This document shows, piece by piece, positions 1-64,000 of a DNA stretch of 64,000 nucleotides (positions within the stretch are counted from its first letter, which is position 1; every line of letters starts with the position of its first letter). The notes beneath the pieces are model-generated. The model was given only the letters and a program-made list of their open reading frames with translations, had not been told where the DNA came from and did not search any database. The DNA is taken from NCBI GenBank assembly GCA_030698495.1, contig JAUYKA010000005.1:8404-72403 (forward strand), in the 5' to 3' direction. The stretch is from a bacterium (GTDB taxonomy: Bacteria; Patescibacteriota; Andersenbacteria; UBA10190). Made by a program: the position numbers and the translations under genes.

Positions 1-687
1 GCCGCCACCGCATCTTTTATATAAACAAAATCCCGTTCCTGCTCGCCATCGCCAAACCCATCGTTATATGATTTAAATAACTCAATAACCCCTTTGTCGC
101 GCACCTGCTCAAACTTTTTTGCTATCACACTACGCATCGACCCCTTGTGCTGCTCGTTCGAACCAAACACATTGAAATACCGCAATCCCACCACCTTATC
201 TAAATATCCGCCGTCCCTCGCCCAAATATCCACCGCTAACTTGGATTTGCCGTACAAATTTAGCGGCTTCAACCGATCAAATAAATCATGGTCGTCTTTA
301 AATCCCAGCTTGCCGTCGCCATAGGTCGCCGCACTGGAAGCATAAACACATCGCCCATCCCGATCAAAACACCAGCGTATTATATCCTTTGAATACTCAA
401 CGTTATTATCAACCAAATAATCCCAGTCATTTTCTGTCGTACTGCTGCACGCCCCCATATGCAACACCGCTTCAACGCCGCTATCGTTGTATTCCCCGGC
501 TACCAGCTTTTCCCGAAACTCTTTTATACCTGCCAACTGCTCATACTGCAAACCGGCAATATTTATTTCCTTGTCATCACTGTCAATGTCATCAACAACC
601 AAAACATCGCTAACCCCGCGTTCGTTCAGCCCCCACAACAAAGCACTGCCGATAAAACCCGCGCCGCCAGTGATAATATACTTCATA
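1..687 (-). CDS. hldD: ADP-L-glycero-D-manno-heptose 6-epimerase (SDR family). N-terminal part only; the C-terminus lies beyond the window start.
   Basis: Minus-strand translation starts MKYIITGGAGFIGSALLWGLNERG with the GxxGxxG Rossmann motif. The HKGSMRSV and ASSAATYG blocks are typical of HldD/RfaD. ATG at 685-687. Confidence 0.75.
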
Positions 688-690
688 TAT

Positions 691-1206
691 TTAGCTCTCT
701 TCCTTTATTTTTTTCACAATGTCGCTCGTGGCCAATCCCGGGCGGCGCTTAACCGTATAACCTTGCGCCCCAACTTCTTCCATTACCGGCCACTCTATCC
801 ATGTTTCCGGTTCACCGTATTCCGAACCGTTTACATGCACCTGCGGCTTTATCAAGCGTATTAAGGTTTGCGCCACCTCATCGTAAAGCCGATCAACAAT
901 CACCACGTAATCCACACTCTCTAGCGCCGCCAGCATTGCCGCTCGCTCATCTTCAGGAATATACGGCCGGCTCTCTCCCTTGCCTTCCCGCACCGACTTA
1001 TCCGAATTCAAACCGATAAACAAAACATCACCCTGCCGCTTGGCCTCCTCCAGAAAATCCAAATGCCCCGCGTGCAGCAAATCAAAAGAGCCGTTAACAG
1101 TCACAATTTTCTTCCCCGAAACCCGCAACTCCTCCGCTCGTCTCCCTCCCTCCTCCAAGGAAAGGATTTTGTCGTATCGCCAATTATGTTTAGTTTTATC
1201 ATCCAT
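691..1206 (-). CDS. hldC: D-glycero-beta-D-manno-heptose 1-phosphate adenylyltransferase (cytidylyltransferase fold, RfaE domain II-like stand-alone protein)
   Basis: GSFDLLHAGH nucleotidyltransferase (H/T)xGH motif; size 171 aa; sits between gmhB and hldD. Confidence 0.75.
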   Translation of the reverse strand: MDDKTKHNWRYDKILSLEEGGRRAEELRVSGKKIVTVNGSFDLLHAGHLDFLEEAKRQGDVLFIGLNSDKSVREGKGESRPYIPEDERAAMLAALESVDYVVIVDRLYDEVAQTLIRLIKPQVHVNGSEYGEPETWIEWPVMEEVGAQGYTVKRRPGLATSDIVKKIKEES

Positions 1207-1278
1207 AAATTATTATTACATTCTCATAATGACACCAGTCTTACCTATCTTGCAATGATACACACAGTGTCCAGCACT

Positions 1279-1414
1279 CACACCGCGTGTCTTTTGTGAC
1301 CGTCTAAAAGCCTGTCAGCTCGGTTCCCCGCCTTTGGGCGGGGATGACAGGCTTTTAGTCGATAGCGACCGCCGCTGGAGCGGTCGCTATGTGTCACAAA
1401 AAACACGCGGCGTG
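1279..1414. repeat. GC-rich structured intergenic element, family E, copy 1 (between gmhB and hldC)
   Basis: Conserved core GACCGTCTNAAG...CCGCC-loop-GGCGG...TCGA...CCGCCGCTGG..GCGG inside an outer stem whose sequence is unique to this copy. Confidence 0.7.
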
Positions 1415-1451
1415 AAAAGTGCCGGACACTAGTGAACCCGCGAAAGATAAT

Positions 1452-1997
1452 TTACCTAATAGACAAGACCATCTTCACCGCTTCAAACAAAGAATCAACT
1501 ATTAAATCCGGCCTATCACTCAATTTATCCTCCTCCCAAAACCTGCTCGTAATTAAAGCTGTGTGCATTCCCAGCGCCTTGCCAAAACCTAAATCCGCCT
1601 CCTTATCTCCTATCATCCAACTATTCCCATAATCAATCGGCCCCAGCGCCGCTTCAACCTGCTTGGCCATGCCCGTTCGCGGTTTACGACAATCACATAT
1701 ATCTTCCCGCCCGTGCGGACAATAGGCGATATAATCCAGTTTTGCCCCTGATTTTGCCAGCTCTTCTTCCATATACTCGTGCAATTTCTTCATATCTTCT
1801 GCCGTGTACAACCCGGCCGCTATGCCCGACTGATTAGTAATCACCGCCAACTTAAAACCGGCGTCCCGCAGTGCTATCAACGCCTCCGGCGCCCGCTCGG
1901 TGAACCGCCAATCTTCTATTTTATAAGTGAATCCGTCATCAATATTTATCGTCCCATCCCGGTCCAGAAAAAATACCTTATGTCCCTTACCGCTCAT
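1452..1997 (-). CDS. gmhB: D,D-heptose 1,7-bisphosphate phosphatase (HAD family)
   Basis: FLDRDGTIN HAD motif I; CPHGREDICDCRKP zinc-binding motif typical of GmhB; 11-nt overlap with the upstream kinase gene. Confidence 0.8.
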   Translation of the reverse strand: MSGKGHKVFFLDRDGTINIDDGFTYKIEDWRFTERAPEALIALRDAGFKLAVITNQSGIAAGLYTAEDMKKLHEYMEEELAKSGAKLDYIAYCPHGREDICDCRKPRTGMAKQVEAALGPIDYGNSWMIGDKEADLGFGKALGMHTALITSRFWEEDKLSDRPDLIVDSLFEAVKMVLSIR

Positions 1998-2985
1998 TAT
2001 AATGCGTCAGCAAATCAATAACTTCTGCCCCCGTTGTGCCGGCGCTGCCGATCTTATGCGCTACCACCGCGGCCGCCGCGTTAGCCAAATCGGCCGCTTC
2101 CGCATCTTCTGCCCCGCCCAGCTTAGCCAGCAGTACTACCGCTGCCACCGTATCACCGCACCCCGAAGGATCCAAAACGTCGTTGGATTTTACATAATCT
2201 TGAGGTATGTGTTCACCTTCTCCGCCACCGTCAAAAACGTAAATCCCTTGGTCGCTCAAAGTCAAAAATATTGTGGCGCCAAACGTCTCGTGTAACAGCG
2301 CCGCCAGTTCTTCCTTATCCTTGCCTCCACCGTCAAACTGATTCAACCCCAAAAACTCATGCGCTTCCTTTCGGTTGGGAGATAAATATGTCGCGTTGGT
2401 AAAGTAATTAATCCGCGACGGCTTTACGTCGGCCATCAGAGGCAAATTATTTTCCTTACACACAACCTGCACCGCCTCCGCCACTTTTTCTGTCACCACC
2501 CCTTTGGCATAATCGGACACCAATACTCCATCTGCCTCTTTTGCTGCTTCTCTTATGGCCGCTATTAGTTTTTCCTCAACTTCACCGGAAACATCGCTTG
2601 CTTCTTCATAATCCACCCGCAATATTTGCTGCGTCTTCACAATAAACCTGGTCTTATCGATTGTTGAACGTTCTTTATCCCGCACCGGTTTCAAATCGTA
2701 TCCTTCCTTACCCGCCGTTTCCGCTACCTCGTCAGCCACATCATCTTCACCGGATACACCAATCAAAATTGTTTGGGCGCCCAACATCGCCAAATTTTTC
2801 GCCGTATTCCCCGCCCCGCCTGTCGCTTTCTTTTCTTCCTGCGCCAGTAAAATCGGCACCGGCGCTTCCGGATTTAACCGTTCCACTTTGCCATAAATAT
2901 ACCTATCCAAAAAAACATCCCCAACCACCAGTACGCACTTACCGGCAAACTGATTAATCAATTCTTTTGCTCTACTTAATTCCAT
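1987..2985 (-). CDS. hldA: D-glycero-beta-D-manno-heptose 7-phosphate 1-kinase (PfkB family, RfaE domain I-like stand-alone protein)
   Basis: PfkB ribokinase-like fold with GGAGNTA and DPSGCGDT motifs; 332 aa; heptose gene context. Confidence 0.7.
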   Translation of the reverse strand: MELSRAKELINQFAGKCVLVVGDVFLDRYIYGKVERLNPEAPVPILLAQEEKKATGGAGNTAKNLAMLGAQTILIGVSGEDDVADEVAETAGKEGYDLKPVRDKERSTIDKTRFIVKTQQILRVDYEEASDVSGEVEEKLIAAIREAAKEADGVLVSDYAKGVVTEKVAEAVQVVCKENNLPLMADVKPSRINYFTNATYLSPNRKEAHEFLGLNQFDGGGKDKEELAALLHETFGATIFLTLSDQGIYVFDGGGEGEHIPQDYVKSNDVLDPSGCGDTVAAVVLLAKLGGAEDAEAADLANAAAAVVAHKIGSAGTTGAEVIDLLTHYNER

Positions 2986-3022
2986 TATAATAAGTTATGA
3001 GTTACGAGTTCCAAGTTATACA

Positions 3023-3589
3023 TTATGCTTCCGGCGGTTCAAACATCTCACACATCAGGTGTATTGCGTGCAAATGCATCTCTTGTATTCTGGCACCCGT
3101 CTCACTTGGCGACACAATCGCGTAATCCGCCATATCCTTAAATTCACCTTTTCTGCCTGTCATCGCCACCACCGTCATTCCCCGTTTTCTCGCTTCCTCC
3201 GCCGCCAGTAAAATATTTTTCGAAGTACCCGACGTTGTCAGGCCGATAAACACATCGCCCTCCCCGCCTAAAGCCTGTACCTGGCGTTTAAAAACATCCT
3301 CGTACCCCCAATCGTTACCAATACAAGTTATCACCGCTCCATCAGCCGTCAGTGCAATTACCGGATAAGCCGGCCTCTCCTGCTTATATTTCCCCACCAT
3401 CTCGTCCGATAAATGCTGTGCCTCCGCCGCCGAACCGCCATTACCGGCCACCAACACTTTATTCCCCCGCTCAAAAACCTCCCGCAAATGTTCTCCCACT
3501 TCCTCCACCTGCCGGTGAAATTCCTCCACGTCTGCCGTCACCTCGTGCAGCTCTTGCGAATGTTTTTTAAATATCTCTACTGTTTTCAT
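3023..3589 (-). CDS. gmhA: Phosphoheptose isomerase (SIS domain)
   Basis: SIS domain motifs (VAGNGGSAAEAQH, TTSGTSKN). The likely start is MKTVEIFKK, with ATG at 3587-3589; the longer ORF-track start lies inside the upstream spacer. Confidence 0.8.
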   Translation of the reverse strand: MKTVEIFKKHSQELHEVTADVEEFHRQVEEVGEHLREVFERGNKVLVAGNGGSAAEAQHLSDEMVGKYKQERPAYPVIALTADGAVITCIGNDWGYEDVFKRQVQALGGEGDVFIGLTTSGTSKNILLAAEEARKRGMTVVAMTGRKGEFKDMADYAIVSPSETGARIQEMHLHAIHLMCEMFEPPEA

Positions 3590-3675
3590 ACTGTTATTAT
3601 TTAATGCTTTATAACTATGACACAAAACATACAAATACCTTACAACCTTCCCGGGCGGGTGGCGCCTGCAGGCGC

Positions 3676-3835
3676 TTAGTCACGGCTGCTTTTGTTTTTT
3701 GCGACCGTCTCAAGAACTGCCAGCCCGGTCCCCGCCTTGAGTTTATCGAAAGGCGGGGTGGCAGATCTTGAGCCGAGCGCAGTCCGCCGCCGGGGCGGAC
3801 AAGTACGTCGCAAAAAGCAAAAGCAGCTGTGACTA
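3676..3835. repeat. Family E element, copy 2 (between gmhA and rfbD)
   Basis: Same core architecture; the outer stem is AGTCACGGCTGCTTTTGTTTTTTGCGAC paired with its complement. Confidence 0.7.
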
Positions 3836-3875
3836 AAAATGCACCCGCCAAAGACCGCTCTCCAACACTAATCAC

Positions 3876-4697
3876 TTACCTCGTTTTAATGTACTCGTCA
3901 AGAGCCGTCTCCCACGGCCGCAACACCGGCCCCCTCGTATTATTCAATATACTATATTTCGGCCTCGCCGCGGGCAAAGGATATTCACTGCTGGCAATCG
4001 GCCTAACTATTACCTTCATCCCCGCCAACTCAAAAATCTTGACCGCAAAATCATACCAACTGGCACGGCCGCTGTTCACGGCATGATAAACCCCCGGCTC
4101 ATAACCGCCCGACACAACTTCCTTTGTCGCCCCGGCCAAATCCATCGTATACGTCGGACTGCCCCACTGATCATTAACCACCCCCAACTCTTTCTTCTCG
4201 CCGACCAAACGCAGCATCGTCTCCACAAAATTCTTACCATACGCACCGTAAAGCCACGCTGTGCGTAATAAATAATACTTTGGCGCTATTTCCCGCAAAG
4301 CCTTCTCTCCGGCCAACTTTGATTCTCCATACACATTCACTGCCGGACCAGGCTCGTCATCTTCGCCGTACCCCGCTTCCTGCTTACCATTAAAAACATA
4401 GTCCGTACTATAATGTACTAATATCGCGCCGCTTTCTTTGGCCGCCAATGCCAGATTTCTCACGCCCGTCTCGTTTATAGCAAAAGCCAAGTCGCGCTCT
4501 TTCTCCGCCCCGTCGACGTTCGTATAAGCTGCCGCGTTAATAATCAACTCCGGTGACAGCTCACTAATTTCCCGATTAACATCAGACTGTTTCGTAATGT
4601 CCAGTTTATCCTTATCCCCCACAACAGCTTCTGCCCAAACAGAGCGCAGCGCGTGCCCCAGCATACCGTTGCCGCCCACAATCAGCACCTTGGCCAT
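3876..4697 (-). CDS. rfbD: dTDP-4-dehydrorhamnose reductase
   Basis: N-terminal GGNGMLG Rossmann motif; YSTDYVF and YGESK catalytic motifs of RmlD. Confidence 0.8.
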   Translation of the reverse strand: MAKVLIVGGNGMLGHALRSVWAEAVVGDKDKLDITKQSDVNREISELSPELIINAAAYTNVDGAEKERDLAFAINETGVRNLALAAKESGAILVHYSTDYVFNGKQEAGYGEDDEPGPAVNVYGESKLAGEKALREIAPKYYLLRTAWLYGAYGKNFVETMLRLVGEKKELGVVNDQWGSPTYTMDLAGATKEVVSGGYEPGVYHAVNSGRASWYDFAVKIFELAGMKVIVRPIASSEYPLPAARPKYSILNNTRGPVLRPWETALDEYIKTR

Positions 4698-4701
4698 ACT
4701 A

Positions 4702-5649
4702 TTATTTACTTGCCAGATAATTCTTAAGCCATATTACAAATTTTTTCGCGCCTTCATCCACCGAGATTTTAGGCTCATACCCCAGTAAATCTTTAGCTTT
4801 ATCGATATTGGCGAACGTAATCTTCATTTCGCCCGGAGGAGTCGGGCGATCTTTCACTTGCGCCTTCTTTTCTGCTGCTCTCTCTAACAATGATACCAGC
4901 TCTCTAATCACCACCGGCTCCCCCCGTCCGATATTTAACACCTCAAAATCCAGCTCTGTATCTAGAGCCGCCAGTACCGCCGGAACCACATCATCAATAT
5001 ATGTTAAATCTCTCTGCCGCTCATCCACGTTTACCTCCAATACTTCACCTTTTAATATGCGCTCCGCAAATATCATCGGCGCCATATCCGGCCGCCCCCA
5101 GGGACCGTAAACACTGAAGAAACGCAGCACGGTTATTTTAGTGCCATACAACTCATGCCACATCTGACAATAAACTTCCGCCGCCGCTTTCGAAGCTCCG
5201 TAAGGAGACTTCGGCTTTAAAGGATAACTGTCTTCCTTAAACGGAACCTGCTCGTCGTTATAAACAGACGAACTTCCCGCCAATACCACCCTGTTCACGC
5301 CATGACGGCGCGTCGCCTCCAAAACCGACAACGTCCCGTCAACATTAACACGTGTGTACTCAAAAGAATTATCCAGGCTGGTTTTAGGATTGGCGTGCGC
5401 CGCCAAATGCAGCACCACATCAACACCATTTTTCATCGCCTCGTCTAAAACCGCCGCGTCTAAAATACTTCCCTCAATCAGCCTGGCTCCCTTCCCAACC
5501 AACTCTGCCAATCGCCGGCGCTTTAAATCCGCTCCGTACACTAAGTCGCTAAAATTATCCACTATCACAACATCATCTCCACGCTCCGCCAGCGCCTTTG
5601 CCACATACGCGCCGATAAAACCGGCGCCGCCGGTAATAAGTACTTTCAT
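4702..5649 (-). CDS. NAD-dependent nucleotide-sugar epimerase/dehydratase (UDP-glucuronate 4-epimerase-like)
   Basis: GGAGFIG motif, the YGASK catalytic YxxxK and the GRPDMA motif of the Cap1J/UDP-GlcA epimerase subgroup. Confidence 0.6.
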   Translation of the reverse strand: MKVLITGGAGFIGAYVAKALAERGDDVVIVDNFSDLVYGADLKRRRLAELVGKGARLIEGSILDAAVLDEAMKNGVDVVLHLAAHANPKTSLDNSFEYTRVNVDGTLSVLEATRRHGVNRVVLAGSSSVYNDEQVPFKEDSYPLKPKSPYGASKAAAEVYCQMWHELYGTKITVLRFFSVYGPWGRPDMAPMIFAERILKGEVLEVNVDERQRDLTYIDDVVPAVLAALDTELDFEVLNIGRGEPVVIRELVSLLERAAEKKAQVKDRPTPPGEMKITFANIDKAKDLLGYEPKISVDEGAKKFVIWLKNYLASK

Positions 5650-6197
5650 ACAAAATTATATTCGCCCTTATCAAAATCCGGAAAATTCGCGTCCCTTTCG
5701 GATACTACCGGATTTTCTACCGGCCACTCGATATTCAGCTTTGCGTCGTTCCATCTTACGCCACGCTCGTGATCCGGCGAATAATAATCGGTGCAGTAAT
5801 AAATCACTTCGGCTTTATCTGCCAGCACTACAAATCCGTGCGCGAATCCCGGCGGAATGTATAGCAACTCTTTTGTCCGCGCCTCAAGTTTTTTTCCCAC
5901 CCACCTACCAAAACTATCCGATGATTTCCTTAAGTCAACCGCCACGTCAAAAATTTCTCCGGTTATAGCCGTAATTAATTTGCCTTGCGTCTTTGGTTCA
6001 AGCTGATAGTGCAAACCGCGCAAAACACCATGTTTACTTGCCGAGTGGTTAACCTGAACAAAGCCCATTTCAATGCCGTTGTCGCTAAATTCCTTCTTTC
6101 GATACATTTCTGCAAACAAACCACGCTCATCCGGATATAATTTCGGCCTGACGCTCACTACGCCACTAATTTCCAGCTGTTTAAACTCAAAAGACAT
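5646..6197 (-). CDS. rfbC: dTDP-4-dehydrorhamnose 3,5-epimerase
   Basis: Cupin fold with RGLHYQ, PPGFAHGF and YYCTDYYSP motifs of RmlC. Confidence 0.85.
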   Translation of the reverse strand: MSFEFKQLEISGVVSVRPKLYPDERGLFAEMYRKKEFSDNGIEMGFVQVNHSASKHGVLRGLHYQLEPKTQGKLITAITGEIFDVAVDLRKSSDSFGRWVGKKLEARTKELLYIPPGFAHGFVVLADKAEVIYYCTDYYSPDHERGVRWNDAKLNIEWPVENPVVSERDANFPDFDKGEYNFV

Positions 6198-6264
6198 AAT
6201 TTTAGTATCAGTTTATCCTATATACTACGCTTTCTCACCCCCATTTTCTAGTTTTAATATCCTT

Positions 6265-6612
6265 CTAAAATTTCGTTTGTTGCTCCACTAAAAAATCATC
6301 CAGCCACATCCTCGCCTCTTCGCCTTTTAATATCTCCTCCGCATTACTGCCTACCGCCGCGCCGGTCTTAGCCGGCAAAAGCGTATACGCGCCTTCCGAT
6401 AATAACAATACCCGCTTTTGCCGGCGACCAGTCAAAACATCGCCGCGTACCGCCGCCGCGATAATCGCGCCGACCAGCCATAAAACAAAACTCAACACCG
6501 GCACCGTATGCAAAATAACACTAATAAACAAACCGACCAAGGCGCCGCCCAAGACCCATAAAATAGTTACGATATTCTGTGTCGGCTTATCAGTAATCAT
6601 AAATAGCTCCAA
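6265..6612 (-). CDS. Hypothetical small membrane protein (2 TM)
   Basis: Hydrophobic ORF of 115 aa; no recognisable domain. Confidence 0.35.
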   Translation of the reverse strand: MELFMITDKPTQNIVTILWVLGGALVGLFISVILHTVPVLSFVLWLVGAIIAAAVRGDVLTGRRQKRVLLLSEGAYTLLPAKTGAAVGSNAEEILKGEEARMWLDDFLVEQQTKF

Positions 6613-6639
6613 ATCCTACCAAACCTTCGCCAAATAATC

Positions 6640-6815
6640 AACCGCCATACCAGCGAGTACAGTAAATACAGCAAGTACAGTTTTTCTAACCCCCTCTATT
6701 CTAATCCTTAGGTTTAGAAAGACCTCTACAGCCTGTCTAACACTCTTTCTAAACCTAAGGTTTAGAATAATTAGAATACTTTTCTGTATTTACTGTCCTC
6801 GCTGTATTTACTAAA
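6640..6815 (-). terminator. 175-bp nested inverted repeat 3' of lepA (outer CAGTAAATACAG/CTGTATTTACTG, inner TTCTAA..TTAGGTTTAGAAAG/CTTTCTAAACCTAAGG..TTAGAA)
   Basis: Two nested inverted repeats; the CTGTATTTACT motif recurs at 37083-37141 and 58683-58730. Confidence 0.45.
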
Positions 6816-6822
6816 TTTATCC

Positions 6823-8640
6823 TCACGTTCTCTTTAATACCGCCAAATATGCCTGCGTTGGAATTTTCACTTTGCCTTGCTGCCCCATCCGTTTCTTTCC
6901 CTTCTTCTGTTTTTCCAGCAACTTTCTTTTGCGGGTCACATCCCCACCATACAAATATCCCGTCACATCCTTGCGCATTGCCGGTAATGTTTCCCGCGCA
7001 ATAATATTGCCGCCAATCGCCGCCTGAATCGGTATGGCAAACAACTGGCGCGGAATCACCTCTTTAAGCTTCTTCACCATGCGTCGTCCGATTGCTTCCG
7101 ACCTGGAACGAGCCACAATCACCGAGAGCGCCTCTACCGTCTCATGATTTACCATTACTGCCAGCTTTACCACGTCCGCGTCGCGCCATTCCGTCAATTC
7201 ATAGCTCATCGACCCATAACCCGCCGTGACCGACTTCAAATGATCGTATAAATCAACCACTAATTCCCGCAACGGCATTTCATACGTCAGCTGAACACGA
7301 TCGGCCTCCAAATAATGTTGGTTTTTTATTACCGCCTCCCGATCTTGCATAATCTCAAACACCGCCCCCATATACTTAACCGGCGTCAGCACGTCCACTG
7401 CGGCGTATCTCTCTTTTATTGATTCAATATTAGACGGATCAGGCCAACTAGCCGGAGTGTTGGCTTCTATTTCCTTCCCCCCACGCCCCATTATCTTGTA
7501 AGCGACACTGGGTGTGGTAATCACCAAATCCAGTTTATGCTCCCGATGCAGCCTCTCTTGCACAATATCCATGTGCAACATACCTAAAAATCCGCAGTGA
7601 AAACCTTGGCCCAGCGCGTCGCTCCTTTCCTGAACCACCGAAATACTGGAATCGCTAAGCAGTAACTCTCCGATGGCGTCGCGCAAAATCGGAAAATCAT
7701 CGCCTCGTTCCGGAAAAATTCCGGCGAACACTTTCGGCTGGGGAATACTGAAACCGAGCAAAGCCGTCAATTTGCCACCATCCTTAACCAGCGCGATCGT
7801 ATCTCCAACCCTCGCTTGCCGCACATCTTTCAACCCGGTAGCAATGTAGCCTATTTCCCCGGCCGACAACTCGGACTTTACCTGCCAATCGGGATTAAAA
7901 ATGCCAACCTCCACCGCGCGATCCGACGCTCCCGTTCCCAAAAAAACAATTTCATCACGCGCCTTTACTTTCCCCTCCACCACGCGCACATAAGCCACCA
8001 CTCCTTTATAATCATCGTAAACGGAATCAAAAATCAAAGCGCGCAGGGGACTATTAACGACTTGTTCAGCTGCCGGCACCCGCGACAATATTGCGTCCAG
8101 AACCTTCTCCACGCCTTCGCCCGTTTTTGCCGAAATCAACAAAATATCTTCCTCCCTGCCGCCCAAAAGACTTATTATTTCTTTCTTCGTTTTTTTAACA
8201 TCCGCCGCCGGCAAATCAACTTTATTGATCACCGGAATTATAACCAGATTCTGCTCCAATGCCAGATACAAGTTGGCAATTGTTTGCGCCTGCACTCCTT
8301 GCGTAGCATCCACCAGCAATATCGCTCCCTCCACCGCCTGTAGGCTTCGGCTGACCTCGTACTGAAAATCAACGTGCCCGGGCGTGTCGATTAAATTCAA
8401 AACACTATCACGCCTGTCCCCCATAGCCGTCACATCATGGGACGCGGCGGGGGGCCAGCTCATCCGCACCGGCTGCAATTTAATGGTGATGCCGCGCTCC
8501 CGCTCCAGCTCCATCGAGTCTAATAATTGCTCCTTCATGTGGCGTTTATCGACCGTTCCCGTCAACTCCAGCATCCGATCCGCCAAAGTGCTTTTACCGT
8601 GATCAATATGAGCGATAATACAAAAATTATATATATTCAT
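6823..8640 (-). CDS. lepA: Translation elongation factor 4 (LepA)
   Basis: AHIDHGKST G1 motif, DTPGH motif and the LepA-specific C-terminal domain; 605 aa. Confidence 0.9.
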   Translation of the reverse strand: MNIYNFCIIAHIDHGKSTLADRMLELTGTVDKRHMKEQLLDSMELERERGITIKLQPVRMSWPPAASHDVTAMGDRRDSVLNLIDTPGHVDFQYEVSRSLQAVEGAILLVDATQGVQAQTIANLYLALEQNLVIIPVINKVDLPAADVKKTKKEIISLLGGREEDILLISAKTGEGVEKVLDAILSRVPAAEQVVNSPLRALIFDSVYDDYKGVVAYVRVVEGKVKARDEIVFLGTGASDRAVEVGIFNPDWQVKSELSAGEIGYIATGLKDVRQARVGDTIALVKDGGKLTALLGFSIPQPKVFAGIFPERGDDFPILRDAIGELLLSDSSISVVQERSDALGQGFHCGFLGMLHMDIVQERLHREHKLDLVITTPSVAYKIMGRGGKEIEANTPASWPDPSNIESIKERYAAVDVLTPVKYMGAVFEIMQDREAVIKNQHYLEADRVQLTYEMPLRELVVDLYDHLKSVTAGYGSMSYELTEWRDADVVKLAVMVNHETVEALSVIVARSRSEAIGRRMVKKLKEVIPRQLFAIPIQAAIGGNIIARETLPAMRKDVTGYLYGGDVTRKRKLLEKQKKGKKRMGQQGKVKIPTQAYLAVLKRT

Positions 8641-9124
8641 AAGCCTTAGTATCGAGAATATAACACAAGACCGTATCAGCTGCCATAAATAAAATTAGGC
8701 CGCCGTTATCTGCCAAGTATCGCGATCCCCCCAGGAATCAATGCGACTCGACAAACAACGACGGCCAAAAGGGCCAAGATTCTCGCTTCGCCTTTTGACT
8801 TCACCGCGTGAAAACCGGACTGTCTCTTGGCATCCCTTTTACCTCCAACTTTAGGGTTTAGGGTGCACAGGCCAGGGGATCGCGGTACGGCTGTCGGGTG
8901 ACTTCCCCGACATTCAAACCGTTACCCGCGCGCCCGGGGGCCGCCGTCAGGAGGTCGTCGCGCAATAAGACCTTTTCTCGAGCTTCCCTCGCATACGCGC
9001 TCCTTCCTGCCAGGGCAACTAGATAGCCACCCGGCAAAGAGACAGAAAAAGAGAACAACTAACTACCCGTTTTATAGTACCTATTGACACACGAGTCAAT
9101 AGTCACATAAAAAATTAACGAGAA

Positions 9125-9230
9125 ACTCAAAATGAAAAACTCAAATTAACAAGATAAAACCAAAAACAGTTGCGGCAGTTTTGCCTTTTGCGTTGTTATT
9201 TTGAGTTTTTCGTTTTTAGTTTTTAGTTCT
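9125..9230 (-). terminator. Long AT-rich imperfect hairpin (AAAAC-repeat family) 3' of murJ
   Basis: Arms GAAAAACTCAAA...CAAAA and TTTTG...TTTGAGTTTTTC. Confidence 0.4.
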
Positions 9231-9232
9231 CT

Positions 9233-10849
9233 CTACTCCAACATCCCCCCAAACCTCGGCGTCTCCGTTCCCGCCTCTATCTTCGCCCGCCGCGGCAAAT
9301 ATTTCCGTATCGCCGCCAGCTCGTCGCACCTAAACAACAAACACATAGCCACATACGCCGCCACCCCGCCGCCGAAAGATACTAACAGCTGCAGCAATAC
9401 CCCCCAAAACCTGGTCATATCCACCATCGCCGCCACCGGATATTTTAGCGCCTGCAAAACCATTCCGGCCAGTACCGCCGCTACCGTTATCCTCGCCAAA
9501 CTAAACAGCACCTCGCGATCATTAAAACCGTTCAACTGCCAATGCAGCACGCCCAACAGCATCACTAAATTCAAAATCGCCGCCACCGAAAAAGCCAGCG
9601 CCAGCCCCTGCACGCCCATTCGCGGCGCCAACCATATTGCCAGCGCCACATTTACCACAATACTGATTAAAGAAACCGTCACCGGAATAATCGTGTTTTG
9701 CCTCACATAAAACGCTCGCGTCAACAACGGCACCGTCGCTTGCGCAAACAAACTGATCAGCAGCAACCCCAGTGTTTCGAAGGTTAGAATAGTATCTTCC
9801 CAGTCAAAAGCGCCGTCGCCAAACAGCACCCGAATCAACTGCGCGCGCAGCAAAAAGAAAAAGACCGCCACCGGCACCACTAGAAACAAAATATACCGAA
9901 AGGTTTTTGTCAGTGTATTCCTGAATTCTTTTTCCTGTCCTCGCGCTACTTGCTCCGCCAAGGTGGGAAAAGCCGCTTGGGCAAACGCCAAGCCGAATAC
10001 CCCTATCGGCAGACTCTGCACATTACTGGCCAAATGAAAAACCGAAATGGTTCCCGCCGCCAGCCCGGAACCGATTATCGTAACTAAAAACAAATTCACC
10101 TGTGTTCCGGCCAAACCGAATATACGCGGAATTATCATTCGCCGCAGTTTTTTTACATCAACGGAAGACCACTCCATTATCAGCCGCCAGCGCCAGCCGA
10201 CCGCGATCGCGCTCGGCAATTGCACCAACATATGTAGTGCTGCGCCCAGCACCACACCCCACCCCAGTCCGGATACTCCCATCATCGGCACCAGCCAAAC
10301 CACGCCGATAATTATACCGACGTTATAAAGAATCGGCGCCATCGCGTAAGCCACAAAACGCTTAAACGAATTCAGCACCCCGGAGAAAATAAAACTGATA
10401 CTCAATAATATCGGCTGCAGCGCCATCACTCGGGAAAGCATTATCGTCATTGCCAACTTGCCGCCGCTAAAACCCGGCGTTATCAAAGGCACAATCTTAT
10501 CGGCCAACATCACATATAAAATACTGAATATTATTACCACAATCAGGACTAAGTGAAGAACGGACAAGGAAAAATCAAACGCCTCTCTCTTTTTTTTATC
10601 TTTGCTATGAACCAGTTTCTCTGTGAACAAAGGAATAAACGCGGCCGACAAAGCTCCTACTACAACCAAATTAAAAATCAGGTCTGGTAAACGAAACGCC
10701 GCCACAAAAGCGTCAAACGTATCACCCGCGCCAAAGGTCGTGGTAAAAACCCTTTCTCTGATTAAACCCATGAAACGCGAACCTAAAGAGGCCGCTCCTA
10801 AAATCAGGGCCGCCGACACTACTCGACTGCTTACACCGTTTCTGGCCAT
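9233..10849 (-). CDS. murJ: Lipid II flippase MurJ/MviN family
   Basis: 538-aa polytopic membrane protein with the MurJ N-terminal signature (FMGLIRERVFTTTFGAGDTFDAF). Confidence 0.8.
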   Translation of the reverse strand: MARNGVSSRVVSAALILGAASLGSRFMGLIRERVFTTTFGAGDTFDAFVAAFRLPDLIFNLVVVGALSAAFIPLFTEKLVHSKDKKKREAFDFSLSVLHLVLIVVIIFSILYVMLADKIVPLITPGFSGGKLAMTIMLSRVMALQPILLSISFIFSGVLNSFKRFVAYAMAPILYNVGIIIGVVWLVPMMGVSGLGWGVVLGAALHMLVQLPSAIAVGWRWRLIMEWSSVDVKKLRRMIIPRIFGLAGTQVNLFLVTIIGSGLAAGTISVFHLASNVQSLPIGVFGLAFAQAAFPTLAEQVARGQEKEFRNTLTKTFRYILFLVVPVAVFFFLLRAQLIRVLFGDGAFDWEDTILTFETLGLLLISLFAQATVPLLTRAFYVRQNTIIPVTVSLISIVVNVALAIWLAPRMGVQGLALAFSVAAILNLVMLLGVLHWQLNGFNDREVLFSLARITVAAVLAGMVLQALKYPVAAMVDMTRFWGVLLQLLVSFGGGVAAYVAMCLLFRCDELAAIRKYLPRRAKIEAGTETPRFGGMLE

Positions 10850-10890
10850 ATTTTTTCCTTGTTATATCTTAGCCCCCCAAATACAGATTG

Positions 10891-12843
10891 CTATTTACTC
10901 TCCAGCACCGCACCGATCAGCCTATCTTCCCTCAACTCGCCGCGATACGTAAAACGATTATAATCTGTTTGCGTAATTCCGTCACTTGGCACTATATAAC
11001 CCACCCTAACGTTTTCCGGCAGTCTTATCTCCGTTCGTAATTGCGTACGCGTATCTCCCGGCTGCTTAGCCACATACACCGAGTAACGCCCCGCTTTATT
11101 AATTAATCCTGGCATCTGCACACCCTGGGGAATAATATACCGATACAAAGCCACGGACGTCGCTCCCGGTTGCGTCACTATCCAGTTGGCAAAATACAAA
11201 TAGCCCGCTTCTTCACCTATCAACGTACCATTTTCCCCCTGCCGTTGCGCCTGCTGCCAGGCAGCCACGTCGGCATCAGCCGACAACCCCTCAATCTCCT
11301 CTGGCTCAACCAGCTGTGGTACTTGCCCGGCCGGAGTAAAACCTCGCACCTCCTCAAGCACGGCGCCTTTCGGAACAAACACCCGCTGATATATGACATT
11401 ATCTTTAAAGGCCGGGTCTTCTCCTTCCCGATAATTCCCCGCGATCTTCTCCTCCGGTCCGCGATGCGTCCGCCTGATTGTTACCGTTGCCTCCACCTCC
11501 CCGTTTTCCCTGACCTCACTGCGATAATCTATCTCCTGCTCCACAAACTGATCGCTTTTATGCCCGCCGATATTGGCGTTTATCACACTCAAAAAGCCCG
11601 GTTCCGCCTGCGGCCACGTACCGCTGCCGCCCATCTCATCCAGCCTCTGCTGCTCGGCACCGTCTTTCATGTAAACCAGCAGTTGCTTCTCTTGAATCAT
11701 TTTTGCCAGCGCCGACATTGCCTGTAGATTATTCTGTCCCGCTCCCGTAAAAACCTTATTCATCAGCAGCGGAGTTAAATCAGCCAAAAATTGTTTCGGC
11801 TTATTCACTTCCCGGTCATATGAATAAGTCACCTGGTCTTGCGTTAAAGCCACAAAATTATCGGCGCCCACCGTCACACCGTACGCCGGCACTTCAATCG
11901 GTCCCGTAATTTTGAGCAGCTCTTTTACCACCTCCGGCGTCATAGCAATAACTCCGTCCACCGTCGGACCGCCTTCTTTCTCAAAAAAGTCCGCCGCCTT
12001 AGCCGCGCTCACACTGTAATCCGCAAACCAATTTACATCGCGCAAATACCACCGATTCGTTATGCGCCTTAGCGGCTCCGGCGGCGCAATATAGTCTTTC
12101 ATCTGTCCGTCCGGATCATACACCGTTTGCACATCAACTGTTTCAATTATCCCCCGATCCACATTAACCAAGCCAATACTGCCGATAAATCCTCCAGTCG
12201 GCCGCTGTTCGTTGTTGTTTTCAAATAAAATCAGATACTGCCGCTCGCGCTTACTACCCAACAAAGTTAACAGCCAATCTCCCTGGTTAACCAATAAATC
12301 CAACGGTTTTTTTATCTTCGCTACCGCGTTTTTCGTTTCACTCACCTGCTGTTTCAACTCATTAGGCAAAAACACGTCGTTGACTGTGTTCAAATTCGCG
12401 TCCGCCGCGTCTATCTCCGCCGCCGCCGCTCTCATCTCCTCCAGAGAATCCGACAACGCTGACATAAAATTACTCCCCTCCGCATCGACACCATTGACCA
12501 GCGGCTCGGCTCCGCGGGCAAAATGTTGTCCGGCACGGGCAATAGCTTCGGCGGCACGTAATATTCTGTCCCCGGATTTTACCGTTCCCGTTAAATCAAC
12601 AACCTCCAACACAGTTTTGGCTGTCGCTAACGCCCCCGCCAACTCACTCCTGGCTTCAGCCAACAACTGTTCCGCTTCTCCAAACTTTGTCTCGCCTTCC
12701 GCAAAATTTTGATCGGCCAGCGCCGTCTGTCCCATCGCCACTCTCTCATACGCTTCCTTAGCGTTACTAGCCACCGAACCGAGCGCTGCGTAACCCCTGC
12801 CTAAAGCCTGCAAATTCCACAGCAACCCCCAAGACGCTGACAA
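10891..12843 (-). CDS. DUF4012 domain cell-envelope protein (C-terminal 650 aa; TTG start is probably artificial, see frameshift finding)
   Basis: YLILFENNNEQRPTGGFIGS is a DUF4012 hallmark. A TM helix (ANLILLLVGLSASWGLLW) is encoded immediately upstream in the same frame, without an ATG. Confidence 0.6.
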   Translation of the reverse strand: MSASWGLLWNLQALGRGYAALGSVASNAKEAYERVAMGQTALADQNFAEGETKFGEAEQLLAEARSELAGALATAKTVLEVVDLTGTVKSGDRILRAAEAIARAGQHFARGAEPLVNGVDAEGSNFMSALSDSLEEMRAAAAEIDAADANLNTVNDVFLPNELKQQVSETKNAVAKIKKPLDLLVNQGDWLLTLLGSKRERQYLILFENNNEQRPTGGFIGSIGLVNVDRGIIETVDVQTVYDPDGQMKDYIAPPEPLRRITNRWYLRDVNWFADYSVSAAKAADFFEKEGGPTVDGVIAMTPEVVKELLKITGPIEVPAYGVTVGADNFVALTQDQVTYSYDREVNKPKQFLADLTPLLMNKVFTGAGQNNLQAMSALAKMIQEKQLLVYMKDGAEQQRLDEMGGSGTWPQAEPGFLSVINANIGGHKSDQFVEQEIDYRSEVRENGEVEATVTIRRTHRGPEEKIAGNYREGEDPAFKDNVIYQRVFVPKGAVLEEVRGFTPAGQVPQLVEPEEIEGLSADADVAAWQQAQRQGENGTLIGEEAGYLYFANWIVTQPGATSVALYRYIIPQGVQMPGLINKAGRYSVYVAKQPGDTRTQLRTEIRLPENVRVGYIVPSDGITQTDYNRFTYRGELREDRLIGAVLESK

Positions 12844-12860
12844 ACCAACCAGCAGTAAAA

Positions 12861-13805
12861 TCAGGTTAGCGGTATAAAATACTGTTTTTTTTTACCCCGC
12901 GCCGCCTCGTCGCAAGAGAGGCGAAGTGGGTGTTTGCCCCGCGCCGCTTGATTGTAATCGGACCTCTGCGGGGTTTCACTCAACCCGACTTGATTGTCTT
13001 CAGTCATCCCGCCCGCGTCAACAAATTCCGGCGTCGGCTTATAACCCAAGACTGGTTTATGTTTCATTGGACTATGTTTTTTCCCAGGCAGCCGCCCAAA
13101 AGGCCAGATACTGAAATGCAATGGTAAGGCAAATCGTCGCCTCGGCTCCTCGATTGTTGCCGACGCTAAGATTGGTTCCGTCATTTCCAAAGTAGCCGGA
13201 GCCGAACTTTTTTCTTGCGACCAAGAATATGACACGTCTCTTTCTCCGCTCACCAACAGACCTGTAGGGATCTTTTCTTTTTTCCTGCTCGGCCAATTCG
13301 CCACTCCCGGTCGCTTAATTTTCTTGCGCGTCATATTTTCTGCCTTTACCGGCACTGTCCGCGCCACAGTCACTTTCGTCGTCGGTGCGGTTCTCCTCTT
13401 GACCGCCAAACCCACATATGGCGGTAATGTCATTTTTAGCGTCGGTTTCGACTGGCGATAAACATCTCCGGTGTGATATTCCACGCCCCTATTCACCTGC
13501 TTGGGCACTTTCAATCTGCCGTAAGCGGGTGCCGTACTCGGCAATTCGGAATATATCGGTCTTCTCTCAAAACGAACAATTGCCTCGCGTTGTTTTTTCT
13601 GCCGCCGCATACGCGTCATTTCCTCCCTCACTGGCCGGCGCAGTCTGGCCGGCAGACGCCAATCAATTTGTACCACTTTCGGCCCTGCTTGGTTCATCGT
13701 CTGACGCTTTCTGCTTTCCGCGCCCACTAAACGACGCCGGCGGTCTTTCCCTCCGCGCTCTTCGTGATTGTATGAAGGATTATTGGGTGCAACTACATCC
13801 AGCAC
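12861..13805 (-). pseudogene. Basic Pro/Arg/Lys-rich 314-aa ORF, probably the N-terminal cytoplasmic region of the DUF4012 gene split off by a 1-nt frameshift in a T9/A9 homopolymer (12885-12893)
   Basis: The ORF ends GKKKQYFIPLT* reading through AAAAAAAAA. One additional A fuses it in-frame to KKTVFYTANLILLLVGLSASW..., the start of the DUF4012 ORF. Confidence 0.5.
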
Positions 13806-13857
13806 ACTCCTATTGTAGAACCAAACTCGTTCTTAAGCCAGCCTAAAACAAACCGGA

Positions 13858-14988
13858 TCATCGTTTTCCTGTTGCCTCTTCATACACCTTAAGATGTTGT
13901 TCCACCGCCTTATCCCACTTAAAGAATTGCGCCCGCGCTCTCCCTTCATCCGTTAATCGCGCCCGCAATCTATCGTCGTTCATAACCCGCTCCACCCCGG
14001 CCGCTATATCAACCACGCTTTCCGGATTGACATAAATCGCCGCCTCCCCCATTACTTCAGGCAAACTGGACACGTTAGATGTAACCACCGGCGCGCCGCA
14101 GGCCGCCGCTTCCAGTACCGGCAAACCAAACCCTTCGTACAAACTGGGCCAAACAAAACACGCCGCTTCTGCGTACATGGCCGGTAACAATTTCTGCGGC
14201 ACATACCCGGGAAAAATTACTTTTTGCTCCAGACTCAATGTCCGTGTCAACTTTAAAACTTTTCCCCAACCCGCCTTGGGCCGTCCGGTAATCACTAATT
14301 TATAATCGAATCCTTTTTTAATCAGTAAACCAAACGCCCTGATTAAACGATCCAAATTCTTGTGGCTCATCCACACCCCCACAAATAGCAAATACGGTTT
14401 GTTCGTACCAATAAGCAGCCTGGCCTTCTGCCTCTCCTCTCCGGTCACCGGCCGCCAAAATGACTCGTCCACACCTTCATATATCACTGTAGTTTTATCC
14501 GACATCTGAAGCGGCAAAAAGTTCAGCGCTTCTTTTGTCGCTTGCGACACGGCGATTATCGCCCTTGCGCCCTCTATCGCTCTCTTAAATACATACTCGT
14601 ACGCTATTTGCTGTTTCAAACCCTGGCGCCGCTGGCCAGGAAAAATAAACCGTGTCACATCATGCACGGTTACCACATACGGTCCCCGAAAAAATACCGG
14701 CACGTTAAAATGAGTAAAATGCCACAAATCCGCCCGCACTCCCGCGAGCTGCCGCCAGAACACAGTCTGTTCCCGCCAGGAATAATACGACCCATCCACT
14801 AATTTCATCTCAACTTTCCCTTTCGGAAACTCCGCGGCAAATCGCTTAAACGCCTCAGCGTCCGGCGCGCTTACCAGCGCCACATACTTATGATTATCCT
14901 CACAGCGCGCCAGACCCGCGATGATATTTCTGGTATATCTCCCGATCCCCGCCCAGCTAAAAGCTCTCGCGTCAATTGCTATTCGCAT
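13858..14988 (-). CDS. Glycosyltransferase family 4 (GT-B, RfaB-like)
   Basis: C-terminal GT1/GT4 E-x7-E region (EGFGLPVLEAAACGAPVV). Confidence 0.8.
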   Translation of the reverse strand: MRIAIDARAFSWAGIGRYTRNIIAGLARCEDNHKYVALVSAPDAEAFKRFAAEFPKGKVEMKLVDGSYYSWREQTVFWRQLAGVRADLWHFTHFNVPVFFRGPYVVTVHDVTRFIFPGQRRQGLKQQIAYEYVFKRAIEGARAIIAVSQATKEALNFLPLQMSDKTTVIYEGVDESFWRPVTGEERQKARLLIGTNKPYLLFVGVWMSHKNLDRLIRAFGLLIKKGFDYKLVITGRPKAGWGKVLKLTRTLSLEQKVIFPGYVPQKLLPAMYAEAACFVWPSLYEGFGLPVLEAAACGAPVVTSNVSSLPEVMGEAAIYVNPESVVDIAAGVERVMNDDRLRARLTDEGRARAQFFKWDKAVEQHLKVYEEATGKR

Positions 14989-15053
14989 ACGTTATAGATT
15001 ATACATAATTTTTAATCTTCAGTTCGCAAACAAGGAGTTTGGAAATTTCTAAG

Positions 15054-16181
15054 TCACTCCAAGACGCTCTCCATAACTTCTATCGTCTCCCGTGCCGCGT
15101 TCCCCCAAGAATATCTATTCCGTATTTCCTCCCTTTGCTGACTGGTAACTTCCGGCAAATCATTCAACAGCTCGCGCAACACCACGGCAATTTCCGCCGC
15201 GTTGGCGGGGTCCACTAAAGTCGCCCAGTCGCCGACTACCTCCGGCAGTGATGAGTTAAAAGAAGTAACCACCGGCGTTCCCGCCAGCAACGCTTCCAGC
15301 GGTGGAAAACCAAACCCTTCGTAAAAACTGGGGTAAACAAACAAATCCGCTCCGGCATACAAACACTGCTTATCTTCTTCTTCCACAAAGCCCATCACCT
15401 TAATTCGCGCGCGCGCCGATGACTGCCTGACCGCCGCTTGAATCGGCCCCATTAACCAGCCCCTGCTGCCGGCAATAACCAGGTCTTGCTCGACACTATC
15501 GGCAATCGCGGTATACGAACGCACTACGCCAATAATATTTTTACGCGGTTCAAAAGTACCTAAAAACAGCACATATCTACGAGGCAATCCGTATTTTTCC
15601 CGCACCCGGTCAATCTCTTCGCGGGAAGGCGGCTCTTTCCAATCCGGCGTACCGGAATGAATGACCGTCACCTTAGCCGCGTCCAAACCGTAAATATCCG
15701 TTACGTCCCGGGCGGCGGCGGCGGAAACCGCGATTATGTGATCGGCATTCCTCAATAATTTTCTCGGCTGAACATATCGATGCCACAGACGCCTCTGTCG
15801 GGAATAAAATTCCGGAAAGCGCTCAAAAGATAAATCATGCACCGTCACCACGTATGGCGTCCTGGCCGACACCGGCAGGGGACGCGCGTTTGGCACAAAA
15901 AAACAATCCGCCGTGATCAAACCATCCCAGCGCGGCCAATTCAGTACATACTGACTGGCGTTGAATAGTTTATTGGGATATTTAAATACTGCCCTCTCAA
16001 TATCTTCGCCTAAATACGGCAACTCAACCGGCGACCAGGCGTTGTAGAAAACTTCGTATTTATTATCTCCGGGCACCTCCAGCATAGCCCTGATAATTTG
16101 CGAAGTGTACTCTTCGACTCCGCTGTGCCTGCCTTCCATCAGCGACCGAACGTCAATCGCTATTTTATGTCCCCCCTTCAT
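15054..16181 (-). CDS. Glycosyltransferase family 4
   Basis: EGFGFPPLEALLAGTPVV motif. Confidence 0.8.
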   Translation of the reverse strand: MKGGHKIAIDVRSLMEGRHSGVEEYTSQIIRAMLEVPGDNKYEVFYNAWSPVELPYLGEDIERAVFKYPNKLFNASQYVLNWPRWDGLITADCFFVPNARPLPVSARTPYVVTVHDLSFERFPEFYSRQRRLWHRYVQPRKLLRNADHIIAVSAAAARDVTDIYGLDAAKVTVIHSGTPDWKEPPSREEIDRVREKYGLPRRYVLFLGTFEPRKNIIGVVRSYTAIADSVEQDLVIAGSRGWLMGPIQAAVRQSSARARIKVMGFVEEEDKQCLYAGADLFVYPSFYEGFGFPPLEALLAGTPVVTSFNSSLPEVVGDWATLVDPANAAEIAVVLRELLNDLPEVTSQQREEIRNRYSWGNAARETIEVMESVLE

Positions 16182-16212
16182 AAGGAGGAAATTAAGAGGG
16201 GGTAAATAATTT

Positions 16213-16839
16213 TCACGCTTCTTCTTGATTCAGACTTTTCCATAATAACGCCCCGTTAACCAATATCAACAACGTCATAACAAACGTCGCTACCGTTATT
16301 ACCGGCACGCTTACCGCGCTTTTCCCTTCCCACGGCGTACTGGTCACCACCCTGAACTTCAGTGCCGGTATCCCTTCCTGCTGATATATATCAACATTAT
16401 TAGCCATTACCTCTTCTAGTCCCTTCGCCAGCAGACTGGCCTTTTCTTCGTCTCGGTCACGCACCGTAACCTGAATCAATTGCGGCGCTGTTTTTTCCGC
16501 CGTCACACTGCGCGCCAAGATTTTCGGATCTTCGCCGGGCAAATCCAAACCGGCCGACTCGTATGCCGCTACCACCGTCTCCGGAGTTGTTGCCCACTTG
16601 GCCAAAGAAGCCGCGAATAAATCCGTCGCCTGCAACGCGTAATAACCGTCAAAGGTGTATTCCGAAGGATTCTCGCGTTCACTTAAAGAAACCAAATAAG
16701 AATAATGCACTTCGTATGTTGGCCCGGAGCGCTCCGCCAGCGCATATGCCACCGCGGCGACGGCTAAACTCGCGATTAACAGCCACGGCATCATCCGCCA
16801 TAAATACTCCCGATAATATGACAAGCTCCCCCGGTTCAT
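16213..16839 (-). CDS. Wzz-like polysaccharide chain-length determinant (PCP) protein
   Basis: N- and C-terminal TM helices flanking a periplasmic domain. The likely start is MNRGSLSYY, whose ATG overlaps the upstream GT stop codon as ATGA (translational coupling). Confidence 0.55.
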   Translation of the reverse strand: MNRGSLSYYREYLWRMMPWLLIASLAVAAVAYALAERSGPTYEVHYSYLVSLSERENPSEYTFDGYYALQATDLFAASLAKWATTPETVVAAYESAGLDLPGEDPKILARSVTAEKTAPQLIQVTVRDRDEEKASLLAKGLEEVMANNVDIYQQEGIPALKFRVVTSTPWEGKSAVSVPVITVATFVMTLLILVNGALLWKSLNQEEA

Positions 16840-17951
16840 AATCTTACCGAATTTTCCTTTTGGTAAACCATCCATTGATTCTGCACCTCTTCCCGAATAG
16901 CGCGCAAGAAATTCTGCCGGCGATATTTCTCTGCGTGCCGCCGAATCAACTCCGGATCGAAATTCTTTTGTTCAAGCCTCAATATCGCCCCCATTAAACT
17001 TGTCACCGTCTGTTCTTCAAAAAAAACGCCCGTCTCATCCGCCACCACCGTTTCCAGCGCTCCTCCCCCCGCGTACGCCACCGTGGGCTTTCCCGCCGCG
17101 GCCGCCTCCAGCGGCGTTATGCCAAAATCTTCCTCCTGCGGAAAAAGCAGAGCCCGGCATCCCGCGTATAATTGCGGCAACTGTTCATCTGGCACAAACC
17201 CCAGAAATTCCACGTACTCGCCCCCGCGCTTACGCAGGGATTCATAGTCTTGTCCTGTTCCCGCAATTTTAAGCGGACGCTTCAAACGCTCGCATGCTTC
17301 TATCGCCAATTCCACTCGTTTATATGGCACCAGTCTTGATACCACCAAATAATACCCCCCCGTCTCTTTACTGACCTTAAAATCATCAACATCCACCGGC
17401 GGCGGTACCACACGCGAATCACGATGATAATATTTCTTTATCCGACGCGCCACCACCTGCGACAGTGTCAGATAGCTATCAACCCTTTGCGCCGCGTAAT
17501 AATCCCACAAACGCATGTAAGACAAACCTAAGGGCGCTAGTGGCTTAAATAAAGCTAATCGGGAAAATTCACGCACGTACCGGTGCGAATCATCCCACAA
17601 ATATCTTGTCGGCGTAAAACAATAAGATAGATGCATAGTCGACGCTCCGGTAATAATTCCCTTGGTAAAACTATGCGTATCCGATAACACCACATCGTAT
17701 TCGCTAAAATCAAACTGCTCCACCGCCAGCGGCATCAGCAGGGGAAAAAAACGATGGTGACGCTTGGCGCCCGGCACGCGCTGCAGGAAAGACACCCTGA
17801 TCCTCGCCTCATCGAAACCGGCCGGCATCACCCGCCCGTTATGCAACAATGTGAACACGGGAGCATTCTCAAATGCCTCCATTAGCGCCAACAAGACTCT
17901 CTCCGCCCCGCCAAACTGGGTTAAATAGTCATGGACAATAGCTACGCGCAT
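16836..17951 (-). CDS. Glycosyltransferase family 4
   Basis: GT-B fold; the N-terminal MRVAIVHDYLTQFGGAERV is typical of GT4. Confidence 0.8.
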   Translation of the reverse strand: MRVAIVHDYLTQFGGAERVLLALMEAFENAPVFTLLHNGRVMPAGFDEARIRVSFLQRVPGAKRHHRFFPLLMPLAVEQFDFSEYDVVLSDTHSFTKGIITGASTMHLSYCFTPTRYLWDDSHRYVREFSRLALFKPLAPLGLSYMRLWDYYAAQRVDSYLTLSQVVARRIKKYYHRDSRVVPPPVDVDDFKVSKETGGYYLVVSRLVPYKRVELAIEACERLKRPLKIAGTGQDYESLRKRGGEYVEFLGFVPDEQLPQLYAGCRALLFPQEEDFGITPLEAAAAGKPTVAYAGGGALETVVADETGVFFEEQTVTSLMGAILRLEQKNFDPELIRRHAEKYRRQNFLRAIREEVQNQWMVYQKENSVRL

Positions 17952-17995
17952 CCAGATATATTAACGTAAGGTTGGCGACAACGCCAACCCCGCCA

Positions 17996-18110
17996 TAAAC
18001 TTAAAACTAAAAACTAAAAACTAAAAACTGCACCATAAAAAGAAAAAAGAACCGCGTAAAATCGTTCTTTTTCGTTTTTCACTTTACGTTTTGCGTTTTC
18101 TTATACCGCA
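17996..18110 (-). terminator. AAAAC-repeat hairpin family, 3' of the WbaP-like gene
   Basis: (AAAACT)x4 arm, central GC hairpin, GTTTTTCACTTTACGTTTTGCG arm. Confidence 0.4.
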
Positions 18111-19555
18111 TTCTTATCCTTCAAAAGAAGCACCAAAGTTTTAAACAATAAAATTATATCCAAAAACAAAGACCACCCTTCCACGTACGCAATATCCAAA
18201 TTAGCTTCCTGATCAAACGAAAGACCGGCGTTTCCGTTTACCTGCGCCATCCCCGACATGCCCGGCTTAATGGTAAACAGCTTTTGGTGATGCTTGCCGT
18301 AACGGCTCACCTCATTCGGCAAATGCGGCCGCGGTCCGAACAAGCTCATTTCCCCTCGCGCCACATTAATCAATTGCGGCAACTCATCAATCCGCCATTT
18401 TCTTATAAATCTCCCCACCCGCGTCACCCGCGGGTCCATTTTCATTTTAAAAAGAGGCCCCGACCTCTCATTCGTTTCCTGCCGCAGTTTTTCTTCGTAT
18501 TGCCTCGCTTTTTCTCCACCGTAATTATTCCCCGTACAAAACTCCTGCTTCATACTGCGGAATTTATAAATATCAAACGGCTTCTTATTCCGCCCAATCC
18601 TGGTTTGACTGTATAAAATCGGTCCGGGCGAATCCATTCTTATAGCCACCGCCGCGGCCATGTAAATCGGTGCTAAAATGACCGCCCCCACCAACACGCC
18701 GAACAAATCCATCAGCCGCTTGGCCACCCGACCCCAGCCGTCCAATGGCGTGCGCTGCAATTCCATCACCGGCACTCCCCCAATCTGGCGAAATTGAACA
18801 TTGGCCGCGTGCGCCTCAAACGTATTGGGCACATATTTATAATCAATCTTGTATTTATCGCAAAAATCCAACAGCATCAAATTATCTTCATCCGTTAATG
18901 TCGGCGCTGTTTGAATAACCTCATCCAGCCCCGACCGCTGATACAACTCCTCCATTTCCTCCCAGCGCACCTTTTCCGACATTCCCACCACCACATAGCC
19001 AAGCTGGGGTTTTCGCCGAAAAACCCGCTCTAACTGATCGCCATATTTTCCGTTGCCTATCAAGGCCACGCGGTGGACCCCCGTGCCGCGACGCAACAAC
19101 CATTTCTGCGCGTACCTGACCCCGAACCTCCCCGCCGTCACAAAAATAATGGCGAACACATAAGCCGCCATCACAATGAATCGAGATTGAAACAAAGCCG
19201 CACTTAAGAAAACATAAACCAGCACTATCATCACCCCGATTGATATACTGGAAAAAATATGTGTTAACTCATCCAGCGGACGACGTGTCGCTCGCATCAC
19301 ATAAAGTCCCTGCATGGCGAAAATCACAATCGTTACTACCGCCACCACGCTTATCAACTGCAGATACTCAACCAGCGGCAAATCCAGCTGAAAAACAGCC
19401 GGTCTTATCTCCTGCGCCGTCGGACTCACCCGCAAATAATAAGCCAGCAACCCGGCCGCTATCATCGCGACGAAATCAATGGGCACTAAAATCGCCCCGA
19501 AAAATAACTCGGATCTTTTCATACTCTTGTATTCAACCAGCGACCATACGACCAA
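18101..19555 (-). CDS. Undecaprenyl-phosphate hexose-1-phosphate transferase (WbaP/CpsE-type initiating sugar transferase)
   Basis: Several N-terminal TM helices; C-terminal bacterial sugar transferase domain (DELPQLINV, KPGMSGMAQVNG). Confidence 0.8.
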   Translation of the reverse strand: MVVWSLVEYKSMKRSELFFGAILVPIDFVAMIAAGLLAYYLRVSPTAQEIRPAVFQLDLPLVEYLQLISVVAVVTIVIFAMQGLYVMRATRRPLDELTHIFSSISIGVMIVLVYVFLSAALFQSRFIVMAAYVFAIIFVTAGRFGVRYAQKWLLRRGTGVHRVALIGNGKYGDQLERVFRRKPQLGYVVVGMSEKVRWEEMEELYQRSGLDEVIQTAPTLTDEDNLMLLDFCDKYKIDYKYVPNTFEAHAANVQFRQIGGVPVMELQRTPLDGWGRVAKRLMDLFGVLVGAVILAPIYMAAAVAIRMDSPGPILYSQTRIGRNKKPFDIYKFRSMKQEFCTGNNYGGEKARQYEEKLRQETNERSGPLFKMKMDPRVTRVGRFIRKWRIDELPQLINVARGEMSLFGPRPHLPNEVSRYGKHHQKLFTIKPGMSGMAQVNGNAGLSFDQEANLDIAYVEGWSLFLDIILLFKTLVLLLKDKNAV

Positions 19556-19823
19556 TCACCTAAATTGTCAATACAATATGACACTGTCTTATATTGTAAT
19601 GCCGCTACCACCTAAACCGCAACGGTTATTTAACGTGCCTATCACGGCGGGTGACGCGCTGGGGGGTCCCCCGCCGAGCGCCTGCACCCGCCTAAATTTT
19701 GCCGCAGCAAAATATTAGGCGGGGAAGCCGTCGGGCGGGGGCTCGAGCGCGGCAGGACCCGCCGGAGATGAACAATATTAGCCCCAGTCGCCTAAACGTC
19801 GTTTGACAAACCCCACATTTCGT

Positions 19824-19829
19824 ATATAA
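19824..19829 (+). promoter_or_regulatory. Candidate -10 box (TATAAT) for rnpB
   Basis: TATAAT lies 8 nt upstream of the inferred RNase P RNA 5' end. Confidence 0.35.
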
Positions 19830-19837
19830 TGTCAAAT

Positions 19838-20350
19838 GAAGACAGGTGAATGGCCGCTCTTTGTTCAAAGTTCGAGGCAACCCCTTAGGGGTTTACCCTG
19901 AGCTTGTCGAAGGGAGGAAAGTCCGGACACCTTATTGATCTTTTTCAATAAACGGGTGGCAGATAACGTCTGCCCGGAGCAATCCGAGGGACCGATACAA
20001 AATGGATAGATAGACACACGTGTATATCTATTTAATCGGCCAAGAGTGCAACAGAAACATACCGCTTTCACCCGCCGAAGCTTTACGCGAAGGCGGGCTA
20101 GTCCACTTCTTGTGGAGAGTAAGGTTGAAATCGTGAGGCCCGCCTTCGCGCGGGATACCCCTCGCTTCGGCGAGGCAAAGTAAGAGCTCACGCGGCCGCG
20201 CGGCAACGCGCGGACGGGGCAAGCCCCACCCGGTGCAACCTCAAGCAATTCCGCCTTAAAACGGAATAGGTAGAGGGCAAGAGGCGTACGGCGACGTGCG
20301 TCCCAGATAGATGGCCATTCCAGACAGAATCCGGCTTACAGCCTGTCTTC
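19838..20350 (+). ncRNA. rnpB: RNase P RNA (bacterial type A-like), about 513 nt with insertions
   Basis: P4 strands GGAGGAAAGTCCGGACACC (5') and ACAGAATCCGGCTTAC (3'). P1 pairs GAAGACAGG with CCTGTCTTC. Conserved blocks AGTGCAACAGAAAC and GGTAAGGTTGAAA are present. The region has no ORF and is GC-rich. Confidence 0.8.
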
Positions 20351-20409
20351 AAAAAAACCGCCCAGATTTTTGTCTGAGCTGTTTTTTTATGCCAACCAAA
20401 TAGATAATT

Positions 20410-21837
20410 TTAATATGCCCTGCCAAACACAACTCGTTGCCTGGACGGTTTCCCGCTCTTAATGCACAAACCCTTCTCTTTCTCCGCCTTAAAGGGAATA
20501 CATCGAATGGTTGCTTTCGTTTCCTCTTTTATTTGTCTTTCAATGGCAGCGTCTCCCGACCAATGCGCCAGCACATAGTTACCGGCGTTAATTTCACGCA
20601 CAAACTCATCCCACGTATCCACTCGGCGAGCCTTTGTCTCCAGCAACTTTTGGGATCGAAGAAGCAAATTGTTTTGGATGTCTTTAAGCATATTTTCTAC
20701 CGATTTTTTCACATCGTCATTCGCGACAATGCTCTTCTCTCCCGTATCTCTTCGCACCAGCACTACTTTATTATTCGCTAAATCCTTGGGTCCCAACTCA
20801 AGTCGTAGAGGCACCCCCTTCTTCTCCCACTCGTAAAATTTTTCTCCCGGCCTGACTTCCAACCGGTCATCAAAAATCGGATTGTATTTTTTAAGATGCC
20901 TGTACATTTTCTTGGCGGCATCCGTAACATCTGACGGGGCGCTATTGGCTATTGGCACGATAACAATTTTATGAGGCGCTATTTTTGGTGGCAAAACTAT
21001 ACCCTTATCGTCTCCATGGCTCATAACTAGGCCCCCGATAAGACGCGTACTGACTCCCCAGCTCGTATTGTAAACGTACTGTTGTGTCCCGTCTTCGCTC
21101 AAATACCGCACATTGAATGCTTTGGCGAAATGATCCGACAAATCATGGCTTGTACCCGATTGCAAAAACTTACCGTCGCGCATCAACGTTTCAATGGAAT
21201 ACGTGCTTAACGCGCCCGCGAACTTTTCACTCTCCGTCTTCTGTCCGTCAATAACCGCCATGGCCAAATGTTTTTCCGCAAAAGGCTTGTAAACTTTTTT
21301 CAGAATCTTAAGCGCGTATTGCCTGGCTTCTCTTTTTGTCGCGTGCGCCGTGTGCCCTTCCTGCCACAGGAATTCCGTCGTGCGCAAGAAAAGACGCGGC
21401 CGCATTTCCCAGCGCACCACATTCGCCCATTGATTGATACGCAGCGGCAAATCCCTGTACGAATGAATCCAACGCGAGAACGCGTCGTAAATAATCGTTT
21501 CCGAAGTTGGCCGAATCACCAAAGGTTCCGTCAGCTCCTTGCCTCCGCCGTACGTCACAACCGCCAGCTCCGGACTGAATCCTTTAATGTGCTCCGCTTC
21601 CTTTTGTAAAAACTTCTCCGGAATAAGCAACGGAAAGTAGGCGTTCTCCACCCCTTGTTTCTGGAATTGACTATCAAGTTCCTTCCGGATATTCTCCCAA
21701 ATTGCGTATCCATACGGCTTAATCACCATACAACCGCGCACCGACGAATTCTCCGCCAGATCCGCGGCCGTGATAACGTCCTGATACCACTGGGCGAAGT
21801 TTTCCGCTTGTGGAGTAATTTTTGTATTATTTGACAT
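20410..21837 (-). CDS. proS: Prolyl-tRNA synthetase (archaeal/eukaryotic-type class II, without the editing-domain insertion)
   Basis: 475 aa; class II aaRS motifs and C-terminal Zn-binding domain; N-terminus MSNNTKITPQAENFAQWYQDVI is typical of ProRS. Confidence 0.9.
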   Translation of the reverse strand: MSNNTKITPQAENFAQWYQDVITAADLAENSSVRGCMVIKPYGYAIWENIRKELDSQFQKQGVENAYFPLLIPEKFLQKEAEHIKGFSPELAVVTYGGGKELTEPLVIRPTSETIIYDAFSRWIHSYRDLPLRINQWANVVRWEMRPRLFLRTTEFLWQEGHTAHATKREARQYALKILKKVYKPFAEKHLAMAVIDGQKTESEKFAGALSTYSIETLMRDGKFLQSGTSHDLSDHFAKAFNVRYLSEDGTQQYVYNTSWGVSTRLIGGLVMSHGDDKGIVLPPKIAPHKIVIVPIANSAPSDVTDAAKKMYRHLKKYNPIFDDRLEVRPGEKFYEWEKKGVPLRLELGPKDLANNKVVLVRRDTGEKSIVANDDVKKSVENMLKDIQNNLLLRSQKLLETKARRVDTWDEFVREINAGNYVLAHWSGDAAIERQIKEETKATIRCIPFKAEKEKGLCIKSGKPSRQRVVFGRAY

Positions 21838-21952
21838 ATATCAATCGGCGTTGAGATTAAACAACCTGAACTAATTTAATCATTATAACCGGTTTATAAC
21901 AAGGTGAAATACGAATAAAGACTATTCCAACACGGACATTGAATTTTCCCTG

Positions 21953-21982
21953 AAACGGCTCAACCGTACGGATGAGCCGTTT
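21953..21982 (-). terminator. Hairpin AAACGGCTCAACCGTACGGATGAGCCGTTT abutting the stop codon of the wHTH gene
   Basis: Same conserved stem as the hairpins at 25506-25535 and 63174-63208. Confidence 0.5.
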
Positions 21983-22354
21983 CTATATCACCTCGTACCG
22001 CACTCCCCGTCCGGTATTGCCTTCCTGTTTGAGCTTCCCCCGGAGTTCCAGCTCTTCCAAATATCTGGTGGCCGTAGCATCGGATACTCCCGTTGCCTTT
22101 TGCACCTCATCGTTACTCACGCCGCCGTGCTCGCGCGCGTACGCCATAACCTGCGCCAAAATATTTTCTTTGCGCTCCTGATCCTGCCGCACACTGTCCG
22201 CCAGCTCCGCCGGCACCGCTCCGCCACCACCGGAGCCCGAATCGTCCGCGCCACTACCAACCAAACCCAAACCGCGCCGCCTCAAAAACCAAGCACCCGC
22301 GCCCGCTACAATAAACCCAACTATAAATCCCCAAATAAATCCATTCATAAACAA
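21983..22354 (-). CDS. Membrane-anchored winged-helix DNA-binding protein (hypothetical regulator)
   Basis: N-terminal TM helix, Gly/Ser linker, C-terminal wHTH (VSNDEVQKATGVSDATATRYLEELE). Confidence 0.45.
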   Translation of the reverse strand: MFMNGFIWGFIVGFIVAGAGAWFLRRRGLGLVGSGADDSGSGGGGAVPAELADSVRQDQERKENILAQVMAYAREHGGVSNDEVQKATGVSDATATRYLEELELRGKLKQEGNTGRGVRYEVI

Positions 22355-22363
22355 ATACCTAAC

Positions 22364-22945
22364 CTACTGCAAAAGCCTAAATGATGAAATAACTTGTCTG
22401 ACTTCCTTCACGTTTTTATCAAAATCTTTTTGAGGACACGTAAATGTGATTTGATAATGCTTTTGTGCCCTTACACTATCAACCAGTAATTGCCGGCCTT
22501 GTTGTATTATGCCATTTGAATCAGTTGCTTCTTCTTTAGCAACCCTCTCTACCGCCATATTCCCCAAAAGCATAATATCGTCCTTGCTTATTAAGCTACT
22601 CGGCGAATTACCTATATGTGTCCCCGCTACAATCTGATCCAATGTCATCATATCCGGTTTTAATTCTCCAATTTCAACTTTAAAATCATCTTTTGCGTTA
22701 TCAAAAGTTAAGTAAATAATATCCTCGTCTCCCGGTGCATTTTTTTCATAAGTAACCTTTACCCTCTTCCATGACGACGGGTATGTAAACTCAAAACCAT
22801 ACTTATTATTTTGATAGGTAACCGAACGACTCAAACCGATAGCGGACAAACCATTGTGACTGTAGAAATAGTAACCTCCACCCAAAACAATAGCCCCTAG
22901 CAACAACACCGCAACTGCCGATACATAGCCTCCCTGCTTATTCAT
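22364..22945 (-). CDS. Hypothetical membrane-anchored/secreted protein
   Basis: N-terminal signal anchor; no recognisable domain. Confidence 0.45.
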   Translation of the reverse strand: MNKQGGYVSAVAVLLLGAIVLGGGYYFYSHNGLSAIGLSRSVTYQNNKYGFEFTYPSSWKRVKVTYEKNAPGDEDIIYLTFDNAKDDFKVEIGELKPDMMTLDQIVAGTHIGNSPSSLISKDDIMLLGNMAVERVAKEEATDSNGIIQQGRQLLVDSVRAQKHYQITFTCPQKDFDKNVKEVRQVISSFRLLQ

Positions 22946-23077
22946 AACTCAATATTAACACTAACTAAAAATCTCCCCAAATAAACCCGCTCATAAAGTC
23001 AGTTTAGCATAAATTCGTAAGTGAAAATAAAATTCTATACGCCAAATTATGACTATTCAAACATCGGGGGTGAATTT

Positions 23078-23854
23078 CTATTTAAACCTCTCAAAGTACT
23101 TGTCAATTTCTCCTCTTAACTCAATGCCAACTCTTTCAAAACAATCTAATAGGTTCTTATAAGCATTTTTACCACCTAGAAAATCCCAAAATTCATCAGC
23201 AACCTTAAGCTCATTGGGTAAATCCAACATTCCTCTCATGGTCCAACGATTATAAGCCTGCGGTTCATATGGATTATATGGAATAGCAATATAAGTATGT
23301 ATGGATGCCTTCGGTCTTTCTACTAATATTACAGCAACCCATTCTAGTAGTGTGCGCTTGAATTCCTTAAAACCACCTGCATTTGGTTTCGCTGTTTTTA
23401 TATCAAAAAGATAGTAGTCGTCATTACCAGATTCAACCATTAGGTCTACTCTCGTTGGTTTAACATCTACTATTTTACCTTTTTGGCAAACTTTTCTTAT
23501 ACGCTCAATTTCCTTTTGTTTATCGGGTGAAACACTCGCAGTAGTCAGCCCGTCGATAATTTTCTGGATTTCAGTTTGAGCTTCACTGCTTATCTGATGC
23601 CCCACAATCACTTGTGACTCAGCCTTTTTGAAGTTTTTTTGAGCCAAAGCTAAACCAACTGGTTCAAAAATACTTGTTCCGAAATTTGTATTTAATGAAT
23701 GAATAAAAGAGTATAGAGCTAATCTATCCTTACCAAGTAATCTAGTATGGAATGGCATAACCGCCGGCTCTGGTTTGTAGTTCTGAAACTTGTTTCTAAG
23801 ACTAGTCTTTAAAACCTCCTCGACTTCCTTAATTTGTTTATTTGATATAGACAT
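23078..23854 (-). CDS. Putative type II restriction endonuclease (TdeIII-like family, tentative)
   Basis: 258-aa protein whose start lies 1 nt from the stop of the DNA methyltransferase gene. Low-GC region. Family assignment is from memory of RE_TdeIII-like motifs, not from a search. Confidence 0.45.
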   Translation of the reverse strand: MSISNKQIKEVEEVLKTSLRNKFQNYKPEPAVMPFHTRLLGKDRLALYSFIHSLNTNFGTSIFEPVGLALAQKNFKKAESQVIVGHQISSEAQTEIQKIIDGLTTASVSPDKQKEIERIRKVCQKGKIVDVKPTRVDLMVESGNDDYYLFDIKTAKPNAGGFKEFKRTLLEWVAVILVERPKASIHTYIAIPYNPYEPQAYNRWTMRGMLDLPNELKVADEFWDFLGGKNAYKNLLDCFERVGIELRGEIDKYFERFK

Positions 23855-23855
23855 A

Positions 23856-25442
23856 CTAAATTTGCTTGAGATGAAAAATTATCTCTGAATATGGGTTTCT
23901 GTCACGCTCTGTTCTATTTAAAACCGGCCGCTTAAATCTATTAACTATTTCCATACCCGCTTTTTCTGCAATAGAAGGATATAAGTCATATTTATCATTT
24001 GCAACCAGGAAAACATTGCGGTCGTTTGCCAAATACTTTTTGCAGTTGTTTAAAACAAAAGCAATACCTTCAACGTATGACATTCTAGCTTCCGCACCTT
24101 GTCCTCTATATAAGGGGCCAATTTCATATTCGTCCCTGCGCTCAAAGCCAAACAAATCATAAGCATAGGCATGCTGCTCATGATAATCAATCTGACCAAC
24201 ATAAGGCGGCGAAGTAAAAATACCAGCAATTTTCTTCTTCTGCAAAATTCCATACAGTGTTTTATTTCTCTTTTTCACTTCCTTAAATATATCAACTTGT
24301 CTCGAATCTGCCGGAAGAATAGCATAGTGACTACCTGTTTTTAGATTGTCATATGTTTTGAGTCGATAGACAGTATCAGTTGCGTAACGATCAAACCAGG
24401 TTTTTATAGAAAACAATGGCTTACAAATTTTCTTATGCTTCCAACAATAATAAGTGGCCAGTTGCGGTTCTTTTAGTGTCGCTAAATCCGAGTGGGTCGT
24501 AGCACGACACGACCTAATGGTCCTGCTTAAAATCACTGCTAATATCTTTTTGTTTTTTATATCCGTTACTTTCTTAACCAAATCAAAAGCATAATCAATC
24601 TCTTTTCTAACTCCGTTAATATACCACCTATCAAGAAATGTATTTGTTCCTTTTTGCTTTAACTCAATACTATACTTCTTAATTTGACGCTTATAAACAC
24701 TCAAAAATTCTTTTTCTTTTTCCTCTGCATACTGTTTCTCATTAATCTGTCCCCTGTTTACCTTGTATTTATACTCAGGGCTTGGAAAATACTTATTATT
24801 AAATACAGCCAACTCATTTAGTAGCTCATTTTCAAAAGTGGACATCATACTATCATTTTCATATCCAGCTATTAAGGTTTTAATCTTATCAACATCCTTA
24901 TCTAAAAGGTTAAAATCATAATCCAGCAGCTTAGTCTCCGTAACCATACAGTTAAAGTGCGATATATCTACACCAATCGCATGAATACCCATTTCGTTAG
25001 CCTGAACTAATGCTGTTCCCGAACCGGAAAACGGGTCAAGAACCACGTCTCCTTTTTTAAAATAAACATCCTTTTTGAAATCATCAGTATGGCCATCTAA
25101 AAAATATTCAACCAACTGCGGAATAAACTTACCTTTGTACGGATGAAGTCGATGAACATGTTTAGTCGTGTCTTTTTCACGAAGATGATCAAAAGACAAT
25201 GACCAATTCAAATCGTTGCCCAAACGTTTTTTATACACTAACTCCCGCTTCCCACGAAATGATTTATAGTAGCGCTCAAGATCAGTAACGCTGACATATA
25301 CACCACTTTCGTTAACCCTTTTCTTTACTTTTCCGTACTGAATTAAGTAAGAAATATTAGACTCGCTTATATCTCTTTCTAAAAAATCACTAGCCCATCG
25401 ACTAGCTTCCATAAGAGTTAATAATTTCGTGTTGCCATTCAT
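23856..25442 (-). CDS. DNA methyltransferase (alpha-class amino-MTase; SPPY motif suggests N4-cytosine or N6-adenine)
   Basis: Motif I DPFSGSGT and motif IV TSPPY, separated by about 290 aa (alpha-class order). Confidence 0.8.
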   Translation of the reverse strand: MNGNTKLLTLMEASRWASDFLERDISESNISYLIQYGKVKKRVNESGVYVSVTDLERYYKSFRGKRELVYKKRLGNDLNWSLSFDHLREKDTTKHVHRLHPYKGKFIPQLVEYFLDGHTDDFKKDVYFKKGDVVLDPFSGSGTALVQANEMGIHAIGVDISHFNCMVTETKLLDYDFNLLDKDVDKIKTLIAGYENDSMMSTFENELLNELAVFNNKYFPSPEYKYKVNRGQINEKQYAEEKEKEFLSVYKRQIKKYSIELKQKGTNTFLDRWYINGVRKEIDYAFDLVKKVTDIKNKKILAVILSRTIRSCRATTHSDLATLKEPQLATYYCWKHKKICKPLFSIKTWFDRYATDTVYRLKTYDNLKTGSHYAILPADSRQVDIFKEVKKRNKTLYGILQKKKIAGIFTSPPYVGQIDYHEQHAYAYDLFGFERRDEYEIGPLYRGQGAEARMSYVEGIAFVLNNCKKYLANDRNVFLVANDKYDLYPSIAEKAGMEIVNRFKRPVLNRTERDRNPYSEIIFHLKQI

Positions 25443-25505
25443 GATGTCTTTCCTAATATATCATTCCCCATACAAAAATCAAAAACCCCGTCCCCAGCCA
25501 ACAAT

Positions 25506-25535
25506 AAACGGCTCAAGCGGACGCTTGAGCCGTTT
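25506..25535 (-). terminator. Hairpin AAACGGCTCAAGCGGACGCTTGAGCCGTTT downstream of Fic
   Basis: 10-bp GC stem plus flanking A/T runs; conserved-stem family (see findings). Confidence 0.5.
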
Positions 25536-25544
25536 ATTATAAGT

Positions 25545-26435
25545 CTATTGTTTGTAACTAAACCCTTCCCCTATCTTCCACACACCCTTCTCCCGAAAAG
25601 CGGGAATAGACTGCCGCCGCGCCGCATTAGTTATCGCCGACGCCGAAAGATTATTTTTCTTAATATATTCAGACAAACTGACAATGTTCTCTCCTTTTAA
25701 ATAAGTCACCCGTTTGTACAGGGATTCAATCAACATCAAAGCTAATATCTTTTCCATTGTTTTGGTATTCTTTTTCTCCCGATAGTCATCAAACGCCCGA
25801 TAATAATTGGTTTTCTCTTTATTGCGTACAATTAGACGGGGAAATCCCAATCGCAAGAGTTGAAAATTAACTATAACCCGCCCAATGCGTCCGTTACCAT
25901 CATTAAACGGGTGAATACTTTCAAAATCCAAATGCCACTTGGCGATTTTATCTAAGAAATACTTATCCAATTCACTGGAGTACTCCAACATAATTTCATC
26001 TATCAAACGCTCCACGTGCTCCGGCGGAGGCGCTACATGAGTTCCTACCCGAACATATTCACCTGCCTTGCGCCAACGCCCGGCAATTGCATCATCAATT
26101 CCACCTATCAGCATCTTGTGCAAAAGCAAAATCAATTCTTTGGAAACCTCTTCTGTTATCGCCTTGCCTCGCTTGTAATCAACAACCTGAGCCAAATTTT
26201 TTGCCTCGAAAACCTCCCGCAACGATACGTCCCGTGCCAACTCCTGTTCCAGCAAAATCTTCTCCGTTTCTTTCAAAGTGAGAGTTGAATTTTCTATCGC
26301 ATTTGAGTTATAGACACTTTCAGGAATTTCCGCTTCATCAATCATGCTTAAGAGCGACTCTTTACCCTTTTTTAAGGCATCAAAATCAGCCTTTAGCGTC
26401 TTAATTTGCTCCCTAAATTGTTTGGTTGTTGCCAT
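25545..26435 (-). CDS. Fic/Doc family protein (AMPylase)
   Basis: Canonical Fic motif HPFNDGNGRIGR. Confidence 0.85.
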   Translation of the reverse strand: MATTKQFREQIKTLKADFDALKKGKESLLSMIDEAEIPESVYNSNAIENSTLTLKETEKILLEQELARDVSLREVFEAKNLAQVVDYKRGKAITEEVSKELILLLHKMLIGGIDDAIAGRWRKAGEYVRVGTHVAPPPEHVERLIDEIMLEYSSELDKYFLDKIAKWHLDFESIHPFNDGNGRIGRVIVNFQLLRLGFPRLIVRNKEKTNYYRAFDDYREKKNTKTMEKILALMLIESLYKRVTYLKGENIVSLSEYIKKNNLSASAITNAARRQSIPAFREKGVWKIGEGFSYKQ

Positions 26436-26564
26436 AATTACATTATATCAAATTCACGCGTTTTTGTCAAAACCACGTGAATTGCACCCAATAACAGCCC
26501 TTCATTCACGCGTTTTTCTACAAATTCCCCCCCTGTCCACACTCGGTGTGGACAGGGAAATCAT

Positions 26565-27275
26565 CTATTTCCTCATCAGCCCATTTTCCCGAAAGCTGAA
26601 CAGTTGCGTTTTGCTGACTACCACATGATCTAGTAATCCTATTCCCATCAATTTTCCCGCTTCAGTTATTTGTTTTGTCACCGCCAAATCCGCTTCGCTC
26701 GGATTGGGATCGCCGGAAGGATGATTGTGGCAAACAGCGATGCTGGCGGCGTGCCGTCTTATTGCCGCGTCAAATGTTTCGCGCGGATGCACTAAATTAG
26801 CGTTAAGCGTCCCGACACCAATCAAGTCCACCCCTAACACCCGGTTACGATTATCAAACGAGGCTACGAAAAAATGTTCTTTCTGCCAGTCGCCAATAAA
26901 TGGTTTTACCAGCCGGGCGATGTCCTCCGGTGCCGCCACCGCTTTTGACTTATTTCTCTTTACCTCACTATCAGTTTCCTCCCGCACCACCCGCCGGGCA
27001 ATTTCCAGACATGCTTTTAATTGCAGTGCTTTCGCCTGCCCCAATCCCGGCACTTTCTGTAACTCCTCAACTGAAGCCGATACTACACCTGCCAACGATC
27101 CAAAACAACTCAACAAATTCTGCGCTATCTGCATTACCGATAACCCCGCCGTCCCGCGACCAAGCACGACGGCAATCAACTCCTGTGCCGAAACACTGCC
27201 AGCGCCGTATTTTACCAAACGCTCCCGCGGCCTCTCCTCCACAGGCATGTCCCGCACCGTGAAATTTTGCTTCAT
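26565..27275 (-). CDS. radC: RadC-like JAB/MPN domain protein
   Basis: HNHPSGDPNPSEAD JAMM motif; N-terminal HhH; start MKQNFTVRDMPVEERPRERL (ATG at 27273-27275). Confidence 0.8.
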   Translation of the reverse strand: MKQNFTVRDMPVEERPRERLVKYGAGSVSAQELIAVVLGRGTAGLSVMQIAQNLLSCFGSLAGVVSASVEELQKVPGLGQAKALQLKACLEIARRVVREETDSEVKRNKSKAVAAPEDIARLVKPFIGDWQKEHFFVASFDNRNRVLGVDLIGVGTLNANLVHPRETFDAAIRRHAASIAVCHNHPSGDPNPSEADLAVTKQITEAGKLMGIGLLDHVVVSKTQLFSFRENGLMRK

Positions 27276-27319
27276 GATTTTATCTACTGAATTTCCCCGC
27301 CCTAAGCCGCCATGATTAA

Positions 27320-27610
27320 TTAGTAAATATTTACCCCCCCACCAAGAACAAAGAGTACCCATACCACCAGAAGAAATCCAACCCAGGCTACACTACCATA
27401 CAAAGCAAATAGATTTATCAAAAAAAATCTACTGGGCTTTTCCAAGTTATTAAGTCGTATTAAATAAAAAAACTCTAATAAAGCAACAGCCACTGGAATA
27501 ATAAACGCAAATATTAAATCATTCTCATTAAAAAAAACAAGGATCGTTAGTGCAACACTAACCACAGCTAAAATTACCGCGACTGCTAAATGTATTTTTA
27601 TCATTCTCAT
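27320..27610 (-). CDS. Hypothetical small membrane protein
   Basis: 96 aa with three hydrophobic helices. Confidence 0.35.
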   Translation of the reverse strand: MRMIKIHLAVAVILAVVSVALTILVFFNENDLIFAFIIPVAVALLEFFYLIRLNNLEKPSRFFLINLFALYGSVAWVGFLLVVWVLFVLGGGVNIY

Positions 27611-27763
27611 AAAACTCTTTATATTTTACAACGTTTCTCTAATTGCGGCTATCATTTCCCGTAACGGTAACGCTTTCTCCTGATCAACCCTACCCCCGCG
27701 TATTGACCCGGCAAAATATATATACATATTTTTATTCTATCCCACCCATACAAAAAACAATAA

Positions 27764-27782
27764 ATCCAACACCCGATGTTAA
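27764..27782 (+). repeat. Direct repeat ATCCAACACCCGATGTTAA, copy 1
   Basis: Identical 19-mer at 29022-29040; extended similarity of about 30 bp. Confidence 0.7.
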
Positions 27783-27879
27783 TATTACACCGTAACACTA
27801 CTGTGCATTAACCACACTAGCCGTTTGGGTATCGTGTTTTTAGTGCTATGATTAAAGAAATTATCATTAATTTTATTCT

Positions 27880-28986
27880 ATGGAAAATATGGGGATGGAC
27901 AATCAAATAAATGAACAGCAGGAAGGTCAGTTTAATAACCAGCAAGCGGGTCAGCCTACTGAAGTTATTAACGAAATAAAGCCTAGAAAAAATTATACAT
28001 TGGCTATTGTTCTATTGGTTCTTGTTATATTTATAATGGTTTTTGCGGGAGGAGTTTTCGCTTATCTGTATTTTTCTTCCAAGACTAATAATATTGTGGC
28101 TGATGTGCCGATGGATACGAGCGCGCCCGTAGAATCTGCTACGCCAAGTCCCTCTGGTGAGTTGTCTGTAGTGTTTACACCTCCATATCCGGTTGTGTTT
28201 TCGGAAAGGGACAATACGCCAAACTTTGGCGGCGCGGGAAAATTTTCCCTAACTGGAGTTACGATAGGTGATTATGAGGTTACGGAAAGTAATAAGATGT
28301 CTTTCTGGGACGGATTTAAATACACATACGACGTGGGGCAGAAAATTAATTCCGTTGCATTAGAATTTAAAATTAACGTCACTGAGGGAGGCCAGCTTCC
28401 TCAAAGTATTAGAATGATTTCCGTGGATGAAGCGGGGGGTGAAGACAGGACACCACCGATAAACAGAGATTATTTGTATGATGGCCATAAGCCGATGAAT
28501 GATTTTGCGACGACTGACTCTACTGTCGAGAATGCACAGGTTGTTTTTGCAGTGCCGGAAGGCGCGACTTCATTTATGTTTACGAGCGGGGGAAGTTCAG
28601 AAATTAAGTTTAGTGTGGCCGTAAACAACGGACAGATATCAGTTAACCAGGCAAATCTTGGTGAAACCAGTACATTCACGAAATATATGACTGGAAATAT
28701 TGGGATTGATGTGGTTGAAGTGATGATTAATAGAGAAGGAGGAGTGCTGGCAGGAAATTTTGTGTCGGATAAAAAAGTCGGGATTATAAAGGGGACAGTG
28801 GATAGTGCCGGAAATTATTTTATGCAGTTAACGTTTCTAGAAGATAATCAGGAGTACGGAGTAATGACGGGCGCTCTTACGCTAGTGGATGATATAACTG
28901 GTAATTGGCGGGCGGCGGGTTCACTTGAGGATGTTCCGTTCACTTTGACCAAGGCGCAAATACGAATACCAGCCTTTGCTCAGTAG
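27880..28986 (+). CDS. Hypothetical membrane-anchored extracellular protein (the only substantial plus-strand CDS apart from rpmB)
   Basis: Q/N-rich N-terminus, single TM helix (LAIVLLVLVIFIMVFAGGVFAYLYF), and a 300-aa beta-rich ectodomain. Confidence 0.6.
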   Translation: MENMGMDNQINEQQEGQFNNQQAGQPTEVINEIKPRKNYTLAIVLLVLVIFIMVFAGGVFAYLYFSSKTNNIVADVPMDTSAPVESATPSPSGELSVVFTPPYPVVFSERDNTPNFGGAGKFSLTGVTIGDYEVTESNKMSFWDGFKYTYDVGQKINSVALEFKINVTEGGQLPQSIRMISVDEAGGEDRTPPINRDYLYDGHKPMNDFATTDSTVENAQVVFAVPEGATSFMFTSGGSSEIKFSVAVNNGQISVNQANLGETSTFTKYMTGNIGIDVVEVMINREGGVLAGNFVSDKKVGIIKGTVDSAGNYFMQLTFLEDNQEYGVMTGALTLVDDITGNWRAAGSLEDVPFTLTKAQIRIPAFAQ

Positions 28987-29021
28987 AAGAGATAAAAAAA
29001 TTTGTAAGGAAAAATAAGCCA

Positions 29022-29040
29022 ATCCAACACCCGATGTTAA
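29022..29040 (+). repeat. Direct repeat ATCCAACACCCGATGTTAA, copy 2
   Basis: See copy 1. Confidence 0.7.
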
Positions 29041-29176
29041 CATCGCAAATCGCGTGAATTTTAGTGAAAAACGGGTCTCATTCACGCGTTTTTCCTGATT
29101 TTTCCTACTTCACATACTCCACTGAACCACCCTTAATCTTCTTGTTTTTCAAGCAATCAACTGCCATAGGCACCAT

Positions 29177-29533
29177 CTATGACAAACCTTCAATACCACC
29201 GTCCGGCAAATCATCCGCCTCAAACCACTCTATTTCTTCATCCGTAGTAGTAGAAAAGTCGTTGGTATCCCCTTTATAAACAATGGCGTATAAATCTACC
29301 CGCCAACCTTTTGCTTTTAGCTTCCCGAAATATTTCCAGTCTTTCTTTTTGGTTTTCACGCCGGCTTCTTCTTTTACCTCCCTGACAATACAGTCACTGC
29401 TTTCCTCACCGCGCTCAATCCTGCCACCAATTCCATTCAGCTTGCCCGCTTGCCAGTCTGGCCTATTTTTATGCATCAATAAAACCTTTAAAAGATCATG
29501 GCTAAAAATAAAACCGAGAGTATAAGCTTTCAT
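29177..29533 (-). CDS. NUDIX hydrolase
   Basis: Nudix box GIGGRIERGEESSDCIVREVKEEAGV. Confidence 0.75.
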   Translation of the reverse strand: MKAYTLGFIFSHDLLKVLLMHKNRPDWQAGKLNGIGGRIERGEESSDCIVREVKEEAGVKTKKKDWKYFGKLKAKGWRVDLYAIVYKGDTNDFSTTTDEEIEWFEADDLPDGGIEGLS

Positions 29534-29653
29534 ACTCTAACTATATCAGAACCTGACACTCCTATCTGATCCGATCCAGTGCCTCGTTCACCATTTTGTC
29601 CGCTATCTTGTTTTTCTCCCTGGCCACACGATATGGTTTATTTCCGGAGTTAG

Positions 29654-29947
29654 TTATTCCTTAAACTTGAATGAGCGCTTGTTAGCTTCTTGCAGGATTT
29701 TTAATGTTGCCTGCACAGACAAATTGTCGCTTGGTAACAGCACCAGACGGTCGCCTAATTCATCGGCAAGAGGACTTAAAAATTCATCAGTCCACGACGG
29801 CGACAGGGTCAGCACCCCGGAAAAATCTATTTCCAAAACATCATCCCGTGGTAAATCACGTAAGGTAGTCCGAAACGCTTTAAGGGCCTCACTTCCCAAC
29901 TCCCGGGTAATTAAAGTGGTTCCGAATTTTTCCAACATCAATTTCAT
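29654..29947 (-). CDS. STAS-like domain protein (DUF4325-like; anti-sigma-factor-antagonist fold)
   Basis: 97 aa; secondary-structure pattern and size are consistent with the STAS/DUF4325 family (assignment from memory). Sits immediately downstream of a GHKL ATPase. Confidence 0.45.
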   Translation of the reverse strand: MKLMLEKFGTTLITRELGSEALKAFRTTLRDLPRDDVLEIDFSGVLTLSPSWTDEFLSPLADELGDRLVLLPSDNLSVQATLKILQEANKRSFKFKE

Positions 29948-29970
29948 AAATTTATATATTATCTTATTGC

Positions 29971-30690
29971 TTAAAAATCAATCTTGGCCAAACACCCGTT
30001 TATCGTATTTACTCCCCTAACAACTTTAAAGTCTTTATTGTCATTCTGTAGACGCACTTCAGCATCTCCGCTGGTAAAAAACAGATTAATCGGATTACCG
30101 ACTACAACTTCCCGAACCAATTTCAAACCGTTGCCTCGTTTCTCCGGCGCCCGGCCGGAAATAAATTCAGTAAAAGCCACTTTTACCGCGGCAACATGGT
30201 TAGACAACTCCGGACGAACTTGACGCAATGTCCTTAGAATACCAAGTCCTCTGTCAGCTAATACAATTACCCCCTTCTTAATATCATACCCAAAAAATAT
30301 TCCGGGCACATCCGGCCATTTGCCTAAATTATGAGCAAATGAATTATCACCTATTTCACCGGCAATCAAGACAATAAGTGAATATAACTCTTCAAATCCA
30401 GGCTTGGCCATAAGTTCACGCTCCATTTTTACCAGCCTTGCTTGAAAGACAGCACTTGTCTGACAATAGAATCTCTCCGGAAATTCAGTTTTGTCACCAG
30501 CCCATTCGAAAGCGAATTTTAAAAGATCACTCGCGAAAATTTCGAGATCTTTCTCTCGATAATATCTGTGTGTTCCGCCTTCCTTTTTAATGGCAACCAA
30601 TTTTCCTCTTTCATCCCACCGGCGCAGGGTATCAATTGAAACACCAAGTATTTCAGCCGCTTGACTGATTGTTAACAGTTTTCTTTCCAT
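29971..30690 (-). CDS. MerR-type HTH fused to a GHKL (histidine-kinase-like / anti-sigma-factor-kinase-like) ATPase domain
   Basis: N-terminal LTISQAAEILGVSIDTLRRWDERGKL (MerR HTH). N-box GEIGDNSFAHN, G1 box DRGLGI and G2 box GNGLKLVRE. Confidence 0.6.
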   Translation of the reverse strand: MERKLLTISQAAEILGVSIDTLRRWDERGKLVAIKKEGGTHRYYREKDLEIFASDLLKFAFEWAGDKTEFPERFYCQTSAVFQARLVKMERELMAKPGFEELYSLIVLIAGEIGDNSFAHNLGKWPDVPGIFFGYDIKKGVIVLADRGLGILRTLRQVRPELSNHVAAVKVAFTEFISGRAPEKRGNGLKLVREVVVGNPINLFFTSGDAEVRLQNDNKDFKVVRGVNTINGCLAKIDF

Positions 30691-30832
30691 ATCTACACTA
30701 TAACATACCCTATAAATCTATGCAATTATTACATAAAACTATGCATTATTACTATAATCTATGCATTTTATTGATATTTATGGGCAAATTTCATACTTTC
30801 AGCTCATAAATTCACGCGTTTTTCCTGATTTT

Positions 30833-31237
30833 CTATTTCTCCCGATCCAGCGCTTCATTCACTAGCCTATCAGCTATCTTATTTTTATCCCGCGTCACGT
30901 GCGTAAAAGAAGTTGTCTCAAACTTATCCGCTAGTTCCTTCGCCTCAACAAATAACTGTTTTAATCCGTTATTTTTCACCCGATAATTTCCTTTCAACTG
31001 CTCCACCACCAACTGGCTGTCCAGAAAACATTTTATCTCGGACACCCCCGCCTCCAGCGCCATAGCTAATCCTTTTATCAACGCTTTATATTCCGCCTGA
31101 TTGTTTGTCGTCTCGCCGATATACTCGCCGTACTCCAGCGCCTGTTCCCCTTCCACCCTAAGCACTAAACCGATTCCCGCCGGCCCCGGGTTCCCTCTGG
31201 CTCCTCCATCGGTAAATAAAGTGGCTTTTTTTGACAT
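30833..31237 (-). CDS. rnhA: Ribonuclease HI
   Basis: TDGGARGNPG, NNQAEY and DSQLVV catalytic DEDD motifs. Confidence 0.8.
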   Translation of the reverse strand: MSKKATLFTDGGARGNPGPAGIGLVLRVEGEQALEYGEYIGETTNNQAEYKALIKGLAMALEAGVSEIKCFLDSQLVVEQLKGNYRVKNNGLKQLFVEAKELADKFETTSFTHVTRDKNKIADRLVNEALDREK

Positions 31238-31240
31238 ATT

Positions 31241-32941
31241 TTATTTTTGAAATGTTATTTTCATCTCGCCCGCTCGCGCCGCGTCCCGGACGTTAAACTG
31301 CAGCCTTCTTCTGCCTTGCCATTGATTTTCGGTTAATTCTCCCAATATATCAATAGATCCTTTGGTAATTTTAGCCGCGGCCATCTCGTGTGCCAATCCG
31401 AAACCGATGCCGTCAACTAATTCGTTGTTTATAACCAGCCCCAACTTGGCGTGATCCGAATTTTTTCCCACCGCCCGCCACTCGTGTAGCTGTATGTTTT
31501 GTGCCACCAGTTGCGGCCTTTTATTCCCCTCCCCGAACGGCGCGAACTCTTCTATCACCCGCACCGTCTGTTTATCTAAAATTTCCGGCGCCACCAGTGC
31601 TTCCGCTTCCAAAGTCAGCAGTCGTTCCCGCTCTTCAATAACTGCCCCGGCTTCCATCCCCCGCATCGCCTCGGTGAACATCGGCAGATTACTCACGTCT
31701 ATCGTCAACCCCGCCGCCTGACTGTGCCCGCCCAGTTTTACCAGCATACTTTGTGCCTGCCGCAGTATTTCCAGCACATTTGTTCCTTCCGGGCTGCGCG
31801 CCGAACCTACTCCGCCCCGCCCGAAGACCACCGCCGGTTTGCCATATTTATCCGCCAGACGATTAGCCGCCAAACCAACCACGCCGGGCGGCCAGTCTTC
31901 TCCGCTGGCTACAATTACCGCGCCGCATCCCGCCAGTTGTTTTTCCGCTTCCCGCACTACCTTCTGTGTAACCGTCTGCCGCCTTCTGTTTAACAGATTC
32001 AACTCGGCCACCAGCTTGTCCGCTTTGGCTTCGTCTTTTGTCATTAACAGCTCCAGCGCCGGCTGGGCGTGATCCATTCGGCCGGCCGCGTTCAGCATCG
32101 GTACTATTTTAAACACCACGTCCTCCGTCGATACTTCCTTGCCGGCCAACCCGACAAAATCAATCAGTTTCCGCAGGCCCACGCGCTTGGTCCGCCGTAA
32201 AACATCCAAACCGAAACGTACAATTGCCCGATTTTCTCCCAGCACCGGCACCGAATCGCCCAGAGTTCCCAACATCGCCAAATCCAACAGCCACTTTACT
32301 CTATCGGTGTCTCCTCTCCAAACCGAGCGATTATCATTAGACAAAGCCTGCGCCACTTTCCACGCCGTGCCGGCGCCGCATAAATAAGGCCAAGAGTAGC
32401 TGCCAACCGGATAATTGGGATGGATAATAGCAACCGCCGCCGGCTTCACCCTCCCCGGCGTATGATGATCGACTATAACCGTGTCTATTTTCTGGCGCTT
32501 CAGCCACTTAACTTCTTCCGCCGCGGTAACGCCGCAGTCAACCGTAACCAGCAGCGACATCTCCGGCGCCAGCCTTTCCAGCACTTCTTTATTAAGTCCG
32601 TATCCGTCATCTATCCGGTGCGGAATATATGGACTTACCCGCGCGCCGTGCTCGCGCAAAGTTTCCACTAAAATAGCCGTACTACTGATGCCGTCGGCGT
32701 CATAATCGCCGTAAACTATGATCTGCTCCTTATCCTTTATGGCCCGAAAAATTCTGTCCACGCCCGCGGCCATATCGGGGAAATTTCCCGGATCATGAAT
32801 ATCGTCTTTATACGAGGAACGAAAAAAACCGGCCGCCCCATCGGCGCCGACTCCCCGACGCACTAGCAAAAATCCCCTTAATTCTTCCGTCGAACTGATC
32901 GCGCCGCGCGCGTCTGCCGTCACTACCCACTGTCTATTCAT
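31241..32941 (-). CDS. recJ: Single-stranded-DNA-specific exonuclease RecJ
   Basis: DHH motifs (YGDYDADGISS, DHH) and DHHA1 domain; 566 aa. Confidence 0.85.
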   Translation of the reverse strand: MNRQWVVTADARGAISSTEELRGFLLVRRGVGADGAAGFFRSSYKDDIHDPGNFPDMAAGVDRIFRAIKDKEQIIVYGDYDADGISSTAILVETLREHGARVSPYIPHRIDDGYGLNKEVLERLAPEMSLLVTVDCGVTAAEEVKWLKRQKIDTVIVDHHTPGRVKPAAVAIIHPNYPVGSYSWPYLCGAGTAWKVAQALSNDNRSVWRGDTDRVKWLLDLAMLGTLGDSVPVLGENRAIVRFGLDVLRRTKRVGLRKLIDFVGLAGKEVSTEDVVFKIVPMLNAAGRMDHAQPALELLMTKDEAKADKLVAELNLLNRRRQTVTQKVVREAEKQLAGCGAVIVASGEDWPPGVVGLAANRLADKYGKPAVVFGRGGVGSARSPEGTNVLEILRQAQSMLVKLGGHSQAAGLTIDVSNLPMFTEAMRGMEAGAVIEERERLLTLEAEALVAPEILDKQTVRVIEEFAPFGEGNKRPQLVAQNIQLHEWRAVGKNSDHAKLGLVINNELVDGIGFGLAHEMAAAKITKGSIDILGELTENQWQGRRRLQFNVRDAARAGEMKITFQK

Positions 32942-32947
32942 GCCGTG

Positions 32948-33376
32948 CTATTGAATTCTCGGACCCTTCGTGTGCCGGTTGATAACATTTTTTTCCGTCC
33001 GGGTATGCCTGATAAACTTATGCAGCAAATCCACGATGCCCGCGTACTGGGTGATAATACTGGACAAATCGCGCTGCACCTCTTCTTTCTGCTGGAGCAC
33101 GTATGCCAACCTCAACCAATAATCCGTTTCAATCGCTTTCATCCTCGCCTCCGTCAAATGTCTATCAAAATCACCCGGCTCCTCCGCCGCGTTCGCCCGC
33201 ACCAAGTGGGTGCCCACTGCCATAGCCGTTTTCACCATTTCCTGCTTCACTATCACCCCGCCCGCGTCATCCTCCAAAGAATCCGCCAGCGTCACCACAT
33301 CCTGAATAACCTGAAAAATCCGGTCCCACAATTCCGCCTGCCGATGCTCCCAAATTGAAGAATGCGAATCTTCCAT
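32948..33376 (-). CDS. Four-helix-bundle protein (23S rRNA intervening-sequence protein family)
   Basis: 142-aa all-alpha protein resembling the TIGR02436-type family (from memory). Confidence 0.45.
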   Translation of the reverse strand: MEDSHSSIWEHRQAELWDRIFQVIQDVVTLADSLEDDAGGVIVKQEMVKTAMAVGTHLVRANAAEEPGDFDRHLTEARMKAIETDYWLRLAYVLQQKEEVQRDLSSIITQYAGIVDLLHKFIRHTRTEKNVINRHTKGPRIQ

Positions 33377-33446
33377 ACTTAGTATATGTCAATTATAGAA
33401 CATATTCTGTTTCTGAACCAGTACACCACCCATGCGGCTAATTTAT

Positions 33447-34775
33447 CTAAACATCATCTTTAATATTAACCCCGCCTGTATCCGGCTGATGGTATTCCAA
33501 AAAAGCCTGAAAAGGCTTGGCCAGCTTCGCCTGTGTCTCCTCCTCGATCCGTAACAGCCGGTTATACTTCGCTGTTCTCTCTGATCGTGTCGGCGCGCCC
33601 GTCTTGATTTGTCCTGCTCCGGTAGCTACCGCCAAATCGGCGATAAAAGTATCCTCCGTCTCGCCGGAGCGATGCGAAATAATAACATTTTGCTTGGCCT
33701 CTTGCGCCATCAATATCGCCTGCAGAGTTTCCGAAACGGTACCCACCTGGTTAAGCTTAATCAGCACCGCATTGGCCGCTCCGCGCACAATGCCCTCGCG
33801 TATTCTTGTGCTGTTAGTCACGTACAAATCATCGCCCACAATCTGTAACGCCTGCCCGTTGCGCTTGGTAAAATTCACCCAGTCATCCCAACTATCTTCA
33901 TCAAAAGGATCTTCGATAGAAATAAGTGGATAGCGTTCTCTCCATGTTTTATACAAATAAGCCAAGTCACCCGGCGGCATATCCTTACCGTCCATCTTAT
34001 AAACCTTGTTTTCGTGATCATAAAATTCGTTGGCCGCCGCGTCTATCCCCAGAAAAGCATCCACCCCCGGCTTATAGCCGGCCGTTTCAATTGCCCTGTT
34101 TAAAAACGTAAATACCAGCTCACTTTGCCCCAGCTTCGGCGCGAAGCCCCCCTCGTCAGCCACTTCCACCTGCCAGCCTTCTTTCTTTAAAATATCGCGC
34201 AAAGCATAGTGAATTTCCGCGCCCATGCGCAAAGCCTCGCTAAAACTGGCCGTCCCTACCGGCAGAACATGAAATTCCTGTATCGCCAGCTGATTACTCG
34301 CGTGCACTCCGCCATTTATCAAATTCATTTGCGGTACTGGCAGCCTTGCTTCTCGCTCCGGAAAAAGCTGCTGCAGATACATATACAGCGGCAAACCTTG
34401 TGCCGCCGCCTCCGCTCGGACACACGCCATCGATACCGCCAGTATCGCGTTGGCTCCCAGTCTCGATTTATTCGGTGTGCCATCCAACTCCAGCAATGTC
34501 CGATCAATTTTTGATTGATTGGCTGTATCTTTTCCGTGTAAAGCCGCGTTAATCTCGCCTCTAATATTCTTAACCGCTCCCAGTATGCCCTTTCCCCGAT
34601 AACGCTTCTCATCGCCGTCACGTAGCTCGTGCGCTTCGTGCTTTCCCGTGGAAGCGCCCGAGGGCACCATCGCGCTCACGCTAATACCGCCGGCCGCGTC
34701 CACCTGCGCCTCCACCGTCGGATTTCCCCGGGAATCCAAAATCTCCCTCGCAATTATCTTCTCAATCTTGGCCAT
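33447..34775 (-). CDS. eno: Enolase
   Basis: N-terminal IIAREILDSRGNPTVEA; enolase signature SHRSGETED. Confidence 0.95.
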   Translation of the reverse strand: MAKIEKIIAREILDSRGNPTVEAQVDAAGGISVSAMVPSGASTGKHEAHELRDGDEKRYRGKGILGAVKNIRGEINAALHGKDTANQSKIDRTLLELDGTPNKSRLGANAILAVSMACVRAEAAAQGLPLYMYLQQLFPEREARLPVPQMNLINGGVHASNQLAIQEFHVLPVGTASFSEALRMGAEIHYALRDILKKEGWQVEVADEGGFAPKLGQSELVFTFLNRAIETAGYKPGVDAFLGIDAAANEFYDHENKVYKMDGKDMPPGDLAYLYKTWRERYPLISIEDPFDEDSWDDWVNFTKRNGQALQIVGDDLYVTNSTRIREGIVRGAANAVLIKLNQVGTVSETLQAILMAQEAKQNVIISHRSGETEDTFIADLAVATGAGQIKTGAPTRSERTAKYNRLLRIEEETQAKLAKPFQAFLEYHQPDTGGVNIKDDV

Positions 34776-34800
34776 AATCCTACAGGCTAATGACTAATAG

Positions 34801-35991
34801 CTAATCACTAACATACAGCGGTTCCAATCCCGGCATCCTCTTATTCTCCAGAAAAGCGATCATCGCGCCGCCGCCCACCGAAACATGGTCGTACTTATTC
34901 AGCACTTTCGCTTTCTGTAAAGCGATAATAGTATCACCGCCGCCTACCACCCGATAGCTGGATAATTGCGCCAGCTCCGTTGCCAAAGCCTCCGTCGCCT
35001 TGGCATAAGCCGGTACCTCAAAACGCCCCATCGGTCCATTCCACATAATAGTCGCGGCTTCCCTGGCGTATTTCATAAACAGTTCCACCGTTTTAGGCCC
35101 GACATCAAAAACTCCCGCCACCCCCTCCGGTATCTCATCAACGCCTGCTACCACAGCATCGCTTCCATCCTCATTGCCAATCACCACATCAACCGGCAAA
35201 ACTATTTTATCGCCGCCTTTATCCAGCAAGACCCGGGCAACCGATGTCTCGTCAGCCGTAAAATGGTCCGCGCGCTTACCCTGCGCCGCCAAAAAAACAT
35301 TGGCTAACCGGCCTCCGATGCATAACTTATCCACCTGTTCCAGCAACCGATAAAGCATCCCTATCTTCGTCTCAATTTTTGCTCCTGAAGTTATCGCCAC
35401 ATACGGCTTAGCCGGATTACTCCTTAACTTTGTCAGCTTCGCCACTTCCTCCACCGTCCGCCGTCCCGCGCCCGAAGACAATAATCTGGGTGCGATAGAC
35501 ACCGACGCGTGATTACGGTGTGACACACTGAAAGCTTCATTTATATATACCTCCGCGTTATCGCAAATTTCCCGAGCGAATTGTTCGCTGCCTTCCTCTT
35601 CCCGCACATCCATCCGCACATTCGGCAGCAAAGCCACATCTCCCGGGTTCATACCTCCCAGCACCGCCTTAACTCCATCGCCGTACAACTTATTGATACT
35701 GGTTACTTCCTCGCCCAACAAGCCCTCCAAACGATCACGCACCGGCCCCAGCTCCGTGTTTTCCTTGCTCTCCCCCGGACGGCCGCGATGGGTAAGCAAT
35801 AGCACCTTGCATCTTCTTTGCATCAACTCTTCGATCGTCGCTAGAGCCGCTTTTATCCGGTAATCTTCCGTTTCTTCCACTCTCCCGCTATCATTCGTCG
35901 CCACGTTAAAATCAACTCTCACTAAAACTGCCTTACCGTCCACCGGCAAGTCATCAAGAGTTTTTAACTTTCTCGCGGTCTTATTCTCCAT
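34801..35991 (-). CDS. pgk: Phosphoglycerate kinase
   Basis: RVDFNV and MAKKGVT-like motifs; 396 aa. Confidence 0.95.
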   Translation of the reverse strand: MENKTARKLKTLDDLPVDGKAVLVRVDFNVATNDSGRVEETEDYRIKAALATIEELMQRRCKVLLLTHRGRPGESKENTELGPVRDRLEGLLGEEVTSINKLYGDGVKAVLGGMNPGDVALLPNVRMDVREEEGSEQFAREICDNAEVYINEAFSVSHRNHASVSIAPRLLSSGAGRRTVEEVAKLTKLRSNPAKPYVAITSGAKIETKIGMLYRLLEQVDKLCIGGRLANVFLAAQGKRADHFTADETSVARVLLDKGGDKIVLPVDVVIGNEDGSDAVVAGVDEIPEGVAGVFDVGPKTVELFMKYAREAATIMWNGPMGRFEVPAYAKATEALATELAQLSSYRVVGGGDTIIALQKAKVLNKYDHVSVGGGAMIAFLENKRMPGLEPLYVSD

Positions 35992-36018
35992 AAAGTCAGA
36001 TTATCACAACCAACCCGC

Positions 36019-37029
36019 TTATTTTGCGCTTTGCCTTATCGCCACGGCTTGTTCAACCAATCGATTGGAATACCCCCACTCGTTATCGTACCAACCCATA
36101 ACCTTCACTAAATTGCCGCCTACCACGCGCGTCATGGCCAAATCTACCGTCACTGAATGCGGATCGCCGATAAAATCACTGGATACCACCGGCTCGCTCG
36201 TTACCGCCAGCACTCCCTCATAAAGAGGATTGCTCGCCGCTTCTTCAAAGACCTTAACGATTTCCTCGACTGTCACTTCTTTCTTAGTCACCAACACGCA
36301 ATCCGACATCGACACCACCGGTACCGGCACCCGCAAGGCCACCCCGTCAAACTTGCCCGCCAGTGGCTGATACGCTTTGGTCGCCGCTATCGCCGCGCCG
36401 GTAGAAGACGGCACCATGTTAGCCGCGGCCGCCCGTCCGCGCCGAAAATCTTTCTTCGCCGGTCCGTCAACAACACTCTGCGTGGCCGTGTAGGCATGCA
36501 CCGTAGTCATAACCGCTTTCTCCACCCCGAACGCGTTATCCATCACCGCCACCATTGGCGCCACGCAATTTGTGGTGCACGAAGCATTGGAAACTATTTC
36601 CTTACCCGCCAAATCTTTATCGTTGACACCCATAACCACCGTGGCTACCCCCTCGCTTTTTGTGGGCGCCGAGATAATAACATGCTTAGCCCCGGCCGTT
36701 ATGTGACGACGGGCTTCCTCTTCTTCAGTGAAGACACCGGTGGACTCAATGACCGTATCAATGCCCATCTCCCCCCAGGGCAACTTGTCCGGCTCGCGTT
36801 CATTCAGCACTTTTATCTCCTTGTCATCAACTCGCAGAACACCGTCGCTCATTGTTACTTTTCTGGCATAGCGACCGTACACTGTGTCGTATCGCAATAA
36901 ATAAGCTAAATTTTCCGGATCACCCAAGTCGTTTATCGCCACCATTTCCACATCATCGTTCTCCAACGCTATTTTAAAAACCGCCCGGCCGATGCGCCCG
37001 AAACCATTGATTGCAATTTTTGTTTTCAT
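36019..37029 (-). CDS. gap: Glyceraldehyde-3-phosphate dehydrogenase
   Basis: INGFGRIGR NAD-binding motif; ASCTTNC active site. Confidence 0.95.
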   Translation of the reverse strand: MKTKIAINGFGRIGRAVFKIALENDDVEMVAINDLGDPENLAYLLRYDTVYGRYARKVTMSDGVLRVDDKEIKVLNEREPDKLPWGEMGIDTVIESTGVFTEEEEARRHITAGAKHVIISAPTKSEGVATVVMGVNDKDLAGKEIVSNASCTTNCVAPMVAVMDNAFGVEKAVMTTVHAYTATQSVVDGPAKKDFRRGRAAAANMVPSSTGAAIAATKAYQPLAGKFDGVALRVPVPVVSMSDCVLVTKKEVTVEEIVKVFEEAASNPLYEGVLAVTSEPVVSSDFIGDPHSVTVDLAMTRVVGGNLVKVMGWYDNEWGYSNRLVEQAVAIRQSAK

Positions 37030-37141
37030 AGTTGAGTAGAATTAAGAATCATGAATAAAGAATACAATATACTTAATTTACTGTCCTCGCCTTGTCCTCC
37101 GTAGCTTCATGCGAAGGATGGGCTGTATTTACTGTATTTAC

Positions 37142-38152
37142 TTAAATAGTGCCATAAACCACAGGCTTAATCTTGCTGTTTTTGCGAATCAATTGCTCTA
37201 CACCATCTTTATTTAAAAGCCCCTCCCTCGCCCCGATATAACGCACCACCGAAGTTGAATTAGCATTACCCCACAGCATTGCCTCGGTTATTGTTTTACC
37301 GTGCACTAAAGCCCCCATAAACCCGGCGCCATAACTGTCCCCGGCCCCTGTTCTTTCCACCACTTCACCGGCAAAAATTTTCAACCTTAAAATTTTTCCT
37401 CCGTCAACCGCGTATGAACCGTTCGGGCCATCAGTTAGCACCACGCTGCCAACCCCGATATCCAAAAACCCCTTTATCAATTGACCTACATCATCGCTTG
37501 ATATCCTCAACAGCTCTTGCGATTCCTCGCGATTAATAAATAGTACCTCGGTCTTTTCTAACAACGGCTTTAATCCCTCTAGACCCAAATTCATCTGGTG
37601 CGTCCCCGGATTAAACGCTATCTTTACTTCCGGATTTTCCTCTAAATACGCCAGTACTTGCTCATGTAAACTTTTTACTCCGCCGCCAGACGAAGACGTC
37701 AAATAAATCCAGCGCGGCCGGGCAAAATGCGGCAAGCGATACTCCCGCGGCTCATGATAAACCAGAATAGTCCGCTCGCTGTTAAAGTTTATTACTGCAG
37801 AGAAGTTGGTACCGTGCTCCTTATCAAAAACAACATATCTCGCATCTACCCCGTTCTCCCGAAAAACATCCTGGGCTAAATGACCCTGCACATCGTCTCC
37901 TAACACCGTATAAATAGCCGCTCTCAAACCCAAACGCGCCACCCCGATGGCGTGATTAGCCGCGTTCCCGACTGCCGGCACATCCGTCTTTTTCTCTACC
38001 GCTATTTTGTCCGCAAATCGCAAACAGAATTTACAATTACCGCCTTGATTGTCGCAGTGAACTTCCGCATCAGACATCTGCAAAAAAACATCTTCCGTCG
38101 TATCGCCAATAGCGACAATATCAAAAACCGGCGCGCTCACTCTTTTCTCCAT
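37142..38152 (-). CDS. PfkB-family carbohydrate kinase (candidate phosphofructokinase, PFK-2 type)
   Basis: PfkB signature GAGDSYGAGFMGAL; embedded between gap and fba. Confidence 0.7.
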   Translation of the reverse strand: MEKRVSAPVFDIVAIGDTTEDVFLQMSDAEVHCDNQGGNCKFCLRFADKIAVEKKTDVPAVGNAANHAIGVARLGLRAAIYTVLGDDVQGHLAQDVFRENGVDARYVVFDKEHGTNFSAVINFNSERTILVYHEPREYRLPHFARPRWIYLTSSSGGGVKSLHEQVLAYLEENPEVKIAFNPGTHQMNLGLEGLKPLLEKTEVLFINREESQELLRISSDDVGQLIKGFLDIGVGSVVLTDGPNGSYAVDGGKILRLKIFAGEVVERTGAGDSYGAGFMGALVHGKTITEAMLWGNANSTSVVRYIGAREGLLNKDGVEQLIRKNSKIKPVVYGTI

Positions 38153-38202
38153 TGGCTTATTGTATCATTTTTAACCTCTCTTGTCTCTCGCAAAAGCGGG
38201 CA

Positions 38203-38372
38203 GCGACACGCGCAGAATTTCCCTTGTCGGCCGTCTGAAGACCTGCCGGCCCGGTCTCCGCCATTGTTTTGCCTTGGCAAAACAATGGCGGAGCGGCAGG
38301 GCTTCAGCCGAGTAACACCCACCGCTGGGGTGGGTGTTATGTGCCAACAAGGGAAATTCTGCGCGTGTCGCT
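38203..38372. repeat. Family E element, copy 3 (between the PfkB kinase gene and fba)
   Basis: Same core; the outer stem is AGCGACACGCGCAGAATTTCCCTTGT paired with its complement. Confidence 0.7.
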
Positions 38373-38390
38373 CACTAAAATTCGATGCAC

Positions 38391-39278
38391 TTAAGCTGCC
38401 TTACCGTCGCTACCAAAAAGTCTAATCTTCTCTTCCACCACCCGTTGCACCGCATCTCTGGCCGGCCCCAGTATTTTACGCGGATCACACTTATCATGCT
38501 CCTGGCCAAAATAACTTTTTACAGCACGCTCAAACGCCAACCGCAGCTCCGTATCCACATTTACTTTACAGACATTAGTATGCGCCACTCTCTGCAAATG
38601 TTCGCTCGCCAGCCCCGAAGCCCCATGAATGACCAACGGCAATGCCGGCAGCTGCTTGGCTATTTCCTCTACTAACTCAAACCTGATATACTCCCGACCA
38701 CTAAACGCACCGTGTATCGTACCAACCGCCACCGCTAAACAATCAACCCCCGTCGCTTCCACAAATTTCTTTGTCTGCGCGGGATTCGTTAGCAACTCAT
38801 CCGAAGGCGCCTCTCCCTGCAAAGTTTTTATCCCTTCCGCCCCTAAAATAGTGCCCAGCTCTGCCTCCACCCACACTCCGTGCGCATGCGCATATTCAAC
38901 CACTTCGCCGGTCAACGCGATATTTTCGTCTATCGGCTTGGTAGAGGCGTCAATCATTACGGAAGTGTATCCGGCCTCAATGCAATTTTTCACCACTGCC
39001 ATACTGTGACCGTGATCCAAATGCATCACCACCGGCACATTTGCTTCCCCTGCCAGGGAACTGATAATCGCTGCTATCTGTTTTTGCCCCGTGTATTCTA
39101 TTGCCCCCTCCGACGTTTGCACTATAACCGGCGCACGTTGTTTCTGTGCTGCCCAGATAATTGCCTGTGTTAACTCTAAATTTGATGTATTAAAAGCGCC
39201 CAATGCGTACTGCATATTAAATGCCTTGGCAAATAATTCACGAGGTTTAACTAACATATCATTATAATAAATTTTCAA
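38391..39278 (-). CDS. fba: Fructose-bisphosphate aldolase class II
   Basis: HLDHG metal-binding motif; the N-terminus is typical of FbaA. Confidence 0.9.
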   Translation of the reverse strand: MKIYYNDMLVKPRELFAKAFNMQYALGAFNTSNLELTQAIIWAAQKQRAPVIVQTSEGAIEYTGQKQIAAIISSLAGEANVPVVMHLDHGHSMAVVKNCIEAGYTSVMIDASTKPIDENIALTGEVVEYAHAHGVWVEAELGTILGAEGIKTLQGEAPSDELLTNPAQTKKFVEATGVDCLAVAVGTIHGAFSGREYIRFELVEEIAKQLPALPLVIHGASGLASEHLQRVAHTNVCKVNVDTELRLAFERAVKSYFGQEHDKCDPRKILGPARDAVQRVVEEKIRLFGSDGKAA

Positions 39279-39328
39279 TTATCAATTTACAATTTTCATT
39301 GAAGCATCAATGATTCAATTTCTAAACA

Positions 39329-40108
39329 TTAAAAAGTTCTTTCAATCTTTTCTACAGCTTTTACAATATTCACAAACTCTGCCGATTTTACCGAAGCGCC
39401 TCCCACCAGCACGCCGTCCACCCCCGGCTCACTAACAAAATCCGCTGCGTTTCCGGCATTTACACTCCCGCCGTATAAAATTCTGATCTTCTCCGCCGCC
39501 TCCGCTCCCAACTTTTCCGCTGCTATTTTCCGAATCAACAGCATAGTCTGCGCCGCTTCCGCCGGATCGGGCGTTTCTCCCGTACCAATCGCCCAGATCG
39601 GTTCATATGCAATTACCAACCGAGACACAGACACTCCGGTTTGTTGGGTAAATATTGCAGTAGCTTGCCGGGTAATCTTACTCACAGTCTCTCCCCTGTT
39701 TCTTTCATCTGCGGTTTCTCCCACACATACAATCGGCGTCAACCCGTGCTTCTGTAACACGTAAACTTTTGCTCTTACCTGCTCGTCCGTCTCCCCAACC
39801 AACTGACGTCGCTCCGAATGCCCCACAATGCACCAGCGCGCAAACGGTGTCAGCTGGGACACCGACACCTCACCCGTCCAGGCTCCTCCTTCTTCCCAAT
39901 GAACATTTTGCGCTCCAAGTTGCACTTTTTCATTTTTTGCTAACTTGGTCGCTACCGCCGGCAAAGACGTAAATGAAGGCGCGATTACTACATCCACATC
40001 CAAATAAATACCGGCTAACATCTTTTTTATCGCTCCGGCAACTTCCAAAGCCGCCTTATGCGATAGATCCATTTTCCAATTTCCAACAACCAAAAACTTA
40101 TTCGCCAT
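39329..40108 (-). CDS. tpiA: Triosephosphate isomerase
   Basis: GNWKMD, GHSERR and AYEPIWAIGTG motifs. Confidence 0.9.
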   Translation of the reverse strand: MANKFLVVGNWKMDLSHKAALEVAGAIKKMLAGIYLDVDVVIAPSFTSLPAVATKLAKNEKVQLGAQNVHWEEGGAWTGEVSVSQLTPFARWCIVGHSERRQLVGETDEQVRAKVYVLQKHGLTPIVCVGETADERNRGETVSKITRQATAIFTQQTGVSVSRLVIAYEPIWAIGTGETPDPAEAAQTMLLIRKIAAEKLGAEAAEKIRILYGGSVNAGNAADFVSEPGVDGVLVGGASVKSAEFVNIVKAVEKIERTF

Positions 40109-40155
40109 ATATCTAGTATATGAATAATTATAAAATTTAGTAATTAAGAAATTGA

Positions 40156-40680
40156 TTAAAAATTATTACCCCAAATCCCCCGTATTGTAAACACCGTTCC
40201 GGCCGTTACCACCAACACAATAACCGCCGATATACAAACACCGACAAAAATCGCCCAAAAAGAACGCGCTCGCGGCAGACCAAAAACAAACGCCGCCAGT
40301 GTTCCTGTCCATGCCCCTGTCACCGGCAAAGGAATAGCCACAAACAAAGCCAATGCCCACACACCGTATTTTGTCACGTTGCCCTGCAACTTAACACGCG
40401 TCCTCGCAAATAAATAATCGAAAAATCTATCCGCTGTCCTTGAATGAACTCTAGACCATTCGGCTATCTTCTCAAAAAATACCAGTAAGAAATACACCGG
40501 CAGCATATTACCCGCTATTGCCAAAAACATTGCTTCCGCCAGCGGCAGCTTATAAACGGTCAGCGCCACCGGTAAAGCTCCGCGCAACTCGCCGATAGGT
40601 ATCATCGCCAGAATTACTGTCGCTACTTCAGGCGGCACCGCTCGCAAAGCATTAATGATTGCAGTCAACATAATAAACAT
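40156..40680 (-). CDS. Small multidrug-export-like membrane protein (COG2426 family)
   Basis: IPIGELRG and VTGAWTG motifs; 4 TM. Confidence 0.5.
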   Translation of the reverse strand: MFIMLTAIINALRAVPPEVATVILAMIPIGELRGALPVALTVYKLPLAEAMFLAIAGNMLPVYFLLVFFEKIAEWSRVHSRTADRFFDYLFARTRVKLQGNVTKYGVWALALFVAIPLPVTGAWTGTLAAFVFGLPRARSFWAIFVGVCISAVIVLVVTAGTVFTIRGIWGNNF

Positions 40681-40690
40681 TCTACACCTC

Positions 40691-41758
40691 TTAACAATTT
40701 TCGCAGTCCCGCAAATGCTCGGCTGCGTCTTCCGGCGCCACGTCCAATATTTCCAGCCCTGTGCCTAGTTCAAACCCGCCCCAAATATTTAATCTGGGCG
40801 TTACCTGCAAATGCCAGCGCCAGCGATCAAAATAATCAGGATTGCAAACCGACCCCGTTGCGCCACAGGGTGCCGAATAAATAAAATAATTAAGCGGCGG
40901 ATCGCCTAACACCGAATACATTCTCTTCAAGGTTTCCTGCAAAGCCCGAGCTAAGGCCTCTCTCTGTCCGGGGTTGATATTGGCAAAATTAGATCCAGGC
41001 TCCTTTGGCATAATCCATGTCTCGTAAGCCACTCGCGGCGCGAACGGACAAAAAACAGTAAACATATCATTCTCCCAGACTACCCGCCTTCCTTCCCGAC
41101 GTTCATATAACAACATGTCTTCAAAAATATCACCGCCAGTTCTCTCGTGATACCTCTGCGCCCCCAGCAGCATATCCTGAACATCGCTGGGCAAAACCGG
41201 CGTGGCAAATATCTGGTGATGCGGATGAGCCAAAGAAGCTCCGGCCGGTACCCCATAATTCCTTATTATCTGTATATAATTCACCGAGGATTTTATCTGC
41301 AACTGCCGGTATCTCAACACCAACGCTTCAATCTCCAGCGCCAAGTCAGCCTCGCTCACCAAACGCTCTACCGCGTTATGATACCTGGTAACCAGCAATT
41401 CGTGCCAACCAACCGCCTCCACCGCCCGATATGGCCCTTCTTGGCGCGAACGAAAATCTTCCTGCGGATGCAGTGCCGGGTATTTATTGGCGAAAACGTG
41501 CACCCGCCAGCTATGCGGATCATCCGGCAAACGAATAACATCCGGCGGTTGCGGATTATCAGCCAAATTACAAAACGGACAATCGTCGCGATACCTTACG
41601 TCATCGTCTCCTTTCTTTTTCTTGCCACCCGCCTTTTTACCATGCGGCCGCTTTGACCGCCCAATAGCCACAATCACCCACTTGCCCGTAATTAAGTCCT
41701 GCCGCAGTTCACCGCCACTTTGTCTCTCGGTTTTTCTTTCTATTAAATCTTTCATCAC
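40691..41758 (-). CDS. galT: Galactose-1-phosphate uridylyltransferase-like HIT-family nucleotidyltransferase
   Basis: CPFC zinc motif and HPHHQ (HxHxQ) active site. Confidence 0.7.
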   Translation of the reverse strand: MMKDLIERKTERQSGGELRQDLITGKWVIVAIGRSKRPHGKKAGGKKKKGDDDVRYRDDCPFCNLADNPQPPDVIRLPDDPHSWRVHVFANKYPALHPQEDFRSRQEGPYRAVEAVGWHELLVTRYHNAVERLVSEADLALEIEALVLRYRQLQIKSSVNYIQIIRNYGVPAGASLAHPHHQIFATPVLPSDVQDMLLGAQRYHERTGGDIFEDMLLYERREGRRVVWENDMFTVFCPFAPRVAYETWIMPKEPGSNFANINPGQREALARALQETLKRMYSVLGDPPLNYFIYSAPCGATGSVCNPDYFDRWRWHLQVTPRLNIWGGFELGTGLEILDVAPEDAAEHLRDCENC

Positions 41759-41956
41759 AATAAACAGATCTTATATTTAACCTGTCAGATAATTTCCAAT
41801 TTTCAATTCTCAATTTTCATATAAACGCCAATGCCCCAATTACCAAATCCTGATACAACGACCGCGTCTTTGTGTCTTGGTCATTGTAATTTATATGGAA
41901 ATTGGAAATTGATCATTGAAAATTTTATTACATACAAAACAACCATTGCGTTAGTT

Positions 41957-42694
41957 TTACCTATCTTTTTTATAAACACCCTGCCAAATATTCAACCTCA
42001 CTTGCACCACTTCCTTTAATACTTCCACATAAGCGGATCCGGAAACTTTGCTATTCGGATCATTAATCCACCTGATCGGCCGCTCCGCTATTTTATAACC
42101 GCGCATTTTGGTCACAGCCAGTGCTTCCACATCAAACCCCCACCGATCAATTGTTAAATAGGGAAACACATCTTCCGCCGCGTAATCAGTAAACACCTTA
42201 AATCCCGCCTGTGTATCTTTGATTCCCGGCACCGCCCAAAACCTAATCCACAAATTTCCCAAATTTCCCAGCCTCTCTTTCCACCAAGCTTGATGCACTC
42301 GTATATCCGATTCTTTTAAATGCCGCGAGCCTATCACCACATCGTAACCCATATCAAAAAAGGTTTTAAATTGCTCAAAATGATCGACTGTCGTGGAATT
42401 ATCCGCGTCCATAAACAAACGGTACTTACCAACTACATGCGTCATCCCGTATCTCACCGCGTATCCTTTGCCGCGATTTGTCCCATACTGCAGTAATTTC
42501 ACCCTCCTGTCCTGCACCGCCGCCTCCCGTACTAAATCCGCTGTCTTATCTTTAGAACCATCATCAACCACTGCCACTTCCCAGGTATATGTCTGCTTAC
42601 TCAAATACGTCAAAACCGCCTTTAAAGTGTGCGGCAATCTCTGTTCTTCGTTATATGCCGGTATCACCACCGACAAAAAAACCTTTTCGTTCAT
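41957..42694 (-). CDS. Glycosyltransferase family 2 (polyprenyl-phosphate glycosyltransferase-like)
   Basis: SVVIPAYNEE, VVDDGSKD and DAD motifs. Confidence 0.8.
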   Translation of the reverse strand: MNEKVFLSVVIPAYNEEQRLPHTLKAVLTYLSKQTYTWEVAVVDDGSKDKTADLVREAAVQDRRVKLLQYGTNRGKGYAVRYGMTHVVGKYRLFMDADNSTTVDHFEQFKTFFDMGYDVVIGSRHLKESDIRVHQAWWKERLGNLGNLWIRFWAVPGIKDTQAGFKVFTDYAAEDVFPYLTIDRWGFDVEALAVTKMRGYKIAERPIRWINDPNSKVSGSAYVEVLKEVVQVRLNIWQGVYKKDR

Positions 42695-42762
42695 GTCTTT
42701 AATATAGCATTATTTCTACAAAACCAGAATCAAAAATATTCTCCGCTTTATAAAAAATGCTG

Positions 42763-43155
42763 TCAGATTTTTTTCAAGTAATCGCTTAGCATCATCCGCG
42801 CCGCTTCGGCATGCGCGTCATCTTTGTCCGCCCCTTCGCTTTTTATCCGACGATCAGCTTCCACGCTAGTGAATGTTTCGTCCACGCCCCCCACCTCAAC
42901 TCGCGGCAACAACCCGCGCAGCTTCTCTATAAAAGCCAAGGACTGCTGGGTCTGGTCAGTTTCTTCACGCAACAAATTCAAGGGTACGCTTACCAGAATT
43001 TTCTCTACCATCTCTTTCTCAACAATATTTTTTATGACCTCCATCGCCTTCTGCTCTTTTTGATCAATTACAGAATGCCGCAACGCGATTTTATTTTCGG
43101 CATCCGTTATCGCCACACCGATATATCTTTTACCGTAATCAAGACAAAGAAGCAT
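42763..43155 (-). CDS. ruvX: YqgF/RuvX-like putative pre-16S rRNA nuclease
   Basis: LCLDYGKRYIGVAITD N-terminus; RNase H-like fold; 130 aa. Confidence 0.8.
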   Translation of the reverse strand: MLLCLDYGKRYIGVAITDAENKIALRHSVIDQKEQKAMEVIKNIVEKEMVEKILVSVPLNLLREETDQTQQSLAFIEKLRGLLPRVEVGGVDETFTSVEADRRIKSEGADKDDAHAEAARMMLSDYLKKI

Positions 43156-43270
43156 GAAATTAACGTAAAATTAAAAACTAAAAACGTAAAACAACAACGT
43201 AAAAACCAAAAGACTGACGACGTTAGCGATATGGTTGTTTTTACTTTTGAGTTGTTGCTTTTCGTTTTTC
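43145..43270 (-). terminator. AAAAC-repeat hairpin family, 3' of map
   Basis: Arms of about 50 nt; shares CGTTTTTCACTTTAAGTTTT with the copy at 45045-45172. Confidence 0.45.
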
Positions 43271-43273
43271 ACT

Positions 43274-44116
43274 TTAAGTTTTTCGCTTACTCGTTAACAC
43301 TACTGGCCCCTCTTCCATCACCGCCACCGTGTGCTCCGCGTGCGCCGATAAGTTCCCGGATTTTATTTTTACCGACCAGCCATCCTCACCAGTCACCACA
43401 ACCGGATTTCCTTTTGTCACCATCGGCTCAATCGCAATCACCAACCCCGGTTCTATTAAAGCGCCGGCGCCTGCTCGGCCGAAGTTCGGCACCTGTGGTT
43501 CCTCATGCACCGCGTAACCAACACCATGCCCGACCAGCTGGCGCACTACTTCAAACCCCGCTGACTCAACATAACGCTGAATGGCACAACCGATATCACC
43601 AATCCTATTCCCTGGCAAAGCCGCCGCTATTCCCCGCTGTAGTGCTTCTTCTGTAACCGCCACTAATTCTTTTGTCTTACCGGATCCGCCTCCGACTATA
43701 ACCGTCTGCGCACTATCCAGATAATATTTACCCCGATAAATCAACCCCAAATCCAAACCAACCACATCCCCGCCAACAAATGGCGCGTCAGTTGGTATGC
43801 CATGTACCACCGCATCATTTATTGAAACACAAAGCGCCGCCGGAAAAGGTTGCTGGCCACTTGAAGCGTAATTCAAGAAAGCCGGTTCGCAACCTCGCGC
43901 CCGAATTAACCGCGTGGCCAATTCATCCAGTTCTGCTCCGGTTGTACCAACCTTAACAACACCGGCCAGTTCTGCCAACACTTCTCCCAGCATCCTTCCT
44001 CCCTCTCTTAATTTCTCTATATCATCCTTGGTTTTTAAGCGAATCACATTATTAGAATTAAGAATTATCCCCCGTCGCCCCGTCTTGACGGGGACTATGG
44101 GGGACAGGTGAATCAA
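43274..44116 (-). CDS. map: Methionine aminopeptidase type I
   Basis: Metal-ligand motifs (GHGVG, HEEP). The start is uncertain between MIHLSP and a downstream codon. Confidence 0.85.
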   Translation of the reverse strand: MIHLSPIVPVKTGRRGIILNSNNVIRLKTKDDIEKLREGGRMLGEVLAELAGVVKVGTTGAELDELATRLIRARGCEPAFLNYASSGQQPFPAALCVSINDAVVHGIPTDAPFVGGDVVGLDLGLIYRGKYYLDSAQTVIVGGGSGKTKELVAVTEEALQRGIAAALPGNRIGDIGCAIQRYVESAGFEVVRQLVGHGVGYAVHEEPQVPNFGRAGAGALIEPGLVIAIEPMVTKGNPVVVTGEDGWSVKIKSGNLSAHAEHTVAVMEEGPVVLTSKRKT

Positions 44117-44206
44117 GAATCAAGACTATCCTCCTTCCCCACCCACCATCCTCTCTACTCTTAATGAGTAATATGCCTTTAATCAACCAAATAGGCAAAG
44201 TCAGTA

Positions 44207-44372
44207 CCAACAAACGATACTCACGGCGCCCGTGCATGAGGGACCGTCTCAAGGCTTGCCGGCCTGGTCTCCGCCTTTAGGCGGAGCGGCAAGCCTTGAG
44301 TCGAGTGCCGCCCGCCGCTGGGGCGGGCAAAGGTGTCACTCATGTGCGGGTGACGGGAGTATCGTTTGTTGG
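44207..44372. repeat. Family E element, copy 4 (between map and adk)
   Basis: Same core; the outer stem is CCAACAAACGATACTC...GAGTATCGTTTGTTGG. Confidence 0.7.
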
Positions 44373-44381
44373 CAACAATAA

Positions 44382-45041
44382 TTAATTCTGCACTTTATCA
44401 ATAACCTTCATCACACTCTTAAAAACCTCCGCCACACTCGGCATCCCGTCCAACTCATGCAGTTCTCCCCGCCGGCGGTACTCCTCCACCACCGGGTATG
44501 TTAACGTCATGAACTGATCCCAGCGCGTCGCAAACTTACCCGGCTCATCATCGGGACGTACCCCTATCATTCCCCTTCTCTCCTCACAGCGGCGTCGGTC
44601 ATCGTCATTAACCACCGGAAAGTCGCCCGACACCCCCAAACAAAACTTGCGCTTAGAATTGCGCTCAATCATCTCTGCCCGATCAACAGCCAGATAGATA
44701 ACCAGCGGTTTCCCATAGTTCTCCTCGGCAAAAAAAAGATCAACAATTTTGGCTTCCGCCACCGTTCTGGGCGTGCCGTCAAAAACCAACCCCCTGCCGG
44801 ATTCAATATGTTCTTTTACCGCCGTCATTACAATTTCAGCAGCCATCTCCGGCGGCGCCAGATACCCGTTATCAATCGTCTCCTTAACGCGGTGCCCTAA
44901 ATCCGTATTCTGACGCGCCACTTCTCGAAACGCATCGCCCGTACTGAACTGATGATAACCAATTTTTTCCGCCAGCATTTTTGCCTGCGTCCCTTTTCCT
45001 GCACCTGGTGCACCCATAATATAAATAATTTTTGGCAACAT
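44382..45041 (-). CDS. adk: Adenylate kinase
   Basis: P-loop GAPGAGKGTQA; LID region with Cys/acidic residues. Confidence 0.9.
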   Translation of the reverse strand: MLPKIIYIMGAPGAGKGTQAKMLAEKIGYHQFSTGDAFREVARQNTDLGHRVKETIDNGYLAPPEMAAEIVMTAVKEHIESGRGLVFDGTPRTVAEAKIVDLFFAEENYGKPLVIYLAVDRAEMIERNSKRKFCLGVSGDFPVVNDDDRRRCEERRGMIGVRPDDEPGKFATRWDQFMTLTYPVVEEYRRRGELHELDGMPSVAEVFKSVMKVIDKVQN

Positions 45042-45044
45042 GAA

Positions 45045-45172
45045 AAATAAAAGTTAAAAACTAAAAGCGAAAAACAACAACGCAAAAATAAAAACAACTA
45101 CGCCGACGTCGGTCTTTTTGCTTTTGCGTTGTTGTTTTGCGTTTTTCACTTTAAGTTTTACGTTTACGAAAA
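45045..45172 (-). terminator. AAAAC-repeat hairpin family, 3' of secY
   Basis: GCGAAAAACAACAACGCAAAA pairs with TTTTGCGTTGTTGTTTTGCG; shared motif CGTTTTTCACTTTAAGTTTT. Confidence 0.45.
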
Positions 45173-46465
45173 CCCCTCATACTCCCGCATTGTCAGCTGC
45201 GACTCAATCTGTTTCAACGTCTCTACCACCACGGAAACCACGATCAACAAAGCTGTACCGCCAATCGTCAGGGTGGTTAAACCGGTAAATGCCTGTAATA
45301 ACAAAGGCAAAACGGCGATAAATCCCAGAAAAATCGCGCCCGTCAAAGTAATCCGGTTAATCACGTATTTCAAAAACATGGTTGTTTGTCGCCCTGGACG
45401 TATCCCGGGAATAAACCCTCCCTGTTTTTGAATGTTTTCCGCTACATTCTTCGGATCAAAAGTCACCGCCGTGTAGAAATATGTAAAAACCACCACCAAC
45501 ACAAAATACATCGCTCCGTAAAATAACTGGTTTTGGAACGCGTTCACAATACGCTGGGCCACACTACTCACTACAGCATTACTTACTCCCACAAAAAAGT
45601 TAGCGATCACTCCGGGAAACAACATGATCGACAACGCGAAAATTATCGGAATAACTCCGGCTTGATTAACCCGCAAAGGCAGATGAGTTGAAACACCGCC
45701 AAACATCCGATTTCCCCGCACCCGCTTAGCGTAACTCACCGGAATTGATCTCTGCCCCTCTGTAATAATCACCACTCCGGCCACAACCACTACAGAAATC
45801 ACCAGAAAAGCGCCATAGGTAAGCAGTTGGTCAGAAGTTAAAGTTGATAAAATTTGTGCCGTTACGCTCGGCAGACGGGCGATAATGCCAACAAATATAA
45901 TTAAAGAAATACCATTACCTATATTCTGTTCGGTAATCAATTCTCCCAGCCACATCAAAAATATCGTCCCGGCCGTAACGCTGATGATAGTCACCACTAA
46001 TTGCCAAAAAGAAAAAGTAATCTCCGGCCCTGTCCCGCCGGATAATCCTCCGCGCTGGATCAGATTCAAAAAAGCAAACGCCTGCAAAGCGGCCAACGGC
46101 ACCGTCAACAGTCTCGTCCATTGATTTATCTTTCGGCGGCCGGCTTCTCCTTCCTCTTTTTGCATTTCCTCCAACCGCGGCACGATCATTGTCATCAACT
46201 GCATTACAATTGACGCGGTAATATACGGACCGACCCCCAACATAACTATCGAAAGATTTGATAACCCTCCGCCTGAAAACACGTCCAATAAACCGAATAA
46301 TTGATTGCCGGCGAATAAATTATGTAAACTCGTCGGATCAATACCCGGTACCGGTATAACCGCCGCGATTCTAAAAACAACCAACAACCCCAATACTATC
46401 AAAATTTTCTTGCGCAACTCCGGCACCCGAAACATCGCCAGATATCTTTTCCAATTCAAAGCCAT
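45164..46465 (-). CDS. secY: Preprotein translocase SecY
   Basis: 10-TM protein with conserved SecY blocks; sits after rplO. Confidence 0.95.
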   Translation of the reverse strand: MALNWKRYLAMFRVPELRKKILIVLGLLVVFRIAAVIPVPGIDPTSLHNLFAGNQLFGLLDVFSGGGLSNLSIVMLGVGPYITASIVMQLMTMIVPRLEEMQKEEGEAGRRKINQWTRLLTVPLAALQAFAFLNLIQRGGLSGGTGPEITFSFWQLVVTIISVTAGTIFLMWLGELITEQNIGNGISLIIFVGIIARLPSVTAQILSTLTSDQLLTYGAFLVISVVVVAGVVIITEGQRSIPVSYAKRVRGNRMFGGVSTHLPLRVNQAGVIPIIFALSIMLFPGVIANFFVGVSNAVVSSVAQRIVNAFQNQLFYGAMYFVLVVVFTYFYTAVTFDPKNVAENIQKQGGFIPGIRPGRQTTMFLKYVINRITLTGAIFLGFIAVLPLLLQAFTGLTTLTIGGTALLIVVSVVVETLKQIESQLTMREYEGFS

Positions 46466-46603
46466 ATATTTAAACTAATACTACAATTCCCAATGCACAA
46501 TTTCCAATTTCCATATAATACCCAATGCACAATAATCAAATATCAAATAGTGTCGTTATTGTATTGGGAAATTGGCTATTGATTATTATATGAAAATTGA
46601 AAA

Positions 46604-47047
46604 TTACGCGATTATCTCCACTTTACCGCCCGCTTTCTCCACCCGCTCCTTGGCCGCTTCGCTCACACCATGAACCCTGACAGTCAGCTTCTTATCTACT
46701 AACCCGGACACTATCAACTTGACCCGATCGGACCGACCCGAAATCCAACCAAGCTTTTTCATTTGTCCCGGTCCAACCACCGTTCCGTCATCAAACCTTT
46801 GTAATTGTCCCGTGCTTACCGTTAATACCCGTACTCTCTTTTTGGTCATGCGATGTTTTGTCCCTCTGCCTTTCGGCAAACGCATATACAAAGGCGTTTG
46901 CCCGCCTTCAAAACCAAGCTTGCGGCTGTAACCGGCTCGCGAGCGCTGTCCCTTCATCCCTCGTCCCGACTTGGCTCCCCGCCCGCCAATACCGCGGCCA
47001 ACCCGCTTTTTCCGCTTAACAATTTTTGGTAACTCGTGTAAAAACAT
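46604..47047 (-). CDS. rplO: Ribosomal protein L15
   Basis: Conserved sequence; position in the spc operon. Confidence 0.9.
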   Translation of the reverse strand: MFLHELPKIVKRKKRVGRGIGGRGAKSGRGMKGQRSRAGYSRKLGFEGGQTPLYMRLPKGRGTKHRMTKKRVRVLTVSTGQLQRFDDGTVVGPGQMKKLGWISGRSDRVKLIVSGLVDKKLTVRVHGVSEAAKERVEKAGGKVEIIA

Positions 47048-47049
47048 AT

Positions 47050-47592
47050 TTATTCTTTATCAACTTTCTTTTTAACCGAACCAACCGACACGCCTGACGC
47101 TACTAGGGCTGCTAACGCTGCTTTCGCGTTGCTCATCTTATTAACCGATCCATACCTCTTGGAAACCAAATCTTTTATCCCCGCCAGATCAGCCACCGTT
47201 CTGACTATGCCGCCGGCAATTACTCCCGTACCGGGCTTGGCCGGCTTCAGTAATATCTGCGCGCCTTTATATGAAACTTGCACCGAGTGTAAAATCGTTC
47301 CTTTCTTAAGAGACACTTTTATCACCCGTTTAGCTGCAGCATCTTCCGCTTTCTTTATGGCTTGCTGTACATCCCGGCTTTTACCCACACCCAATCCTAC
47401 CATTCCCGATCTGTCGCCAACCACCACGCTGGCCCTGAACCTGAACCTGCGGCCGCCCTTTACCACCCTGACTACCCGGGCAATTTCCAGTACCTCGTGA
47501 TCAAACTGACTGGCCTTTTCTCCTTTATTAAAAGTCCGGCGGCGGCGAGGCCCCATGGATGAATTCGGCTGAACAGTTAAATTAGTAGACAT
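47050..47592 (-). CDS. rpsE: Ribosomal protein S5
   Basis: Conserved S5 dsRBD and C-terminal domains. Followed by rplO after a 2-nt gap, so there is no rpmD. Confidence 0.9.
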   Translation of the reverse strand: MSTNLTVQPNSSMGPRRRRTFNKGEKASQFDHEVLEIARVVRVVKGGRRFRFRASVVVGDRSGMVGLGVGKSRDVQQAIKKAEDAAAKRVIKVSLKKGTILHSVQVSYKGAQILLKPAKPGTGVIAGGIVRTVADLAGIKDLVSKRYGSVNKMSNAKAALAALVASGVSVGSVKKKVDKE

Positions 47593-47608
47593 AGTTTTAT
47601 TTTTTCAG

Positions 47609-47956
47609 TTACACCTTAATTCCTTCCGCCCGCATAGCCTCCACCACAGCCTTAACCCGGCCATGATAGCGATACCCGGAACGATCAAATATCATCGCGT
47701 TAATTCCGGCCTTCTTCGCCGCTTTAGCCAAAGTCCGCCCGACTAAAGCGGCTTGCTCTGTCTTGTTTTTCGCTTTTTCTTTTTTACCATGACTAGCCAA
47801 AACTGTCTTCCCTTTTTGGTCATCTATCAACTGAACCTCAACGTATCGGTCCGAGCGAAACACACTCACGCGGGGCCTCTTGGCCGTACCAAACAATCGC
47901 GCTCTGATTCGTCGATGACGTCTGGCTCGATTATCTCTTTTTGATGATTTATTCAT
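47609..47956 (-). CDS. rplR: Ribosomal protein L18
   Basis: Conserved sequence and operon position. Confidence 0.9.
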   Translation of the reverse strand: MNKSSKRDNRARRHRRIRARLFGTAKRPRVSVFRSDRYVEVQLIDDQKGKTVLASHGKKEKAKNKTEQAALVGRTLAKAAKKAGINAMIFDRSGYRYHGRVKAVVEAMRAEGIKV

Positions 47957-47973
47957 AGCGGTATTCTTCTTAA

Positions 47974-48519
47974 TTATTCAGTTGTCGAACCGACCACTTT
48001 ACCGACCTTCCGACGTACATGCTCACCAACATAACGCACCCCTTTACCTTTATACGGCTCCGGCGGACGTAACTTGCGTATATCGGCCGCCACTTGCCCC
48101 ACCAGCACATTATCTCTGCCGGTTATGGTAATAATTTCTTTTTCTACCGTGAATTTTATCCCTTCCGGCGCCTTCACTGAAATCGGATGAGAAAATCCTA
48201 ATGACATATCCAAACCGTCTCCCTTTGCCTGCGCCCGAAAACCTACACCCTGCAATTCCAACTGCTTACTAAAACCTTTCGTCACTCCCTCGACAATATT
48301 AGCCAGCCTGGCTCTCGTTGTCCCCCATAAAGCCGCTGCCTTTTTACCTGGCTTAACCACTCGAACAACCAACTCGCCGTCCGTTAAGGCAACTCCTATA
48401 GCCGGATGCACCCCGTAGACTAACTCACCCAGCGGTCCTTTCACCTTAACTTCCCTGCCAGCCACTTCGGCCGTAACGCCATCAGGTATAACTATCGGTT
48501 GTTTTCCTATACGAGACAT
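47974..48519 (-). CDS. rplF: Ribosomal protein L6
   Basis: Conserved sequence and operon position. Confidence 0.9.
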   Translation of the reverse strand: MSRIGKQPIVIPDGVTAEVAGREVKVKGPLGELVYGVHPAIGVALTDGELVVRVVKPGKKAAALWGTTRARLANIVEGVTKGFSKQLELQGVGFRAQAKGDGLDMSLGFSHPISVKAPEGIKFTVEKEIITITGRDNVLVGQVAADIRKLRPPEPYKGKGVRYVGEHVRRKVGKVVGSTTE

Positions 48520-48599
48520 AACTTTTTAGCTTAACTAACCTATTAGCAATACTAAACAATATAATACAAACCAATAATTAGCAAGAGACGCTATTTTCT

Positions 48600-48986
48600 C
48601 TACCATATTTCACAAATCATCTCTCCGCCCAGTCCGGCCTTTCTTGCCTTGTGATCATCCATTAAGCCTTGCGGCGTCGACAACACAATACAACCCATCC
48701 CGTCCATTGAATACGGTATGCGAGACTTTTTAACATACCACCTCTGCCCGGGGCGACTAATTCTCTTTAAGCCATGTATGCGCGCTTGACCCTTTTCATC
48801 ATAAGCCAAAGTTAATACCAGCTTTGCCTTTGGTCCGCTTTGCACCCGCAACGCTGACAAAAATCCTTTCTCTTGCAATATCTGTGCCAATCTTTCTTTG
48901 ATACCGGAATAAGGCACAGCCACGCGCTGCTTACCCGCCCGCTGCGCGTTTATAAGAGATGTTAACATGTTCGCTATTGTATCCAT
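48600..48986 (-). CDS. rpsH: Ribosomal protein S8
   Basis: Conserved sequence and operon position. Confidence 0.9.
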   Translation of the reverse strand: MDTIANMLTSLINAQRAGKQRVAVPYSGIKERLAQILQEKGFLSALRVQSGPKAKLVLTLAYDEKGQARIHGLKRISRPGQRWYVKKSRIPYSMDGMGCIVLSTPQGLMDDHKARKAGLGGEMICEIW

Positions 48987-49016
48987 AATAATTTGAAGAT
49001 TGAAAATTGATATCTG

Positions 49017-49202
49017 CTACCAGGAAGATTTTCGCACGCCCGGAACATGCCCCCGCTCGGCATTCTCCCTAAAACAAATGCGACACAAACCGAAATCCCG
49101 CATGTAGCCTCGCTTGCGTCCGCATAAGGCGCACCGCCTGACAAGCCGAGAAGTAAACTTCGGGACTTTTCTGCTTTTTGCTTTTTGCGCTTCTGTTGCC
49201 AT
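49017..49202 (-). CDS. rpsZ: Ribosomal protein S14 type Z (zinc-binding, 61 aa)
   Basis: CxxC...CxxC zinc motif ([20 protein letters not shown]). Confidence 0.9.
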
Positions 49203-49366
49203 ACCTAGTATATCAACATCACCCAGCGACGCTCATAAGCTTGCCGCCTGGGGATTGCTGTTAAGATTAAGTTAAACGTATTCATAAGCTCGTTTTGCTG
49301 ATTATGACCGCGCGCTGCATTCAAGGCAAGCTTGGGCGATGTTGTATTACTAGGCATGAAATTATC
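49203..49366 (-). other. 164-nt ORF-free structured spacer between rpsZ and rplE, closed by an imperfect stem of about 28 bp
   Basis: CCTAGTATATCAACATCACCC...AAGCTTGCC (49203-49244) pairs with GGCAAGCTTGGGCGATGTTGTATTACTAGG (49324-49353). Confidence 0.5.
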
Positions 49367-49972
49367 TTAAGATTTATTTTTACTCTTTCCCTTCTTCTCT
49401 GCTACTGGGACAACGCCGACATTATCAATCTCTTCTTTCGTTAACGGAAAACCAAGCGCGCGAAACAGAGCTTCACCCGTTTCGTTATCAGCAGCGCCGG
49501 TTACAAAAGTTACCTGCACTCCAAACACGAAATCTGTCTTATCAGCATGCACTTCCGGAAAAGGCAGTTGTTCCCTCAAACCCACGTTTAAATTGCCCCT
49601 ACCGTCCAGGGCAGTCACACTGATGCCACGAAAATCTCTCACCCGAGGCAAGGTCACAGCTACAAAACGCTTAATAAAATCATCCCGCCGCGCTCCGCGC
49701 AAAGTCACTCGATATCCAACCAGATTACCTTGTCTGACCTTAAACCCGGCTACCGCTTTACGCGCCTTTCTTTCGTGCGGCATCTGCCCGCATATCATGG
49801 CCACGTCCCGTTTGACCGTTTCCAGAAACGCTTGATTATCACGGTTCTTACCGACACCAACATTCACCACCACCCTGGTTACTTTGGGGACAGCCTGAAT
49901 ATTGGACACGCCGATTTGCTTGCCAAACGCCTTGTATTCTTTTGTAAAATTTGTGGACATATAACCAATCAA
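49367..49972 (-). CDS. rplE: Ribosomal protein L5 (TTG start)
   Basis: Conserved sequence and operon position. Confidence 0.9.
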   Translation of the reverse strand: MIGYMSTNFTKEYKAFGKQIGVSNIQAVPKVTRVVVNVGVGKNRDNQAFLETVKRDVAMICGQMPHERKARKAVAGFKVRQGNLVGYRVTLRGARRDDFIKRFVAVTLPRVRDFRGISVTALDGRGNLNVGLREQLPFPEVHADKTDFVFGVQVTFVTGAADNETGEALFRALGFPLTKEEIDNVGVVPVAEKKGKSKNKS

Positions 49973-49983
49973 TCTAAATACAT

Positions 49984-50322
49984 TTATTTAATGGGCGCTT
50001 GGCATTTCTTGCACAAACGCTGCCGCCCGCCATTATCACGACTGATACCGACACGCGTGGGTTTTTTACAAGACGGACATACCAACTGAACATTCGATAT
50101 AGTCATAGGCGCGGCCACGCTTACTCGCTGCCCCTTACTTCCAGACCGCTTAGGTTTAATATGTTTCTTAACCATGTTCACACCCTCAACCATTACTCTG
50201 CCCTGTCTAGGAAATACCACCAAAACCCTGGCTCGCTTGCCACGATCCTTGCCCAACAAAACCTTCACCAAGTCGCCTTTCTTGATCCGAACAGCTATTC
50301 TTTTGGACTTAATCTCTTTCAT
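49984..50322 (-). CDS. rplX: Ribosomal protein L24
   Basis: KOW motif; operon position. Confidence 0.9.
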   Translation of the reverse strand: MKEIKSKRIAVRIKKGDLVKVLLGKDRGKRARVLVVFPRQGRVMVEGVNMVKKHIKPKRSGSKGQRVSVAAPMTISNVQLVCPSCKKPTRVGISRDNGGRQRLCKKCQAPIK

Positions 50323-50360
50323 CTTATTAGCTTATCTAGCTTATTAACTTATCTCGCCAA

Positions 50361-50732
50361 TTACCAAACTTCGGGCGCCAACGAAACTATCTTCTGATAA
50401 CCCCCATTGCGCACTTCCCGGGCGATAGGCCCAAACACACGCGTTCCTATTGGCTCCTTGCTTTCCTTTTGCAGTATTACCGCCGCGTTATCGTCAAACC
50501 GAATTGCCGATCCGTCTTTCCTCTTTTCCTCTTTGCTGGTACGAACAATTACAGCACGCACTACATCGCTCTTTTTTACTGCTCCCCTCGGTTCGGCTAT
50601 TTTTACTGTTACTACCACAATATCACCCAAATATGCATACCGGCGGCCGGTATTGCCCAACACCCGAATCACCTGCAGCAACTTGGCTCCGGTATTGTCT
50701 GCGACACTCAACATTGTCCGTTCATGTACCAT
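50361..50732 (-). CDS. rplN: Ribosomal protein L14
   Basis: Conserved sequence. Confidence 0.9.
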
Positions 50733-50875
50733 ATATACTTATCTCGCTTATCAACTTATCTTACTTTGCCCGCCGGCCGTGTCCCTCCGTAGCCTTGTGC
50801 GGAGGGGGACCGTGTCCCTCCGTAGCCTTGTGCGGAGGGGGAAGCTTTAGCGAAGGCTGGGCTTATCTCGCTTAA
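50733..50875 (-). repeat. Intra-operon repeat element, copy 1 (GATAAG-repeat leader plus tandem-duplicated hairpin TCCCTCCG-N10-CGGAGGGA plus a segment encoding DKPSLR-stop)
   Basis: Near-identical copy at 53117-53235. Its distal end supplies the last 6 codons and the stop codon of rpsQ. Confidence 0.7.
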
Positions 50876-51137
50876 CCACCACCCAGCGCTTCCGAGCGGA
50901 TAGTGGCCTCGATTCTCTTATCATCACCTTATCGCCCGCTTGACACTCGTTCTGCTCGTCATGTGCCAGATATATTTTGGAGCGCAAACGCCGCTTTTGA
51001 TACATACTGTGGACTTCCACGGTTTCTACCTGAACAGCCACCGTTTTATCTCCGGACTTTTTTGTCACCACGCCCGTTAGCGTCTGTCTTCTTCCCGACG
51101 ACACCGGTTCTTGTTTTGTTTCTGCTTGTTTTGACAT
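50847..51137 (-). CDS. rpsQ: Ribosomal protein S17
   Basis: Conserved OB fold; the C-terminus DKPSLR is encoded by the repeat element. Confidence 0.9.
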   Translation of the reverse strand: MSKQAETKQEPVSSGRRQTLTGVVTKKSGDKTVAVQVETVEVHSMYQKRRLRSKIYLAHDEQNECQAGDKVMIRESRPLSARKRWVVVKRDKPSLR

Positions 51138-51157
51138 AATCTAATATTCTGCAACAA

Positions 51158-51364
51158 TTAATCTTTTTTTGCAACTTGTCTGCGCTGTTCCTGATACACG
51201 GTTTCCGCTCTGGCAATATCCGCCCGAATAACCTTCAAAATGGCATGGTTTTTCTCTTTTCCCGACCTGATATCGATTTGTTTCTTAAAGTAATCTCCTT
51301 TAAGAGTGTGTATCCTGGCCGCCAACTCATCGGTATTTAAGTTTCTAAAATCATGCGCTTTCAT
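51158..51364 (-). CDS. rpmC: Ribosomal protein L29
   Basis: Conserved sequence. Confidence 0.85.
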   Translation of the reverse strand: MKAHDFRNLNTDELAARIHTLKGDYFKKQIDIRSGKEKNHAILKVIRADIARAETVYQEQRRQVAKKD

Positions 51365-51774
51365 AACCCGTGTCTCTTAATGAATCTGGTTTTTACCGGC
51401 AATTTATGCCCGGCTAAACGCAGCGCTTCTCTAGCCGTGGCTTCGTCAACCCCGTCCATTTCGAAAATCACCCGACCGCGATGCAGCGGCACAACAAAGT
51501 GATCTACCGCGCCCTTGCCGTTCCCCATAGGAACTTCCGCTCCTTTTTTAGTAATTGGCTTATCAGGAAATACTCTGATCCATATTTTTCCGCTGCGCTG
51601 GACAAATCTTGTCATCGCTCGTCTCGCCGCCTCAATCTGCCTGGCAGTCAGCCAGCGATTTTCCATCGCCTTCAAACCGTACTGACCGAAATCAACCGTC
51701 TGCGCGCCTTTCGAGGCACCCTTTACGGTCCCTTTCTGATGCTTACGATGTTTTACTTTTCGTGGCATTAACAT
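51361..51774 (-). CDS. rplP: Ribosomal protein L16
   Basis: Conserved sequence; 4-nt overlap with rpmC. Confidence 0.9.
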   Translation of the reverse strand: MLMPRKVKHRKHQKGTVKGASKGAQTVDFGQYGLKAMENRWLTARQIEAARRAMTRFVQRSGKIWIRVFPDKPITKKGAEVPMGNGKGAVDHFVVPLHRGRVIFEMDGVDEATAREALRLAGHKLPVKTRFIKRHGL

Positions 51775-51788
51775 ATCAATAGTCTCCT

Positions 51789-52541
51789 CTATTCATTAAC
51801 TTCTACTTTTGTCTCCACCGCCTTATCGGCCAGAGATTTTCGATGTCTGCGACTGGTTACCTTGCTTGGCTCAATACTTTTTCCCGGCTTTTCTTCGTTT
51901 TCTACTTTGTATTCGCCGCGATTTATCCAAACTTTCACGCCGATTGTTCCGTAAGTCGTGTAGGCTGTCATTTGCGCGTAGGATATATCGGCTCTAAATG
52001 TATGCAGAGGCACATTACCCTCCGCCAACCATTCTCGACGGGCAATTTCCGCTCCGTTCAAGCGGCCGGACAATGCCACTCGCACCCCAACCGCTCCGGC
52101 TTGCATAGCTCGCGATACGGATTGTTTTAAAACGCGCCGAAAGGGCATTCGCCTCTCCAGCTGATCCACAATCTGCGTTGCTACCGCTGCTGAATCAGTA
52201 TCAGGATTGCGTATTTCCTGCACATTAATTCTTATTTTACCCGTGGGGCCGAACTTTCTAGTCAAATCCTTCTGTATTTTTTCGATCCCTGAACCGCCCC
52301 GGCCAATCACCACCGCCGGCCGAGACGTGTGAATCGTCAGCACCGTCTCCTTTTGATCCCGTGCTATTTCCACCCGCGAGATAGAAGCGCTGCGCAATTC
52401 TTTACGCAAGTATTCACGAATTAGCAAATCCTGCCGCAATTGCCGTCGATAAATGTGGCGACGATCAGCAAACCATTTAGGATCCCATGACCGCAAGGTA
52501 TTGCTGATACGTATTATATTCGGATTTGTTTTTCTTCCCAT
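51789..52541 (-). CDS. rpsC: Ribosomal protein S3 (with a C-terminal extension)
   Basis: KH and S3-C domains. Confidence 0.9.
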   Translation of the reverse strand: MGRKTNPNIIRISNTLRSWDPKWFADRRHIYRRQLRQDLLIREYLRKELRSASISRVEIARDQKETVLTIHTSRPAVVIGRGGSGIEKIQKDLTRKFGPTGKIRINVQEIRNPDTDSAAVATQIVDQLERRMPFRRVLKQSVSRAMQAGAVGVRVALSGRLNGAEIARREWLAEGNVPLHTFRADISYAQMTAYTTYGTIGVKVWINRGEYKVENEEKPGKSIEPSKVTSRRHRKSLADKAVETKVEVNE

Positions 52542-52579
52542 ACTTTATTATTTGAAAATTGATAATTGAAAATTGTTTG

Positions 52580-53116
52580 TTATCCTTCTCCCATCGACTT
52601 GCGCCGATAGGATTTATGCGCATCGCCACCCTGCTGCGGCATTCTTTTTATATTACGCACATCCTTCTGTTTTTCTTTTACTTCGGATACTTCTTTACTC
52701 GGCGTCTGCCCGGCAACAAAATCTTCAGCGGCTATGGTTTCGATCTGACTCTTCTTTCCCTTCCTGGCCGCCCCTTTGGCCACGCCGATTTCTTCCAGCA
52801 CCACCGTCACGTGGGCAGTCCGCTTTAAAATCGGATGGGCCGATCCTTTACTGGCCGGTTGGGAACGCTTCATCACAAAACCGCCGTCCACTACCATATC
52901 CGCTACTCCCAGAGAGGCTTCTTCGATAGAATAATTATGTTGGGCGTTTGCCATCGCGCTGCGCAATACATTTCCCACTAAGTCGGCTGCTTTCCCCGGC
53001 ATAAACTCAAGCTGCGCTCTAGCCTCCACCGCCGACAAGCCAACAATTGCCTCACGAATCAATCGCAGCTTTCTCGCCGCTATCCTGGCATTCTTATGTT
53101 GTGCTTTTACTTCCAT
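52580..53116 (-). CDS. rplV: Ribosomal protein L22 (with a charged C-terminal extension of about 60 aa)
   Basis: Conserved L22 core. Confidence 0.85.
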   Translation of the reverse strand: MEVKAQHKNARIAARKLRLIREAIVGLSAVEARAQLEFMPGKAADLVGNVLRSAMANAQHNYSIEEASLGVADMVVDGGFVMKRSQPASKGSAHPILKRTAHVTVVLEEIGVAKGAARKGKKSQIETIAAEDFVAGQTPSKEVSEVKEKQKDVRNIKRMPQQGGDAHKSYRRKSMGEG

Positions 53117-53235
53117 ATGCTTATTATCTTATTTACTTATCTCGCTTATTAACTTATTTTACTTTGCCCGCCGGCCGTGTCCCTCCGTAGCCTTGTGCGA
53201 AGGGGGAAGCTTTAGCGAAGGCTGGGCTTATCTGC
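53117..53235 (-). repeat. Intra-operon repeat element, copy 2 (ATAAG x5 leader plus hairpin plus DKPSLR-stop segment)
   Basis: See copy 1. Supplies the C-terminal DKPSLR and the stop codon of rpsS. Confidence 0.7.
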
Positions 53236-53544
53236 CGCCGGCTTTATCGCCGCAGCTGCGGCGGCCGCCATCTCCGCCTCTTTCTGTATGCGTCCACCAT
53301 GTTTAACAAACTTGCGTGTTGGCGAAAATTCTCCCAGTTTATGCCCTACCATTTCCTCAACTACCAGCACTTCCACGTGTTCGCGTCCGTTGTGCACGCC
53401 AAACCTGAAACCGACCATTTCTGGATATATCGTAGAGGAACGCGCCCAGGTTTTTATAACCGTACGATCACCGGCTTTTAGACGCTTAACTTTGGCTAAA
53501 AGTTTCGGTTCAATGTATGGTCCTTTTTTGGTTGATCTAGACAT
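53212..53544 (-). CDS. rpsS: Ribosomal protein S19
   Basis: Conserved sequence; the C-terminal AADKPSLR is encoded by the repeat. Confidence 0.9.
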
Positions 53545-53566
53545 AATTTAGAAATTGAAAATTGTA

Positions 53567-54412
53567 TTAACGCCTTTTTTTCTTAGTCCGACGTTTTAAT
53601 ATCATACTATCCGAATACTTTCCCTTACGCCGTGTTTTAACCCCCAGCGCCGGCTTCCCCCATAAAGTCTTAGGATGCTTCAAACCGATTGGCTGCGCAC
53701 CTTCACCGCCACCATGAGGATGATCAACCGGATTCATCGCCTTGCCTCGCACTTGAGGCCTTCGTCCGCGCCGACGCATTCTCCCGGCCGATCCCGCCCG
53801 TTCCAGCCAGGCATCGGCATTACTCGCTTCGCCTATAGTGGCATACGCCTCCCTCGCAATCAAGCGGATTTCACCGGATGGCATTTTCAGCTGCGCGTGC
53901 CCGCCTTTTACATCCATTAGTACAGCCGATGCCCCCGCCGCCCGCAATATCTGACCGCCGCGTCCCGGTTTCAGCTCCACATTAAAGACCGCTGTTCCCG
54001 GTGTTATCGCTTTCAGAGCCATCCGATTTCCGGGTTTTTCCGGCGCTTTATCGCTAACAACAATTTCATCTCCTTCTCTCGCGCCTTCCCAGGAAACCAC
54101 ATAGCGACGCTCGCCGTCCCGGTATAACAACAGTGCTAAAAAAGCCGAGCGGTTTGGATCATACTCTATCTTTTCCACTTTGGCCGGAATATCTTTTTTA
54201 TCCTGTCTGAAATCGACTACACGCCACAATCTCTTGGCGCCTCCGCCGCGATGCCGCACTGTTATAATACCCTGTGAACCTCTCCCGTTTAAACGTTTTC
54301 GGCCCACCACTAACGACCGATGCGGCTTACCCGCGCTTAAATCCCGCCGATCAATAACCGACATATTTTTTCTGGCTGCGCGATTTGTTTTGTAATTTCT
54401 GACTGGCATCAC
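53567..54412 (-). CDS. rplB: Ribosomal protein L2
   Basis: Conserved sequence. Confidence 0.9.
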   Translation of the reverse strand: MMPVRNYKTNRAARKNMSVIDRRDLSAGKPHRSLVVGRKRLNGRGSQGIITVRHRGGGAKRLWRVVDFRQDKKDIPAKVEKIEYDPNRSAFLALLLYRDGERRYVVSWEGAREGDEIVVSDKAPEKPGNRMALKAITPGTAVFNVELKPGRGGQILRAAGASAVLMDVKGGHAQLKMPSGEIRLIAREAYATIGEASNADAWLERAGSAGRMRRRGRRPQVRGKAMNPVDHPHGGGEGAQPIGLKHPKTLWGKPALGVKTRRKGKYSDSMILKRRTKKKRR

Positions 54413-54438
54413 TTTTACTATTAACTAAAGACTAATAA

Positions 54439-54861
54439 CTAAACCGTAAAATCGATTGTTTTTCCGGCCGGCAGTTTCACGTACGCTTTTTTCCAGTAGT
54501 TTGTCTGTCCGCTGGTTGCGCCGCGCCGTCTATTTTTTGCCGGCATGTTCATTGTCCGCACCATAACCGGCTCAATCTTATATTGCTCCAAAACCGCTGC
54601 CGCTATCTGATTTTTGTTTGCGTCGCAGCTAACCCGGAAAACAACTGTATTCGTATCACTCTGCGCATCGACTCCTTTTTCCGTTACTAACGCAACCAAC
54701 CCAATTTTTCCGGCCAAAACAGATACTTCTCTATCAACCACGTCTGGCTTATCCGCCAATTTCATTTTTGGTTTAGCCAAACTCACCGGACTCTTCTTCG
54801 TCGGCTTTTTTTTGCCTGGCACACTACCGGGTTCTCTTTTTAAAAATGATAGTACAGACAT
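54439..54861 (-). CDS. rplW: Ribosomal protein L23 (with a basic N-terminal extension)
   Basis: Conserved L23 core. Confidence 0.85.
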   Translation of the reverse strand: MSVLSFLKREPGSVPGKKKPTKKSPVSLAKPKMKLADKPDVVDREVSVLAGKIGLVALVTEKGVDAQSDTNTVVFRVSCDANKNQIAAAVLEQYKIEPVMVRTMNMPAKNRRRGATSGQTNYWKKAYVKLPAGKTIDFTV

Positions 54862-54865
54862 ATTA

Positions 54866-55552
54866 TTATGCTTTTATTTCTACACTTGACTTGCCGCAAC
54901 GTCTCTCAACCTCCGGCAACGCTGTCCTGGCCAACCATACTTTCCTGGCCACCATCAAATCGGATACTGTTGCTTGCGCCACCGGCATCACTTTAATCGC
55001 CGGCAAATTTCTCGTTGCTCTGGCTAAAGAACCGGACTCCCCCGCGGCTGTCAGAATCAACAACCCCCGGCAATCCGCCGGCAGCTTCTCTTTTATTTCG
55101 TTTGTTTTAACGGGCAAATCCTTGTTTATCTCAACCACTGCCAATCGATCCGCTTGCGCTAAATTATATAAAACTCCCGCGAAGGCGCGTCTTTTCATTG
55201 CTGTCGGCACCGGCAGAACCCTTGTCTTACGTGAGCGGGGACCAAAAGTTATTCCGCCGCCAACCCATATCGGCGATCTGATTGAACCGTGTCTGGAATT
55301 ACCCGTGCCCTTCTGTTTCCATGGCTTTCTTCCGCCGCCACGCACTTCCGCTCTGCCTTTGGTATGTGCCCGACGCACTCGCACTCTTTTTTGGTGCGTT
55401 AACACAGTCTGCGCCAACAATCTGTCTGAAACCTCTTTTATTATGTATTCCGGCCAAGGCATAACTCCCGTTGGCTTGCCGCCCAAATCAACAACCGCCA
55501 GCTCGTTTTTCGTCTGTTTACGATTATCGATTTTTTTAGGTTCAGAATTCAT
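54866..55552 (-). CDS. rplD: Ribosomal protein L4
   Basis: Conserved sequence. Confidence 0.9.
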   Translation of the reverse strand: MNSEPKKIDNRKQTKNELAVVDLGGKPTGVMPWPEYIIKEVSDRLLAQTVLTHQKRVRVRRAHTKGRAEVRGGGRKPWKQKGTGNSRHGSIRSPIWVGGGITFGPRSRKTRVLPVPTAMKRRAFAGVLYNLAQADRLAVVEINKDLPVKTNEIKEKLPADCRGLLILTAAGESGSLARATRNLPAIKVMPVAQATVSDLMVARKVWLARTALPEVERRCGKSSVEIKA

Positions 55553-55567
55553 TTATGTAATCAAAGA

Positions 55568-56128
55568 TTAATCAACTTGCTTGATTTCCAACACAGCCCC
55601 CCGCCTACCCGGCACCGCCCCCCTTATCGCCAGTACATTTTGTTCTGCGTCCACCGCCGCCACCCGCAAATTTTTCACCGTCACCCGATCGGCACCCATG
55701 CGCCCCGCCATCCGCACTCCCTTTCTGGTGTGCTGGGGATACCGGGAACCGATTGACCCGGGACGACGCAATACATGCCTGTGGCCATGACTAGCCGGAC
55801 CGCCCTTAAAATGATGGCGCTTAACCACCCCTTGAAAGCCCTTCCCCTTGGAAACCCCGCTTACTTCCACCGTGTCGCCAACCTCAAACTGCCCGACACC
55901 CAACTCTTCCACGTCTTGAGCCACTTCAATAGCAAATTCTTTCTTTATTGAATATTTCCCCTTTCGATCCACCATACCCAGCTGAACCGCTTCGTACCCA
56001 TCCCTAGCTTCACTGCGCCTTAAAGTTACTTTATTAGGCACAGCTTCCACCAAGGTAACAGCCAACACTTCTCCCTCGGGAGAAAACATCTGCGACATAC
56101 CGATTTTTCTTCCTAACAAAGCTTTCAT
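55568..56128 (-). CDS. rplC: Ribosomal protein L3
   Basis: Start MKALLGRKIGMSQMF (ATG at 56126-56128). Confidence 0.9.
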   Translation of the reverse strand: MKALLGRKIGMSQMFSPEGEVLAVTLVEAVPNKVTLRRSEARDGYEAVQLGMVDRKGKYSIKKEFAIEVAQDVEELGVGQFEVGDTVEVSGVSKGKGFQGVVKRHHFKGGPASHGHRHVLRRPGSIGSRYPQHTRKGVRMAGRMGADRVTVKNLRVAAVDAEQNVLAIRGAVPGRRGAVLEIKQVD

Positions 56129-56382
56129 AACAAACTGAACATTATTTAAACAAAAAACCACTCACCTTAAAACCGAGAGGTTTTTATCTAGCTATCAGAC
56201 ATGACCGCGTACTGTTTACCCTGAGCGAGCGAAGCGAGTCGAAGGGCCCCCTCGACAACCCTCAATCACCAGGCGTACATCATCCGCGACTAATCTAAGG
56301 CTGGTTATACTATAAATAATCCTGCCCAAAAACGCAAATTTATTCCTCTACTTCTCAAAGCGAAAAGTTGTTTCTGTCCTTC

Positions 56383-56739
56383 CTAACCTGTTTTCATCGA
56401 CACATCAACCCCCGCCGGAAGATTCAAACTCATCAGAGTATCTACCGTTCTTGGTGTTGATTCCACAATATCAATTAACCGCTTGTGTACTCGAATCTCA
56501 TACTGATCCCTGGAATTCTTATGCACAAACGTCGATCGATTAACCGTGTATTTTTTCTTACTGGTAGGCAACGGTACCGGACCGGCTATTTTGCCGCCCT
56601 CCCGCTCAACCGCGTCAACAATCTGTTTAGCTGATTGATCGATCAGCTTATGATCGTAGGCCTTCAGTTTTATCCGAATGCGCGGCACCGCCGGTGCTGG
56701 AGTTTCTTCTGTCTCTTTCGTTGCCGCTTTTGCGTTCAT
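56383..56739 (-). CDS. rpsJ: Ribosomal protein S10
   Basis: Conserved sequence. Confidence 0.9.
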
Positions 56740-56786
56740 GCAGTTCGAGTTACAAGTTCCAAGTTATAAGTTATAAGTTATGAGTT

Positions 56787-57980
56787 CTACTCAATAATTT
56801 TCGTCACCACACCGGCGCCGACCGTCCGGCCGCCTTCGCGGATGGCAAAGCGCATGCCGTCTTCCATAGCTACTGCTGAAACCAACTCAACTTTCAAATC
56901 AACTTCATCACCGGGCATAACCATCTCGGCACCCTCGGGCAATTCAACCGAACCGGTAACATCAGTCGTTCTCACATAAAACTGCGGCTTATATCCCTTA
57001 AAGAATGGTGTGTGCCTTCCGCCTTCATCTTTGGTGAGAATATACACCTTACACTCGAATTTCTTATGCGGCGTAATGGTACCGGGTTTGGCCAATACTT
57101 GCCCGCGCTCGACATCTTCCTTCTTTAGTCCGCGCAACAGCACCCCGGCATTGTCACCAGCCTGGCCTTCATCCAACTGTTTGTTAAACATTTCTATACC
57201 GGTTACCACCGTTTTCTGCGTCTCACGCAAACCGACAATTTCCACCTCATCATTAAGATTAACCTTACCGCGCTCAATCCGTCCGGTCACCACCGTACCG
57301 CGTCCTTCAATACTAAACACATCTTCAATCGGCATCAGGAAAGGCTTTTCCACATCGCGTACCGGCTCCGGAATCGTCTCGTCTAAAGCAGTGATCAAAT
57401 CAACAATCGGCTTGGCCGCTTCGTCATCCGGACTTTTGGTATCCAACGCTTTTAGCGCCGAACCGCGAATAACCTTAATGTTTTTCCCGTCATATTTATA
57501 CTTCGTCAGTAATTCCCGCACTTCCTCTTCCACTAAATCAACCAACTCCGGATCGTCCACTTGATCCACTTTGTTCAGAAAAACCACAATCGCCGGCACA
57601 CCAACTTGATAGGCCAGCAAAATATGCTCGCGTGTCTGCGGCATCGGACCATCAGTTGCCGAAACAACCAATACCGCGCCATCCATCTGGGCGGCTCCGG
57701 TAATCATGTTCTTGATGTAATCGGCATGCCCGGGACAATCCACATGCGCGTAATGCCTCTTGTCCGATTCATACTCACAATGAGTCGTGGAAATGGTGAT
57801 ACCACGCGCTTTTTCTTCCGGAGAGTTATCAATTTCGTCAACGGTAAGAACTTTCTTAGCCCCGCCCTTCATGCCCATAACGTGCAAAATTGCAGCCGTC
57901 AGGGTTGTCTTGCCGTGATCAACGTGTCCAATTGTTCCCACGTTGACATGCGGCTTTGATCGATCAAACTTCTCTGCCAT
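56787..57980 (-). CDS. tuf: Translation elongation factor Tu
   Basis: GHVDHGKTT and DCPGH motifs; start [19 protein letters not shown] (ATG at 57978-57980). Confidence 0.95.
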
Positions 57981-58218
57981 ATGTTTGTTGCTTTTAATAA
58001 TAATCAAAAAACCCTCCGACGTTTCAGCCACCCGCCTATTTTGCGCCGCAAATATTGACAGGCGTCGAGGTTACCTATTTTGTAACACAAGCCGTTTTAA
58101 ATGTAAACACCTTTTTTCAGTATCCTAAACCCTCACTATTCTGGCACACCACACTCAATCAATTATTGAAAAAATAAAAATTAAATGGAAATTGAAAATT
58201 GATAATTGAAAATTGTAT

Positions 58219-58665
58219 CTATTCCTGCAGCTCCGGCGGCAAGTCCCCCCTGATCGGTTCAAACCTGATTCTTCGCGGCGGCTCGTATGCTCTCTTTTGC
58301 AACTCCTCCCCAACCAACGTCGGTTCTTCCTCCTCAACCATATCGCCTTGCTCTATTTCTTCACTGTCAAACTCCATTTCTTCCTCTTCCGGATCCTGTC
58401 CCTGCCTATCTTGATCTTGCTGCCACTGAAAAAGAGCAATATCCCGGTTAATCTTATCCAACATATCGCCCGCGGAAGGTACTTCCTCGACTTCTCCCGC
58501 ACCGGGCAAAGCCAGTTGCACGTCTCTCACCGACTGCTGCAAATCCTCAAAATCTTCCTTGGCTGTTATCACATACTCCCTCCCATCTCCGGCCGGAAAC
58601 ACAAAATAACCGCCCAACTCCCGCAAAGCCGCGATTACCATCTCAATTGAACCATTATCTAACAT
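58219..58665 (-). CDS. Hypothetical acidic protein located between fusA and tuf
   Basis: 148 aa; the N-terminal 60 aa resemble a YefM/Phd-like fold (weak); C-terminal poly-Asp/Glu tail. Confidence 0.45.
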   Translation of the reverse strand: MLDNGSIEMVIAALRELGGYFVFPAGDGREYVITAKEDFEDLQQSVRDVQLALPGAGEVEEVPSAGDMLDKINRDIALFQWQQDQDRQGQDPEEEEMEFDSEEIEQGDMVEEEEPTLVGEELQKRAYEPPRRIRFEPIRGDLPPELQE

Positions 58666-58715
58666 CTATTTAAATTACCCCTATACAGTAAAGACAGCAA
58701 GGGCAGCGGCTGTAT

Positions 58716-60821
58716 TTACTTACCCCTGCCTGTCTGCTTTAAGCCGACAATCTCGTCCTGGATATTCTTTGGCACACCTTCGTAATGATCAAACTCCATC
58801 GAATATATCGCCCGACCGGAAGTCAGTGAACGTAACGCCGTAGCATAACCAAACATTTCCGCCAACGGCACCGTCGCGTCAATTACCTTGATGTTACCCC
58901 TGTCTTCAATGCTATTTATTTGTCCGCGTCTGGAATTAACATCTCCCACCACATCGCCCATGTGCTTCTCCGGCGTTGTCACCTCGATTTTCATAATCGG
59001 CTCCAGCAATACGGGACTGGCTTTCTTAAACGCCGCGCGAAAGGCCATCGAACCGGCAATCTTAAAGGCAATTTCCGAACTGTCTACTTCATGGTAGCTG
59101 CCGTCAAAAGCGATGGCTTTCACGTCAACCACCGGGTATCCGGCCAGCACGCCGTTATTAGCCGCTTCATTTACCCCTTTACCGATAGGTGTAATATACT
59201 CCTGCGGTACCGTGCCTCCTTTGATTTGACTCTCATACTCAACCCCGGCGCCACGCTCTTGCGGCTCCAGCCTTAGCCACACATGACCATACTGACCACG
59301 GCCGCCGCTCTGTTTGATGTATCTCCCTTCCGCTTCGGCCACTTTGCGAATGGTTTCCTTGTACGCCACCTGCGGTTTTCCCACATTAACTTCCACCCCA
59401 AACTCTCTCTTCAACCGATCGGCAATAATTTCCAAATGCAGCTCACCCATCCCCTGCATAATCGTCTGCAAAGTTTCTGCGTCCGTTTTCACGCGGAAAG
59501 TGGGATCTTCACTCTGCAAAGCCTTCAACGCCATACCCATCTTTTCCTGATCCGCTTTAGTCCTTGGTTCCACCGCGATGGAAATAACCGGCTCCTGCCC
59601 CACAATGCGTTCCAGTAAAATCGGCTGGTCCTGGTCACACAAAGTATCGCCGGTAGTTGTATTCTTCAAGCCAACCAGCGCGCCGATTCCGCCCGCGCCG
59701 ATTTCTTTCACATCTTCGCGATCATTGGAATGCATCCGCAATATGCGGCTGATTCTTTCTTTTCTGCCATTGGAAGCGTTAAGAACATACGATCCGGAAG
59801 TTAACCTGCCCGAATAAACACGAAAATATGTAATTTGTCCGACAAAAGGATCGGTTGCCACCTTAAACGCCAGCGCCGCAAACGGTTCATTATCTTCCGG
59901 TTTTCTTTGGAGTTTCACTTCGTGGTTGTCCGGATCTGTTCCTTCCACCGGCGGCAAATCCATCGGCGACGGCAGATAATCAACAATCGCGTCCAAAACT
60001 AACTGCACCCCTTTATTCTTCAAAGCCGAACCGCACAACACCGGCACCACCTCGCCCTTGATAACCGCCCGGCGCAATACTGCCTTCAGATCATCAATCA
60101 CCATCTCCTCTCCGTTTAAGAATTTCTCAATCAAAGCTTCATCAAAACCGGCGATCTTCTCAACCGTCTCATCTCGATATTTAGCCGCTTCTTCTCTTAA
60201 TTCCTGCGGAATATCCTTCCACACAACTTTTTCTCCTTTTTGTCCTTCAAAATACACCGCCTGATTGCGCAGTAGATCCACCACTCCTTCCAGTTTGTCT
60301 TCTGTCCCGATCGGTATATTCATGATCACTGTTTTGTCCGTCAGTCGCTCATGAATCGACCCTACCGCCTTCCAAAAATCCGCTCCGGTTCGGTCCAATT
60401 TATTGATAAAACACATGCGCGGTACCTGATACTTATCCGCTTGACGCCATACTGTTTCACTCTGCGGCTCTACTCCCGCCACACCGTCAAACACCACTAC
60501 TGCTCCATCCAAAACACGCAGACTACGCTCTACCTCTACGGTGAAATCAACGTGCCCCGGCGTGTCAATCAAATTCAAGCGATGCCCCTGCCAAAAACAG
60601 GTGGTTGTCGCTGACGTAATGGTAATGCCGCGCTCCCGTTCCTGTTCCATCCAGTCCATCACCGCCGCGCCTTCGTGCACCTCACCGATTTTGTGTGTTA
60701 AGCCGGTATAAAAAAGCACTCGCTCCGATACGGTGGTTTTACCGGCGTCAATGTGGGCAATGATACCGAAATTTCTTACTTTTTCGATAGTAACACTGGG
60801 AAATTGTTTTAAGTCACTCAT
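58716..60821 (-). CDS. fusA: Translation elongation factor G
   Basis: AHIDAGKTT and DTPGH motifs; 701 aa with five domains. Confidence 0.95.
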
Positions 60822-60946
60822 ACTATCAATCTTTAATTTCCAATTTCCAATTTCCCCACGCGAATAGCGTCGTTTCGTCGTGTTTGCTAATTGTAAATTG
60901 GCAATTCAATGGAAATTGAAAATTGTAAATTGGAAATTTTAGCTAC

Positions 60947-61420
60947 TTACGCAAAGTGGCTAAATGCCCGGTTCGACTCCGCCATCCGATGCACATCGTC
61001 GCGCTTCTTTATCGCCGCGCCTTCCTTATTGGATGCCGCGATAATTTCCGCTGCTAACTTTTCCGCCATACTTTTGCCGGAACGATTGCGCGCCGCGTCC
61101 CGCAGCCAGCGCATCGCCAATGTCTCTTTCCTGTCCCCGCGCACTTCAATCGCCACCTGATAATTCGCCCCCCCTATACGCCGCGCTTTCACTTCCAAAA
61201 CCGGCGATACGTTTCTTATCGCGTTATCAAATACCAGTAGGGGATCGTTTTTTGTCTGCGCCGAAACCAATTCCAAGGCATCATAAACCACTTTTTGCAC
61301 CGTGTTTTTTTTACCACCCTTCATCAGATGATTGATGAATTTGGACAACATCAAATTACCGAACTTCGGATCCGGCTTTAAAAACTTTTTATTCTTATAG
61401 ACTCTTTTACGTCGCGGCAT
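60947..61420 (-). CDS. rpsG: Ribosomal protein S7
   Basis: Conserved sequence. Confidence 0.9.
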   Translation of the reverse strand: MPRRKRVYKNKKFLKPDPKFGNLMLSKFINHLMKGGKKNTVQKVVYDALELVSAQTKNDPLLVFDNAIRNVSPVLEVKARRIGGANYQVAIEVRGDRKETLAMRWLRDAARNRSGKSMAEKLAAEIIAASNKEGAAIKKRDDVHRMAESNRAFSHFA

Positions 61421-61444
61421 GGTTTGAAAATTGAAATTTGAAAA

Positions 61445-61867
61445 TTACGCCTTCGGGCGTTTGGCGCCATAACGACTGCGTCCCCGTCTGCGCCCTTCTA
61501 CTCCGGATGCGTCCAACACACCACGCACCACCTGATAACGTACACCGGGCAAATCCTTACGCCGCCCGCCGCGCACCAACACAATCGAGTGCTCCTGCAA
61601 ATTATGCCCTTCGCCCGGAATAAACGCTGTCACTTCAACACCGTTGGTCAAACGCACCCGCGCCACCTTGCGCAAAGCTGAATTAGGTTTCTTTGGTGTC
61701 ATAGTCTTTACCTGCAAACAAACTCCCCGCTTAAACGGCGAGCCTCCCTTTTTAAACCGAACCGGCTTATTTTTCAAGACATTAAAACCCCGTAACAACG
61801 CCGGCGCTTTTGATTTCTTCTTCTTACTCACCCGCCCCTTACGGACTAACTGATTCGTGGTTGGCAT
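61445..61867 (-). CDS. rpsL: Ribosomal protein S12
   Basis: Conserved sequence ([13 protein letters not shown]). Confidence 0.9.
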
Positions 61868-62043
61868 CTTAACTGACCTTTAACGTTTAACCTTTAACGT
61901 TTAACCCTGTCGATCAACGTAAAGTCAAAAGTCAAAGGTTAAATGTCAAATGTTTCTTTAAATACGCACCGCCAAGCGGTGCTGTTACCCGCCAAAAGCG
62001 AGTAGCCACACTATAAAAAAAGTTTAGCTACTTGTCAAAACCG

Positions 62044-62116
62044 TTTTTTGTAACTACTCACAACCTTGAAGTCGTTCGTCATTATCCTCGGTCTTGTGAG
62101 TAGTTACCGTTTTTTT
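62044..62116 (-). terminator. Rho-independent terminator-like hairpin (14-bp stem GTAACTACTCACAA/TTGTGAGTAGTTAC) flanked by T/A runs
   Basis: Perfect 14-bp inverted repeat with T6-T7 runs on both sides; lies immediately 3' of the M50 protease gene. Confidence 0.6.
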
Positions 62117-62129
62117 ACTTTATCGCTCA

Positions 62130-62798
62130 CTACAACAAACTGATCAGCTCCGTCACCGAAAATCCCGAGAACAAACTCGTTAAGCGCAATGTCGGCAGAA
62201 ACACCAACTGCGTCAGCAAACTGCCGCCGAAAAACAAAACGACCAGTAATAAAATCAAACCGTATCTCTCCATCCAAGCGATCACATCCGGCCGCTTCTC
62301 CAAAAACAGATACAGCACCTTCGACCCGTCCAGCGGCGGCACCGGAATCAAATTAAACAACATTAGTATTCCGTTAATCAACGCTATCGTCGCCAACAAC
62401 GCCGGCAACTCCGTCGATGCCGGCGCGATTCTGGCCAGCCCGCCGAAAATAGCTAACAACAAAAAATTAGTCATCGGCCCGGCCAGCGCCACAATTAACG
62501 GACCCCATTTTCCGCGGCGCAAATTATAATAGTTAACCGGCACCGGCTTGGCCCAACCGAAGATGATGCCAATTTGGGAAATATAAAGAAGCACCGGTAT
62601 TATTATCGTTCCCCACAGATCTATATGCGCTATCGGATTTAATGTCAGACGTCCCGCCAATTTTGCTGTCGGATCACCCAAACGCAGCGCCGCCACCCCG
62701 TGCGACACCTCGTGAAAAATGACCGCGATCAAAAAACCCAACAACAGCGCGCCACCCTGCGCGACACCGCTGCTGAATCCGAAAGCTTGTAACATCAT
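62130..62798 (-). CDS. Site-2 protease family (M50) zinc metalloprotease
   Basis: HEVSHG (HExxH) within a TM helix; polytopic membrane protein. Confidence 0.75.
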   Translation of the reverse strand: MMLQAFGFSSGVAQGGALLLGFLIAVIFHEVSHGVAALRLGDPTAKLAGRLTLNPIAHIDLWGTIIIPVLLYISQIGIIFGWAKPVPVNYYNLRRGKWGPLIVALAGPMTNFLLLAIFGGLARIAPASTELPALLATIALINGILMLFNLIPVPPLDGSKVLYLFLEKRPDVIAWMERYGLILLLVVLFFGGSLLTQLVFLPTLRLTSLFSGFSVTELISLL

Positions 62799-62939
62799 AA
62801 ATACACTCTATCAATTATTAGCCTAACCGCCAATGTTCTTGCCAAAAATATCTATATCTGCTATCAATTAACACACTACCAAAGGGAAAACAAATACAAA
62901 CCCTTACTGCTTGCTACTAACTACTTACTACTAATATAT

Positions 62940-63131
62940 ATGCCTCGCATATGCGCCATCTGCGGTAAAGGAAAACAAATGGGTAACACCCGCAAGCTTT
63001 TGCGCGGTCATTACAACATCACCGGCCGTCGTGCTTTCAAGCCCAACTTGCAAAAGACCACTTACCAGGGTGAAAAAGTTCTCGCCTGCGTAAAGTGCAT
63101 CAAAACCCAACACAAATCCGCCCGCGCCTAA
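62940..63131 (+). CDS. rpmB: Ribosomal protein L28
   Basis: MPRICAICGKGKQMGN...PNLQ pattern of L28. Confidence 0.8.
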   Translation: MPRICAICGKGKQMGNTRKLLRGHYNITGRRAFKPNLQKTTYQGEKVLACVKCIKTQHKSARA

Positions 63132-63173
63132 TTCCTCTTTAGAAACAATAATAGCAGCTTAACAAAGCAAAGA

Positions 63174-63208
63174 AAAACGGCTCAGGCGTGCGCTTGAGCC
63201 GTTTTTTC
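63174..63208 (+). terminator. Terminator hairpin AAAAACGGCTCAGGCGTGCGCTTGAGCCGTTTTTT after rpmB
   Basis: GC stem GGCTCA/TGAGCC plus T6; bidirectional (A5 upstream). Confidence 0.65.
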
Positions 63209-63700
63209 GTTCTCTATAAAGAGCTCCGTTTTCACCATCCACAACGAGCCGTATGAACGGCGGCTTTGTAGTAGCCCCACCTCACCAATGCCTTCACCCG
63301 ACAGGCGCGCTGGAAAACCAGACACCATAAAGTGAAGTCTCTCACCTTCTTCACCGCACGGCGCATCCGCTTCAACTCCCACTCTGACCGCTCCACCGGA
63401 CCAACCCTGTATGCTCTTTCTTTCATCGCCAACCCCTTCCCTGAAAAAGAACAAGAAACCGTTTCTGTCGCAATTACTGAACGAAGCTCGAACCTTTTTT
63501 GAACAAAACTCTGACTGATTGCCGCGCTTCGCGCGGCAGAAACTGAACGCTCCGCCTGCGTTGAAACTTCGGCGGACAAGTCGGGCGGGCAAAAAGGAAG
63601 GGGGTTGGGGGGGAAGGAATTTTTGCCCGCCCTCGCTTTCCGATTCCGATTTTTCCGCCGCCGCTGAATTTCGTGCCAGTGAAACTGGCGCGCCGCACCA

Positions 63701-63991
63701 TTAGCTCAAATCCTTCTTTCTTTCGTCAAACTCTTTTTTGTCAATCTCACCTTTTGCATATCGTTCTTTCAAAATTTCAAGTGGAGATTTTTCGCGGACG
63801 CCATTGCCGCGAGATTGACCTGTGAGCCATTTGATAAGTGCTACAATTCCAGCGATTATTAACACCCACCAAAGAATCATAAAAATCCAACCGAAACCAC
63901 CAAAGGGTGAAAATCCAAAGTTCATCATAGAATTATTTCCTTGATTAAGTCCCGAGGGAGACGACCACCCTCCCATCATCATTTGCATCAT
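63701..63991 (-). CDS. SHOCT-domain membrane protein (start near the window edge, possibly incomplete)
   Basis: C-terminal [26 protein letters not shown] is a SHOCT motif; TM helix; Met/Gly/Phe-rich N-terminus. Confidence 0.6.
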
Positions 63992-64000
63992 GGGTATAAA

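Follow-up and report, generated by a model that had tools for sequence, protein, structure and literature searches.

A putative ADP-heptose cassette in pathway order within the rhamnose locus of a Candidatus Andersenbacteria genome, probably serving a surface glycoconjugate

In Escherichia coli, the kinase and adenylyltransferase of the ADP-heptose pathway are fused in HldE, hldD (rfaD) adjoins waaF and waaC, which encode heptosyltransferases, and the remaining heptose genes are scattered around the chromosome. Neisseria, Ralstonia and Burkholderia, diderm organisms in which the product goes into LPS or LOS, instead have monofunctional HldA and HldC. The GDP-D-glycero-alpha-D-manno-heptose pathway consists of GmhA, HddA, GmhB and HddC and serves S-layer glycans and capsules (Aneurinibacillus, Campylobacter); it employs a GHMP kinase and an NTP_transferase, proceeds via the alpha anomer with GDP activation and lacks a 6-epimerase. 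Synthesis of ADP-heptose is also reported in bacteria without LPS: Gram-positive Streptomyces (Tang et al. [quoted passage not shown] Among freshwater CPR, Chiriac et al. 2022 (Microbiome, PMC9166423) report the ADP-heptose pathway (KEGG M00064) only for Paceibacteria, and their tables show modules M00060, M00063 and M00080 (Kdo2-lipid A, CMP-Kdo and LPS core) for none of the freshwater CPR classes; in the passages searched, presence is given per module only. Because the pathway and the lack of lipid A/Kdo genes were already published there, the novelty of the locus described here is modest. The present analysis adds the gene order, the nesting in an rml operon, the split architecture, the lack of a neighbouring GT9 gene and the motif of HldC.

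The window, that is, the whole stretch of 64,000 nucleotides analysed, carries five heptose-pathway ORFs at its start, all on the minus strand. An earlier note had read them as a complete ADP-heptose pathway in exact biochemical order, and the ORFs and their profile and PDB matches agree with this order: gmhA, encoding sedoheptulose-7-phosphate isomerase (3023..3589; 188 aa, ATG at 3589), hldA, encoding heptose-7-P kinase (1987..2985; 332 aa), gmhB, encoding heptose-1,7-bisphosphate 7-phosphatase of the HAD-IIIA type (1452..1997; 181 aa), hldC, encoding a monofunctional heptose-1-phosphate adenylyltransferase (691..1206; 171 aa), and hldD, encoding ADP-glyceromanno-heptose 6-epimerase (1..686). 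The start of gmhB and the stop of hldA overlap by 11 nt, and hldA and hldC are distinct ORFs, so that kinase and adenylyltransferase are indeed separate genes rather than a bifunctional HldE. The word "complete" holds once an overlapping contig is added: inside the window alone, the edge cuts hldD after the first 228 of 326 aa, but contig L003 equals window positions 1367..1 with 0 mismatches and supplies the full gene. Past the window start, this contig continues into rmlA, whose presence the earlier note had left to be checked, and then into an ArnC/GtrB-like GT2. Across the locus, rmlC, an SDR gene and rmlD thus precede the five heptose genes, and rmlA and the GT2 come after them. The cassette appears nested in a dTDP-L-rhamnose operon, between rmlD and rmlA, and would be co-transcribed with it; promoter and terminator scans of the locus performed no better than on shuffled sequence. 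As to the host, an identical HldC protein bears the NCBI name Candidatus Andersenbacteria (lineage Patescibacteria (CPR), Parcubacteria group), in line with the CPR-like bacterium suspected previously, and a contig of GCA_034372665.1 carries the kinase as well. The CPR clade is regarded as monoderm.

The five proteins were compared with NCBIfam profiles with curated equivalog cut-offs, and with Pfam and PDB entries. For all five, the best NCBIfam match was the cognate heptose enzyme, with scores just below the equivalog cut-offs for the full-length GmhA, HldA, GmhB and HldC and for the truncated HldD. GmhA, which would isomerise sedoheptulose-7-P in the first step, had TIGR00441 as its top profile (192.7 bits, 3.7e-57; cut-off 209.45), passed PF13580 SIS_2 (84.9 bits) and matched C. 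jejuni GmhA best among structures (1tk9, 2.1e-46). In alignments to 1tk9 and to B. pseudomallei GmhA (2xbl), AQH..E and IQE..H stand out as conserved stretches, which we take to hold the Zn/active-site residues (His, Glu, Gln and His of 2xbl). HldA, a PfkB-fold protein (PF00294, 118 bits) predicted to add a phosphate at C1 in the beta configuration in the second step, scored 279.7 bits with TIGR02198 rfaE_dom_I (2.8e-83; cut-off 345), more than 200 bits over ribokinase; its sole PDB match at E<=1e-10 was B. cenocepacia HldA (4e84, 1.2e-41), and the GxGD anion-hole/catalytic Asp motif is present as SGCGDT, aligned to SGAGDT of 4e84. GmhB, the HAD phosphatase that would take off the 7-phosphate in the third step, matched NF006506, the model for beta-type heptose-1,7-bisphosphate phosphatase, with 164.8 bits (1.4e-48; cut-off 178), and exceeded the cut-offs of TIGR01662 and TIGR01656. 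The alpha-type model NF050049 gave 115 bits, a difference that is only suggestive of a preference for the beta anomer. Its top PDB match was E. coli GmhB (3l8e/2gmw), and the DxDxT nucleophile motif of HAD-IIIA (DRDGT) and the CxH...CxC Zn loop (CPH...CDC) align with 3l8e.

HldC, expected to add AMP in the fourth step, has a cytidylyltransferase-like fold (PF01467, 61.9 bits) and only a generic NCBI name; TIGR02199 rfaE_dom_II was its top model (141.7 bits, 1.4e-41; cut-off 181.5), TagD gave 41 bits, the top PDB match was B. pseudomallei HldC (5x9q, 4.4e-20), and the HxGH motif is HAGH, invariant across 26 homologues. HldD, the SDR epimerase that would invert C6 in the fifth step, scored 253.9 bits with TIGR02197 heptose_epim (2e-75) on the 228-aa fragment and 370 bits, above the cut-off of 274.6, as the full protein of contig L003. 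It matched E. coli AGME (1eq2) at 1.1e-64, and the SDR Ser/Tyr/Lys triad and extra catalytic Lys region align with it (YASSAATYG, YGKSK and HKGSM). Profiles and structures thus back the HldC and HldD assignments, which had been made by reading. Compared with E. coli, whose GmhB and AGME structures are matched here, the enzyme families (four), chemistry and reaction order are the same, but the kinase and adenylyltransferase are two genes, as in the split HldA/HldC organisms, and all five genes lie side by side in the order of the pathway steps.

The arrangement is conserved among relatives. The order rmlD-gmhA-hldA-gmhB-hldC-hldD occurs in 7 other CPR loci (L005, L006, L008-L011 and L089), each with all five genes on the fetched DNA, at protein identities of 47-73%. 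In 7/7 of them rmlA comes next, followed by the GT2 in all but L010, whose contig ends inside rmlA. L012 has all five genes in the same order on a contig ending before the rmlA position, and the shorter, truncated loci L021 and L092 are consistent with the cassette arrangement. Given five contiguous co-oriented genes, the chance of exact pathway order is 1/120; because related CPR loci share it, the order represents one inherited arrangement and not several independent events. The CPR HldC sequences form a single clade in an NJ tree and their closest non-CPR relatives belong to diderm phyla; in about 70 non-CPR relatives (Chlamydiota, Fibrobacterota, Planctomycetota and Acidobacteriota), hldC stands alone or beside hldA. 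In L011 and L012 a transaldolase lies between rmlC and rmlD, accompanied in L012 by a split transketolase. These enzymes make sedoheptulose-7-P, the substrate of GmhA, and would supply it in these two relatives. L094 has hldD-rmlA-GT2 but none of the other four genes within 7 kb; what reads as a transposase-like ORF separates its hldD from rmlA. In L090, L096 and L098 the downstream GT2 is present although the cassette is missing, and it is therefore not heptose-specific.

Upstream of the cassette, likewise on the minus strand, the earlier note had described a run from rmlD through an epimerase and rmlC to three GT4 genes, a Wzz-like protein and a WbaP-like transferase. These genes are present, but lepA, a MurJ-like flippase and a DUF4012 gene intervene after rmlC. 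Directly upstream is rmlD, for dTDP-4-dehydrorhamnose reductase (3876..4697; TIGR01214, 311 bits, above the cut-off of 224), then a gene for a 315-aa SDR-family NDP-sugar epimerase/dehydratase (4702..5649; 149.6 bits with GalE and 141.3 bits with dTDP-glucose dehydratase, neither of which reaches its cut-off), found also in L005 and L089 and missing from L008-L012, and then rmlC, for dTDP-4-dehydrorhamnose 3,5-epimerase (5646..6197; TIGR01221, 236.9 bits, above the cut-off of 155.75). Between rmlC and lepA lies a gene for a small membrane protein of 115 aa (6265..6612) with a negative family search; in L001 and L005 this position is taken by genes of 111-114 aa, and L089 has a weak homologue of 30% identity. 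By Pfam, the MurJ-like flippase (9233-10849), the DUF4012 gene (10891-12843), three GT4 genes (13858-14988, 15054-16181 and 16836-17951) and a WbaP-like Bac_transf initiating transferase (18101-19555) follow; DUF4012-MurJ-LepA also precedes the cassette in L005 and L010. The 220-aa protein at 16213-16875 is called Wzz-like for its two-TM topology, as read from the sequence; its family search was negative.

We consider it likely that the whole represents a heptose cassette in the rhamnose operon of a CPR host, supplying a donor for a surface glycoconjugate and not for LPS. The donor itself is probably ADP-heptose, since use of ATP by HldC is supported indirectly by the ADP-heptose 6-epimerase encoded downstream, which exceeds its curated cut-off. 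That CDP-, UDP- or GDP-heptose is made instead of, or besides, ADP-heptose seems unlikely. Promiscuous heptose nucleotidyltransferases of the STTR5 type (Tang et al. 2024) carry (F/L)xxGRSTT, in which the fifth residue is Arg; this arginine is not strictly required for promiscuity, and heptose nucleotidyltransferases of many lineages also take CTP or UTP. The C-terminal motif of HldC, RRPGLATS, fits neither the canonical pattern (F/L)xxGxSTT nor the STTR5 form, which B. pseudomallei HldC has as FEHDRSTT. It is the CPR clade's own motif, with two invariant arginines just upstream, a feature that could speak for another nucleotide. Against this, HldC has Leu at the STTR5 position, invariant in 26 CPR homologues and shared by most Chlamydiota and Fibrobacterota relatives. 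GDP-heptose, which the earlier note had named as the alternative for HldC, would need HddA, a GHMP kinase, and HddC, an NTP_transferase, both absent here. The kinase is PfkB-type, the nucleotidyltransferase belongs to the cytidylyltransferase-like rfaE-II type, and the sole NTP_transferase nearby is RmlA (TIGR01207 475 bits, cut-off 360, versus 48 bits to the HddC model), so the GDP route is excluded. The cassette thus resembles the GDP-heptose pathway in sharing GmhA and GmhB and in a probable use for a non-LPS surface glycan, in one known case in a monoderm, but not in its kinase, its nucleotidyltransferase or its alpha/GDP features.

With ADP-heptose as the preferred product, dTDP-L-rhamnose and ADP-heptose would most likely be co-produced for a rhamnose- and heptose-containing surface glycoconjugate in a cell without an outer membrane. 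We infer the destination, acceptor and transferase of the heptose; the acceptor may be either a polysaccharide linked to the wall or a glycoprotein, and not an LPS inner core. With WaaC, WaaF and WaaU of E. coli as queries, tblastn detected no GT9 heptosyltransferase (E<1e-3), either in the 64-kb window or in the CPR loci, for each of which up to about 21 kb around the cassette was covered. Such a result would also suit a soluble product, either a septacidin- or hygromycin-type secondary metabolite, for which Streptomyces provides the precedent, or released ADP-heptose acting on a host. We regard this as very unlikely: unlike the Streptomyces clusters, the cassette sits among rml genes, with a polyprenyl-phosphate GT2 after rmlA, GT4 and PMT_2 genes further downstream in L005 and a WbaP/GT4/flippase locus upstream in the window. 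Moreover, the ORFs scanned in the window and loci included no genes of tailoring or NRPS/PKS type, and the arrangement is kept across a clade of reduced genomes.

A conventional LPS/LOS inner-core role, with lipid A/Kdo genes and GT9 encoded elsewhere in the genome, is highly improbable. ADP-L,D-heptose is classically an LPS-core precursor, the nearest non-CPR HldC sequences are from diderms, and the host DNA inspected amounts to about 67 kb (the 64-kb window plus about 3 kb of overlap). However, the host belongs to the Parcubacteria group of the CPR, a clade treated as monoderm, and the same GT9 query that was negative in the window and CPR loci was positive in the fetched hldC flanks of five non-CPR loci (L013, L024, L050, L062 and L077). 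The locus also differs from the waaF-waaC neighbourhood of E. coli hldD in lacking GT9, lipid A or Kdo context. Finally, Chiriac et al. 2022 (PMC9166423) record this pathway for the broad CPR lineage to which the host belongs, without lipid A/Kdo modules. The non-LPS use proposed from the first reading is thereby strengthened. It is hardly credible that the ORFs are adjacent paralogues with other roles (DiaA-like SIS, ribokinase-like, HisB-like, CoaD/TagD-like and GalE-like). In favour of this reading, four of the five proteins fall under curated cut-offs, and the DiaA, ribokinase, HisB-N and TagD models match too, more weakly. Against it, the heptose-specific model is far ahead every time (279.7 versus 57 bits for the kinase, 192.7 versus 128.7 for GmhA against DiaA), HldD lies above its cut-off, the five functions are kept together across the CPR clade, and sedoheptulose-7-P-producing enzymes are inserted at the locus in two relatives.

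Two of the gene junctions contain palindromic elements, called "Family E" in the earlier note, whose reality is borne out by folding z-scores and the covariance model R1. Both are near-perfect palindromes of about 180-196 nt on the minus strand. The element in the gmhB/hldC spacer (1256..1438, core 1289-1404) folds at -136.9 kcal/mol (z = -13.3) and scores 112 bits with R1, and that in the rmlD/gmhA spacer (3654..3849, core 3694-3818) folds at -132.5 kcal/mol (z = -7.5) and scores 116 bits. They were not found in the relatives examined, and Rfam gives no match. The gmhB/hldC spacer measures 245 nt here versus 5 nt in L005, and the rmlD/gmhA spacer 286 nt versus 9 nt. Both MAG contigs, L001 and L003, break within the gmhB/hldC element. 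In this genome, two lineage-specific palindromic elements would have entered these spacers, with the possible effect of splitting the transcript or modulating it.

The five heptose genes at the start of the window lie on the minus strand in the order gmhA (3023-3589, 188 aa), hldA (1987-2985, 332 aa), gmhB (1452-1997, 181 aa), hldC (691-1206, 171 aa) and hldD (686-1). A 37-nt spacer separates gmhA from hldA, the ATG of gmhB overlaps the hldA stop by 11 nt, and hldC is preceded by a 245-nt spacer and followed by one of 4 nt. Only 228 codons of hldD fall inside the window, whose start interrupts the gene, and the overlapping public contig L003, which matches window positions 1367..1 with 0 mismatches, supplies it up to the stop (326 aa). 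Downstream of hldD on L003 are rmlA (291 aa), a membrane protein gene (87 aa) and a gene for an ArnC/GtrB-like glycosyltransferase, GT2 (322 aa). As the earlier note had claimed, the gene order follows the reaction order (chance probability 1/120, counted as a single event), and the kinase and adenylyltransferase are encoded by distinct ORFs with no bifunctional HldE; the minus-strand ORFs and their best NCBIfam matches bear this out.

The cognate heptose enzyme was the top NCBIfam match for each of the five proteins. Full-length HldD scored 370 bits against TIGR02197 (cut-off 274.6), and the other four fell slightly under the curated equivalog cut-offs, a shortfall common among divergent CPR proteins: GmhA 192.7 bits against TIGR00441 (cut-off 209.45), HldA 279.7 against TIGR02198 for rfaE domain I (345), GmhB 164.8 against the beta-type model NF006506 (178) and HldC 141.7 against TIGR02199 for rfaE domain II (181.5). 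The alpha-type GmhB model reached 115 bits, and the nearest paralogue models were far weaker (DiaA 128.7, ribokinase 57, HisB-N 83 and TagD 41 bits). The top solved-structure matches were GmhA of C. jejuni and B. pseudomallei, HldA of B. cenocepacia, E. coli GmhB, B. pseudomallei HldC and, for HldD, E. coli AGME. In the alignments to these structures, the motifs of GmhA (AQH..E, IQE..H), HldA (GCGD), GmhB (DRDGT, CPH...CDC), HldC (HAGH) and HldD (SSAATYG, YGKSK, HKGSM) were all kept. These matches to solved cognate enzymes were decisive for the predicted identities of the five proteins. A GDP-heptose pathway was ruled out, with GHMP kinase absent and RmlA as the only NTP_transferase nearby, scoring 475 bits as RmlA (cut-off 360) versus 48 bits to HddC; the GDP-heptose nucleotidyltransferase that the earlier note had weighed against HldC and HldD was not found, and profile searches supported both assignments.

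In the work of Tang et al. 2024, as recounted in PMC11461863 and PMC11573728, an (F/L)xxGRSTT motif is tied to CTP/UTP promiscuity. B. pseudomallei HldC reads FEHDRSTT at these residues, whereas the aligned residues of the window HldC are RRPGLATS. Across 26 CPR HldC homologues, the fifth-position Leu and both arginines ahead of it are invariant, and Leu also occupies this position in most Chlamydiota and Fibrobacterota relatives. ADP-heptose would be the parsimonious product of the pathway, because Leu replaces the promiscuity-linked Arg, and this reading is supported by the presence of a dedicated ADP-heptose 6-epimerase, HldD.

To place the cassette among relatives, an HldC-alignment scan with one genome per species was used; the best 80 of 577 confirmed loci were kept, and the window proteins were mapped onto them and onto loci reached via GT2. 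The order rmlD-gmhA-hldA-gmhB-hldC-hldD recurred in seven other CPR loci (L005, L006, L008, L009, L010, L011 and L089), counting those with all five genes on the fetched DNA, and their cassette proteins shared 47-73% identity with those of the window. The cassette was followed by rmlA in all seven and by GT2 in six, the contig of L010 stopping inside rmlA. L012 carries the five genes in the same order on a contig which stops ahead of the rmlA position, and L021 and L092, incomplete at contig level, have an arrangement consistent with the cassette. The exception is L094, where hldD-rmlA-GT2 occurs with the other four genes absent within 7 kb, and an ORF read by eye as transposase-like separates hldD from rmlA. 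In the non-CPR relatives (about 70 loci; 38-57% identity), which belong to Chlamydiota, Fibrobacterota, Planctomycetota, Acidobacteriota and others, hldC stands alone or adjoins hldA. In an NJ tree, CPR HldC formed one clade, within which a 3-kb contig binned as Verrucomicrobia was nested. The shared order and the single HldC clade argue that the colinear cassette is an old, inherited trait of this CPR lineage.

Several of these loci carry additional genes. A transaldolase gene (4256-5278) is inserted between rmlC and rmlD in L011, and a split transketolase together with a transaldolase (4299-6908) at the same place in L012, in both loci immediately ahead of the heptose cassette. Transaldolase and transketolase produce sedoheptulose-7-phosphate, the substrate of the pathway, and the predicted functions of these inserts put sedoheptulose-7-P supply in the cassette's own cluster; a search of the window for transaldolase and transketolase genes found none. 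L008 has a NUDIX-domain protein gene (574-1446) between rmlC and rmlD and, between gmhB and hldC, a 755-aa ORF (4484-6748) which looks polytopic by eye and had zero matches in Pfam. Kinship of this ORF with the PMT_2 proteins of L005 was rejected, the best BLASTP E value of 0.045 being non-significant. Between rmlA and GT2, L089 encodes a DUF11 surface protein (8743-9882) that has a long Pro-Thr linker and is anchored in the membrane at its C-terminus. The L008 and L089 inserts are possible leads to an acceptor or a transferase.

ADP-heptose belongs to textbook LPS-core chemistry and is a potent ALPK1 agonist. A tblastn search with E. coli WaaC, WaaF and WaaU detected no GT9 heptosyltransferase at E<1e-3 in the 64-kb window or the CPR neighbourhoods; the identical query gave matches in the fetched hldC flanks of five non-CPR loci. 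CPR are regarded as a monoderm clade, and the module table of Chiriac et al. (PMC9166423) gives Kdo2-lipid A, CMP-Kdo and LPS-core as absent in every freshwater CPR class. A complete, conserved pathway in bacteria lacking LPS suggests another structural role for heptose, in the poorly characterised envelope of CPR cells.

The cassette is nested in dTDP-rhamnose genes, and rmlC, rmlD and rmlA each scored above the curated cut-off; the rmlA that the earlier note had proposed looking for lies next to hldD on L003. The GT2 after rmlA best matched polyprenyl-phosphate glycosyltransferases, namely ArnC, PgfS and AglJ. GT2 as a heptose-specific transferase was rejected, orthologues with 55-71% identity occurring without the cassette in L090, L096 and L098. 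Further downstream, L005 encodes a GT4, an RmlB-like SDR and two PMT_2 (GT-C) proteins. Upstream of the cassette, the window encodes LepA, a MurJ-like flippase, a DUF4012 protein, three GT4 enzymes, a WbaP-like initiating transferase and a Wzz-like protein with two TM. ADP-L,D-heptose and dTDP-L-rhamnose would be supplied jointly to a surface polysaccharide or glycoprotein, which is most likely the role of the locus as judged from its gene content; the observation in the earlier note was correct and its interpretation sound. The hunt for acceptor and transferase is narrowed by the conserved association with dTDP-rhamnose genes and by the missing nearby GT9.

A tentative and rather doubtful proposition goes beyond joint supply: that Paceibacteria-type CPR, being monoderm and without lipid A, Kdo or a GT9 at the locus, hand ADP-L,D-heptose to a non-GT9 heptosyltransferase, the product being either a wall polysaccharide with rhamnose and heptose or an O-glycosylated surface protein. 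The candidate transferases would be a clustered GT4 enzyme or a route through the polyprenyl-phosphate GT2 and a GT-C enzyme of PMT_2 type; the L008 755-aa ORF, the L089 DUF11 protein and the L005 PMT_2 genes are hints in this direction. If true, both the heptosyltransferase class and the type of envelope glycan would be new, and these ultra-small bacteria would become makers of ADP-heptose, an innate-immune agonist.

One of the GT9-bearing loci, L024, comes from a MAG labelled 'uncultured Candidatus Saccharibacteria', and its heptose cluster (4489-10053) is built otherwise, with a GT4, a GT9, an HldA-cupin fusion (569 aa), an HldC-GmhB fusion (335 aa) and an epimerase. A search of 5.8 billion proteins returned only three close homologues of this GT9, followed by proteins of about 30-35% identity; the named next-best matches were Acidobacteriota WaaF-type proteins, and none was CPR-named. 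As a test of GT9 in CPR generally, this search is uninformative on the cassette-bearing clade.

The pathway itself, the split HldA/HldC form and ADP-heptose in LPS-less bacteria are already known, and Chiriac et al. 2022 (PMC9166423) list the ADP-heptose pathway, among freshwater CPR, for Paceibacteria only. Added here are the operon architecture, its conservation, the nearby absence of GT9 and the variant HldC motif; the window is a well-resolved example, and the kind of system is not new.

The palindromic Family E elements which the earlier note had placed at two gene junctions were recovered there by folding and by a covariance model, in the 245-nt gmhB|hldC spacer (1256-1438, minus; -136.9 kcal/mol, z = -13.3) and the 286-nt rmlD|gmhA spacer (3654-3849, minus; -132.5 kcal/mol, z = -7.5). 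The model found exactly four copies in the window, uniform in orientation, the further two at 38201-38375 and 44207-44372 (minus), and none in the other CPR loci. Each is a Y-shaped, near-perfectly paired element of 166-196 nt built from a conserved core (GGCGGRGACCRGGC ... GACGG), a side hairpin rich in GC and a 30-45-bp outer stem whose sequence varies among copies while its pairing is maintained; across the four copies, compensatory changes affect 9 of 34 core pairs. Because the corresponding junctions in L005 measure only 9 nt (rmlD|gmhA) and 5 nt (gmhB|hldC), the elements are insertions. An Rfam scan of 1150-3950 returned nothing at E<=1, and Family E is therefore not a described RNA family. 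Selection on one RNA strand found no support, since both strands fold alike: plus and minus folds are about equally stable, G-U pairs are few and strand preference is inconsistent. This points to a DNA-level palindrome, and the elements resemble MITE- or REP-type palindromic repeats specific to the lineage. Assembly of the MAG contigs L001 and L003 breaks off within one Family E copy. Promoter and terminator scans of 1-9300 did no better than on shuffled sequence.

The HldC of the window is identical to a protein named 'Candidatus Andersenbacteria bacterium' at NCBI (Patescibacteria group, Parcubacteria group, Candidatus Anderseniibacteriota), and the hldA kinase also occurs on a 6-kb contig of GCA_034372665.1. 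Strand asymmetry is very strong: plus-strand GC skew lies at roughly -0.25 to -0.35 throughout 1-64000, where genes are essentially all on the minus strand, and falls to about 0 at 28-30 kb; the coding strand of 21 genes has a skew of +0.39 at first codon positions and of +0.44 at third positions (G 40%, C 15.5%). A low-GC island at about 22000-29000 (0.37-0.43 vs about 0.49 elsewhere) encodes a TdeIII-type restriction endonuclease, an N6/N4 DNA methylase, a Fic protein and a RadC-like protein, and holds the sole large plus-strand ORF of the window (27880-28986, 368 aa), which had no family match. Between the WbaP-like gene and proS, on the strand opposed to nearly all protein genes, lies a bacterial class A RNase P RNA (19838-20354, plus; 170.6 bits), which carries large insertions, spanning 517 nt on a 367-position model. 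A GTG-start ORF of 314 codons between DUF4012 and the first GT4 (12861-13805, minus) encodes a very basic, low-complexity, K/R/P-rich product without family match and may not be a genuine gene.

Other repeats occur in the window. Two copies of an 83-110-nt repeat, 93-98% identical (50727-50868 and 53125-53233; families D6 and D10), each have a GC-rich hairpin (CCGTGTCCCTCCGTAGCCTTGTGCGGAGGGGGA) after a periodic, AT-rich 'TTATCT' stretch and lie in what is presumably a ribosomal-protein/EF-Tu/EF-G/SecY region, as read from ORF sizes and order. A/T-rich short-period intergenic repeats of the AAAACT/AAAACG and GAAATTG/CAATTT types (families D1-D5, D7 and D9) are found at 9114-9238, 17994-18107, 41866-41942, 43159-43297, 45028-45174, 46482-46605, 52523-52581, 58163-58221 and 60818-60945, and may be promoter or upstream-element arrays. 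Finally, the hairpin AAACGGCTCA-(loop)-TGAGCCGTTT, bordered by runs of A or T, is present in three copies (21946-21985, 25499-25538 and 63168-63207; family D13) and looks like a common bidirectional terminator motif.

Follow-up and report, generated by a model that had tools for sequence, protein, structure and literature searches.

Long hairpins with a conserved three-way junction core in operon spacers of Candidatus Andersenbacteria: a tentative family of duplicating palindromic insertion elements

Four long hairpins in the gene spacers of a 64-kb stretch of DNA (hereafter the window, meaning the whole stretch that was analyzed) raised the question of what kind of element keeps its shape while much of its sequence changes, and whether such an element acts in the transcripts of the operons in which it lies, acts in the DNA, or is an insertion that multiplies. 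The window encodes an adenylate kinase (Adk) that agreed at every residue with one from a Candidatus Andersenbacteria MAG (CPR), and the next Adk proteins were ca. 72% identical. The first-pass annotation had placed four copies on the plus strand, each between named co-directional genes, and sequence, covariance models, and Pfam assignments all agreed with this (n = 4, c1 to c4). The locations held; the extents had been drawn too short, as c1 ran from about 1263 to 1434 rather than from 1279 to 1414, and c2 from 3654 to 3849. The copies and their neighbors were as follows.

c1: ca. 1263-1434, plus strand, full hairpin with core at 1298-1395 (folds and covariance models), in a 245-nt spacer between a HAD phosphatase (1452-1997, minus strand) and a cytidylyltransferase (691-1206, minus strand) by Pfam; 107 bits with model R1 and 103.5 bits with model R2.
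c2: 3654-3849, plus strand, full hairpin with core at 3703-3809 (folds and covariance model), taking up the greater part of the 241-nt spacer that separates RmlD (3876-4697, minus strand) from a SIS-domain isomerase (3023-3634, minus strand).
c3: 38202-38372, plus strand, full hairpin with core at 38229-38345 and an extended P3, in a 238-nt spacer between class II FBA (38391-39278, minus strand) and a PfkB kinase (37142-38152, minus strand).
c4: 44207-44372, plus strand, full hairpin with core at 44242-44337, in a 265-nt spacer between adk (44382-45041, minus strand) and map (43274-44116, minus strand).

The core motif GACCGTCTNAAG, allowing at most one mismatch, occurred in the 64-kb window at 1298, 3703, 38229, and 44242 only. 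A repeat search of the window independently recovered the same four copies (as two repeat families), and two covariance models, searched unfiltered against all 64 kb, returned exactly c1 to c4, at 103-123 bits, with the rest at the level of noise. The minimum free energy (MFE) was -102.3 kcal/mol for c2 (z -10.7) and -128.3 kcal/mol for c3 (z -14.5), and in both cases none of 200 shuffles was as low. Nearly all genes of the window were on the minus strand, and c1 to c4 were antisense to the genes that flank them. A spurious open reading frame (ORF) at 3615-3875 on the minus strand overlay c2.

Each copy was a single long hairpin of ca. 150-200 nt in which an outer stem, P0, enclosed an asymmetric three-way junction core of ca. 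100-110 nt. Read 5' to 3' on the plus strand, the core began with GRC, paired to a 3' GYC as the closing pair of P0, and continued with CG, a pyrimidine-pyrimidine mismatch conserved at the foot of P1, and helix P1 itself (12-14 bp). A 7-nt bulge, present on the 5' side only (GCYYGGT in the window copies, GCNYGGT over seven copies, including the three from related genomes listed below), was followed by P3, a hairpin of variable length with the form YCCCGCC...GGCGGGR, then by the return strand of P1 and a YCG pairing back to the CG. The core word earlier given as TCGA was found to be YCGA, in the context GTCGA in c1 and c4 and GCCGA in c2 and c3. A short linker with an initial A preceded P4, a hairpin with the loop CGCYGGR, and a linker of 3-6 nt on its 3' side led to the closing GYC. 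The parts of c1 illustrate this order.

GAC 1298-1300 with GTC 1393-1395, plus strand: core closing of c1, from the alignment to the model.
1301-1302 with 1360-1361: CG/CG pair at the P1 foot, next to the T1303·T1359 mismatch.
1304-1317 with 1345-1358 (arm 1304-1358), plus strand: P1.
1318-1324, plus strand: bulge, GCTCGGT.
1325-1344, plus strand: P3 hairpin, TCCCCGCC-TTTG-GGCGGGGA.
1364-1388, plus strand: P4 hairpin, AGCGACCGC-CGCTGGA-GCGGTCGCT.

The bulge and the base of P3 were conserved in 7/7 copies, the bulge reading GCTCGGT once, GCCCGGT twice, GCCTGGT once, GCTTGGT twice, and GCATGGT (GATGGT-type) once. The P4 loop was likewise conserved in all seven, as CGCTGGA, CGCCGGG, or CGCTGGG, on a stem that covaried (six of its seven pairs changed on both sides) and that was rich in GC in c1 to c4 and in AT in r2 and r3. 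P1 had turned over to the extent that CTCAAGGCTTGCCG in c4 corresponded to TCTTTGGCCTTTTCG in r1, and it was half degenerate in r2. The outer arms were near-perfect within a copy, with 16/16 positions paired in r2, 14/14 in r3, and 29/30 in c3; those of c4 were 38 nt long and 84% complementary, and the left arm of c2 was interrupted by a small additional hairpin (3662-3675). Between copies the arms were unalignable, though the window cores were 61-71% identical. To call the arms completely different, as had been done, went too far near the junction, where 8-10 bp were similar in c1 and c2 (CTTTTGTGAC / TTTTTGCGAC), and short words recurred in the outer arms of c1, c2, and c4 (ACTCAC/AGTCACGGC). 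A pseudoknot between the 5' GACCG and CGGTC of the bulge was rejected, as in c3 a change from A to G in GAC was matched by one from T to C in the 3' GTC, which supported the closing pair of P0 and not the pseudoknot. Base pairing of the bulge with the P4 loop was rejected as well, the variable positions being without covariation over the seven copies.

Standard pairs filled 92% of the pair cells in the 7-copy alignment, compared with 66% in column shuffles and ca. 43% in slid registers; fitting the alignment to the model favors the structure, yet the margin over the slid controls was large and r3 was model-independent. Changes on both sides were found in 35 of the 40 modeled pairs over the seven copies, and the covariation score was 0.783 versus 0.258, with none of 500 shuffles reaching 0.783. 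The original observation that structure was conserved while sequence diverged was upheld, and the pair statistics exceeded both kinds of control. The turnover of the stems, with the bulge and P4 loop fixed, indicated a constraint on shape and on two unpaired motifs.

The first-pass annotation had read this covariation as pointing to a functional RNA, and on this point our results differed. In an RNA under selection, G·U usually outnumbers A·C by far. The 1x1 helix mismatches comprised 4 G·U in the element sense, 5 A·C (equal to G·U in the mRNA sense), and 12 others, beside 388 Watson-Crick pairs, so that the G·U argument drew on nine informative mismatches. The predicted share of G·U was 2.8% in the element sense (11), 4.7% in the mRNA sense (19), and 7.3% in the RNase P RNA of the same genome, and the strand favored by MFE alternated from copy to copy. 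The equal frequency of G·U and A·C indicated that neither strand bore an RNA signature, and covariation alone does not make the element an RNA. The arms suggested a different origin for the pairing: being near-perfect within a copy yet unalignable between copies, they pointed to local making or homogenization, as helices that co-evolve slowly should leave more intermediates, and this pattern is explained no less well by local or homogenized inverted repeats than by selection on an RNA. The structure-specific protein recognition site that the same annotation had offered as an alternative is still plausible.

A search of related genomes, compared through the adk neighborhoods of ten related lineages, yielded further copies with compensatory changes.

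r1: lineage L134, 41 nt upstream of ruvX, antisense to the operon; 47.8 bits.
r2: lineage L135, adk/map spacer, antisense to the operon.
r3: lineage L142, adk/map spacer, antisense to the operon; 36.1 bits, E 7.5e-7.

The copy r3 was found by the second model, which had no r3 in its training set, and r1 was not downstream of a co-directional gene. The window copies were 61-71% identical among themselves and 34-57% identical to r1, r2, and r3, and this clustering by genome indicated duplication within a lineage. In a neighbor-joining tree of Adk, a single protein giving low resolution, the carriers (the window genome, L134, L135, and L142) fell into two clades with non-carriers interleaved; among the non-carriers were L122, L124, L127, L133, L138, and L140. 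The adk/map junction was occupied in three genomes of the two clades (window, L135, and L142). The nearest relatives, L122 (a 698-kb contig) and L127, kept the order secY-adk-map-ruvX...tpi-fba-pfkB-gap, with synteny undisturbed on both sides of the copies. At the adk/map junction, 265 nt long in the window, L122 had 4 nt and the genes of L127 overlapped; the fba/pfkB junction, 238 nt in the window, was 47 nt in L122, 77 nt in L127, and 28 nt in L138. Models R1 and R2 found no element in the same 20-kb region of L122 and L127. These short spacers, free of the element, indicated that the c3 and c4 spacers of the window were gains in its own lineage. Mobile insertion had been dismissed too quickly at first pass, given the empty junctions of the relatives, the patchy occurrence, and the clustering by genome.

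Several features lay beside the copies of the related genomes. A spurious gene-caller ORF over r1 matched itself alone in a protein-database search. On the minus strand of L142, next to r3, a second hairpin at 10646-10724 (apex CCTCGCC-CGCT-GGCGAGG) held the P4 loop word CGCTGG and an arm, TCTCAAGACC, matching P1 of c2 at 9/10 positions; perhaps it is a tandem copy that has degenerated. In L134 (11605-12982) and L135 (11748-13768), map and ruvX were separated by a cassette of opposite-strand hypothetical genes, and the equivalent position was also so occupied in L138, L140, and L142, with the window, L122, and L127 lacking it. The copy r1 sat at the edge of the L134 cassette, beside a sigma-70-like TTGACA-17-TAAGAT and a small hydrophobic ORF.

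The copies were not an assembly artifact, as c3 and c4 were present at 100% identity in an independent Logan assembly (L132) and r2 was seen in three separate JGI samples. Two Logan contigs of the same species, L130 and L131, broke inside c1, at window positions 1367 and 1291, which fits the difficulty that inverted repeats pose for de Bruijn assemblers. Hairpin elements of this kind will be under-represented, or found at contig ends, in metagenome assemblies.

The placement of the copies was uniform. All seven were antisense to the flanking operon and six lay between co-directional genes. Read in the mRNA sense, the hairpin started 8-25 nt past a stop codon in five copies (9-25 nt in the four window copies) and ca. 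86 nt past it in r3, and the window hairpins ended 20-90 nt before the next start codon, with the Shine-Dalgarno sequence outside the hairpin. The GC skew of the plus strand (-0.21 to -0.33) indicated that transcription and replication were co-directional across the window; since both run in the same direction, orientation cannot separate an RNA reading from a DNA reading. The flanking genes had no common theme, comprising sugar-nucleotide genes, glycolysis genes, adk/map, and ruvX.

The family is real and apparently undescribed. Rfam 15, searched over the whole window at gathering thresholds, returned RNase P only, so that the Rfam comparison suggested at first pass gave no family match; a permissive Rfam search with c1, c3, c4, r1, and r2 gave generic miRNA-type hairpins that scored no more than 35 bits where the cut-offs were 50-200; no family came close to its threshold or recurred throughout. 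These models covered the twister, twister-sister, hatchet, pistol, HDV-like, and hammerhead ribozymes along with HEARO, riboswitches, and sRNAs, and hammerhead, HDV, and twister cores were also absent on reading. There was no blastn match to phage and plasmid records, a pattern scan of a viral collection gave 0 matches, and nothing relevant was found in the literature on CPR spacer hairpins. A pattern scan of a collection with one genome per species, the source genome not among them, gave a single match in a Verrucomicrobiota MAG, which the model did not confirm and which was taken as chance; with a loose pattern, a metagenome scan gave 120 matches in high-GC contigs, none model-confirmed. Chi-like, CCWGG, and TdeIII (GGNCC) sites in the conserved motifs were inconsistent across copies, and TIGR-Tas arrays were rejected, being tandem arrays and not dispersed hairpins. 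No intrinsic terminator was found at the hairpin bases on either strand, the matches inside the element being sub-hairpins only, and no consistent promoter-like signals flanked the copies. As to mobile elements, a classical MITE was rejected because the terminal inverted repeats were not sequence-conserved between copies. At the hairpin bases of c1 to c4, r1, and r2 there was no direct repeat or common dinucleotide that would mark a target-site duplication, and no conserved termini or flanking motif were seen. The proteins scanned in the 64-kb window included no transposase, RAYT/Y1, or candidate partner gene.

The empty junctions in relatives, the patchy set of carriers, and the clustering of copies by genome are the behavior of a duplicating insertion element. 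We tentatively favored, at a little under an even chance, the explanation that the element is a new, structure-defined, duplicating palindromic insertion element of Candidatus Andersenbacteria that is recognized in the form of a folded single strand. Its reader would be a structure-specific protein that requires the bulge and the P4 loop; the strand could be either lagging-strand DNA serving as template or the transcript of the operon, both of which have the same sense. Recognition of this kind would explain why paired helices are free, unpaired motifs are frozen, and copies point in one direction, and movement would go through a single-strand intermediate. Copies would insert into, or persist only in, spacers just past stop codons, leaving the next ribosome-binding site free, and their position inside operons means that they would be co-transcribed, like ERIC, Correia, and REP sequences. 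For the outer arms, the most likely origin is local formation or homogenization of inverted repeats at the DNA level, for example by template switching in quasi-palindromes, and not slow co-evolution of RNA helices. The presence of several other long spacer-hairpin families in the window (below) suggested that this genome tolerates or generates palindromic insertions generally. Against the insertion reading stood the absence of a transposase, RAYT/Y1, or partner gene in the window, and of a target-site duplication, conserved termini, or flanking motif; moreover, the copies were far more diverged than a typical active MITE family, the occupation of adk/map in three genomes could mean retention and hence function, and frozen unpaired motifs with covarying helices are a functional-RNA pattern too.

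These last points led to the explanation that ranked second, which we regard as a serious rival, though less likely than not: a structured operon RNA in the mRNA sense (minus strand), in which P0 would be an RNase III-type stalk punctuating the polycistronic mRNA. Such a stalk would uncouple the stabilities of cistrons and/or release the core of ca. 110 nt as a stable RNA, and the bulge and P4 loop might then be protein-binding or tertiary-contact sites. In silico, P0 (19-38 bp, with 0-13% mismatches) had the near-perfect duplex of ca. 20 bp looked for in RNase III substrates, a near-perfect duplex of at least 20 bp being their hallmark. Covariation in every helix together with conserved unpaired motifs across four genomes, the same orientation to transcription in 7/7 copies, and the placement of 6/7 between co-directional genes, mostly just past a stop codon and in the window with the Shine-Dalgarno sequence left outside, would all be expected of an operon RNA, as would the occupation of adk/map in three genomes and the slight excess of G·U in the mRNA sense (19) over the element sense (11). 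However, G·U among mismatches was not above A·C (5 vs 4) and the G·U share was below that of RNase P RNA; the nearest relatives lacked the element and had tight or overlapping genes at the same junctions; r1 was not downstream of a co-directional gene; P1 was half degenerate in r2; and the genes that would be served shared no theme. More specifically, and less probably still, the core could be a new CPR/Andersenbacteria small structured RNA or ribozyme-like module, encoded several times within housekeeping operons and excised from their transcripts by way of the variable P0 stalk, in which case its functional sites would be the GCNYGGU-side bulge (ACCRNGC in the mRNA) and the CGCYGGR loop (YCCRGCG in the mRNA).

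That the element is a host site in DNA, folded as a single strand or cruciform, appeared improbable. It would be a fork-oriented priming or primosome-assembly, recombination, or nucleoid- or topoisomerase-binding site, in kind like plasmid single-strand origins or BIME/REP gyrase sites. The uniform orientation coincided with the direction of replication from GC skew, the pairing was Watson-Crick-symmetric with no strand-specific wobble, and the P4 loop motif was conserved on a variable stem, which is also the layout of single-strand origins and HUH-enzyme sites. Close relatives nevertheless lacked the element in the same 20-kb region, which made an essential chromosomal function unlikely, and no partner protein was found in the window, nor any sign of recombination at the copies, where flanking synteny was undisturbed. 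A small RNA gene on the element-sense (plus) strand, antisense to the operons, is very improbable: all copies were on the plus strand, as was the only other RNA gene of the window (RNase P RNA), but no consistent plus-strand promoter- or terminator-like signals flanked them, the would-be promoter region (outer arms and flanks) differed in every copy, and the G·U share was lowest on the plus strand, at 2.8%.

Other structured spacers and features of the window are listed here as observations in their own right.

6651-6804: nested near-perfect palindrome (outer arms 24 nt, 92% complementary; inner arms 26 nt, 96%) in the 210-nt spacer that follows lepA (6823-8640, minus strand) and precedes an unannotated ORF (6265-6612).
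8641-9100: ca. 450 nt, GC-rich and strongly structured, between lepA and murJ.
9117-9228, 17995-18107, 43159-43297, 45042-45163: family of AT-rich long hairpins with arms of ca. 50 nt, AAAAACT / AGTTTTT-like.
19640-19770: GC-rich hairpin of ca. 130 nt immediately upstream of rnpB.
19838-20354, plus strand: bacterial class A RNase P RNA (170.6 bits), on the strand that almost none of the protein genes use; a spurious ORF on the minus strand (19865-20248) overlaps it.
21946-21985, 25499-25538, 63168-63207: three similar hairpins, AAACGGCTCAAGCG-loop-CGCTTGAGCCGTTT, each flanked on both sides by runs of A and T.
23078-30690: region of lower GC (0.42).
39261-39319, 41788-41942, 46466-46605, 48980-49022, 52523-52584, 58163-58221, 60818-60946, 61414-61446: runs of GAAAATTG / CAATTTTC, often hairpins.
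50727-50868, 53125-53233: two copies, 93-98% identical, of a GC-rich repeat of 83-100 nt in the ribosomal-protein cluster.

The RNase P RNA was 517 nt long against a model of 367 positions and held several large insertions. The apex of the hairpin upstream of it, CCCGCC-TAAATTTTGC-CGCA-GCAAAATATTA-GGCGGG, resembled P3 of c3, and the element models gave it 10-13 bits; it is a different element or a very degenerate relative. The AT-rich hairpins lay in operon spacers that included secY/adk and map/ruvX, where the spacers of L122 were 0-1 nt. The GAAAATTG/CAATTTTC runs stood before many genes and could be a promoter or binding-site array; the GAAAATTG motif was found in the secY/adk spacer of L135 as well (9850-10000), which made it a second spacer family shared between lineages. 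L122 was without the AT-rich hairpin, the GAAAATTG repeat, and the 6651-6804 palindrome spacers. The repeat at 50727 and 53125 held a hairpin, CCCTCCG...CGGAGGG, and had a local 33-nt tandem duplication at 50777/50810. The AAACGGCTCAAGCG-loop-CGCTTGAGCCGTTT hairpins resemble a common terminator placed at gene ends, which may work in both directions. In 8641-9100 there was no ORF of at least 70 aa, no Rfam match at E<=0.1, and no tmRNA by ARAGORN, and this stretch may be an unrecognized RNA gene. The region 23078-30690, which carried a TdeIII-type restriction endonuclease adjoining an N6/N4 DNA methylase, together with Fic, RadC, and a MerR-type regulator, looks like an acquired island; its ORF at 27880-28986 (368 aa, no Pfam or NCBIfam match) was one of very few long plus-strand ORFs.

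Genomes in the CPR/Patescibacteria are small and densely packed, and knowledge of their non-coding elements is scant. The lineage studied here put hairpins of 150-200 nt into junctions that are translationally coupled in its relatives, among them junctions within the ribosomal-protein/secY-adk-map operon. Should the element be mobile, it would be a transposition substrate recognized by shape, with a layout opposite to that of MITEs and REPINs, and would point to an enzyme working on single strands; if it is an RNA, it would be a new multi-copy class of structured RNA in an uncultivated phylum. Seven copies and 35 covarying pairs make a model that could be used to search all CPR genomes.

In kind, the element resembles REPIN, ERIC, and Correia sequences with the layout reversed, an asymmetric core being conserved and the arms free. 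Mobile hairpins with frequent compensatory changes are known from REPINs (PMC3116915). Like the element, REPINs are non-coding, multi-copy, and extragenic, form one long hairpin as single-stranded DNA or mRNA, and are probably recognized in folded single-stranded form. The REPIN/REP-RAYT architecture was nevertheless rejected: REPINs have conserved ends (the REP 16-mers, with a 5' GTAG-type motif) and a variable center, whereas the element has a conserved center and variable ends; they occur as near-identical copies, hundreds per genome, in contrast to copies that are 61-71% identical; and they are symmetric doublets served by a RAYT Y1 transposase, whereas the element is an asymmetric three-way junction and no RAYT was seen in the window. 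An IS200/IS605-derived PATE would have a subterminal hairpin at either end and lie 3' of a fixed tetra- or pentanucleotide; in the element, P3 and P4 were similar CCGCC...GGCGG hairpins on one strand, here internal, and the flanks shared no motif. ERIC/IRU and Correia sequences are imperfect palindromes of 100-170 nt in transcribed operon spacers whose orientation matters at the RNA level, and Correia hairpins are RNase III substrates. The element shares with them the palindromic form and the position in operon-internal spacers, but not sequence, as judged from the plasmid, phage, and Rfam searches, and it has neither the conserved 26-bp terminal inverted repeats nor the TA duplication of Correia.

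Integron attC sites are recognized by structure, with variable Watson-Crick arms, extrahelical bases that set strand choice, and uniform orientation. Variable arms, conserved extrahelical bases, and uniform orientation between co-directional genes were all found in the element. The attC sites differ in their R''/R' core sites (RYYYAAC/GTTRRRY), their cassettes, and their variable center, which the element lacks, and an attC identity was rejected because there was no GTTRRRY/RYYYAAC at the arm ends, the neighbors were syntenic housekeeping genes, and no integrase was found. Lastly, T7-type RNase III hairpins and rRNA processing stalks, like the element, are intercistronic duplexes in which sequence is free and pairing is kept, and in all of them the duplex could release the part that it encloses. 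Those hairpins and stalks enclose either nothing or a known RNA, whereas the element encloses a conserved three-way junction of 100 nt.

What the first reader, a model, noticed from the sequence alone, without database searches (positions are those of the whole stretch)
8641..9232. 590-bp ORF-free, GC-rich block between murJ and lepA: candidate structured RNA
No ORF of plausible coding character occupies either strand. The only ORF-track hit is a 66-aa Ala/Arg-rich artefact. GC content is clearly above that of the flanking genes, and there are many local stems, for example GTCGGGTGACTTCCCCGAC and CCGGGGGCCGCCGTCAGGAGGTCGTCGCGC. An unannotated structured RNA (tmRNA, SRP RNA or 6S) is a possibility. 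I could not align it convincingly to tmRNA or SRP RNA consensus by eye; a CUGGCAGGAAGGAGCG segment on the minus strand weakly resembles the SRP helix-8 GGAAGGAAGCAGC motif.
Basis: seen in the sequence. Interest (0 to 1): 0.55.

Follow-up and report, generated by a model that had tools for sequence, protein, structure and literature searches.

The report
Orphan small-RNA unit upstream of lepA
The gap between two genes of an uncultured Andersenbacteria-like (candidate phyla radiation) bacterium holds a repeated terminator hairpin, two promoters and a probable ~375-base lineage-specific non-coding transcript. It is not tmRNA, SRP RNA or 6S RNA, and its GC-rich core folds no better than chance.

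Summary
The 592-bp gap (8641-9232) between murJ and lepA, both on the minus strand, is real and has no credible gene. It is a composite, not one GC-rich block.

- Whole-gap GC is 47.5%, below the flanking genes (50%). Only the 330-375 bp core is GC-rich (56-59%).
- 9117-9228 is an AT-rich 51-bp-arm hairpin plus U-run. It is one of four copies in the window, each directly 3' of a minus-strand gene.
- TTGACT-17-TATAAA (9099-9071) is a near-consensus promoter-like site. The pattern has three hits in 64 kb, and one drives RNase P RNA.
- A 30-bp hairpin plus U-tract (8766-8685) keeps every basal pair against the one close relative (L082): 2 compensatory and 4 G-U-mediated changes, none broken.
- An 88-nt stretch (8842-8755) is 98% identical to L082, against 79% at lepA third codon positions.
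- lepA has its own extended -10 promoter.

Rfam, ARAGORN and a custom model find no known RNA. Without the terminator the core folds at z = -1.4, equal to genome background. More distant relatives lack the block or carry unalignable sequence.

Best reading: an orphan, independently transcribed ~375-nt RNA. It is not a universal structured RNA. Interest is modest.

The parts
9233..9235 (-). murJ stop codon (TAG); the murJ CDS is 9233-10849
   Evidence: the MurJ family hit P0121 is 100% identical
9105..9228 (-). AT-rich palindromic repeat (arms 9117-9167 and 9178-9228, 51 nt, 78% complementary) followed by the U-run UUAAUUUUUUAU (9116-9105). Probably the murJ intrinsic terminator. It belongs to a repeat family with 4 copies in the window.
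   Evidence: inverted repeat I1; other copies at about 45038-45164, 43157-43296 and 17995-18099, each directly 3' of a minus-strand gene. GC is 30%. The spurious microRNA-type Rfam hits fall on this hairpin.
9070..9113 (-). Small palindrome CTATTGAC/GTCAATAG (19-nt arms) that contains the -35 hexamer. It could be an operator, or a diverged remnant of the post-murJ element E1 seen in relatives.
   Evidence: I3. The MAFFT and blastn similarity to L081 3588-3670 is only 35 nt at 83%. The L090 loop GTAGGTTCTCAT is shown.
9071..9099 (-). Sigma-70-type promoter-like site TTGACT (9099-9094), 17-nt spacer, TATAAA (9076-9071). The predicted transcription start is about A9064.
   Evidence: the pattern TTGAC-N17-19-TATAA has 3 hits in 64 kb (0.39 expected; 0 of 100 shuffles reach 3). 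One of the other two hits sits 7 nt upstream of the RNase P RNA 5' end.
8767..9064 (-). GC-rich core of the predicted transcript (56-59% GC). Its local hairpins are no more stable than chance. It contains a predicted long-range helix 9045-9034 / 8831-8820.
   Evidence: (I6)
8947..9007 (-). Shine-Dalgarno-like GGAAGGAG (9007-9000), 5 nt, then ATG at 8994 and a 15-codon micro-ORF (MRGKLEKRSYCATTS*).
   Evidence: The codon score is non-coding-like, -0.28 per codon.
8801..8846 (-). Shine-Dalgarno-like GGAGG (8846-8842), 8 nt, then ATG at 8833 and a 10-codon micro-ORF (MPRDSPVFTR*). From 8842 onward it is 100% identical in L082; the contig starts there, so the first four bases of the GGAGG (8846-8843) are not covered.
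8755..8842 (-). 88-nt stretch under purifying selection: 86 of 88 positions identical to relative L082.
   Evidence: lepA third codon positions are 79% identical and lepA overall is 91% identical.
8685..8766 (-). Intrinsic terminator: a 30-bp hairpin (8766-8698, -45 kcal/mol) plus the U-tract UAAUUUUAUUUAU (8697-8685).
   Evidence: Among the 21 basal pairs compared with L082 there are 2 double compensatory changes, 4 single changes through G-U, and none broken. The apical sequence is replaced but still pairs. Five G-U pairs are valid only on the minus strand.
8657..8686 (-). lepA promoter: ATGGCA (8686-8681), 18-nt spacer, TG-n-TATATT (extended -10, 8662-8657). The lepA ATG is at 8640.
   Evidence: The site is conserved in L082. 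An equivalent tGGTA(T/C)GCT box lies 7-15 nt upstream of lepA in L081, L083, L085, L090, L104 and L105.

Best explanation
The block is a composite intergenic region read on the minus strand. (1) murJ transcription ends at a long AT-rich hairpin plus U-run. This hairpin is one copy of a terminator-like repeat found after at least four genes in the window. (2) A near-consensus sigma-70 promoter (TTGACT-17-TATAAA) then starts a separate transcript of about 375 nt (roughly 9064 to 8688). (3) That transcript ends at a 30-bp intrinsic terminator. (4) lepA is transcribed from its own extended -10 promoter immediately downstream, with a very short leader. The 375-nt product is most likely a lineage-specific (orphan) non-coding small RNA. 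Its functional part is probably the conserved 3' third (8842-8755) just before the terminator. The GC-rich 5' two-thirds has no detectable structural or sequence constraint.

Shown: the anatomy, the selection on the terminator structure, the sequence conservation of the 88 nt, and the absence of any known RNA family or protein homolog.

Inferred: that the promoter fires, that the RNA accumulates, and that it acts in trans, for example by base-pairing or by binding a protein.
For: - Promoter: 1 of only 3 matches to TTGAC-N17-19-TATAA in 64 kb, with 0.39 expected. Another match is the RNase P RNA promoter, placed 7 nt before that RNA's 5' end. This shows the organism uses canonical promoters for RNA genes.
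- Terminator: a -45 kcal/mol hairpin plus U-tract in both the window and L082. All 8 substitutions in the 21 basal pairs keep pairing. G-U pairs fix the strand as minus.
- Conservation: 86 of 88 nt identical, against 79% identity at lepA third codon positions.
- lepA has its own conserved -10 box in all relatives examined, including some that lack the block, so the block is not needed as a lepA leader.
- No conserved ORF.
- Fold energy favours the minus strand once the terminator is included: z = -4.0 against -2.1.
Against: - There is no expression data.
- Only one informative relative exists (L082), and it covers only the last 205 nt.
- The 5' 295 nt of the predicted RNA folds no better than shuffles.
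- Relatives with 69-74% LepA identity have no block (L085, L086, L090) or unalignable sequence (L081, L083, L089). Any function is therefore very young or dispensable.
- The -10 hexamer ends in A, not T, and fails the stricter promoter scan.
- The promoter lies in sequence with short similarity to a terminator-like element of relatives (L081), so it could be accidental.
Confidence: 0.45

Rival explanations
1. Non-functional spacer. The GC-rich core is decaying junk, for example the remnant of an old insertion at a recombination-prone junction. Only the terminators and the lepA promoter matter. The upstream promoter-like site is accidental or drives a meaningless transcript.
For: - The murJ-lepA junction is highly variable in the clade: gaps of 6-92 nt in L086, L085 and L090; two extra genes in L087/L088; 600-750 nt of unrelated non-coding DNA in L081, L083 and L089.
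- The core folds like shuffled sequence.
- nhmmer and a covariance-model search find no homolog of the block beyond L082.
- The codon score of the 66-aa frame lies between the coding and non-coding distributions, which would fit a decayed gene.
Against: - The 98% identity over 88 nt, against 79% at synonymous sites, is hard to explain for junk.
- The promoter match is rare in this window.
- No pseudogene similarity to any gene found at this junction in relatives, nor to any protein in the databases beyond weak repeat-inflated LysM hits.
Confidence: 0.22
2. Cis-acting leader or attenuator of lepA. Transcription from the 9099-9071 promoter runs through a ~375-nt leader. The conserved 88-nt sensor region and the following terminator hairpin decide whether transcription continues into lepA, as in riboswitch-like or leader-peptide-type attenuation. 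The two SD+ATG micro-ORFs would serve as translation sensors.
For: - The architecture matches: a conserved segment directly followed by a structure-conserved but sequence-variable terminator, about 55 nt before the lepA ATG.
- There are two Shine-Dalgarno+ATG micro-ORFs in a genome where 38 of 48 genes lack even a weak SD. About 0.08 such sites are expected per 375 nt and 2 are observed.
- ACGGCGGCC occurs both upstream, near 8945-8937, and in the 3' arm of the terminator. It could therefore pair alternatively with the 5' arm (sequence reading).
Against: - lepA has its own extended -10 promoter between the terminator and the ATG. It is conserved in L082 and paralleled in relatives, including some without any block.
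- No Rfam cis-regulatory family matches.
- The alternative pairing is a 9-mer repeat that would arise by chance about one time in four.
- The micro-ORF peptides are not conserved in the other lineages.
Confidence: 0.15
3. A small protein or micro-protein gene, or its pseudogene. Three candidates exist: the 66-aa ORF (9058-8858) as a diverged LysM-like protein; the 15- and 10-codon SD-preceded ORFs; or a frame-0 product reading through the UGA at 8803-8801.
For: - The exhaustive search gave two hits, both LysM-repeat proteins, with nominal E = 3e-12. The alignment covers the LysM core.
- All 4 substitutions in the gapless 98 nt shared with L082 are synonymous (3) or conservative V->I (1) in minus-strand frame 0, the frame of the 66-aa ORF and of the 10-codon ORF.
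- The SD+ATG sites are over-represented.
Against: - The E-value comes from summing 6-7 near-identical repeats. The best single repeat scores 12 bits, and 87 of 200,000 shuffles match a repeat profile as well.
- Pfam LysM does not match, and the word-index search of the 106-residue frame-0 read-through found nothing.
- Frame 0 has two in-frame stops, and TGA is a used stop codon here, in 7 of 48 genes.
- The 3-of-4 synonymous pattern has about a 0.05 chance per frame, or about 0.2 over six frames.
- The codon score of the 66-aa ORF lies below 98% of real coding segments.
- No start codon exists for the region where the synonymous changes lie.
Confidence: 0.08
4. A divergent member of a universal structured RNA family (tmRNA, SRP RNA, 6S RNA).
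For: The size (~375 nt) is in the tmRNA range. The unit has its own promoter and terminator, as those genes do. RNA families of candidate-phyla-radiation bacteria are often divergent; the RNase P RNA here carries roughly 150 nt of insertions.
Against: - No hit to any of 4227 Rfam models at E<=10 in an 0.9-kb search, where filters are lax, nor at E<=1 in the relatives' loci. The equally divergent RNase P RNA scores 170 bits.
- ARAGORN finds no tmRNA at default or 80% thresholds. At 60% it gives only junk predictions, at least one overlapping the murJ coding sequence.
- No T-arm, no tRNA-like pairing of the ends, no rod with a central bubble in the predicted fold.
- The block is absent from relatives with adjacent murJ-lepA. 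An essential universal RNA would not be missing there.
Confidence: 0.02

Closest known systems
Stand-alone bacterial small RNA genes (sigma-70 promoter, unstructured or seed region, Rho-independent terminator)
   Same: Own promoter-like site, a strong terminal hairpin plus U-tract, an intergenic location, no conserved ORF, a narrow phylogenetic range, and a conserved stretch just upstream of the terminator.
   Different: About 375 nt is long for a base-pairing sRNA. Expression is not shown, and no target or chaperone is known. It is found only in one species-level lineage of an uncultured Andersenbacteria-like organism.
Repeated palindromic intergenic elements used as terminators (REP/BIME- or MITE-like hairpin families)
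   Same: The 9117-9228 hairpin is one of four related ~110-125-nt AT-rich palindromes, each directly 3' of a gene and followed by a T-run.
   Different: It is AT-rich and much longer than classical ~35-nt REP units. No transposase or target-site duplications were examined.
Leader-peptide or riboswitch transcription attenuators
   Same: A conserved segment followed by a terminator that evolves by compensatory change, upstream of a translation-factor gene, with SD-preceded micro-ORFs.
   Different: A conserved lepA promoter sits between the terminator and the gene. No convincing antiterminator was found and there is no Rfam match.
tmRNA, SRP RNA and 6S RNA
   Same: Non-coding, with own promoter and terminator; the size is similar to tmRNA.
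   Different: No covariance-model or ARAGORN match, no defining structural domains, and absent from close relatives.

Membership tests
tmRNA (ssrA) | Match to tmRNA covariance models or an ARAGORN detection (tRNA-like domain with T-arm and acceptor stem formed by the 5' and 3' ends, plus a tag reading frame) | tested here: not met
   Rfam gave no hit at E<=10. ARAGORN found none in the window and none at 80% threshold. At 60% it gave only spurious permuted calls, at least one over the murJ coding sequence.
Bacterial SRP RNA (4.5S / large SRP) | Helix 8 (domain IV) with symmetric and asymmetric loops and a GNAR tetraloop, detected by the Bacteria_small_SRP or Bacteria_large_SRP models | tested here: not met
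No SRP model hit at E<=10.
6S RNA | A rod of about 180-200 nt with a large central bubble, matching 6S covariance models | tested here: not met
   No 6S-family hit at E<=10. The predicted fold is multibranched, not a rod. The length is about 375 nt.
RNase P RNA | Match to RNaseP_bact_a or RNaseP_bact_b | tested here: not met
   The genuine RNase P RNA is at 19838-20354 on the plus strand (170.6 bits). The block shows only an E = 4 match to a Plasmodium model, on the AT-rich hairpin.
Rho-independent (intrinsic) terminator | A stable GC-containing hairpin immediately followed by a U-tract on the transcribed strand | tested here: met
   8766-8698 forms 30 bp at -45 kcal/mol and is followed by UAAUUUUAUUUAU. 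The structure is kept in L082 through 2 compensatory and 4 G-U-mediated changes. The simple scanner missed it because its loop and stem limits are exceeded.
Sigma-70-type promoter | TTGACA-like and TATAAT-like hexamers spaced 16-18 nt apart | tested here: met
   TTGACT-17-TATAAA matches 10 of 12 positions. It is 1 of 3 pattern hits in 64 kb, with 0.39 expected. Activity was not tested.
Cis-regulatory leader or riboswitch of lepA | The element lies within the 5' UTR of the regulated gene, downstream of its promoter, and matches a known aptamer family | tested here: not met
   A conserved extended -10 promoter lies between the terminator and lepA. No Rfam cis-regulatory match.
Protein-coding gene (including a LysM-domain protein) | An ORF with a start codon and significant homologs or a domain match | tested here: not met
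   Pfam found none. The exhaustive search gave only two repeat-inflated hits with per-repeat scores of 12 bits or less and a shuffle p of 4e-4. No word-index homolog. No protein is shared with the relatives' blocks.
Trans-acting small RNA | A discrete stable transcript with a demonstrated target or binding partner | not testable with these tools
   No expression data or genetics are available. Only the promoter, terminator and conservation were inferred.

The most novel reading that the evidence does not exclude
The murJ-lepA junction of one Andersenbacteria subclade is a nursery for fast-evolving, independently transcribed micro-ORF RNAs. Each lineage carries different promoter- and terminator-bounded units with strong Shine-Dalgarno+ATG micro-ORFs, in genomes that otherwise almost lack SD sequences. 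Three relatives have ORFs ending in Pro-Pro(-Gly)-stop: MTPPG*, MHPP* and MRECRHPP*. The window has 15- and 10-codon ORFs. Sitting directly upstream of the gene for EF4/LepA, a factor that acts on stalled ribosomes, these units could be ribosome-stalling sensor RNAs or peptides. The window's block would be one divergent member of this set.
Probability: 0.07. Interest if true: 0.6.

Novelty: new member of a known kind. Interest (0 to 1): 0.22.

Why it matters
Non-coding RNAs of candidate-phyla-radiation bacteria are almost unexplored. A promoter-to-terminator unit with a selected terminator and a conserved 88-nt stretch is a concrete, testable sRNA candidate for anyone holding metatranscriptomes of the source community. 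The practical value of this check is mostly negative. The block should not be annotated as tmRNA, SRP or 6S RNA. GC-rich stems in it are not evidence of structure. Long palindromic hairpins are a general feature of intergenic DNA in this genome, so fold z-scores there need a genome-specific background.

Tried and rejected
- Known RNA families. I ran Rfam on the whole window at gathering thresholds, on 8500-9400 at E<=10, and on three relatives' loci at E<=1. The only hits in the block were microRNA and snoRNA matches on the AT-rich hairpin.
- tmRNA and tRNA. ARAGORN found nothing usable at default, 80% or 60% thresholds.
- LepA-based scan of GTDB genomes.
- MurJ-alignment scan of JGI metagenomes. 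It returned only 18 loci, all distant, and none has a homologous block.
- Look-ups of the closest LepA and MurJ relatives used all 12 calls. They gave one informative close relative (L082, truncated inside the block), two identical copies (L110, L111) and distant loci.
- Sequence similarity. blastn, nhmmer, tblastn and a covariance model of the 3' domain were run against all relatives. There is no homology beyond L082 except a 35-nt U-rich stretch shared with L081.
- Pseudogene of genes found at this junction in relatives (a Pfam NTP_transf_9 protein, a Na/H exchanger and others): no similarity.
- LysM relic: rejected as repeat-inflated.
- Upstream 14-nt pairing (8888-8875) with the terminator loop as a pseudoknot or antiterminator: the loop sequence is completely different in L082, and the partner cannot be checked there.
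- CsrB-like GGA sponge: by my own count from the sequence (no tool run), 7 GGA motifs in 375 nt is about what the composition predicts.
- Phage or plasmid origin: no blastn match.
- Alternative genetic code: TGA is a normal stop in this window.
- Literature search for Patescibacteria non-coding RNAs: nothing relevant.

Full report
**Setting.** The finding covers 8641-9232. This is exactly the space between the start of lepA (CDS 6823-8640) and the stop of murJ (CDS 9233-10849). Both genes are on the minus strand, so the block lies downstream of murJ and upstream of lepA. Protein searches place the organism among uncultured Patescibacteria (candidate phyla radiation). Its MurJ is named 'Candidatus Andersenbacteria bacterium' in NCBI.

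**Observation check.**
- The gap is ORF-free in any meaningful sense. The longest ORFs are 66 aa (minus strand, TTG start) and 42 aa (plus strand).
- The GC claim holds only for the core. The whole block is 47.5% GC, below lepA (50.1%) and murJ (50.6%). Region 8700-9030 reaches 58.6%, and 8690-9064 (56%) is in the top 3% of 375-nt windows. The two ends are 30-36% GC.
- The quoted stems exist but do not indicate unusual structure. The block folds with z about -6 on both strands. That signal comes from three palindromes.
- Without the terminator hairpin, the 295-nt core has z = -1.4 on the minus strand and -1.2 on the plus strand. Fifteen and twenty of 200 shuffles fold as well.
- Random 375-nt segments of this window have mean z -1.46 (sd 2.06). 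The most negative come from other intergenic regions. These carry huge nested palindromes: 6613-6822 has z -7.8 and 3635-3875 has z -6.9.

**Known families.**
- Rfam at gathering thresholds finds only RNase P RNA, at 19838-20354 on the plus strand (170.6 bits).
- A lax search of 8500-9400 at E<=10 gives only microRNA and snoRNA-type hits on the AT-rich hairpin. It gives nothing for tmRNA, SRP, 6S or any riboswitch.
- Relatives' loci give nothing either.
- ARAGORN finds no tRNA or tmRNA in the window, and none in the region even at 80% threshold.

**Anatomy on the minus strand.**
1. Directly after the murJ stop lies a hairpin with 51-nt arms (9228-9117), followed by UUAAUUUUUUAU. It is one of four related AT-rich palindromes in the window. 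The others are at about 45038-45164, 43157-43296 and 17995-18099. Each lies immediately 3' of a minus-strand gene. It is therefore best read as a repeated terminator element, not part of any GC-rich RNA.
2. TTGACT (9099-9094), a 17-nt spacer and TATAAA (9076-9071) form a near-consensus promoter. The pattern TTGAC-N17-19-TATAA occurs only three times in 64 kb, with 0.39 expected. One of the other two hits (19803-19829) ends 7 nt before the 5' end of RNase P RNA. That is an internal positive control for how RNA genes are promoted in this organism.
3. The GC-rich core follows. It contains two SD+ATG micro-ORFs, of 15 and 10 codons.
4. A 69-nt hairpin (8766-8698, 30 bp, -45 kcal/mol) plus a U-tract comes next.
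5. Last is an extended -10 promoter for lepA: ATGGCA, 18-nt spacer, TGtTATATT (8686-8657).

**Comparative evidence.** Only one close relative exists in the searched collections.
- L082 has 96% LepA identity, but its contig starts inside the block and gives 205 nt of it. L110 and L111 are identical copies of the window.
- Against L082, lepA is 91% identical overall and 79% identical at third codon positions. The stretch 8842-8755 is 86/88 identical.
- The terminator hairpin keeps all 21 basal pairs through 2 double compensatory and 4 G-U-mediated changes. Its apical third is replaced by different sequence that still pairs, giving -45 kcal/mol in both.
- Five G-U pairs make the helix valid only on the minus strand.
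- So the terminator structure and an adjacent 88-nt sequence are under selection in a minus-strand RNA.

**More distant relatives.** Relatives with LepA 69-74% and MurJ 71-76% identity show that the block is lineage-specific.
- murJ and lepA are 6, 90 and 92 nt apart in L086, L085 and L090.
- L087 and L088 have two extra genes at the junction.
- L081, L083 and L089 have 620 to 750 nt or more of non-coding DNA there.
- blastn, nhmmer, six-frame tblastn and a covariance model of the 3' domain detect no homology between those blocks and the window, apart from a 35-nt U-rich stretch shared with L081.
- A -10-like box, tGGTA(T/C)GCT, lies 7-15 nt upstream of the lepA ATG in six relatives. This includes L085 and L090, where murJ and lepA are only about 90 nt apart. 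This argues that lepA has its own promoter and that the upstream block is not its leader.

**Coding alternatives.**
- Pfam finds nothing in the small ORFs.
- The exhaustive search with the 66-aa ORF returns two proteins (nominal E = 3e-12 and 3e-4). Both are arrays of near-identical LysM repeats. Each repeat contributes at most 12 bits. A profile of those repeats scores the ORF at 6 bits, and 87 of 200,000 shuffles reach that. This is not significant after a search of 1.8 billion proteins.
- A 106-residue frame-0 read-through has no homologs.
- The codon-usage score of the ORF (-0.02 per codon) lies between real coding segments (mean 0.41) and wrong frames (mean -0.43).
- One curiosity remains. 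All four substitutions in the gapless 98 nt shared with L082 are synonymous (3) or V->I (1) in minus-strand frame 0. That frame has in-frame stops and no start codon where the changes lie. TGA is a normal stop here. The pattern has roughly a one-in-five chance over six frames.
- Most genes in this window have no Shine-Dalgarno sequence: only 10 of 48 have even a weak one. Two strong SD+ATG sites in 375 nt are therefore more than the roughly 0.08 expected. I can only call the micro-ORFs unexplained.

**Interpretation.**
- Most likely, at about 0.45, the block contains an independent transcription unit that makes an orphan RNA of about 375 nt. It lies between the murJ terminator repeat and the lepA promoter.
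- Its conserved 3' third is the best candidate for a functional part. Its GC-rich 5' part shows no constraint that I can measure.
- Rivals are non-functional spacer DNA (0.22), an attenuating leader of lepA (0.15), a micro-protein or pseudogene (0.08), and a divergent universal RNA (0.02).
- Expression is not shown. Strand-specific transcript mapping would decide between these readings.

**Novelty and score.**
- At best this is a new, narrowly distributed member of a familiar class: a promoter- and terminator-bounded bacterial small RNA.
Interest is 0.22.
- The most novel reading not excluded has probability about 0.07. In it, this junction hosts a fast-evolving set of SD-led micro-ORF RNAs next to the EF4 gene. 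Three relatives carry Pro-Pro(-Gly)-stop ORFs there.

Noticed in passing
window 9117-9228, 45038-45164, 43157-43296, 17995-18099: A family of ~105-140-nt AT-rich palindromes with consensus ...AAACGAAAAACTTAAAGTGAAAAACGCAAAACAACAACGCAAAAG-loop-...TTTTTAGTTTTTAGTTTTTCGTT. Each lies directly 3' of a minus-strand gene. They look like a repeated, possibly mobile, terminator cassette.
   Followed up: partly
window 6613-6822 and 3635-3875: Other intergenic regions fold into very long nested hairpins (z = -7.8 and -6.9), stronger than anything in the finding. Long palindromes seem to be a general feature of intergenic DNA in this genome.
   Followed up: partly
window 19803-20354: The RNase P RNA (class A, 170.6 bits) is 517 nt long against a 367-position model, with several large insertions. 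A canonical TTGACA-16-TATAAT promoter ends 7 nt before its 5' end.
   Followed up: partly
window 19556-19800: A GC-rich stretch of about 250 nt lies between the divergently oriented gene 18101-19555 (minus strand) and the RNase P RNA. It contains a palindrome, gcctaaattttgccgcagcaaaatattaggc. No ORF of 150 aa or more was listed there; smaller ORFs were not checked, and the stretch was not analysed.
   Followed up: no
window, all gene starts: Only 10 of 48 genes have even a weak Shine-Dalgarno 4-mer. Several have TATAAT-like boxes within about 15 nt of the ATG, which suggests leaderless or very short-leader mRNAs.
   Followed up: partly
L081 3711-3743; L083 102-128; L089 5191-5230: Strong SD+ATG micro-ORFs ending in Pro-Pro(-Gly)-stop (MTPPG*, MHPP*, MRECRHPP*) lie in the non-coding DNA between murJ and lepA of three relatives. 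One has a synonymous CCG/CCA difference. L083 and L089 share a following terminator, GTCGCTC..AGCGGCTTTTT. The window itself has no Pro-Pro-stop ORF.
   Followed up: partly
L081 about 3915-3975; L083 about 503-560; L089 about 5078: An ATGCGTGTG motif is shared by three relatives. In L081 and L083 it forms a 14-15-bp hairpin (GGCYAUGCGUGUGG / CCRYRCGCAURGCY) with compensatory differences. The unit order differs between loci.
   Followed up: no
L081 3590-3670; L090 4270-4310: Directly after murJ in these relatives there is a hairpin whose loop carries the conserved GUAGGUUCUCAU, followed by GGGCGGUU and a U-tract. Window 9085-9030 shows short similarity to the L081 copy and may be a diverged copy that now overlaps the promoter-like site.
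   Followed up: partly
window 8717-8730 / 8875-8888: A 14-nt, 93% complementary pairing exists between the apical loop of the terminator hairpin and an upstream segment. It could be a pseudoknot, but the loop sequence is not conserved in L082, and the upstream partner is missing from that contig.
   Followed up: partly
L082 (GCA_034376345.1, contig JAXMJV010000258.1): This 1.7-kb contig is labelled 'Candidatus Binatia bacterium' but encodes a LepA 96% identical to the window's Andersenbacteria-like LepA. It is probably a mis-binned contig.
   Followed up: no

Follow-up and report, generated by a model that had tools for sequence, protein, structure and literature searches.

Organization of the DUF4012 gene and its frame junction

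The window, a 64-kb stretch of Andersenbacteria DNA (64,000 nucleotides), carries on its minus strand a DUF4012 gene that is divided into two open reading frames (Table 1). DUF4012 is an envelope family of unknown function that is enriched in bacteria of the candidate phyla radiation (CPR) and in Gram-positives (PMC6744442). The downstream half matches PF13196 above the gathering threshold (E = 2.2e-31, 109.7 bits against a cut-off of 28), the match covering profile positions 3-142 of 144 and residues 216-353 of the 666-aa translation; a Pfam search with the upstream, N-terminal ORF gave no family. As an earlier note on this DNA had proposed, the gene sits within a glycan-biosynthesis locus, which includes GT4 genes, a Bac_transf gene and MurJ, and its two ORFs meet at a T9/A9 homopolymer, which the sequence of the window confirms as nine A's on the minus strand (T9 on the plus strand, 12885-12893).

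In the upstream frame (frame 0; 12861-13805 with its stop), the junction reads ...GCG CGG GGT AAA AAA AAA CAG TAT TTT ATA CCG CTA ACC TGA, with seven sense codons past the A9 and a stop as the eighth. One base 5' of this frame the same nucleotides read GGG TAA AAA AAA ACA GTA TTT TAT ACC GCT AAC CTG ATT..., and translation from the junction gives a stop followed by KKTVFYTANLILLLVGLSASWGLLW, which forms a transmembrane (TM) helix and leads into DUF4012. The DUF4012 frame opens at a TAA built from T12894 and two A's of the run. It is a -1 frame relative to the upstream ORF, equivalent to a one-nucleotide insertion, and the label '+1' given to it in the earlier note was wrong; the same note's expectation that one inserted A would restore a gene of about 970 aa was borne out, a single added A yielding one 971-aa ORF that spans both halves. 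The first canonical start codon in the DUF4012 frame is a TTG at 12843, within the TM helix. Judged from the reading frames, the helix is reachable from the upstream ORF only via a -1 shift or one extra A.

Structure prediction by AF2 gave a mostly disordered model for the N-terminal ORF (mean pLDDT 53), with one helix at residues 59-77, and a model with pLDDT 82 and pTM 0.77 for the -1-frame half, in which a helix begins at residue 3. The proposed layout of a cytoplasmic disordered region, a TM helix and an extracytoplasmic DUF4012 domain is supported, and the product of standard decoding is predicted to be a soluble, basic, mostly disordered protein ending ...GKKKQYFIPLT.

Table 1. Positions in the window of the features that make up the DUF4012 gene and its junction
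Feature	Position	Strand	Remarks
N-terminal 0-frame ORF	12864..13805	-	314 aa; begins at GTG (VLDVVAPNN), a start homologous to MLDVVPP in relatives
A9 run	12885..12893	-	AAA AAA AAA (KKK) in 0 frame; proposed slippage/frameshift site
T 5'-adjacent to the run	12892..12894	-	with the first two A's forms TAA, the last -1-frame stop before the DUF4012 frame
0-frame stop TGA	12861..12863	-	7 sense codons past the run
Single TM/signal-anchor helix, TVFYTANLILLLVGLSASWGLLW	12817..12885	-	-1-frame codons
Extracytoplasmic -1-frame region	10891..12884	-	stop 10891-10893 included; helical bundle, then DUF4012 alpha/beta and beta-rich domains
Pfam DUF4012 core	about 11833-12246	-	PF13196 match
Imperfect RNA hairpin, predicted	12896..12930	-	ends 2 nt before the run; local feature, not kept in relatives

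The poly-A run in related genomes

The run was compared in a DNA-verified set of 20 run-bearing Andersenbacteria lineages, 13 with a split gene and 7 with the gene in frame; all organisms compared are uncultivated and represented by MAGs, and their DUF4012 domains are about 47-60% identical in the pairs compared. Each of the 13 split lineages has a poly-A run directly 5' of the TM helix, and in each the shift required is -1. The run is A9 in 12 of them and A10 in one (L057), and it stands in phase 0 in 12 of the 13. Five in-frame lineages carry A9 and two, L002 and L063, carry A10; overall, 17 of the 20 lineages have A9 and 3 have A10, and no A8, A11 or longer run occurs. A T lies directly 5' of the run in all split lineages and in 19 of the 20, the exception being L063. 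The codon to which this T belongs varies and specifies G, I, R, A, S, P or L, and in 60 proteins E, Q, K, M and W are all absent from the position preceding KKK (P about 2.5e-6). The conserved T has no established role in polymerase slippage, a point against that mechanism, but may report on the determinants of slippage. L057, split with an A10, and L063, in frame without the T, count against a uniform signal. The frame change in L014 coincides with a stretch of N's; as a scaffold-gap artefact it was left out of the counts.

No more than 15 nt separate the -1-frame TAA from the 0-frame stop in L038 and L058, and the shift site is therefore essentially the run itself. The protein data mark the same position: of 64 short N-terminal-only calls, drawn from independent Logan, NCBI, JGI and ENA assemblies, 60 terminate precisely in KKK followed by 1-18 residues (median tail 7). 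Pairwise identity among 57 of these short proteins is 26-88% (median 42%), and whole sub-clades share the split. In the in-frame lineages, the products of adding or removing one A both terminate within 0-13 codons.

Indel errors occur most often in homopolymers, and the A9 is the only homopolymer of at least 9 bases in the window and hence its longest run. The earlier note had listed a sequencing or assembly error among the causes; in that case a true A10 would have lost one A in the consensus. An independent Logan assembly from raw reads (2 samples) is, however, 100% identical over 10,893 bp, A9 included, and the out-of-frame run recurs in many unrelated assemblies from different projects and pipelines (k141_, NODE_ and scaffold-style names; JGI, ENA, NCBI and Logan). 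An A10 was correctly resolved in L002, L063 and L057, and the existence of in-frame A9 genes means that a uniform one-base miscount cannot bring all genes into frame. An artefact is thus vanishingly improbable.

Gene callers annotate two ORFs, choosing TTG, ATG or GTG starts inside or after the TM helix, an annotation that would suit a true pseudogene, also considered in the earlier note, or two independent genes with the DUF4012 part translated from an internal start. Products of such starts would lose the signal anchor, and between the -1-frame TAA and the TM helix there is no ATG, GTG or TTG in the window gene or in 12 of 13 split relatives. No stop interrupts the -1 frame between run and helix, a stretch of up to about 30 codons. 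Both halves are full-length and stop-free; at least 13 DNA-verified lineages and about 60 protein clusters conserve them, and the sole lesion is always at the run. Fused single-ORF homologues of 797-966 aa exist, twelve of which (797-958 aa) cover up to 100% of the repaired protein. The N-terminal region has conserved motifs (WKLPARLRRP, AIVRFERRPIY, HTGDVY, PPY, ERDVPY and RRRFALPLHFSIWP) and 22 invariant columns in 34 split homologues, contrary to the notion of a spurious upstream ORF devoid of conservation. Taken with the fused homologues, the conservation of these motifs shows that the two halves make up a single conserved protein. The earlier note had named orthologues that are likewise two separate genes as a refuting condition, which calls for another reading: many orthologues are indeed split, but always at the conserved run and with no start codon for the second half. 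That pattern points to programmed recoding rather than to a pair of genes; a pseudogene or gene pair is extremely unlikely. An alternative code in which UGA is a sense codon was rejected as an explanation of the break in relatives, where the stops that follow the run include TAA and TAG, which a recoded UGA could not remove.

A homopolymer in an envelope polysaccharide-locus gene is also a classical setting for contingency, and poly-A/T is slippery for DNA polymerase as well (PMC3711429). Slipped-strand mispairing could flip the gene between A9 (OFF) and A10 (ON) and so switch the envelope protein in subpopulations; across lineages A9 and A10 alleles, and in-frame and out-of-frame states, all occur. 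Yet the length of the run is nearly invariant whether the gene is in frame or out, and the states that look OFF are -1 in 13 of 13 and never +1. In one species (L038, L052, L053 and L054) the same A9 was found in 4 or more samples, one strain carrying 4 SNPs, and L006 and L037 likewise share an A9, as do the window and the Logan contig seen in 2 samples. These comparisons are of consensus sequences, from which minority A10 genotypes could escape detection, and in them no run-length polymorphism was seen among strains or samples of one species. Moreover, sub-clades at 60-88% identity share the split, which would make for a very long consensus OFF state with both halves still intact. The phase-variable site envisaged in the earlier note is accordingly disfavoured, and we regard DNA-level switching as very unlikely.

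Decoding at the run

A lone A9 in 64 kb is not improbable by itself; what gives it statistical weight is that 20 lineages carry such a run at the homologous position. The window and about 298 kb of related loci (about 362 kb in total) contain 11 homopolymers of at least 9 nt, all at the junction site. KKK is encoded by A9 in 16 of 16 cases at the junction and in 0 of 27 elsewhere, AAA usage being 57%, and within the window A9/T9-type runs are depleted relative to dinucleotide shuffles (1 observed against a mean of 6.3 expected). These counts indicate that selection at the nucleotide level keeps the run, more strongly than codon usage would lead one to expect. In bacterial genomes A/T runs are selected against from a length of nine on account of slippage, and Thermus dnaX (A9) and Shigella mxiE both use nine (PMC1088944). 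Slippage on 9-nt runs gives extra nucleotides (PMC5009743), and in an E. coli reporter the efficiency of frameshifting rose from 10% for 7A to about 40% for 9A and 63% for 11A (PMC3711429).

We consider it probable that the locus holds one gene with two decodings at a conserved U-A9 run, RNA polymerase slippage being the most likely mechanism. Standard decoding would produce a soluble, basic, largely disordered cytoplasmic protein, about 320 aa long, that ends seven codons past the run. In a fraction of expression events RNA polymerase would slip on the 9-bp rA:dT hybrid and add one non-templated A, yielding an A10 mRNA in which the frame moves to -1 at the run; the N-terminal region would then be fused to the TM helix and the roughly 650-aa extracytoplasmic DUF4012 domain, for a total of 971 aa. 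A programmed slippage site that yields a short cytoplasmic and a full-length membrane protein from one gene is most likely, and among the causes raised in the earlier note it is transcriptional slippage that the evidence favours.

Ribosomes slipping by -1 on A AAA AAA may add to this or take its place, and either route would give the identical junction ...GKKK-TVFYTANL.... A purely ribosomal version, in which two tRNA-Lys slip back on a faithful A9 mRNA by programmed -1 frameshifting, finds a slippery heptamer in 0-frame phase in 12 of the 13 split genes (in L009 the classical A AAA AAG), and accounts about as well for the data in that all 13 shifts are -1. A_AAA_AAA and T_AAA_AAA recur as frameshift heptamers in prokaryotic gene clusters (PMC3711429), and ribosomes are reported to be able to slide on iterated AAA codons (PMC4363877). 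Ribosomal frameshifting nevertheless requires just seven A's, yet nine or ten are kept in 20 of 20 lineages, in-frame genes included, and nine is the known threshold for polymerase slippage (PMC1088944). Neither a conserved upstream SD-like element nor a downstream hairpin or pseudoknot was found around the run, and frameshifting by the ribosome alone is unlikely.

Work by Penno et al. in 2015 reportedly points to a stem-loop as a possible stimulator of slippage. The predicted hairpin upstream of the run has a free energy of -19.2 kcal/mol (z = -1.65), and an upstream hairpin was also seen in L009 and L038; as a conserved stimulator it was rejected, since hairpins abutting the run are not enriched, occurring in 4 of 20 tract holders compared with 25% at random positions. 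An SD-like upstream motif in 4 of 20, against a background of 11.5%, was not convincing, and no shared downstream structure was found, fold z-scores being scattered from -3.0 to +1.5. Polymerase slippage needs no stimulator, and the lack of a conserved SD-like element or hairpin is thus more in keeping with it than with efficient -1 frameshifting by bacterial ribosomes.

Thermus thermophilus dnaX (tau/gamma, A9) and the Chlorobi-type two-ORF A10 dnaX (PMC1088944; PMC3711429) resemble the DUF4012 gene in having 9-10 A's inside a cellular gene, in specifying two products of different length with a common N-terminus, which for the DUF4012 gene are predicted, and in the stops that lie near the run in alternative frames; in both families in-frame (dnaX A9) and two-ORF (dnaX A10) configurations coexist. 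Unlike dnaX, which encodes a clamp loader, the DUF4012 gene encodes an envelope protein; its out-of-frame form is the commoner one among run-bearing genes, and the extended product gains a TM helix and an extracytoplasmic domain, which would place the isoforms in different compartments. Slippage at dnaX has been proven experimentally, whereas for the DUF4012 gene we infer that it occurs, from the anatomy of the junction, from a conserved run whose length and shift direction are fixed, and from the lack of any other route to the TM helix.

Similar arrangements are known in other bacterial genes. The tssM gene of Citrobacter rodentium and Yersinia pseudotuberculosis, which encodes an envelope-spanning membrane protein of the T6SS, is likewise broken at a poly-A run, and slippage in Citrobacter adds A's that give two length variants, truncated and full-length, both forms and their ratio being important (PMC4256274). 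The tssM run, however, is an A11 in few enterobacterial strains, whereas the DUF4012 run is an A9 after a conserved T that is kept across diverged lineages, and the truncated DUF4012-gene product, unlike that of tssM, would be without any membrane anchor. In Shigella flexneri mxiE (T9) and the A/T runs of IS-element orfAB genes (PMC1088944; PMC5009743), the longer, functional product likewise depends on a single non-templated nucleotide added at a run of nine, and the short one results from standard decoding; mxiE is a regulator and the orfAB products are transposases, whereas the DUF4012 gene is a chromosomal envelope gene in a conserved CPR glycan locus. The magnesium-chelatase cluster (Antonov et al. 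2013, PMC3711429) similarly shows a -1 shift on A-runs that is conserved across genera in a cellular gene. Families and taxa differ, and its run varies from 7 to 11, while in the DUF4012 gene 17 of 20 lineages keep nine.

Poly(A) frameshifts of the endosymbionts Buchnera and Blochmannia are rescued by slippage, and some are evolutionarily maintained. They are among the slippage cases cited in PMC5009743, and, as with the DUF4012 gene, the poly(A) tracts are out of frame while the genes, from reduced genomes, are intact in all other respects. In the AT-rich endosymbionts, though, many genes are hit, long runs are numerous and rescue is adventitious, whereas the DUF4012-bearing genomes avoid runs and conserve one site; this combination argues for a programmed site, unlike endosymbiont rescue.

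Two proposed products and the DUF4012 family

The DUF4012 core gave weak but repeated Foldseek matches to structures of LCP (LytR-Cps2A-Psr) glycopolymer ligases (E = 3.6e-5 to 4e-3), with a TM-score on the target of only 0.3-0.44 and 10-14% identity. The ligases (PDB 3pe5, 3tep, 2xxq, 4de8 and 3nxh) share with the full-length protein a topology of cytoplasmic tail, one TM helix and extracytoplasmic alpha/beta domain, and the likeness extends to the setting of the DUF4012 gene inside a glycan-synthesis and flippase locus. Against these similarities stand the low identity and TM-score and the lack of a Pfam LCP match to the DUF4012 protein at E up to 0.1. The LCP similarity is a functional lead for DUF4012 and does not amount to a family assignment.

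In sister lineages with an in-frame A9, slippage would truncate the protein instead, as in Thermus dnaX, and the family appears to keep a two-isoform output while varying the default isoform. About two thirds of the orthologues in a species-level genome scan have no run, and the two-isoform output is therefore not essential to the family. We tentatively raise the possibility that the T-A9 is a tunable isoform switch of an Andersenbacteria envelope gene, at which slippage would set the ratio of a soluble protein to a membrane-anchored LCP-like enzyme, perhaps according to physiological state (NTP pools, elongation rate, Lys-tRNA). An in-frame A9 would then mean 'full-length unless slipped' and an out-of-frame A9 'short unless slipped', the default flipping repeatedly in evolution with the run held at 9 nt, and the short isoform would have a function of its own, for example as a cytoplasmic regulator or as a competitor for partners of the N-terminal motifs.

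Our literature search, in which subscription journals were thinly covered, found no earlier report of frameshifting or slippage for DUF4012 or for CPR/Patescibacteria/Parcubacteria; a tunable isoform switch, if real, would thus be the first case of recoding to be described for CPR bacteria. Few chromosomal cellular genes show conserved recoding, and the DUF4012 case is deeply conserved in an uncultivated radiation with reduced genomes. Dozens of public Andersenbacteria assemblies carry the gene as two ORFs (about 60 N-terminal-only clusters), and treating the pair as a single recoded gene yields the right product and topology and keeps it from being scored as a pseudogene or MAG error. The in-frame and out-of-frame A9 alleles constitute a natural 'experiment', and the two-isoform design, the cytoplasmic linear motifs and the weakly LCP-like fold lead to testable hypotheses on how surface glycopolymers may be built and regulated in these bacteria.

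A gene divided between two reading frames

On the minus strand of the window, the upstream ORF reads through a run of nine adenines (T9 on the plus strand) in what we call the 0 frame (...GAC GAG GCG GCG CGG GGT AAA AAA AAA CAG TAT TTT ATA CCG CTA ACC TGA), and its product ends in ...GKKKQYFIPLT. Beginning one base 5', the -1 frame reads GGG TAA AAA AAA ACA GTA TTT TAT ACC GCT AAC CTG ATT TTA CTG CTG GTT GGT TTG..., where a stop made of the preceding T and two adenines is followed by KKTVFYTANLILLLVGLSASWGLLW, a transmembrane (TM) helix, and then by a stretch of 650 aa that strongly matches DUF4012 (PF13196, E 2.2e-31). The earliest canonical start of this frame is a TTG within the TM helix. 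Addition of one A creates a single ORF of 971 aa, with a predicted trans-frame junction peptide ...EAARGKKKTVFYTANL.... The split at the homopolymer is thus as the earlier note had described it, apart from its label of +1: the shift is actually -1, which equals a 1-nt insertion.

A search with the repaired protein (the window gene plus one A) returned 12 homologues of 797-958 aa with 43-51% identity and query coverage up to 100%; those with a source name are labelled Candidatus Andersenbacteria. Alignment revealed that the upstream ORF is truly conserved, with the motifs WKLPARLRRP, AIVRFERRPIY, HTGDVY, PPY, ERDVPY and PKRRFALPLHFSIWP, and that in fused homologues this N-terminal region runs on without a break into the TM helix and DUF4012 domain. 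The fused homologues and conserved motifs bear out the single-gene architecture proposed in the note; on these alignments, the upstream ORF and the DUF4012 part are one protein, not two. Many MAGs with clear orthologues (loci L005-L009, L012, L016-L022 and others) bear the record title 'uncultured Candidatus Saccharibacteria' (TPA); the nearest named relatives are Andersenbacteria, and these titles probably reflect generic or mislabelled taxonomy within the candidate phyla radiation (CPR).

Coordinates of the features in the window and in related loci
Feature	Locus	Position	Strand	Remark
A9 run	window	12885-12893	-	read from sequence
Upstream 314-aa ORF	window	12861-13805	-	crosses run, 7 more sense codons, then stop
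T 5' of run	window	12894	-	first base of -1-frame stop; T at the same position in L002-L062
TTG start, -1 frame	window	12843	-
AARGK repeat, first copy	window	12933-12947	-
AARGK repeat, second copy	window	12891-12905	-	extends into A9 run
Identity to Logan contig	window	8784-19676		100%
ORF between GT4 genes	window	16213-16875	-
ORF between GT4 genes	L052	554-1189
ORF between GT4 genes	L055	681-1307
ORF between GT4 genes	L056	608-1219
RNase P class A RNA	window	19838-20354	+	170.6 bits
Co-directional gene array	window	1-64000	-	nearly all long ORFs
9-bp hairpin	L009	2102-2122
Long-range stem	L029	about 282-353
Apparent decayed tract	L010	747-752		GGGTAAAAAAGATC

Recurrence of the split and conservation of the run

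A scan with one genome per species yielded 33 related loci, in six of which the N-terminal segment and the DUF4012 segment are out of frame with each other, with a -1 offset every time. L014 was set aside, since its frame change spans an N gap and is artefactual; the remaining five (L007, L008, L009, L029 and L034) each have T+A9 immediately 5' of the TM helix, and a metagenome scan added L038. The N-terminal ORF alone, used as query, recovered 35 short proteins of 190-336 aa, drawn from Logan, NCBI, JGI and ENA assemblies and all ending in KKK and a short tail; the DNA of seven of their loci holds T+A9 (A10 in L057) in phase 0, with -1 needed in each. Overall, 13 distinct split lineages were verified on DNA, and the shift is -1 in all of them. 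At most 15 nt separate the -1-frame TAA from the 0-frame stop in L038 (GGT AAA AAA AAA CTA TAG) and L058 (GCT AAA AAA AAA CGG TAA), which locates the frame change in the run itself. An N-terminal-domain profile run against 1.84 billion representatives matched 59 proteins; only 11 are long and fused, and one more is fused but cut short at the end of its contig. Among 64 short proteins, 60 have a C-terminus of exactly KKK plus 1-18 residues (median 7), two end in VKKN..., consistent at the protein level with the phase variant of L009, and two are fragments. As to whether the fused form is the norm, a question raised by the earlier note, fused forms exist, yet the split is a recurrent state.

Of the causes that the note had listed, slippage is the one supported, and error, pseudogene formation and phase variation are not. 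A sequencing or assembly artefact is not supported: the contig identical to the window, A9 included, comes from Logan, whose assemblies of raw reads are independent of the source assembly (SRR26726065; same contig seen in two samples), A10 runs were correctly resolved in three lineages, and a uniform miscount cannot bring both in-frame and out-of-frame A9 genes into frame. Nor is decay into a pseudogene, given that both halves are intact in 13/13 split lineages and the sole lesion is always the same one; the 57 split N-terminal proteins range from 26 to 88% in pairwise identity, and whole sub-clades at 60-88% share the split. Initiation of the DUF4012 part independently of the N-terminal ORF fares no better, since 12 of the 13 lineages have no ATG, GTG or TTG in the -1 frame from the run to the TM helix, although as many as about 30 codons are open there, and gene-caller starts fall within or past the helix. 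Phase variation may make a minor contribution and is otherwise not supported: among assembled sequences, independent samples agree in run length, as does a strain with 4 SNPs, every shifted state is -1, and the lineages compared include no A8 or A11.

The run is constant at the nucleotide level in genes that share only 47-60% identity in the DUF4012 domain (11 run-bearing lineages compared). Twenty DNA-verified lineages have A9 (17) or A10 (3), and in seven the run is in frame (A9 in L003, L006, L031, L061 and L062; A10 in L002 and L063). The window and 297,555 bp of distinct related loci together contain 11 homopolymers of at least 9 nt, all of them at the junction site. Long ORFs of these sequences encode 43 KKK tripeptides; the 16 encoded by AAA AAA AAA are all at the junction, and none of the remaining 27 is so encoded, despite AAA making up 57% of Lys codons. 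Within the 64-kb window the A9 run is the only homopolymer of this size, and one A9/T9 match compares with about 6.3 expected from dinucleotide-preserving shuffles; such runs are therefore avoided in the source genome, and the sole survivor stands at the frame junction. A T directly precedes the run in 19/20 lineages, as third position of Gly, Ile, Arg, Ala, Ser, Pro or Leu codons, and creates the -1-frame TAA even in genes with the run in frame. Consistent with a conserved T, among 60 proteins KKK is in no case preceded by E, Q, K, M or W (P about 2.5e-6); we know of no requirement of polymerase slippage or -1 programmed ribosomal frameshifting (PRF) that accounts for this T. Across lineages it is the frame relation that changes, with run length and flank held fixed; had the run been drifting and only the protein been of consequence, the reverse would be expected. 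Judged from these comparisons, the run itself is under selection.

In some fused relatives, as in L010, an apparent decayed tract (GGGT-A6-G) lies about 100 nt before the TM helix, and run-less relatives include L011, L017 and L040, a pattern that suggests that a gene already in frame can lose the run through interruption. In the window, a direct repeat, GCGGCGCGGGG(C/T)AAA, with copies 42 nt apart, encodes AARGK twice. It lies in a lineage-specific insertion of ~45 aa (HSPMKHKPVLGY...LSCDEAARG) that is absent from fused homologues and is placed between the tract and the conserved FSIWP motif. The repeat may be a relic of a local duplication by which the tract was regenerated or relocated.

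Transcriptional or translational level of the proposed frame change

A -1 change at the run would result if RNA polymerase added one A or if two tRNA-Lys slipped on A AAA AAA; both routes would yield ...GKKK-TVFY..., and therefore protein sequence cannot tell them apart. We favour polymerase slippage as the main contributor. Nine adenines are conserved where seven would be enough for PRF. At a length of nine, moreover, bacterial genomes show selection against runs of this kind, and Thermus dnaX and Shigella mxiE employ a run of that length (PMC1088944); slippage on runs of nine gives extra nucleotides (PMC5009743), matching the uniform need for one added A in the split genes. Abutting hairpins occur at 4/20 tract holders compared with 25% of random positions, Shine-Dalgarno-like motifs in 4/20 compared with an 11.5% background, and no structure downstream of the run is common to tract holders; we count this lack of a conserved stimulator in favour of polymerase slippage. 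Individual loci have structures not common to other lineages: a perfect 9-bp hairpin in L009 (ACCCGTTCT-AC-AGAACGGGT) ends exactly at the A9 run, and a long-range stem in L029 (CCAAGCTGG...CCAGCTTGG) is followed by T6 just past the 0-frame stop, with a terminator-like look.

PRF is consistent with the invariant -1 direction and with a heptamer that is in phase in the split genes (A AAA AAG in L009). Among other poly-A -1 clusters, A9 gave ~40% shifting in E. coli reporters, in which the level of the shift was not distinguished (PMC3711429). For lineages with the run in frame, products with one A more or less stop within 0-13 codons, and the run would therefore make a short isoform, the situation known from Thermus dnaX. 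In-frame A9 and two-ORF A10 members also coexist in the dnaX family, paralleling the in-frame and out-of-frame members of the DUF4012 gene family.

Predicted products and the glycan locus

The N-terminal region, whose motifs include WKLPARLRRP, HTGDVY and RRRFALPLHFSIWP, is basic, carries short invariant motifs and is predicted to be mostly disordered (mean pLDDT 53), with a single helix at 59-77. The DUF4012 part gives a confident model (pLDDT 82, pTM 0.77) of a TM helix, a long helical bundle, and alpha/beta and beta-rich domains. Foldseek against the PDB returned weak, repeated matches to LytR-Cps2A-Psr (LCP) glycopolymer ligases (3pe5, E 3.6e-5; 3tep, 2xxq, 4de8 and 3nxh). A Pfam search gave no LCP match, so an LCP-like role, which would fit the topology and the conserved locus, is only a lead. 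DUF4012 is known only by context, from EPS/CPS clusters, and is enriched in CPR and Gram-positive bacteria (PMC6744442). The window's own locus includes Bac_transf, and the order of three GT4 genes, N-terminal ORF, DUF4012 and MurJ recurs in relatives. In every related locus an ORF of ~200-220 aa with no Pfam match lies between GT4 genes and overlaps the adjoining genes by about 4-40 nt; it is a conserved, uncharacterised component of the glycan cluster. Just past this locus, on the strand opposite to most genes, is a bacterial RNase P class A RNA, which at 517 nt for a 367-position model probably has sizeable insertions; ARAGORN found no tRNA genes in the 64-kb window.

Recoding of this class is well known from dnaX, mxiE, tssM, IS elements and the Mg-chelatase cluster. 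In the literature searched, no paper connects frameshifting or slippage with DUF4012 or with CPR, Patescibacteria or Parcubacteria. We consider it likely, from the comparative sequence evidence, that the run is a real, conserved, programmed recoding site. Such a site would be unusual in a length fixed at nine, in a conserved and unexplained 5' T, in the coexistence of in-frame and out-of-frame alleles, and in producing isoforms that would differ in cellular compartment.
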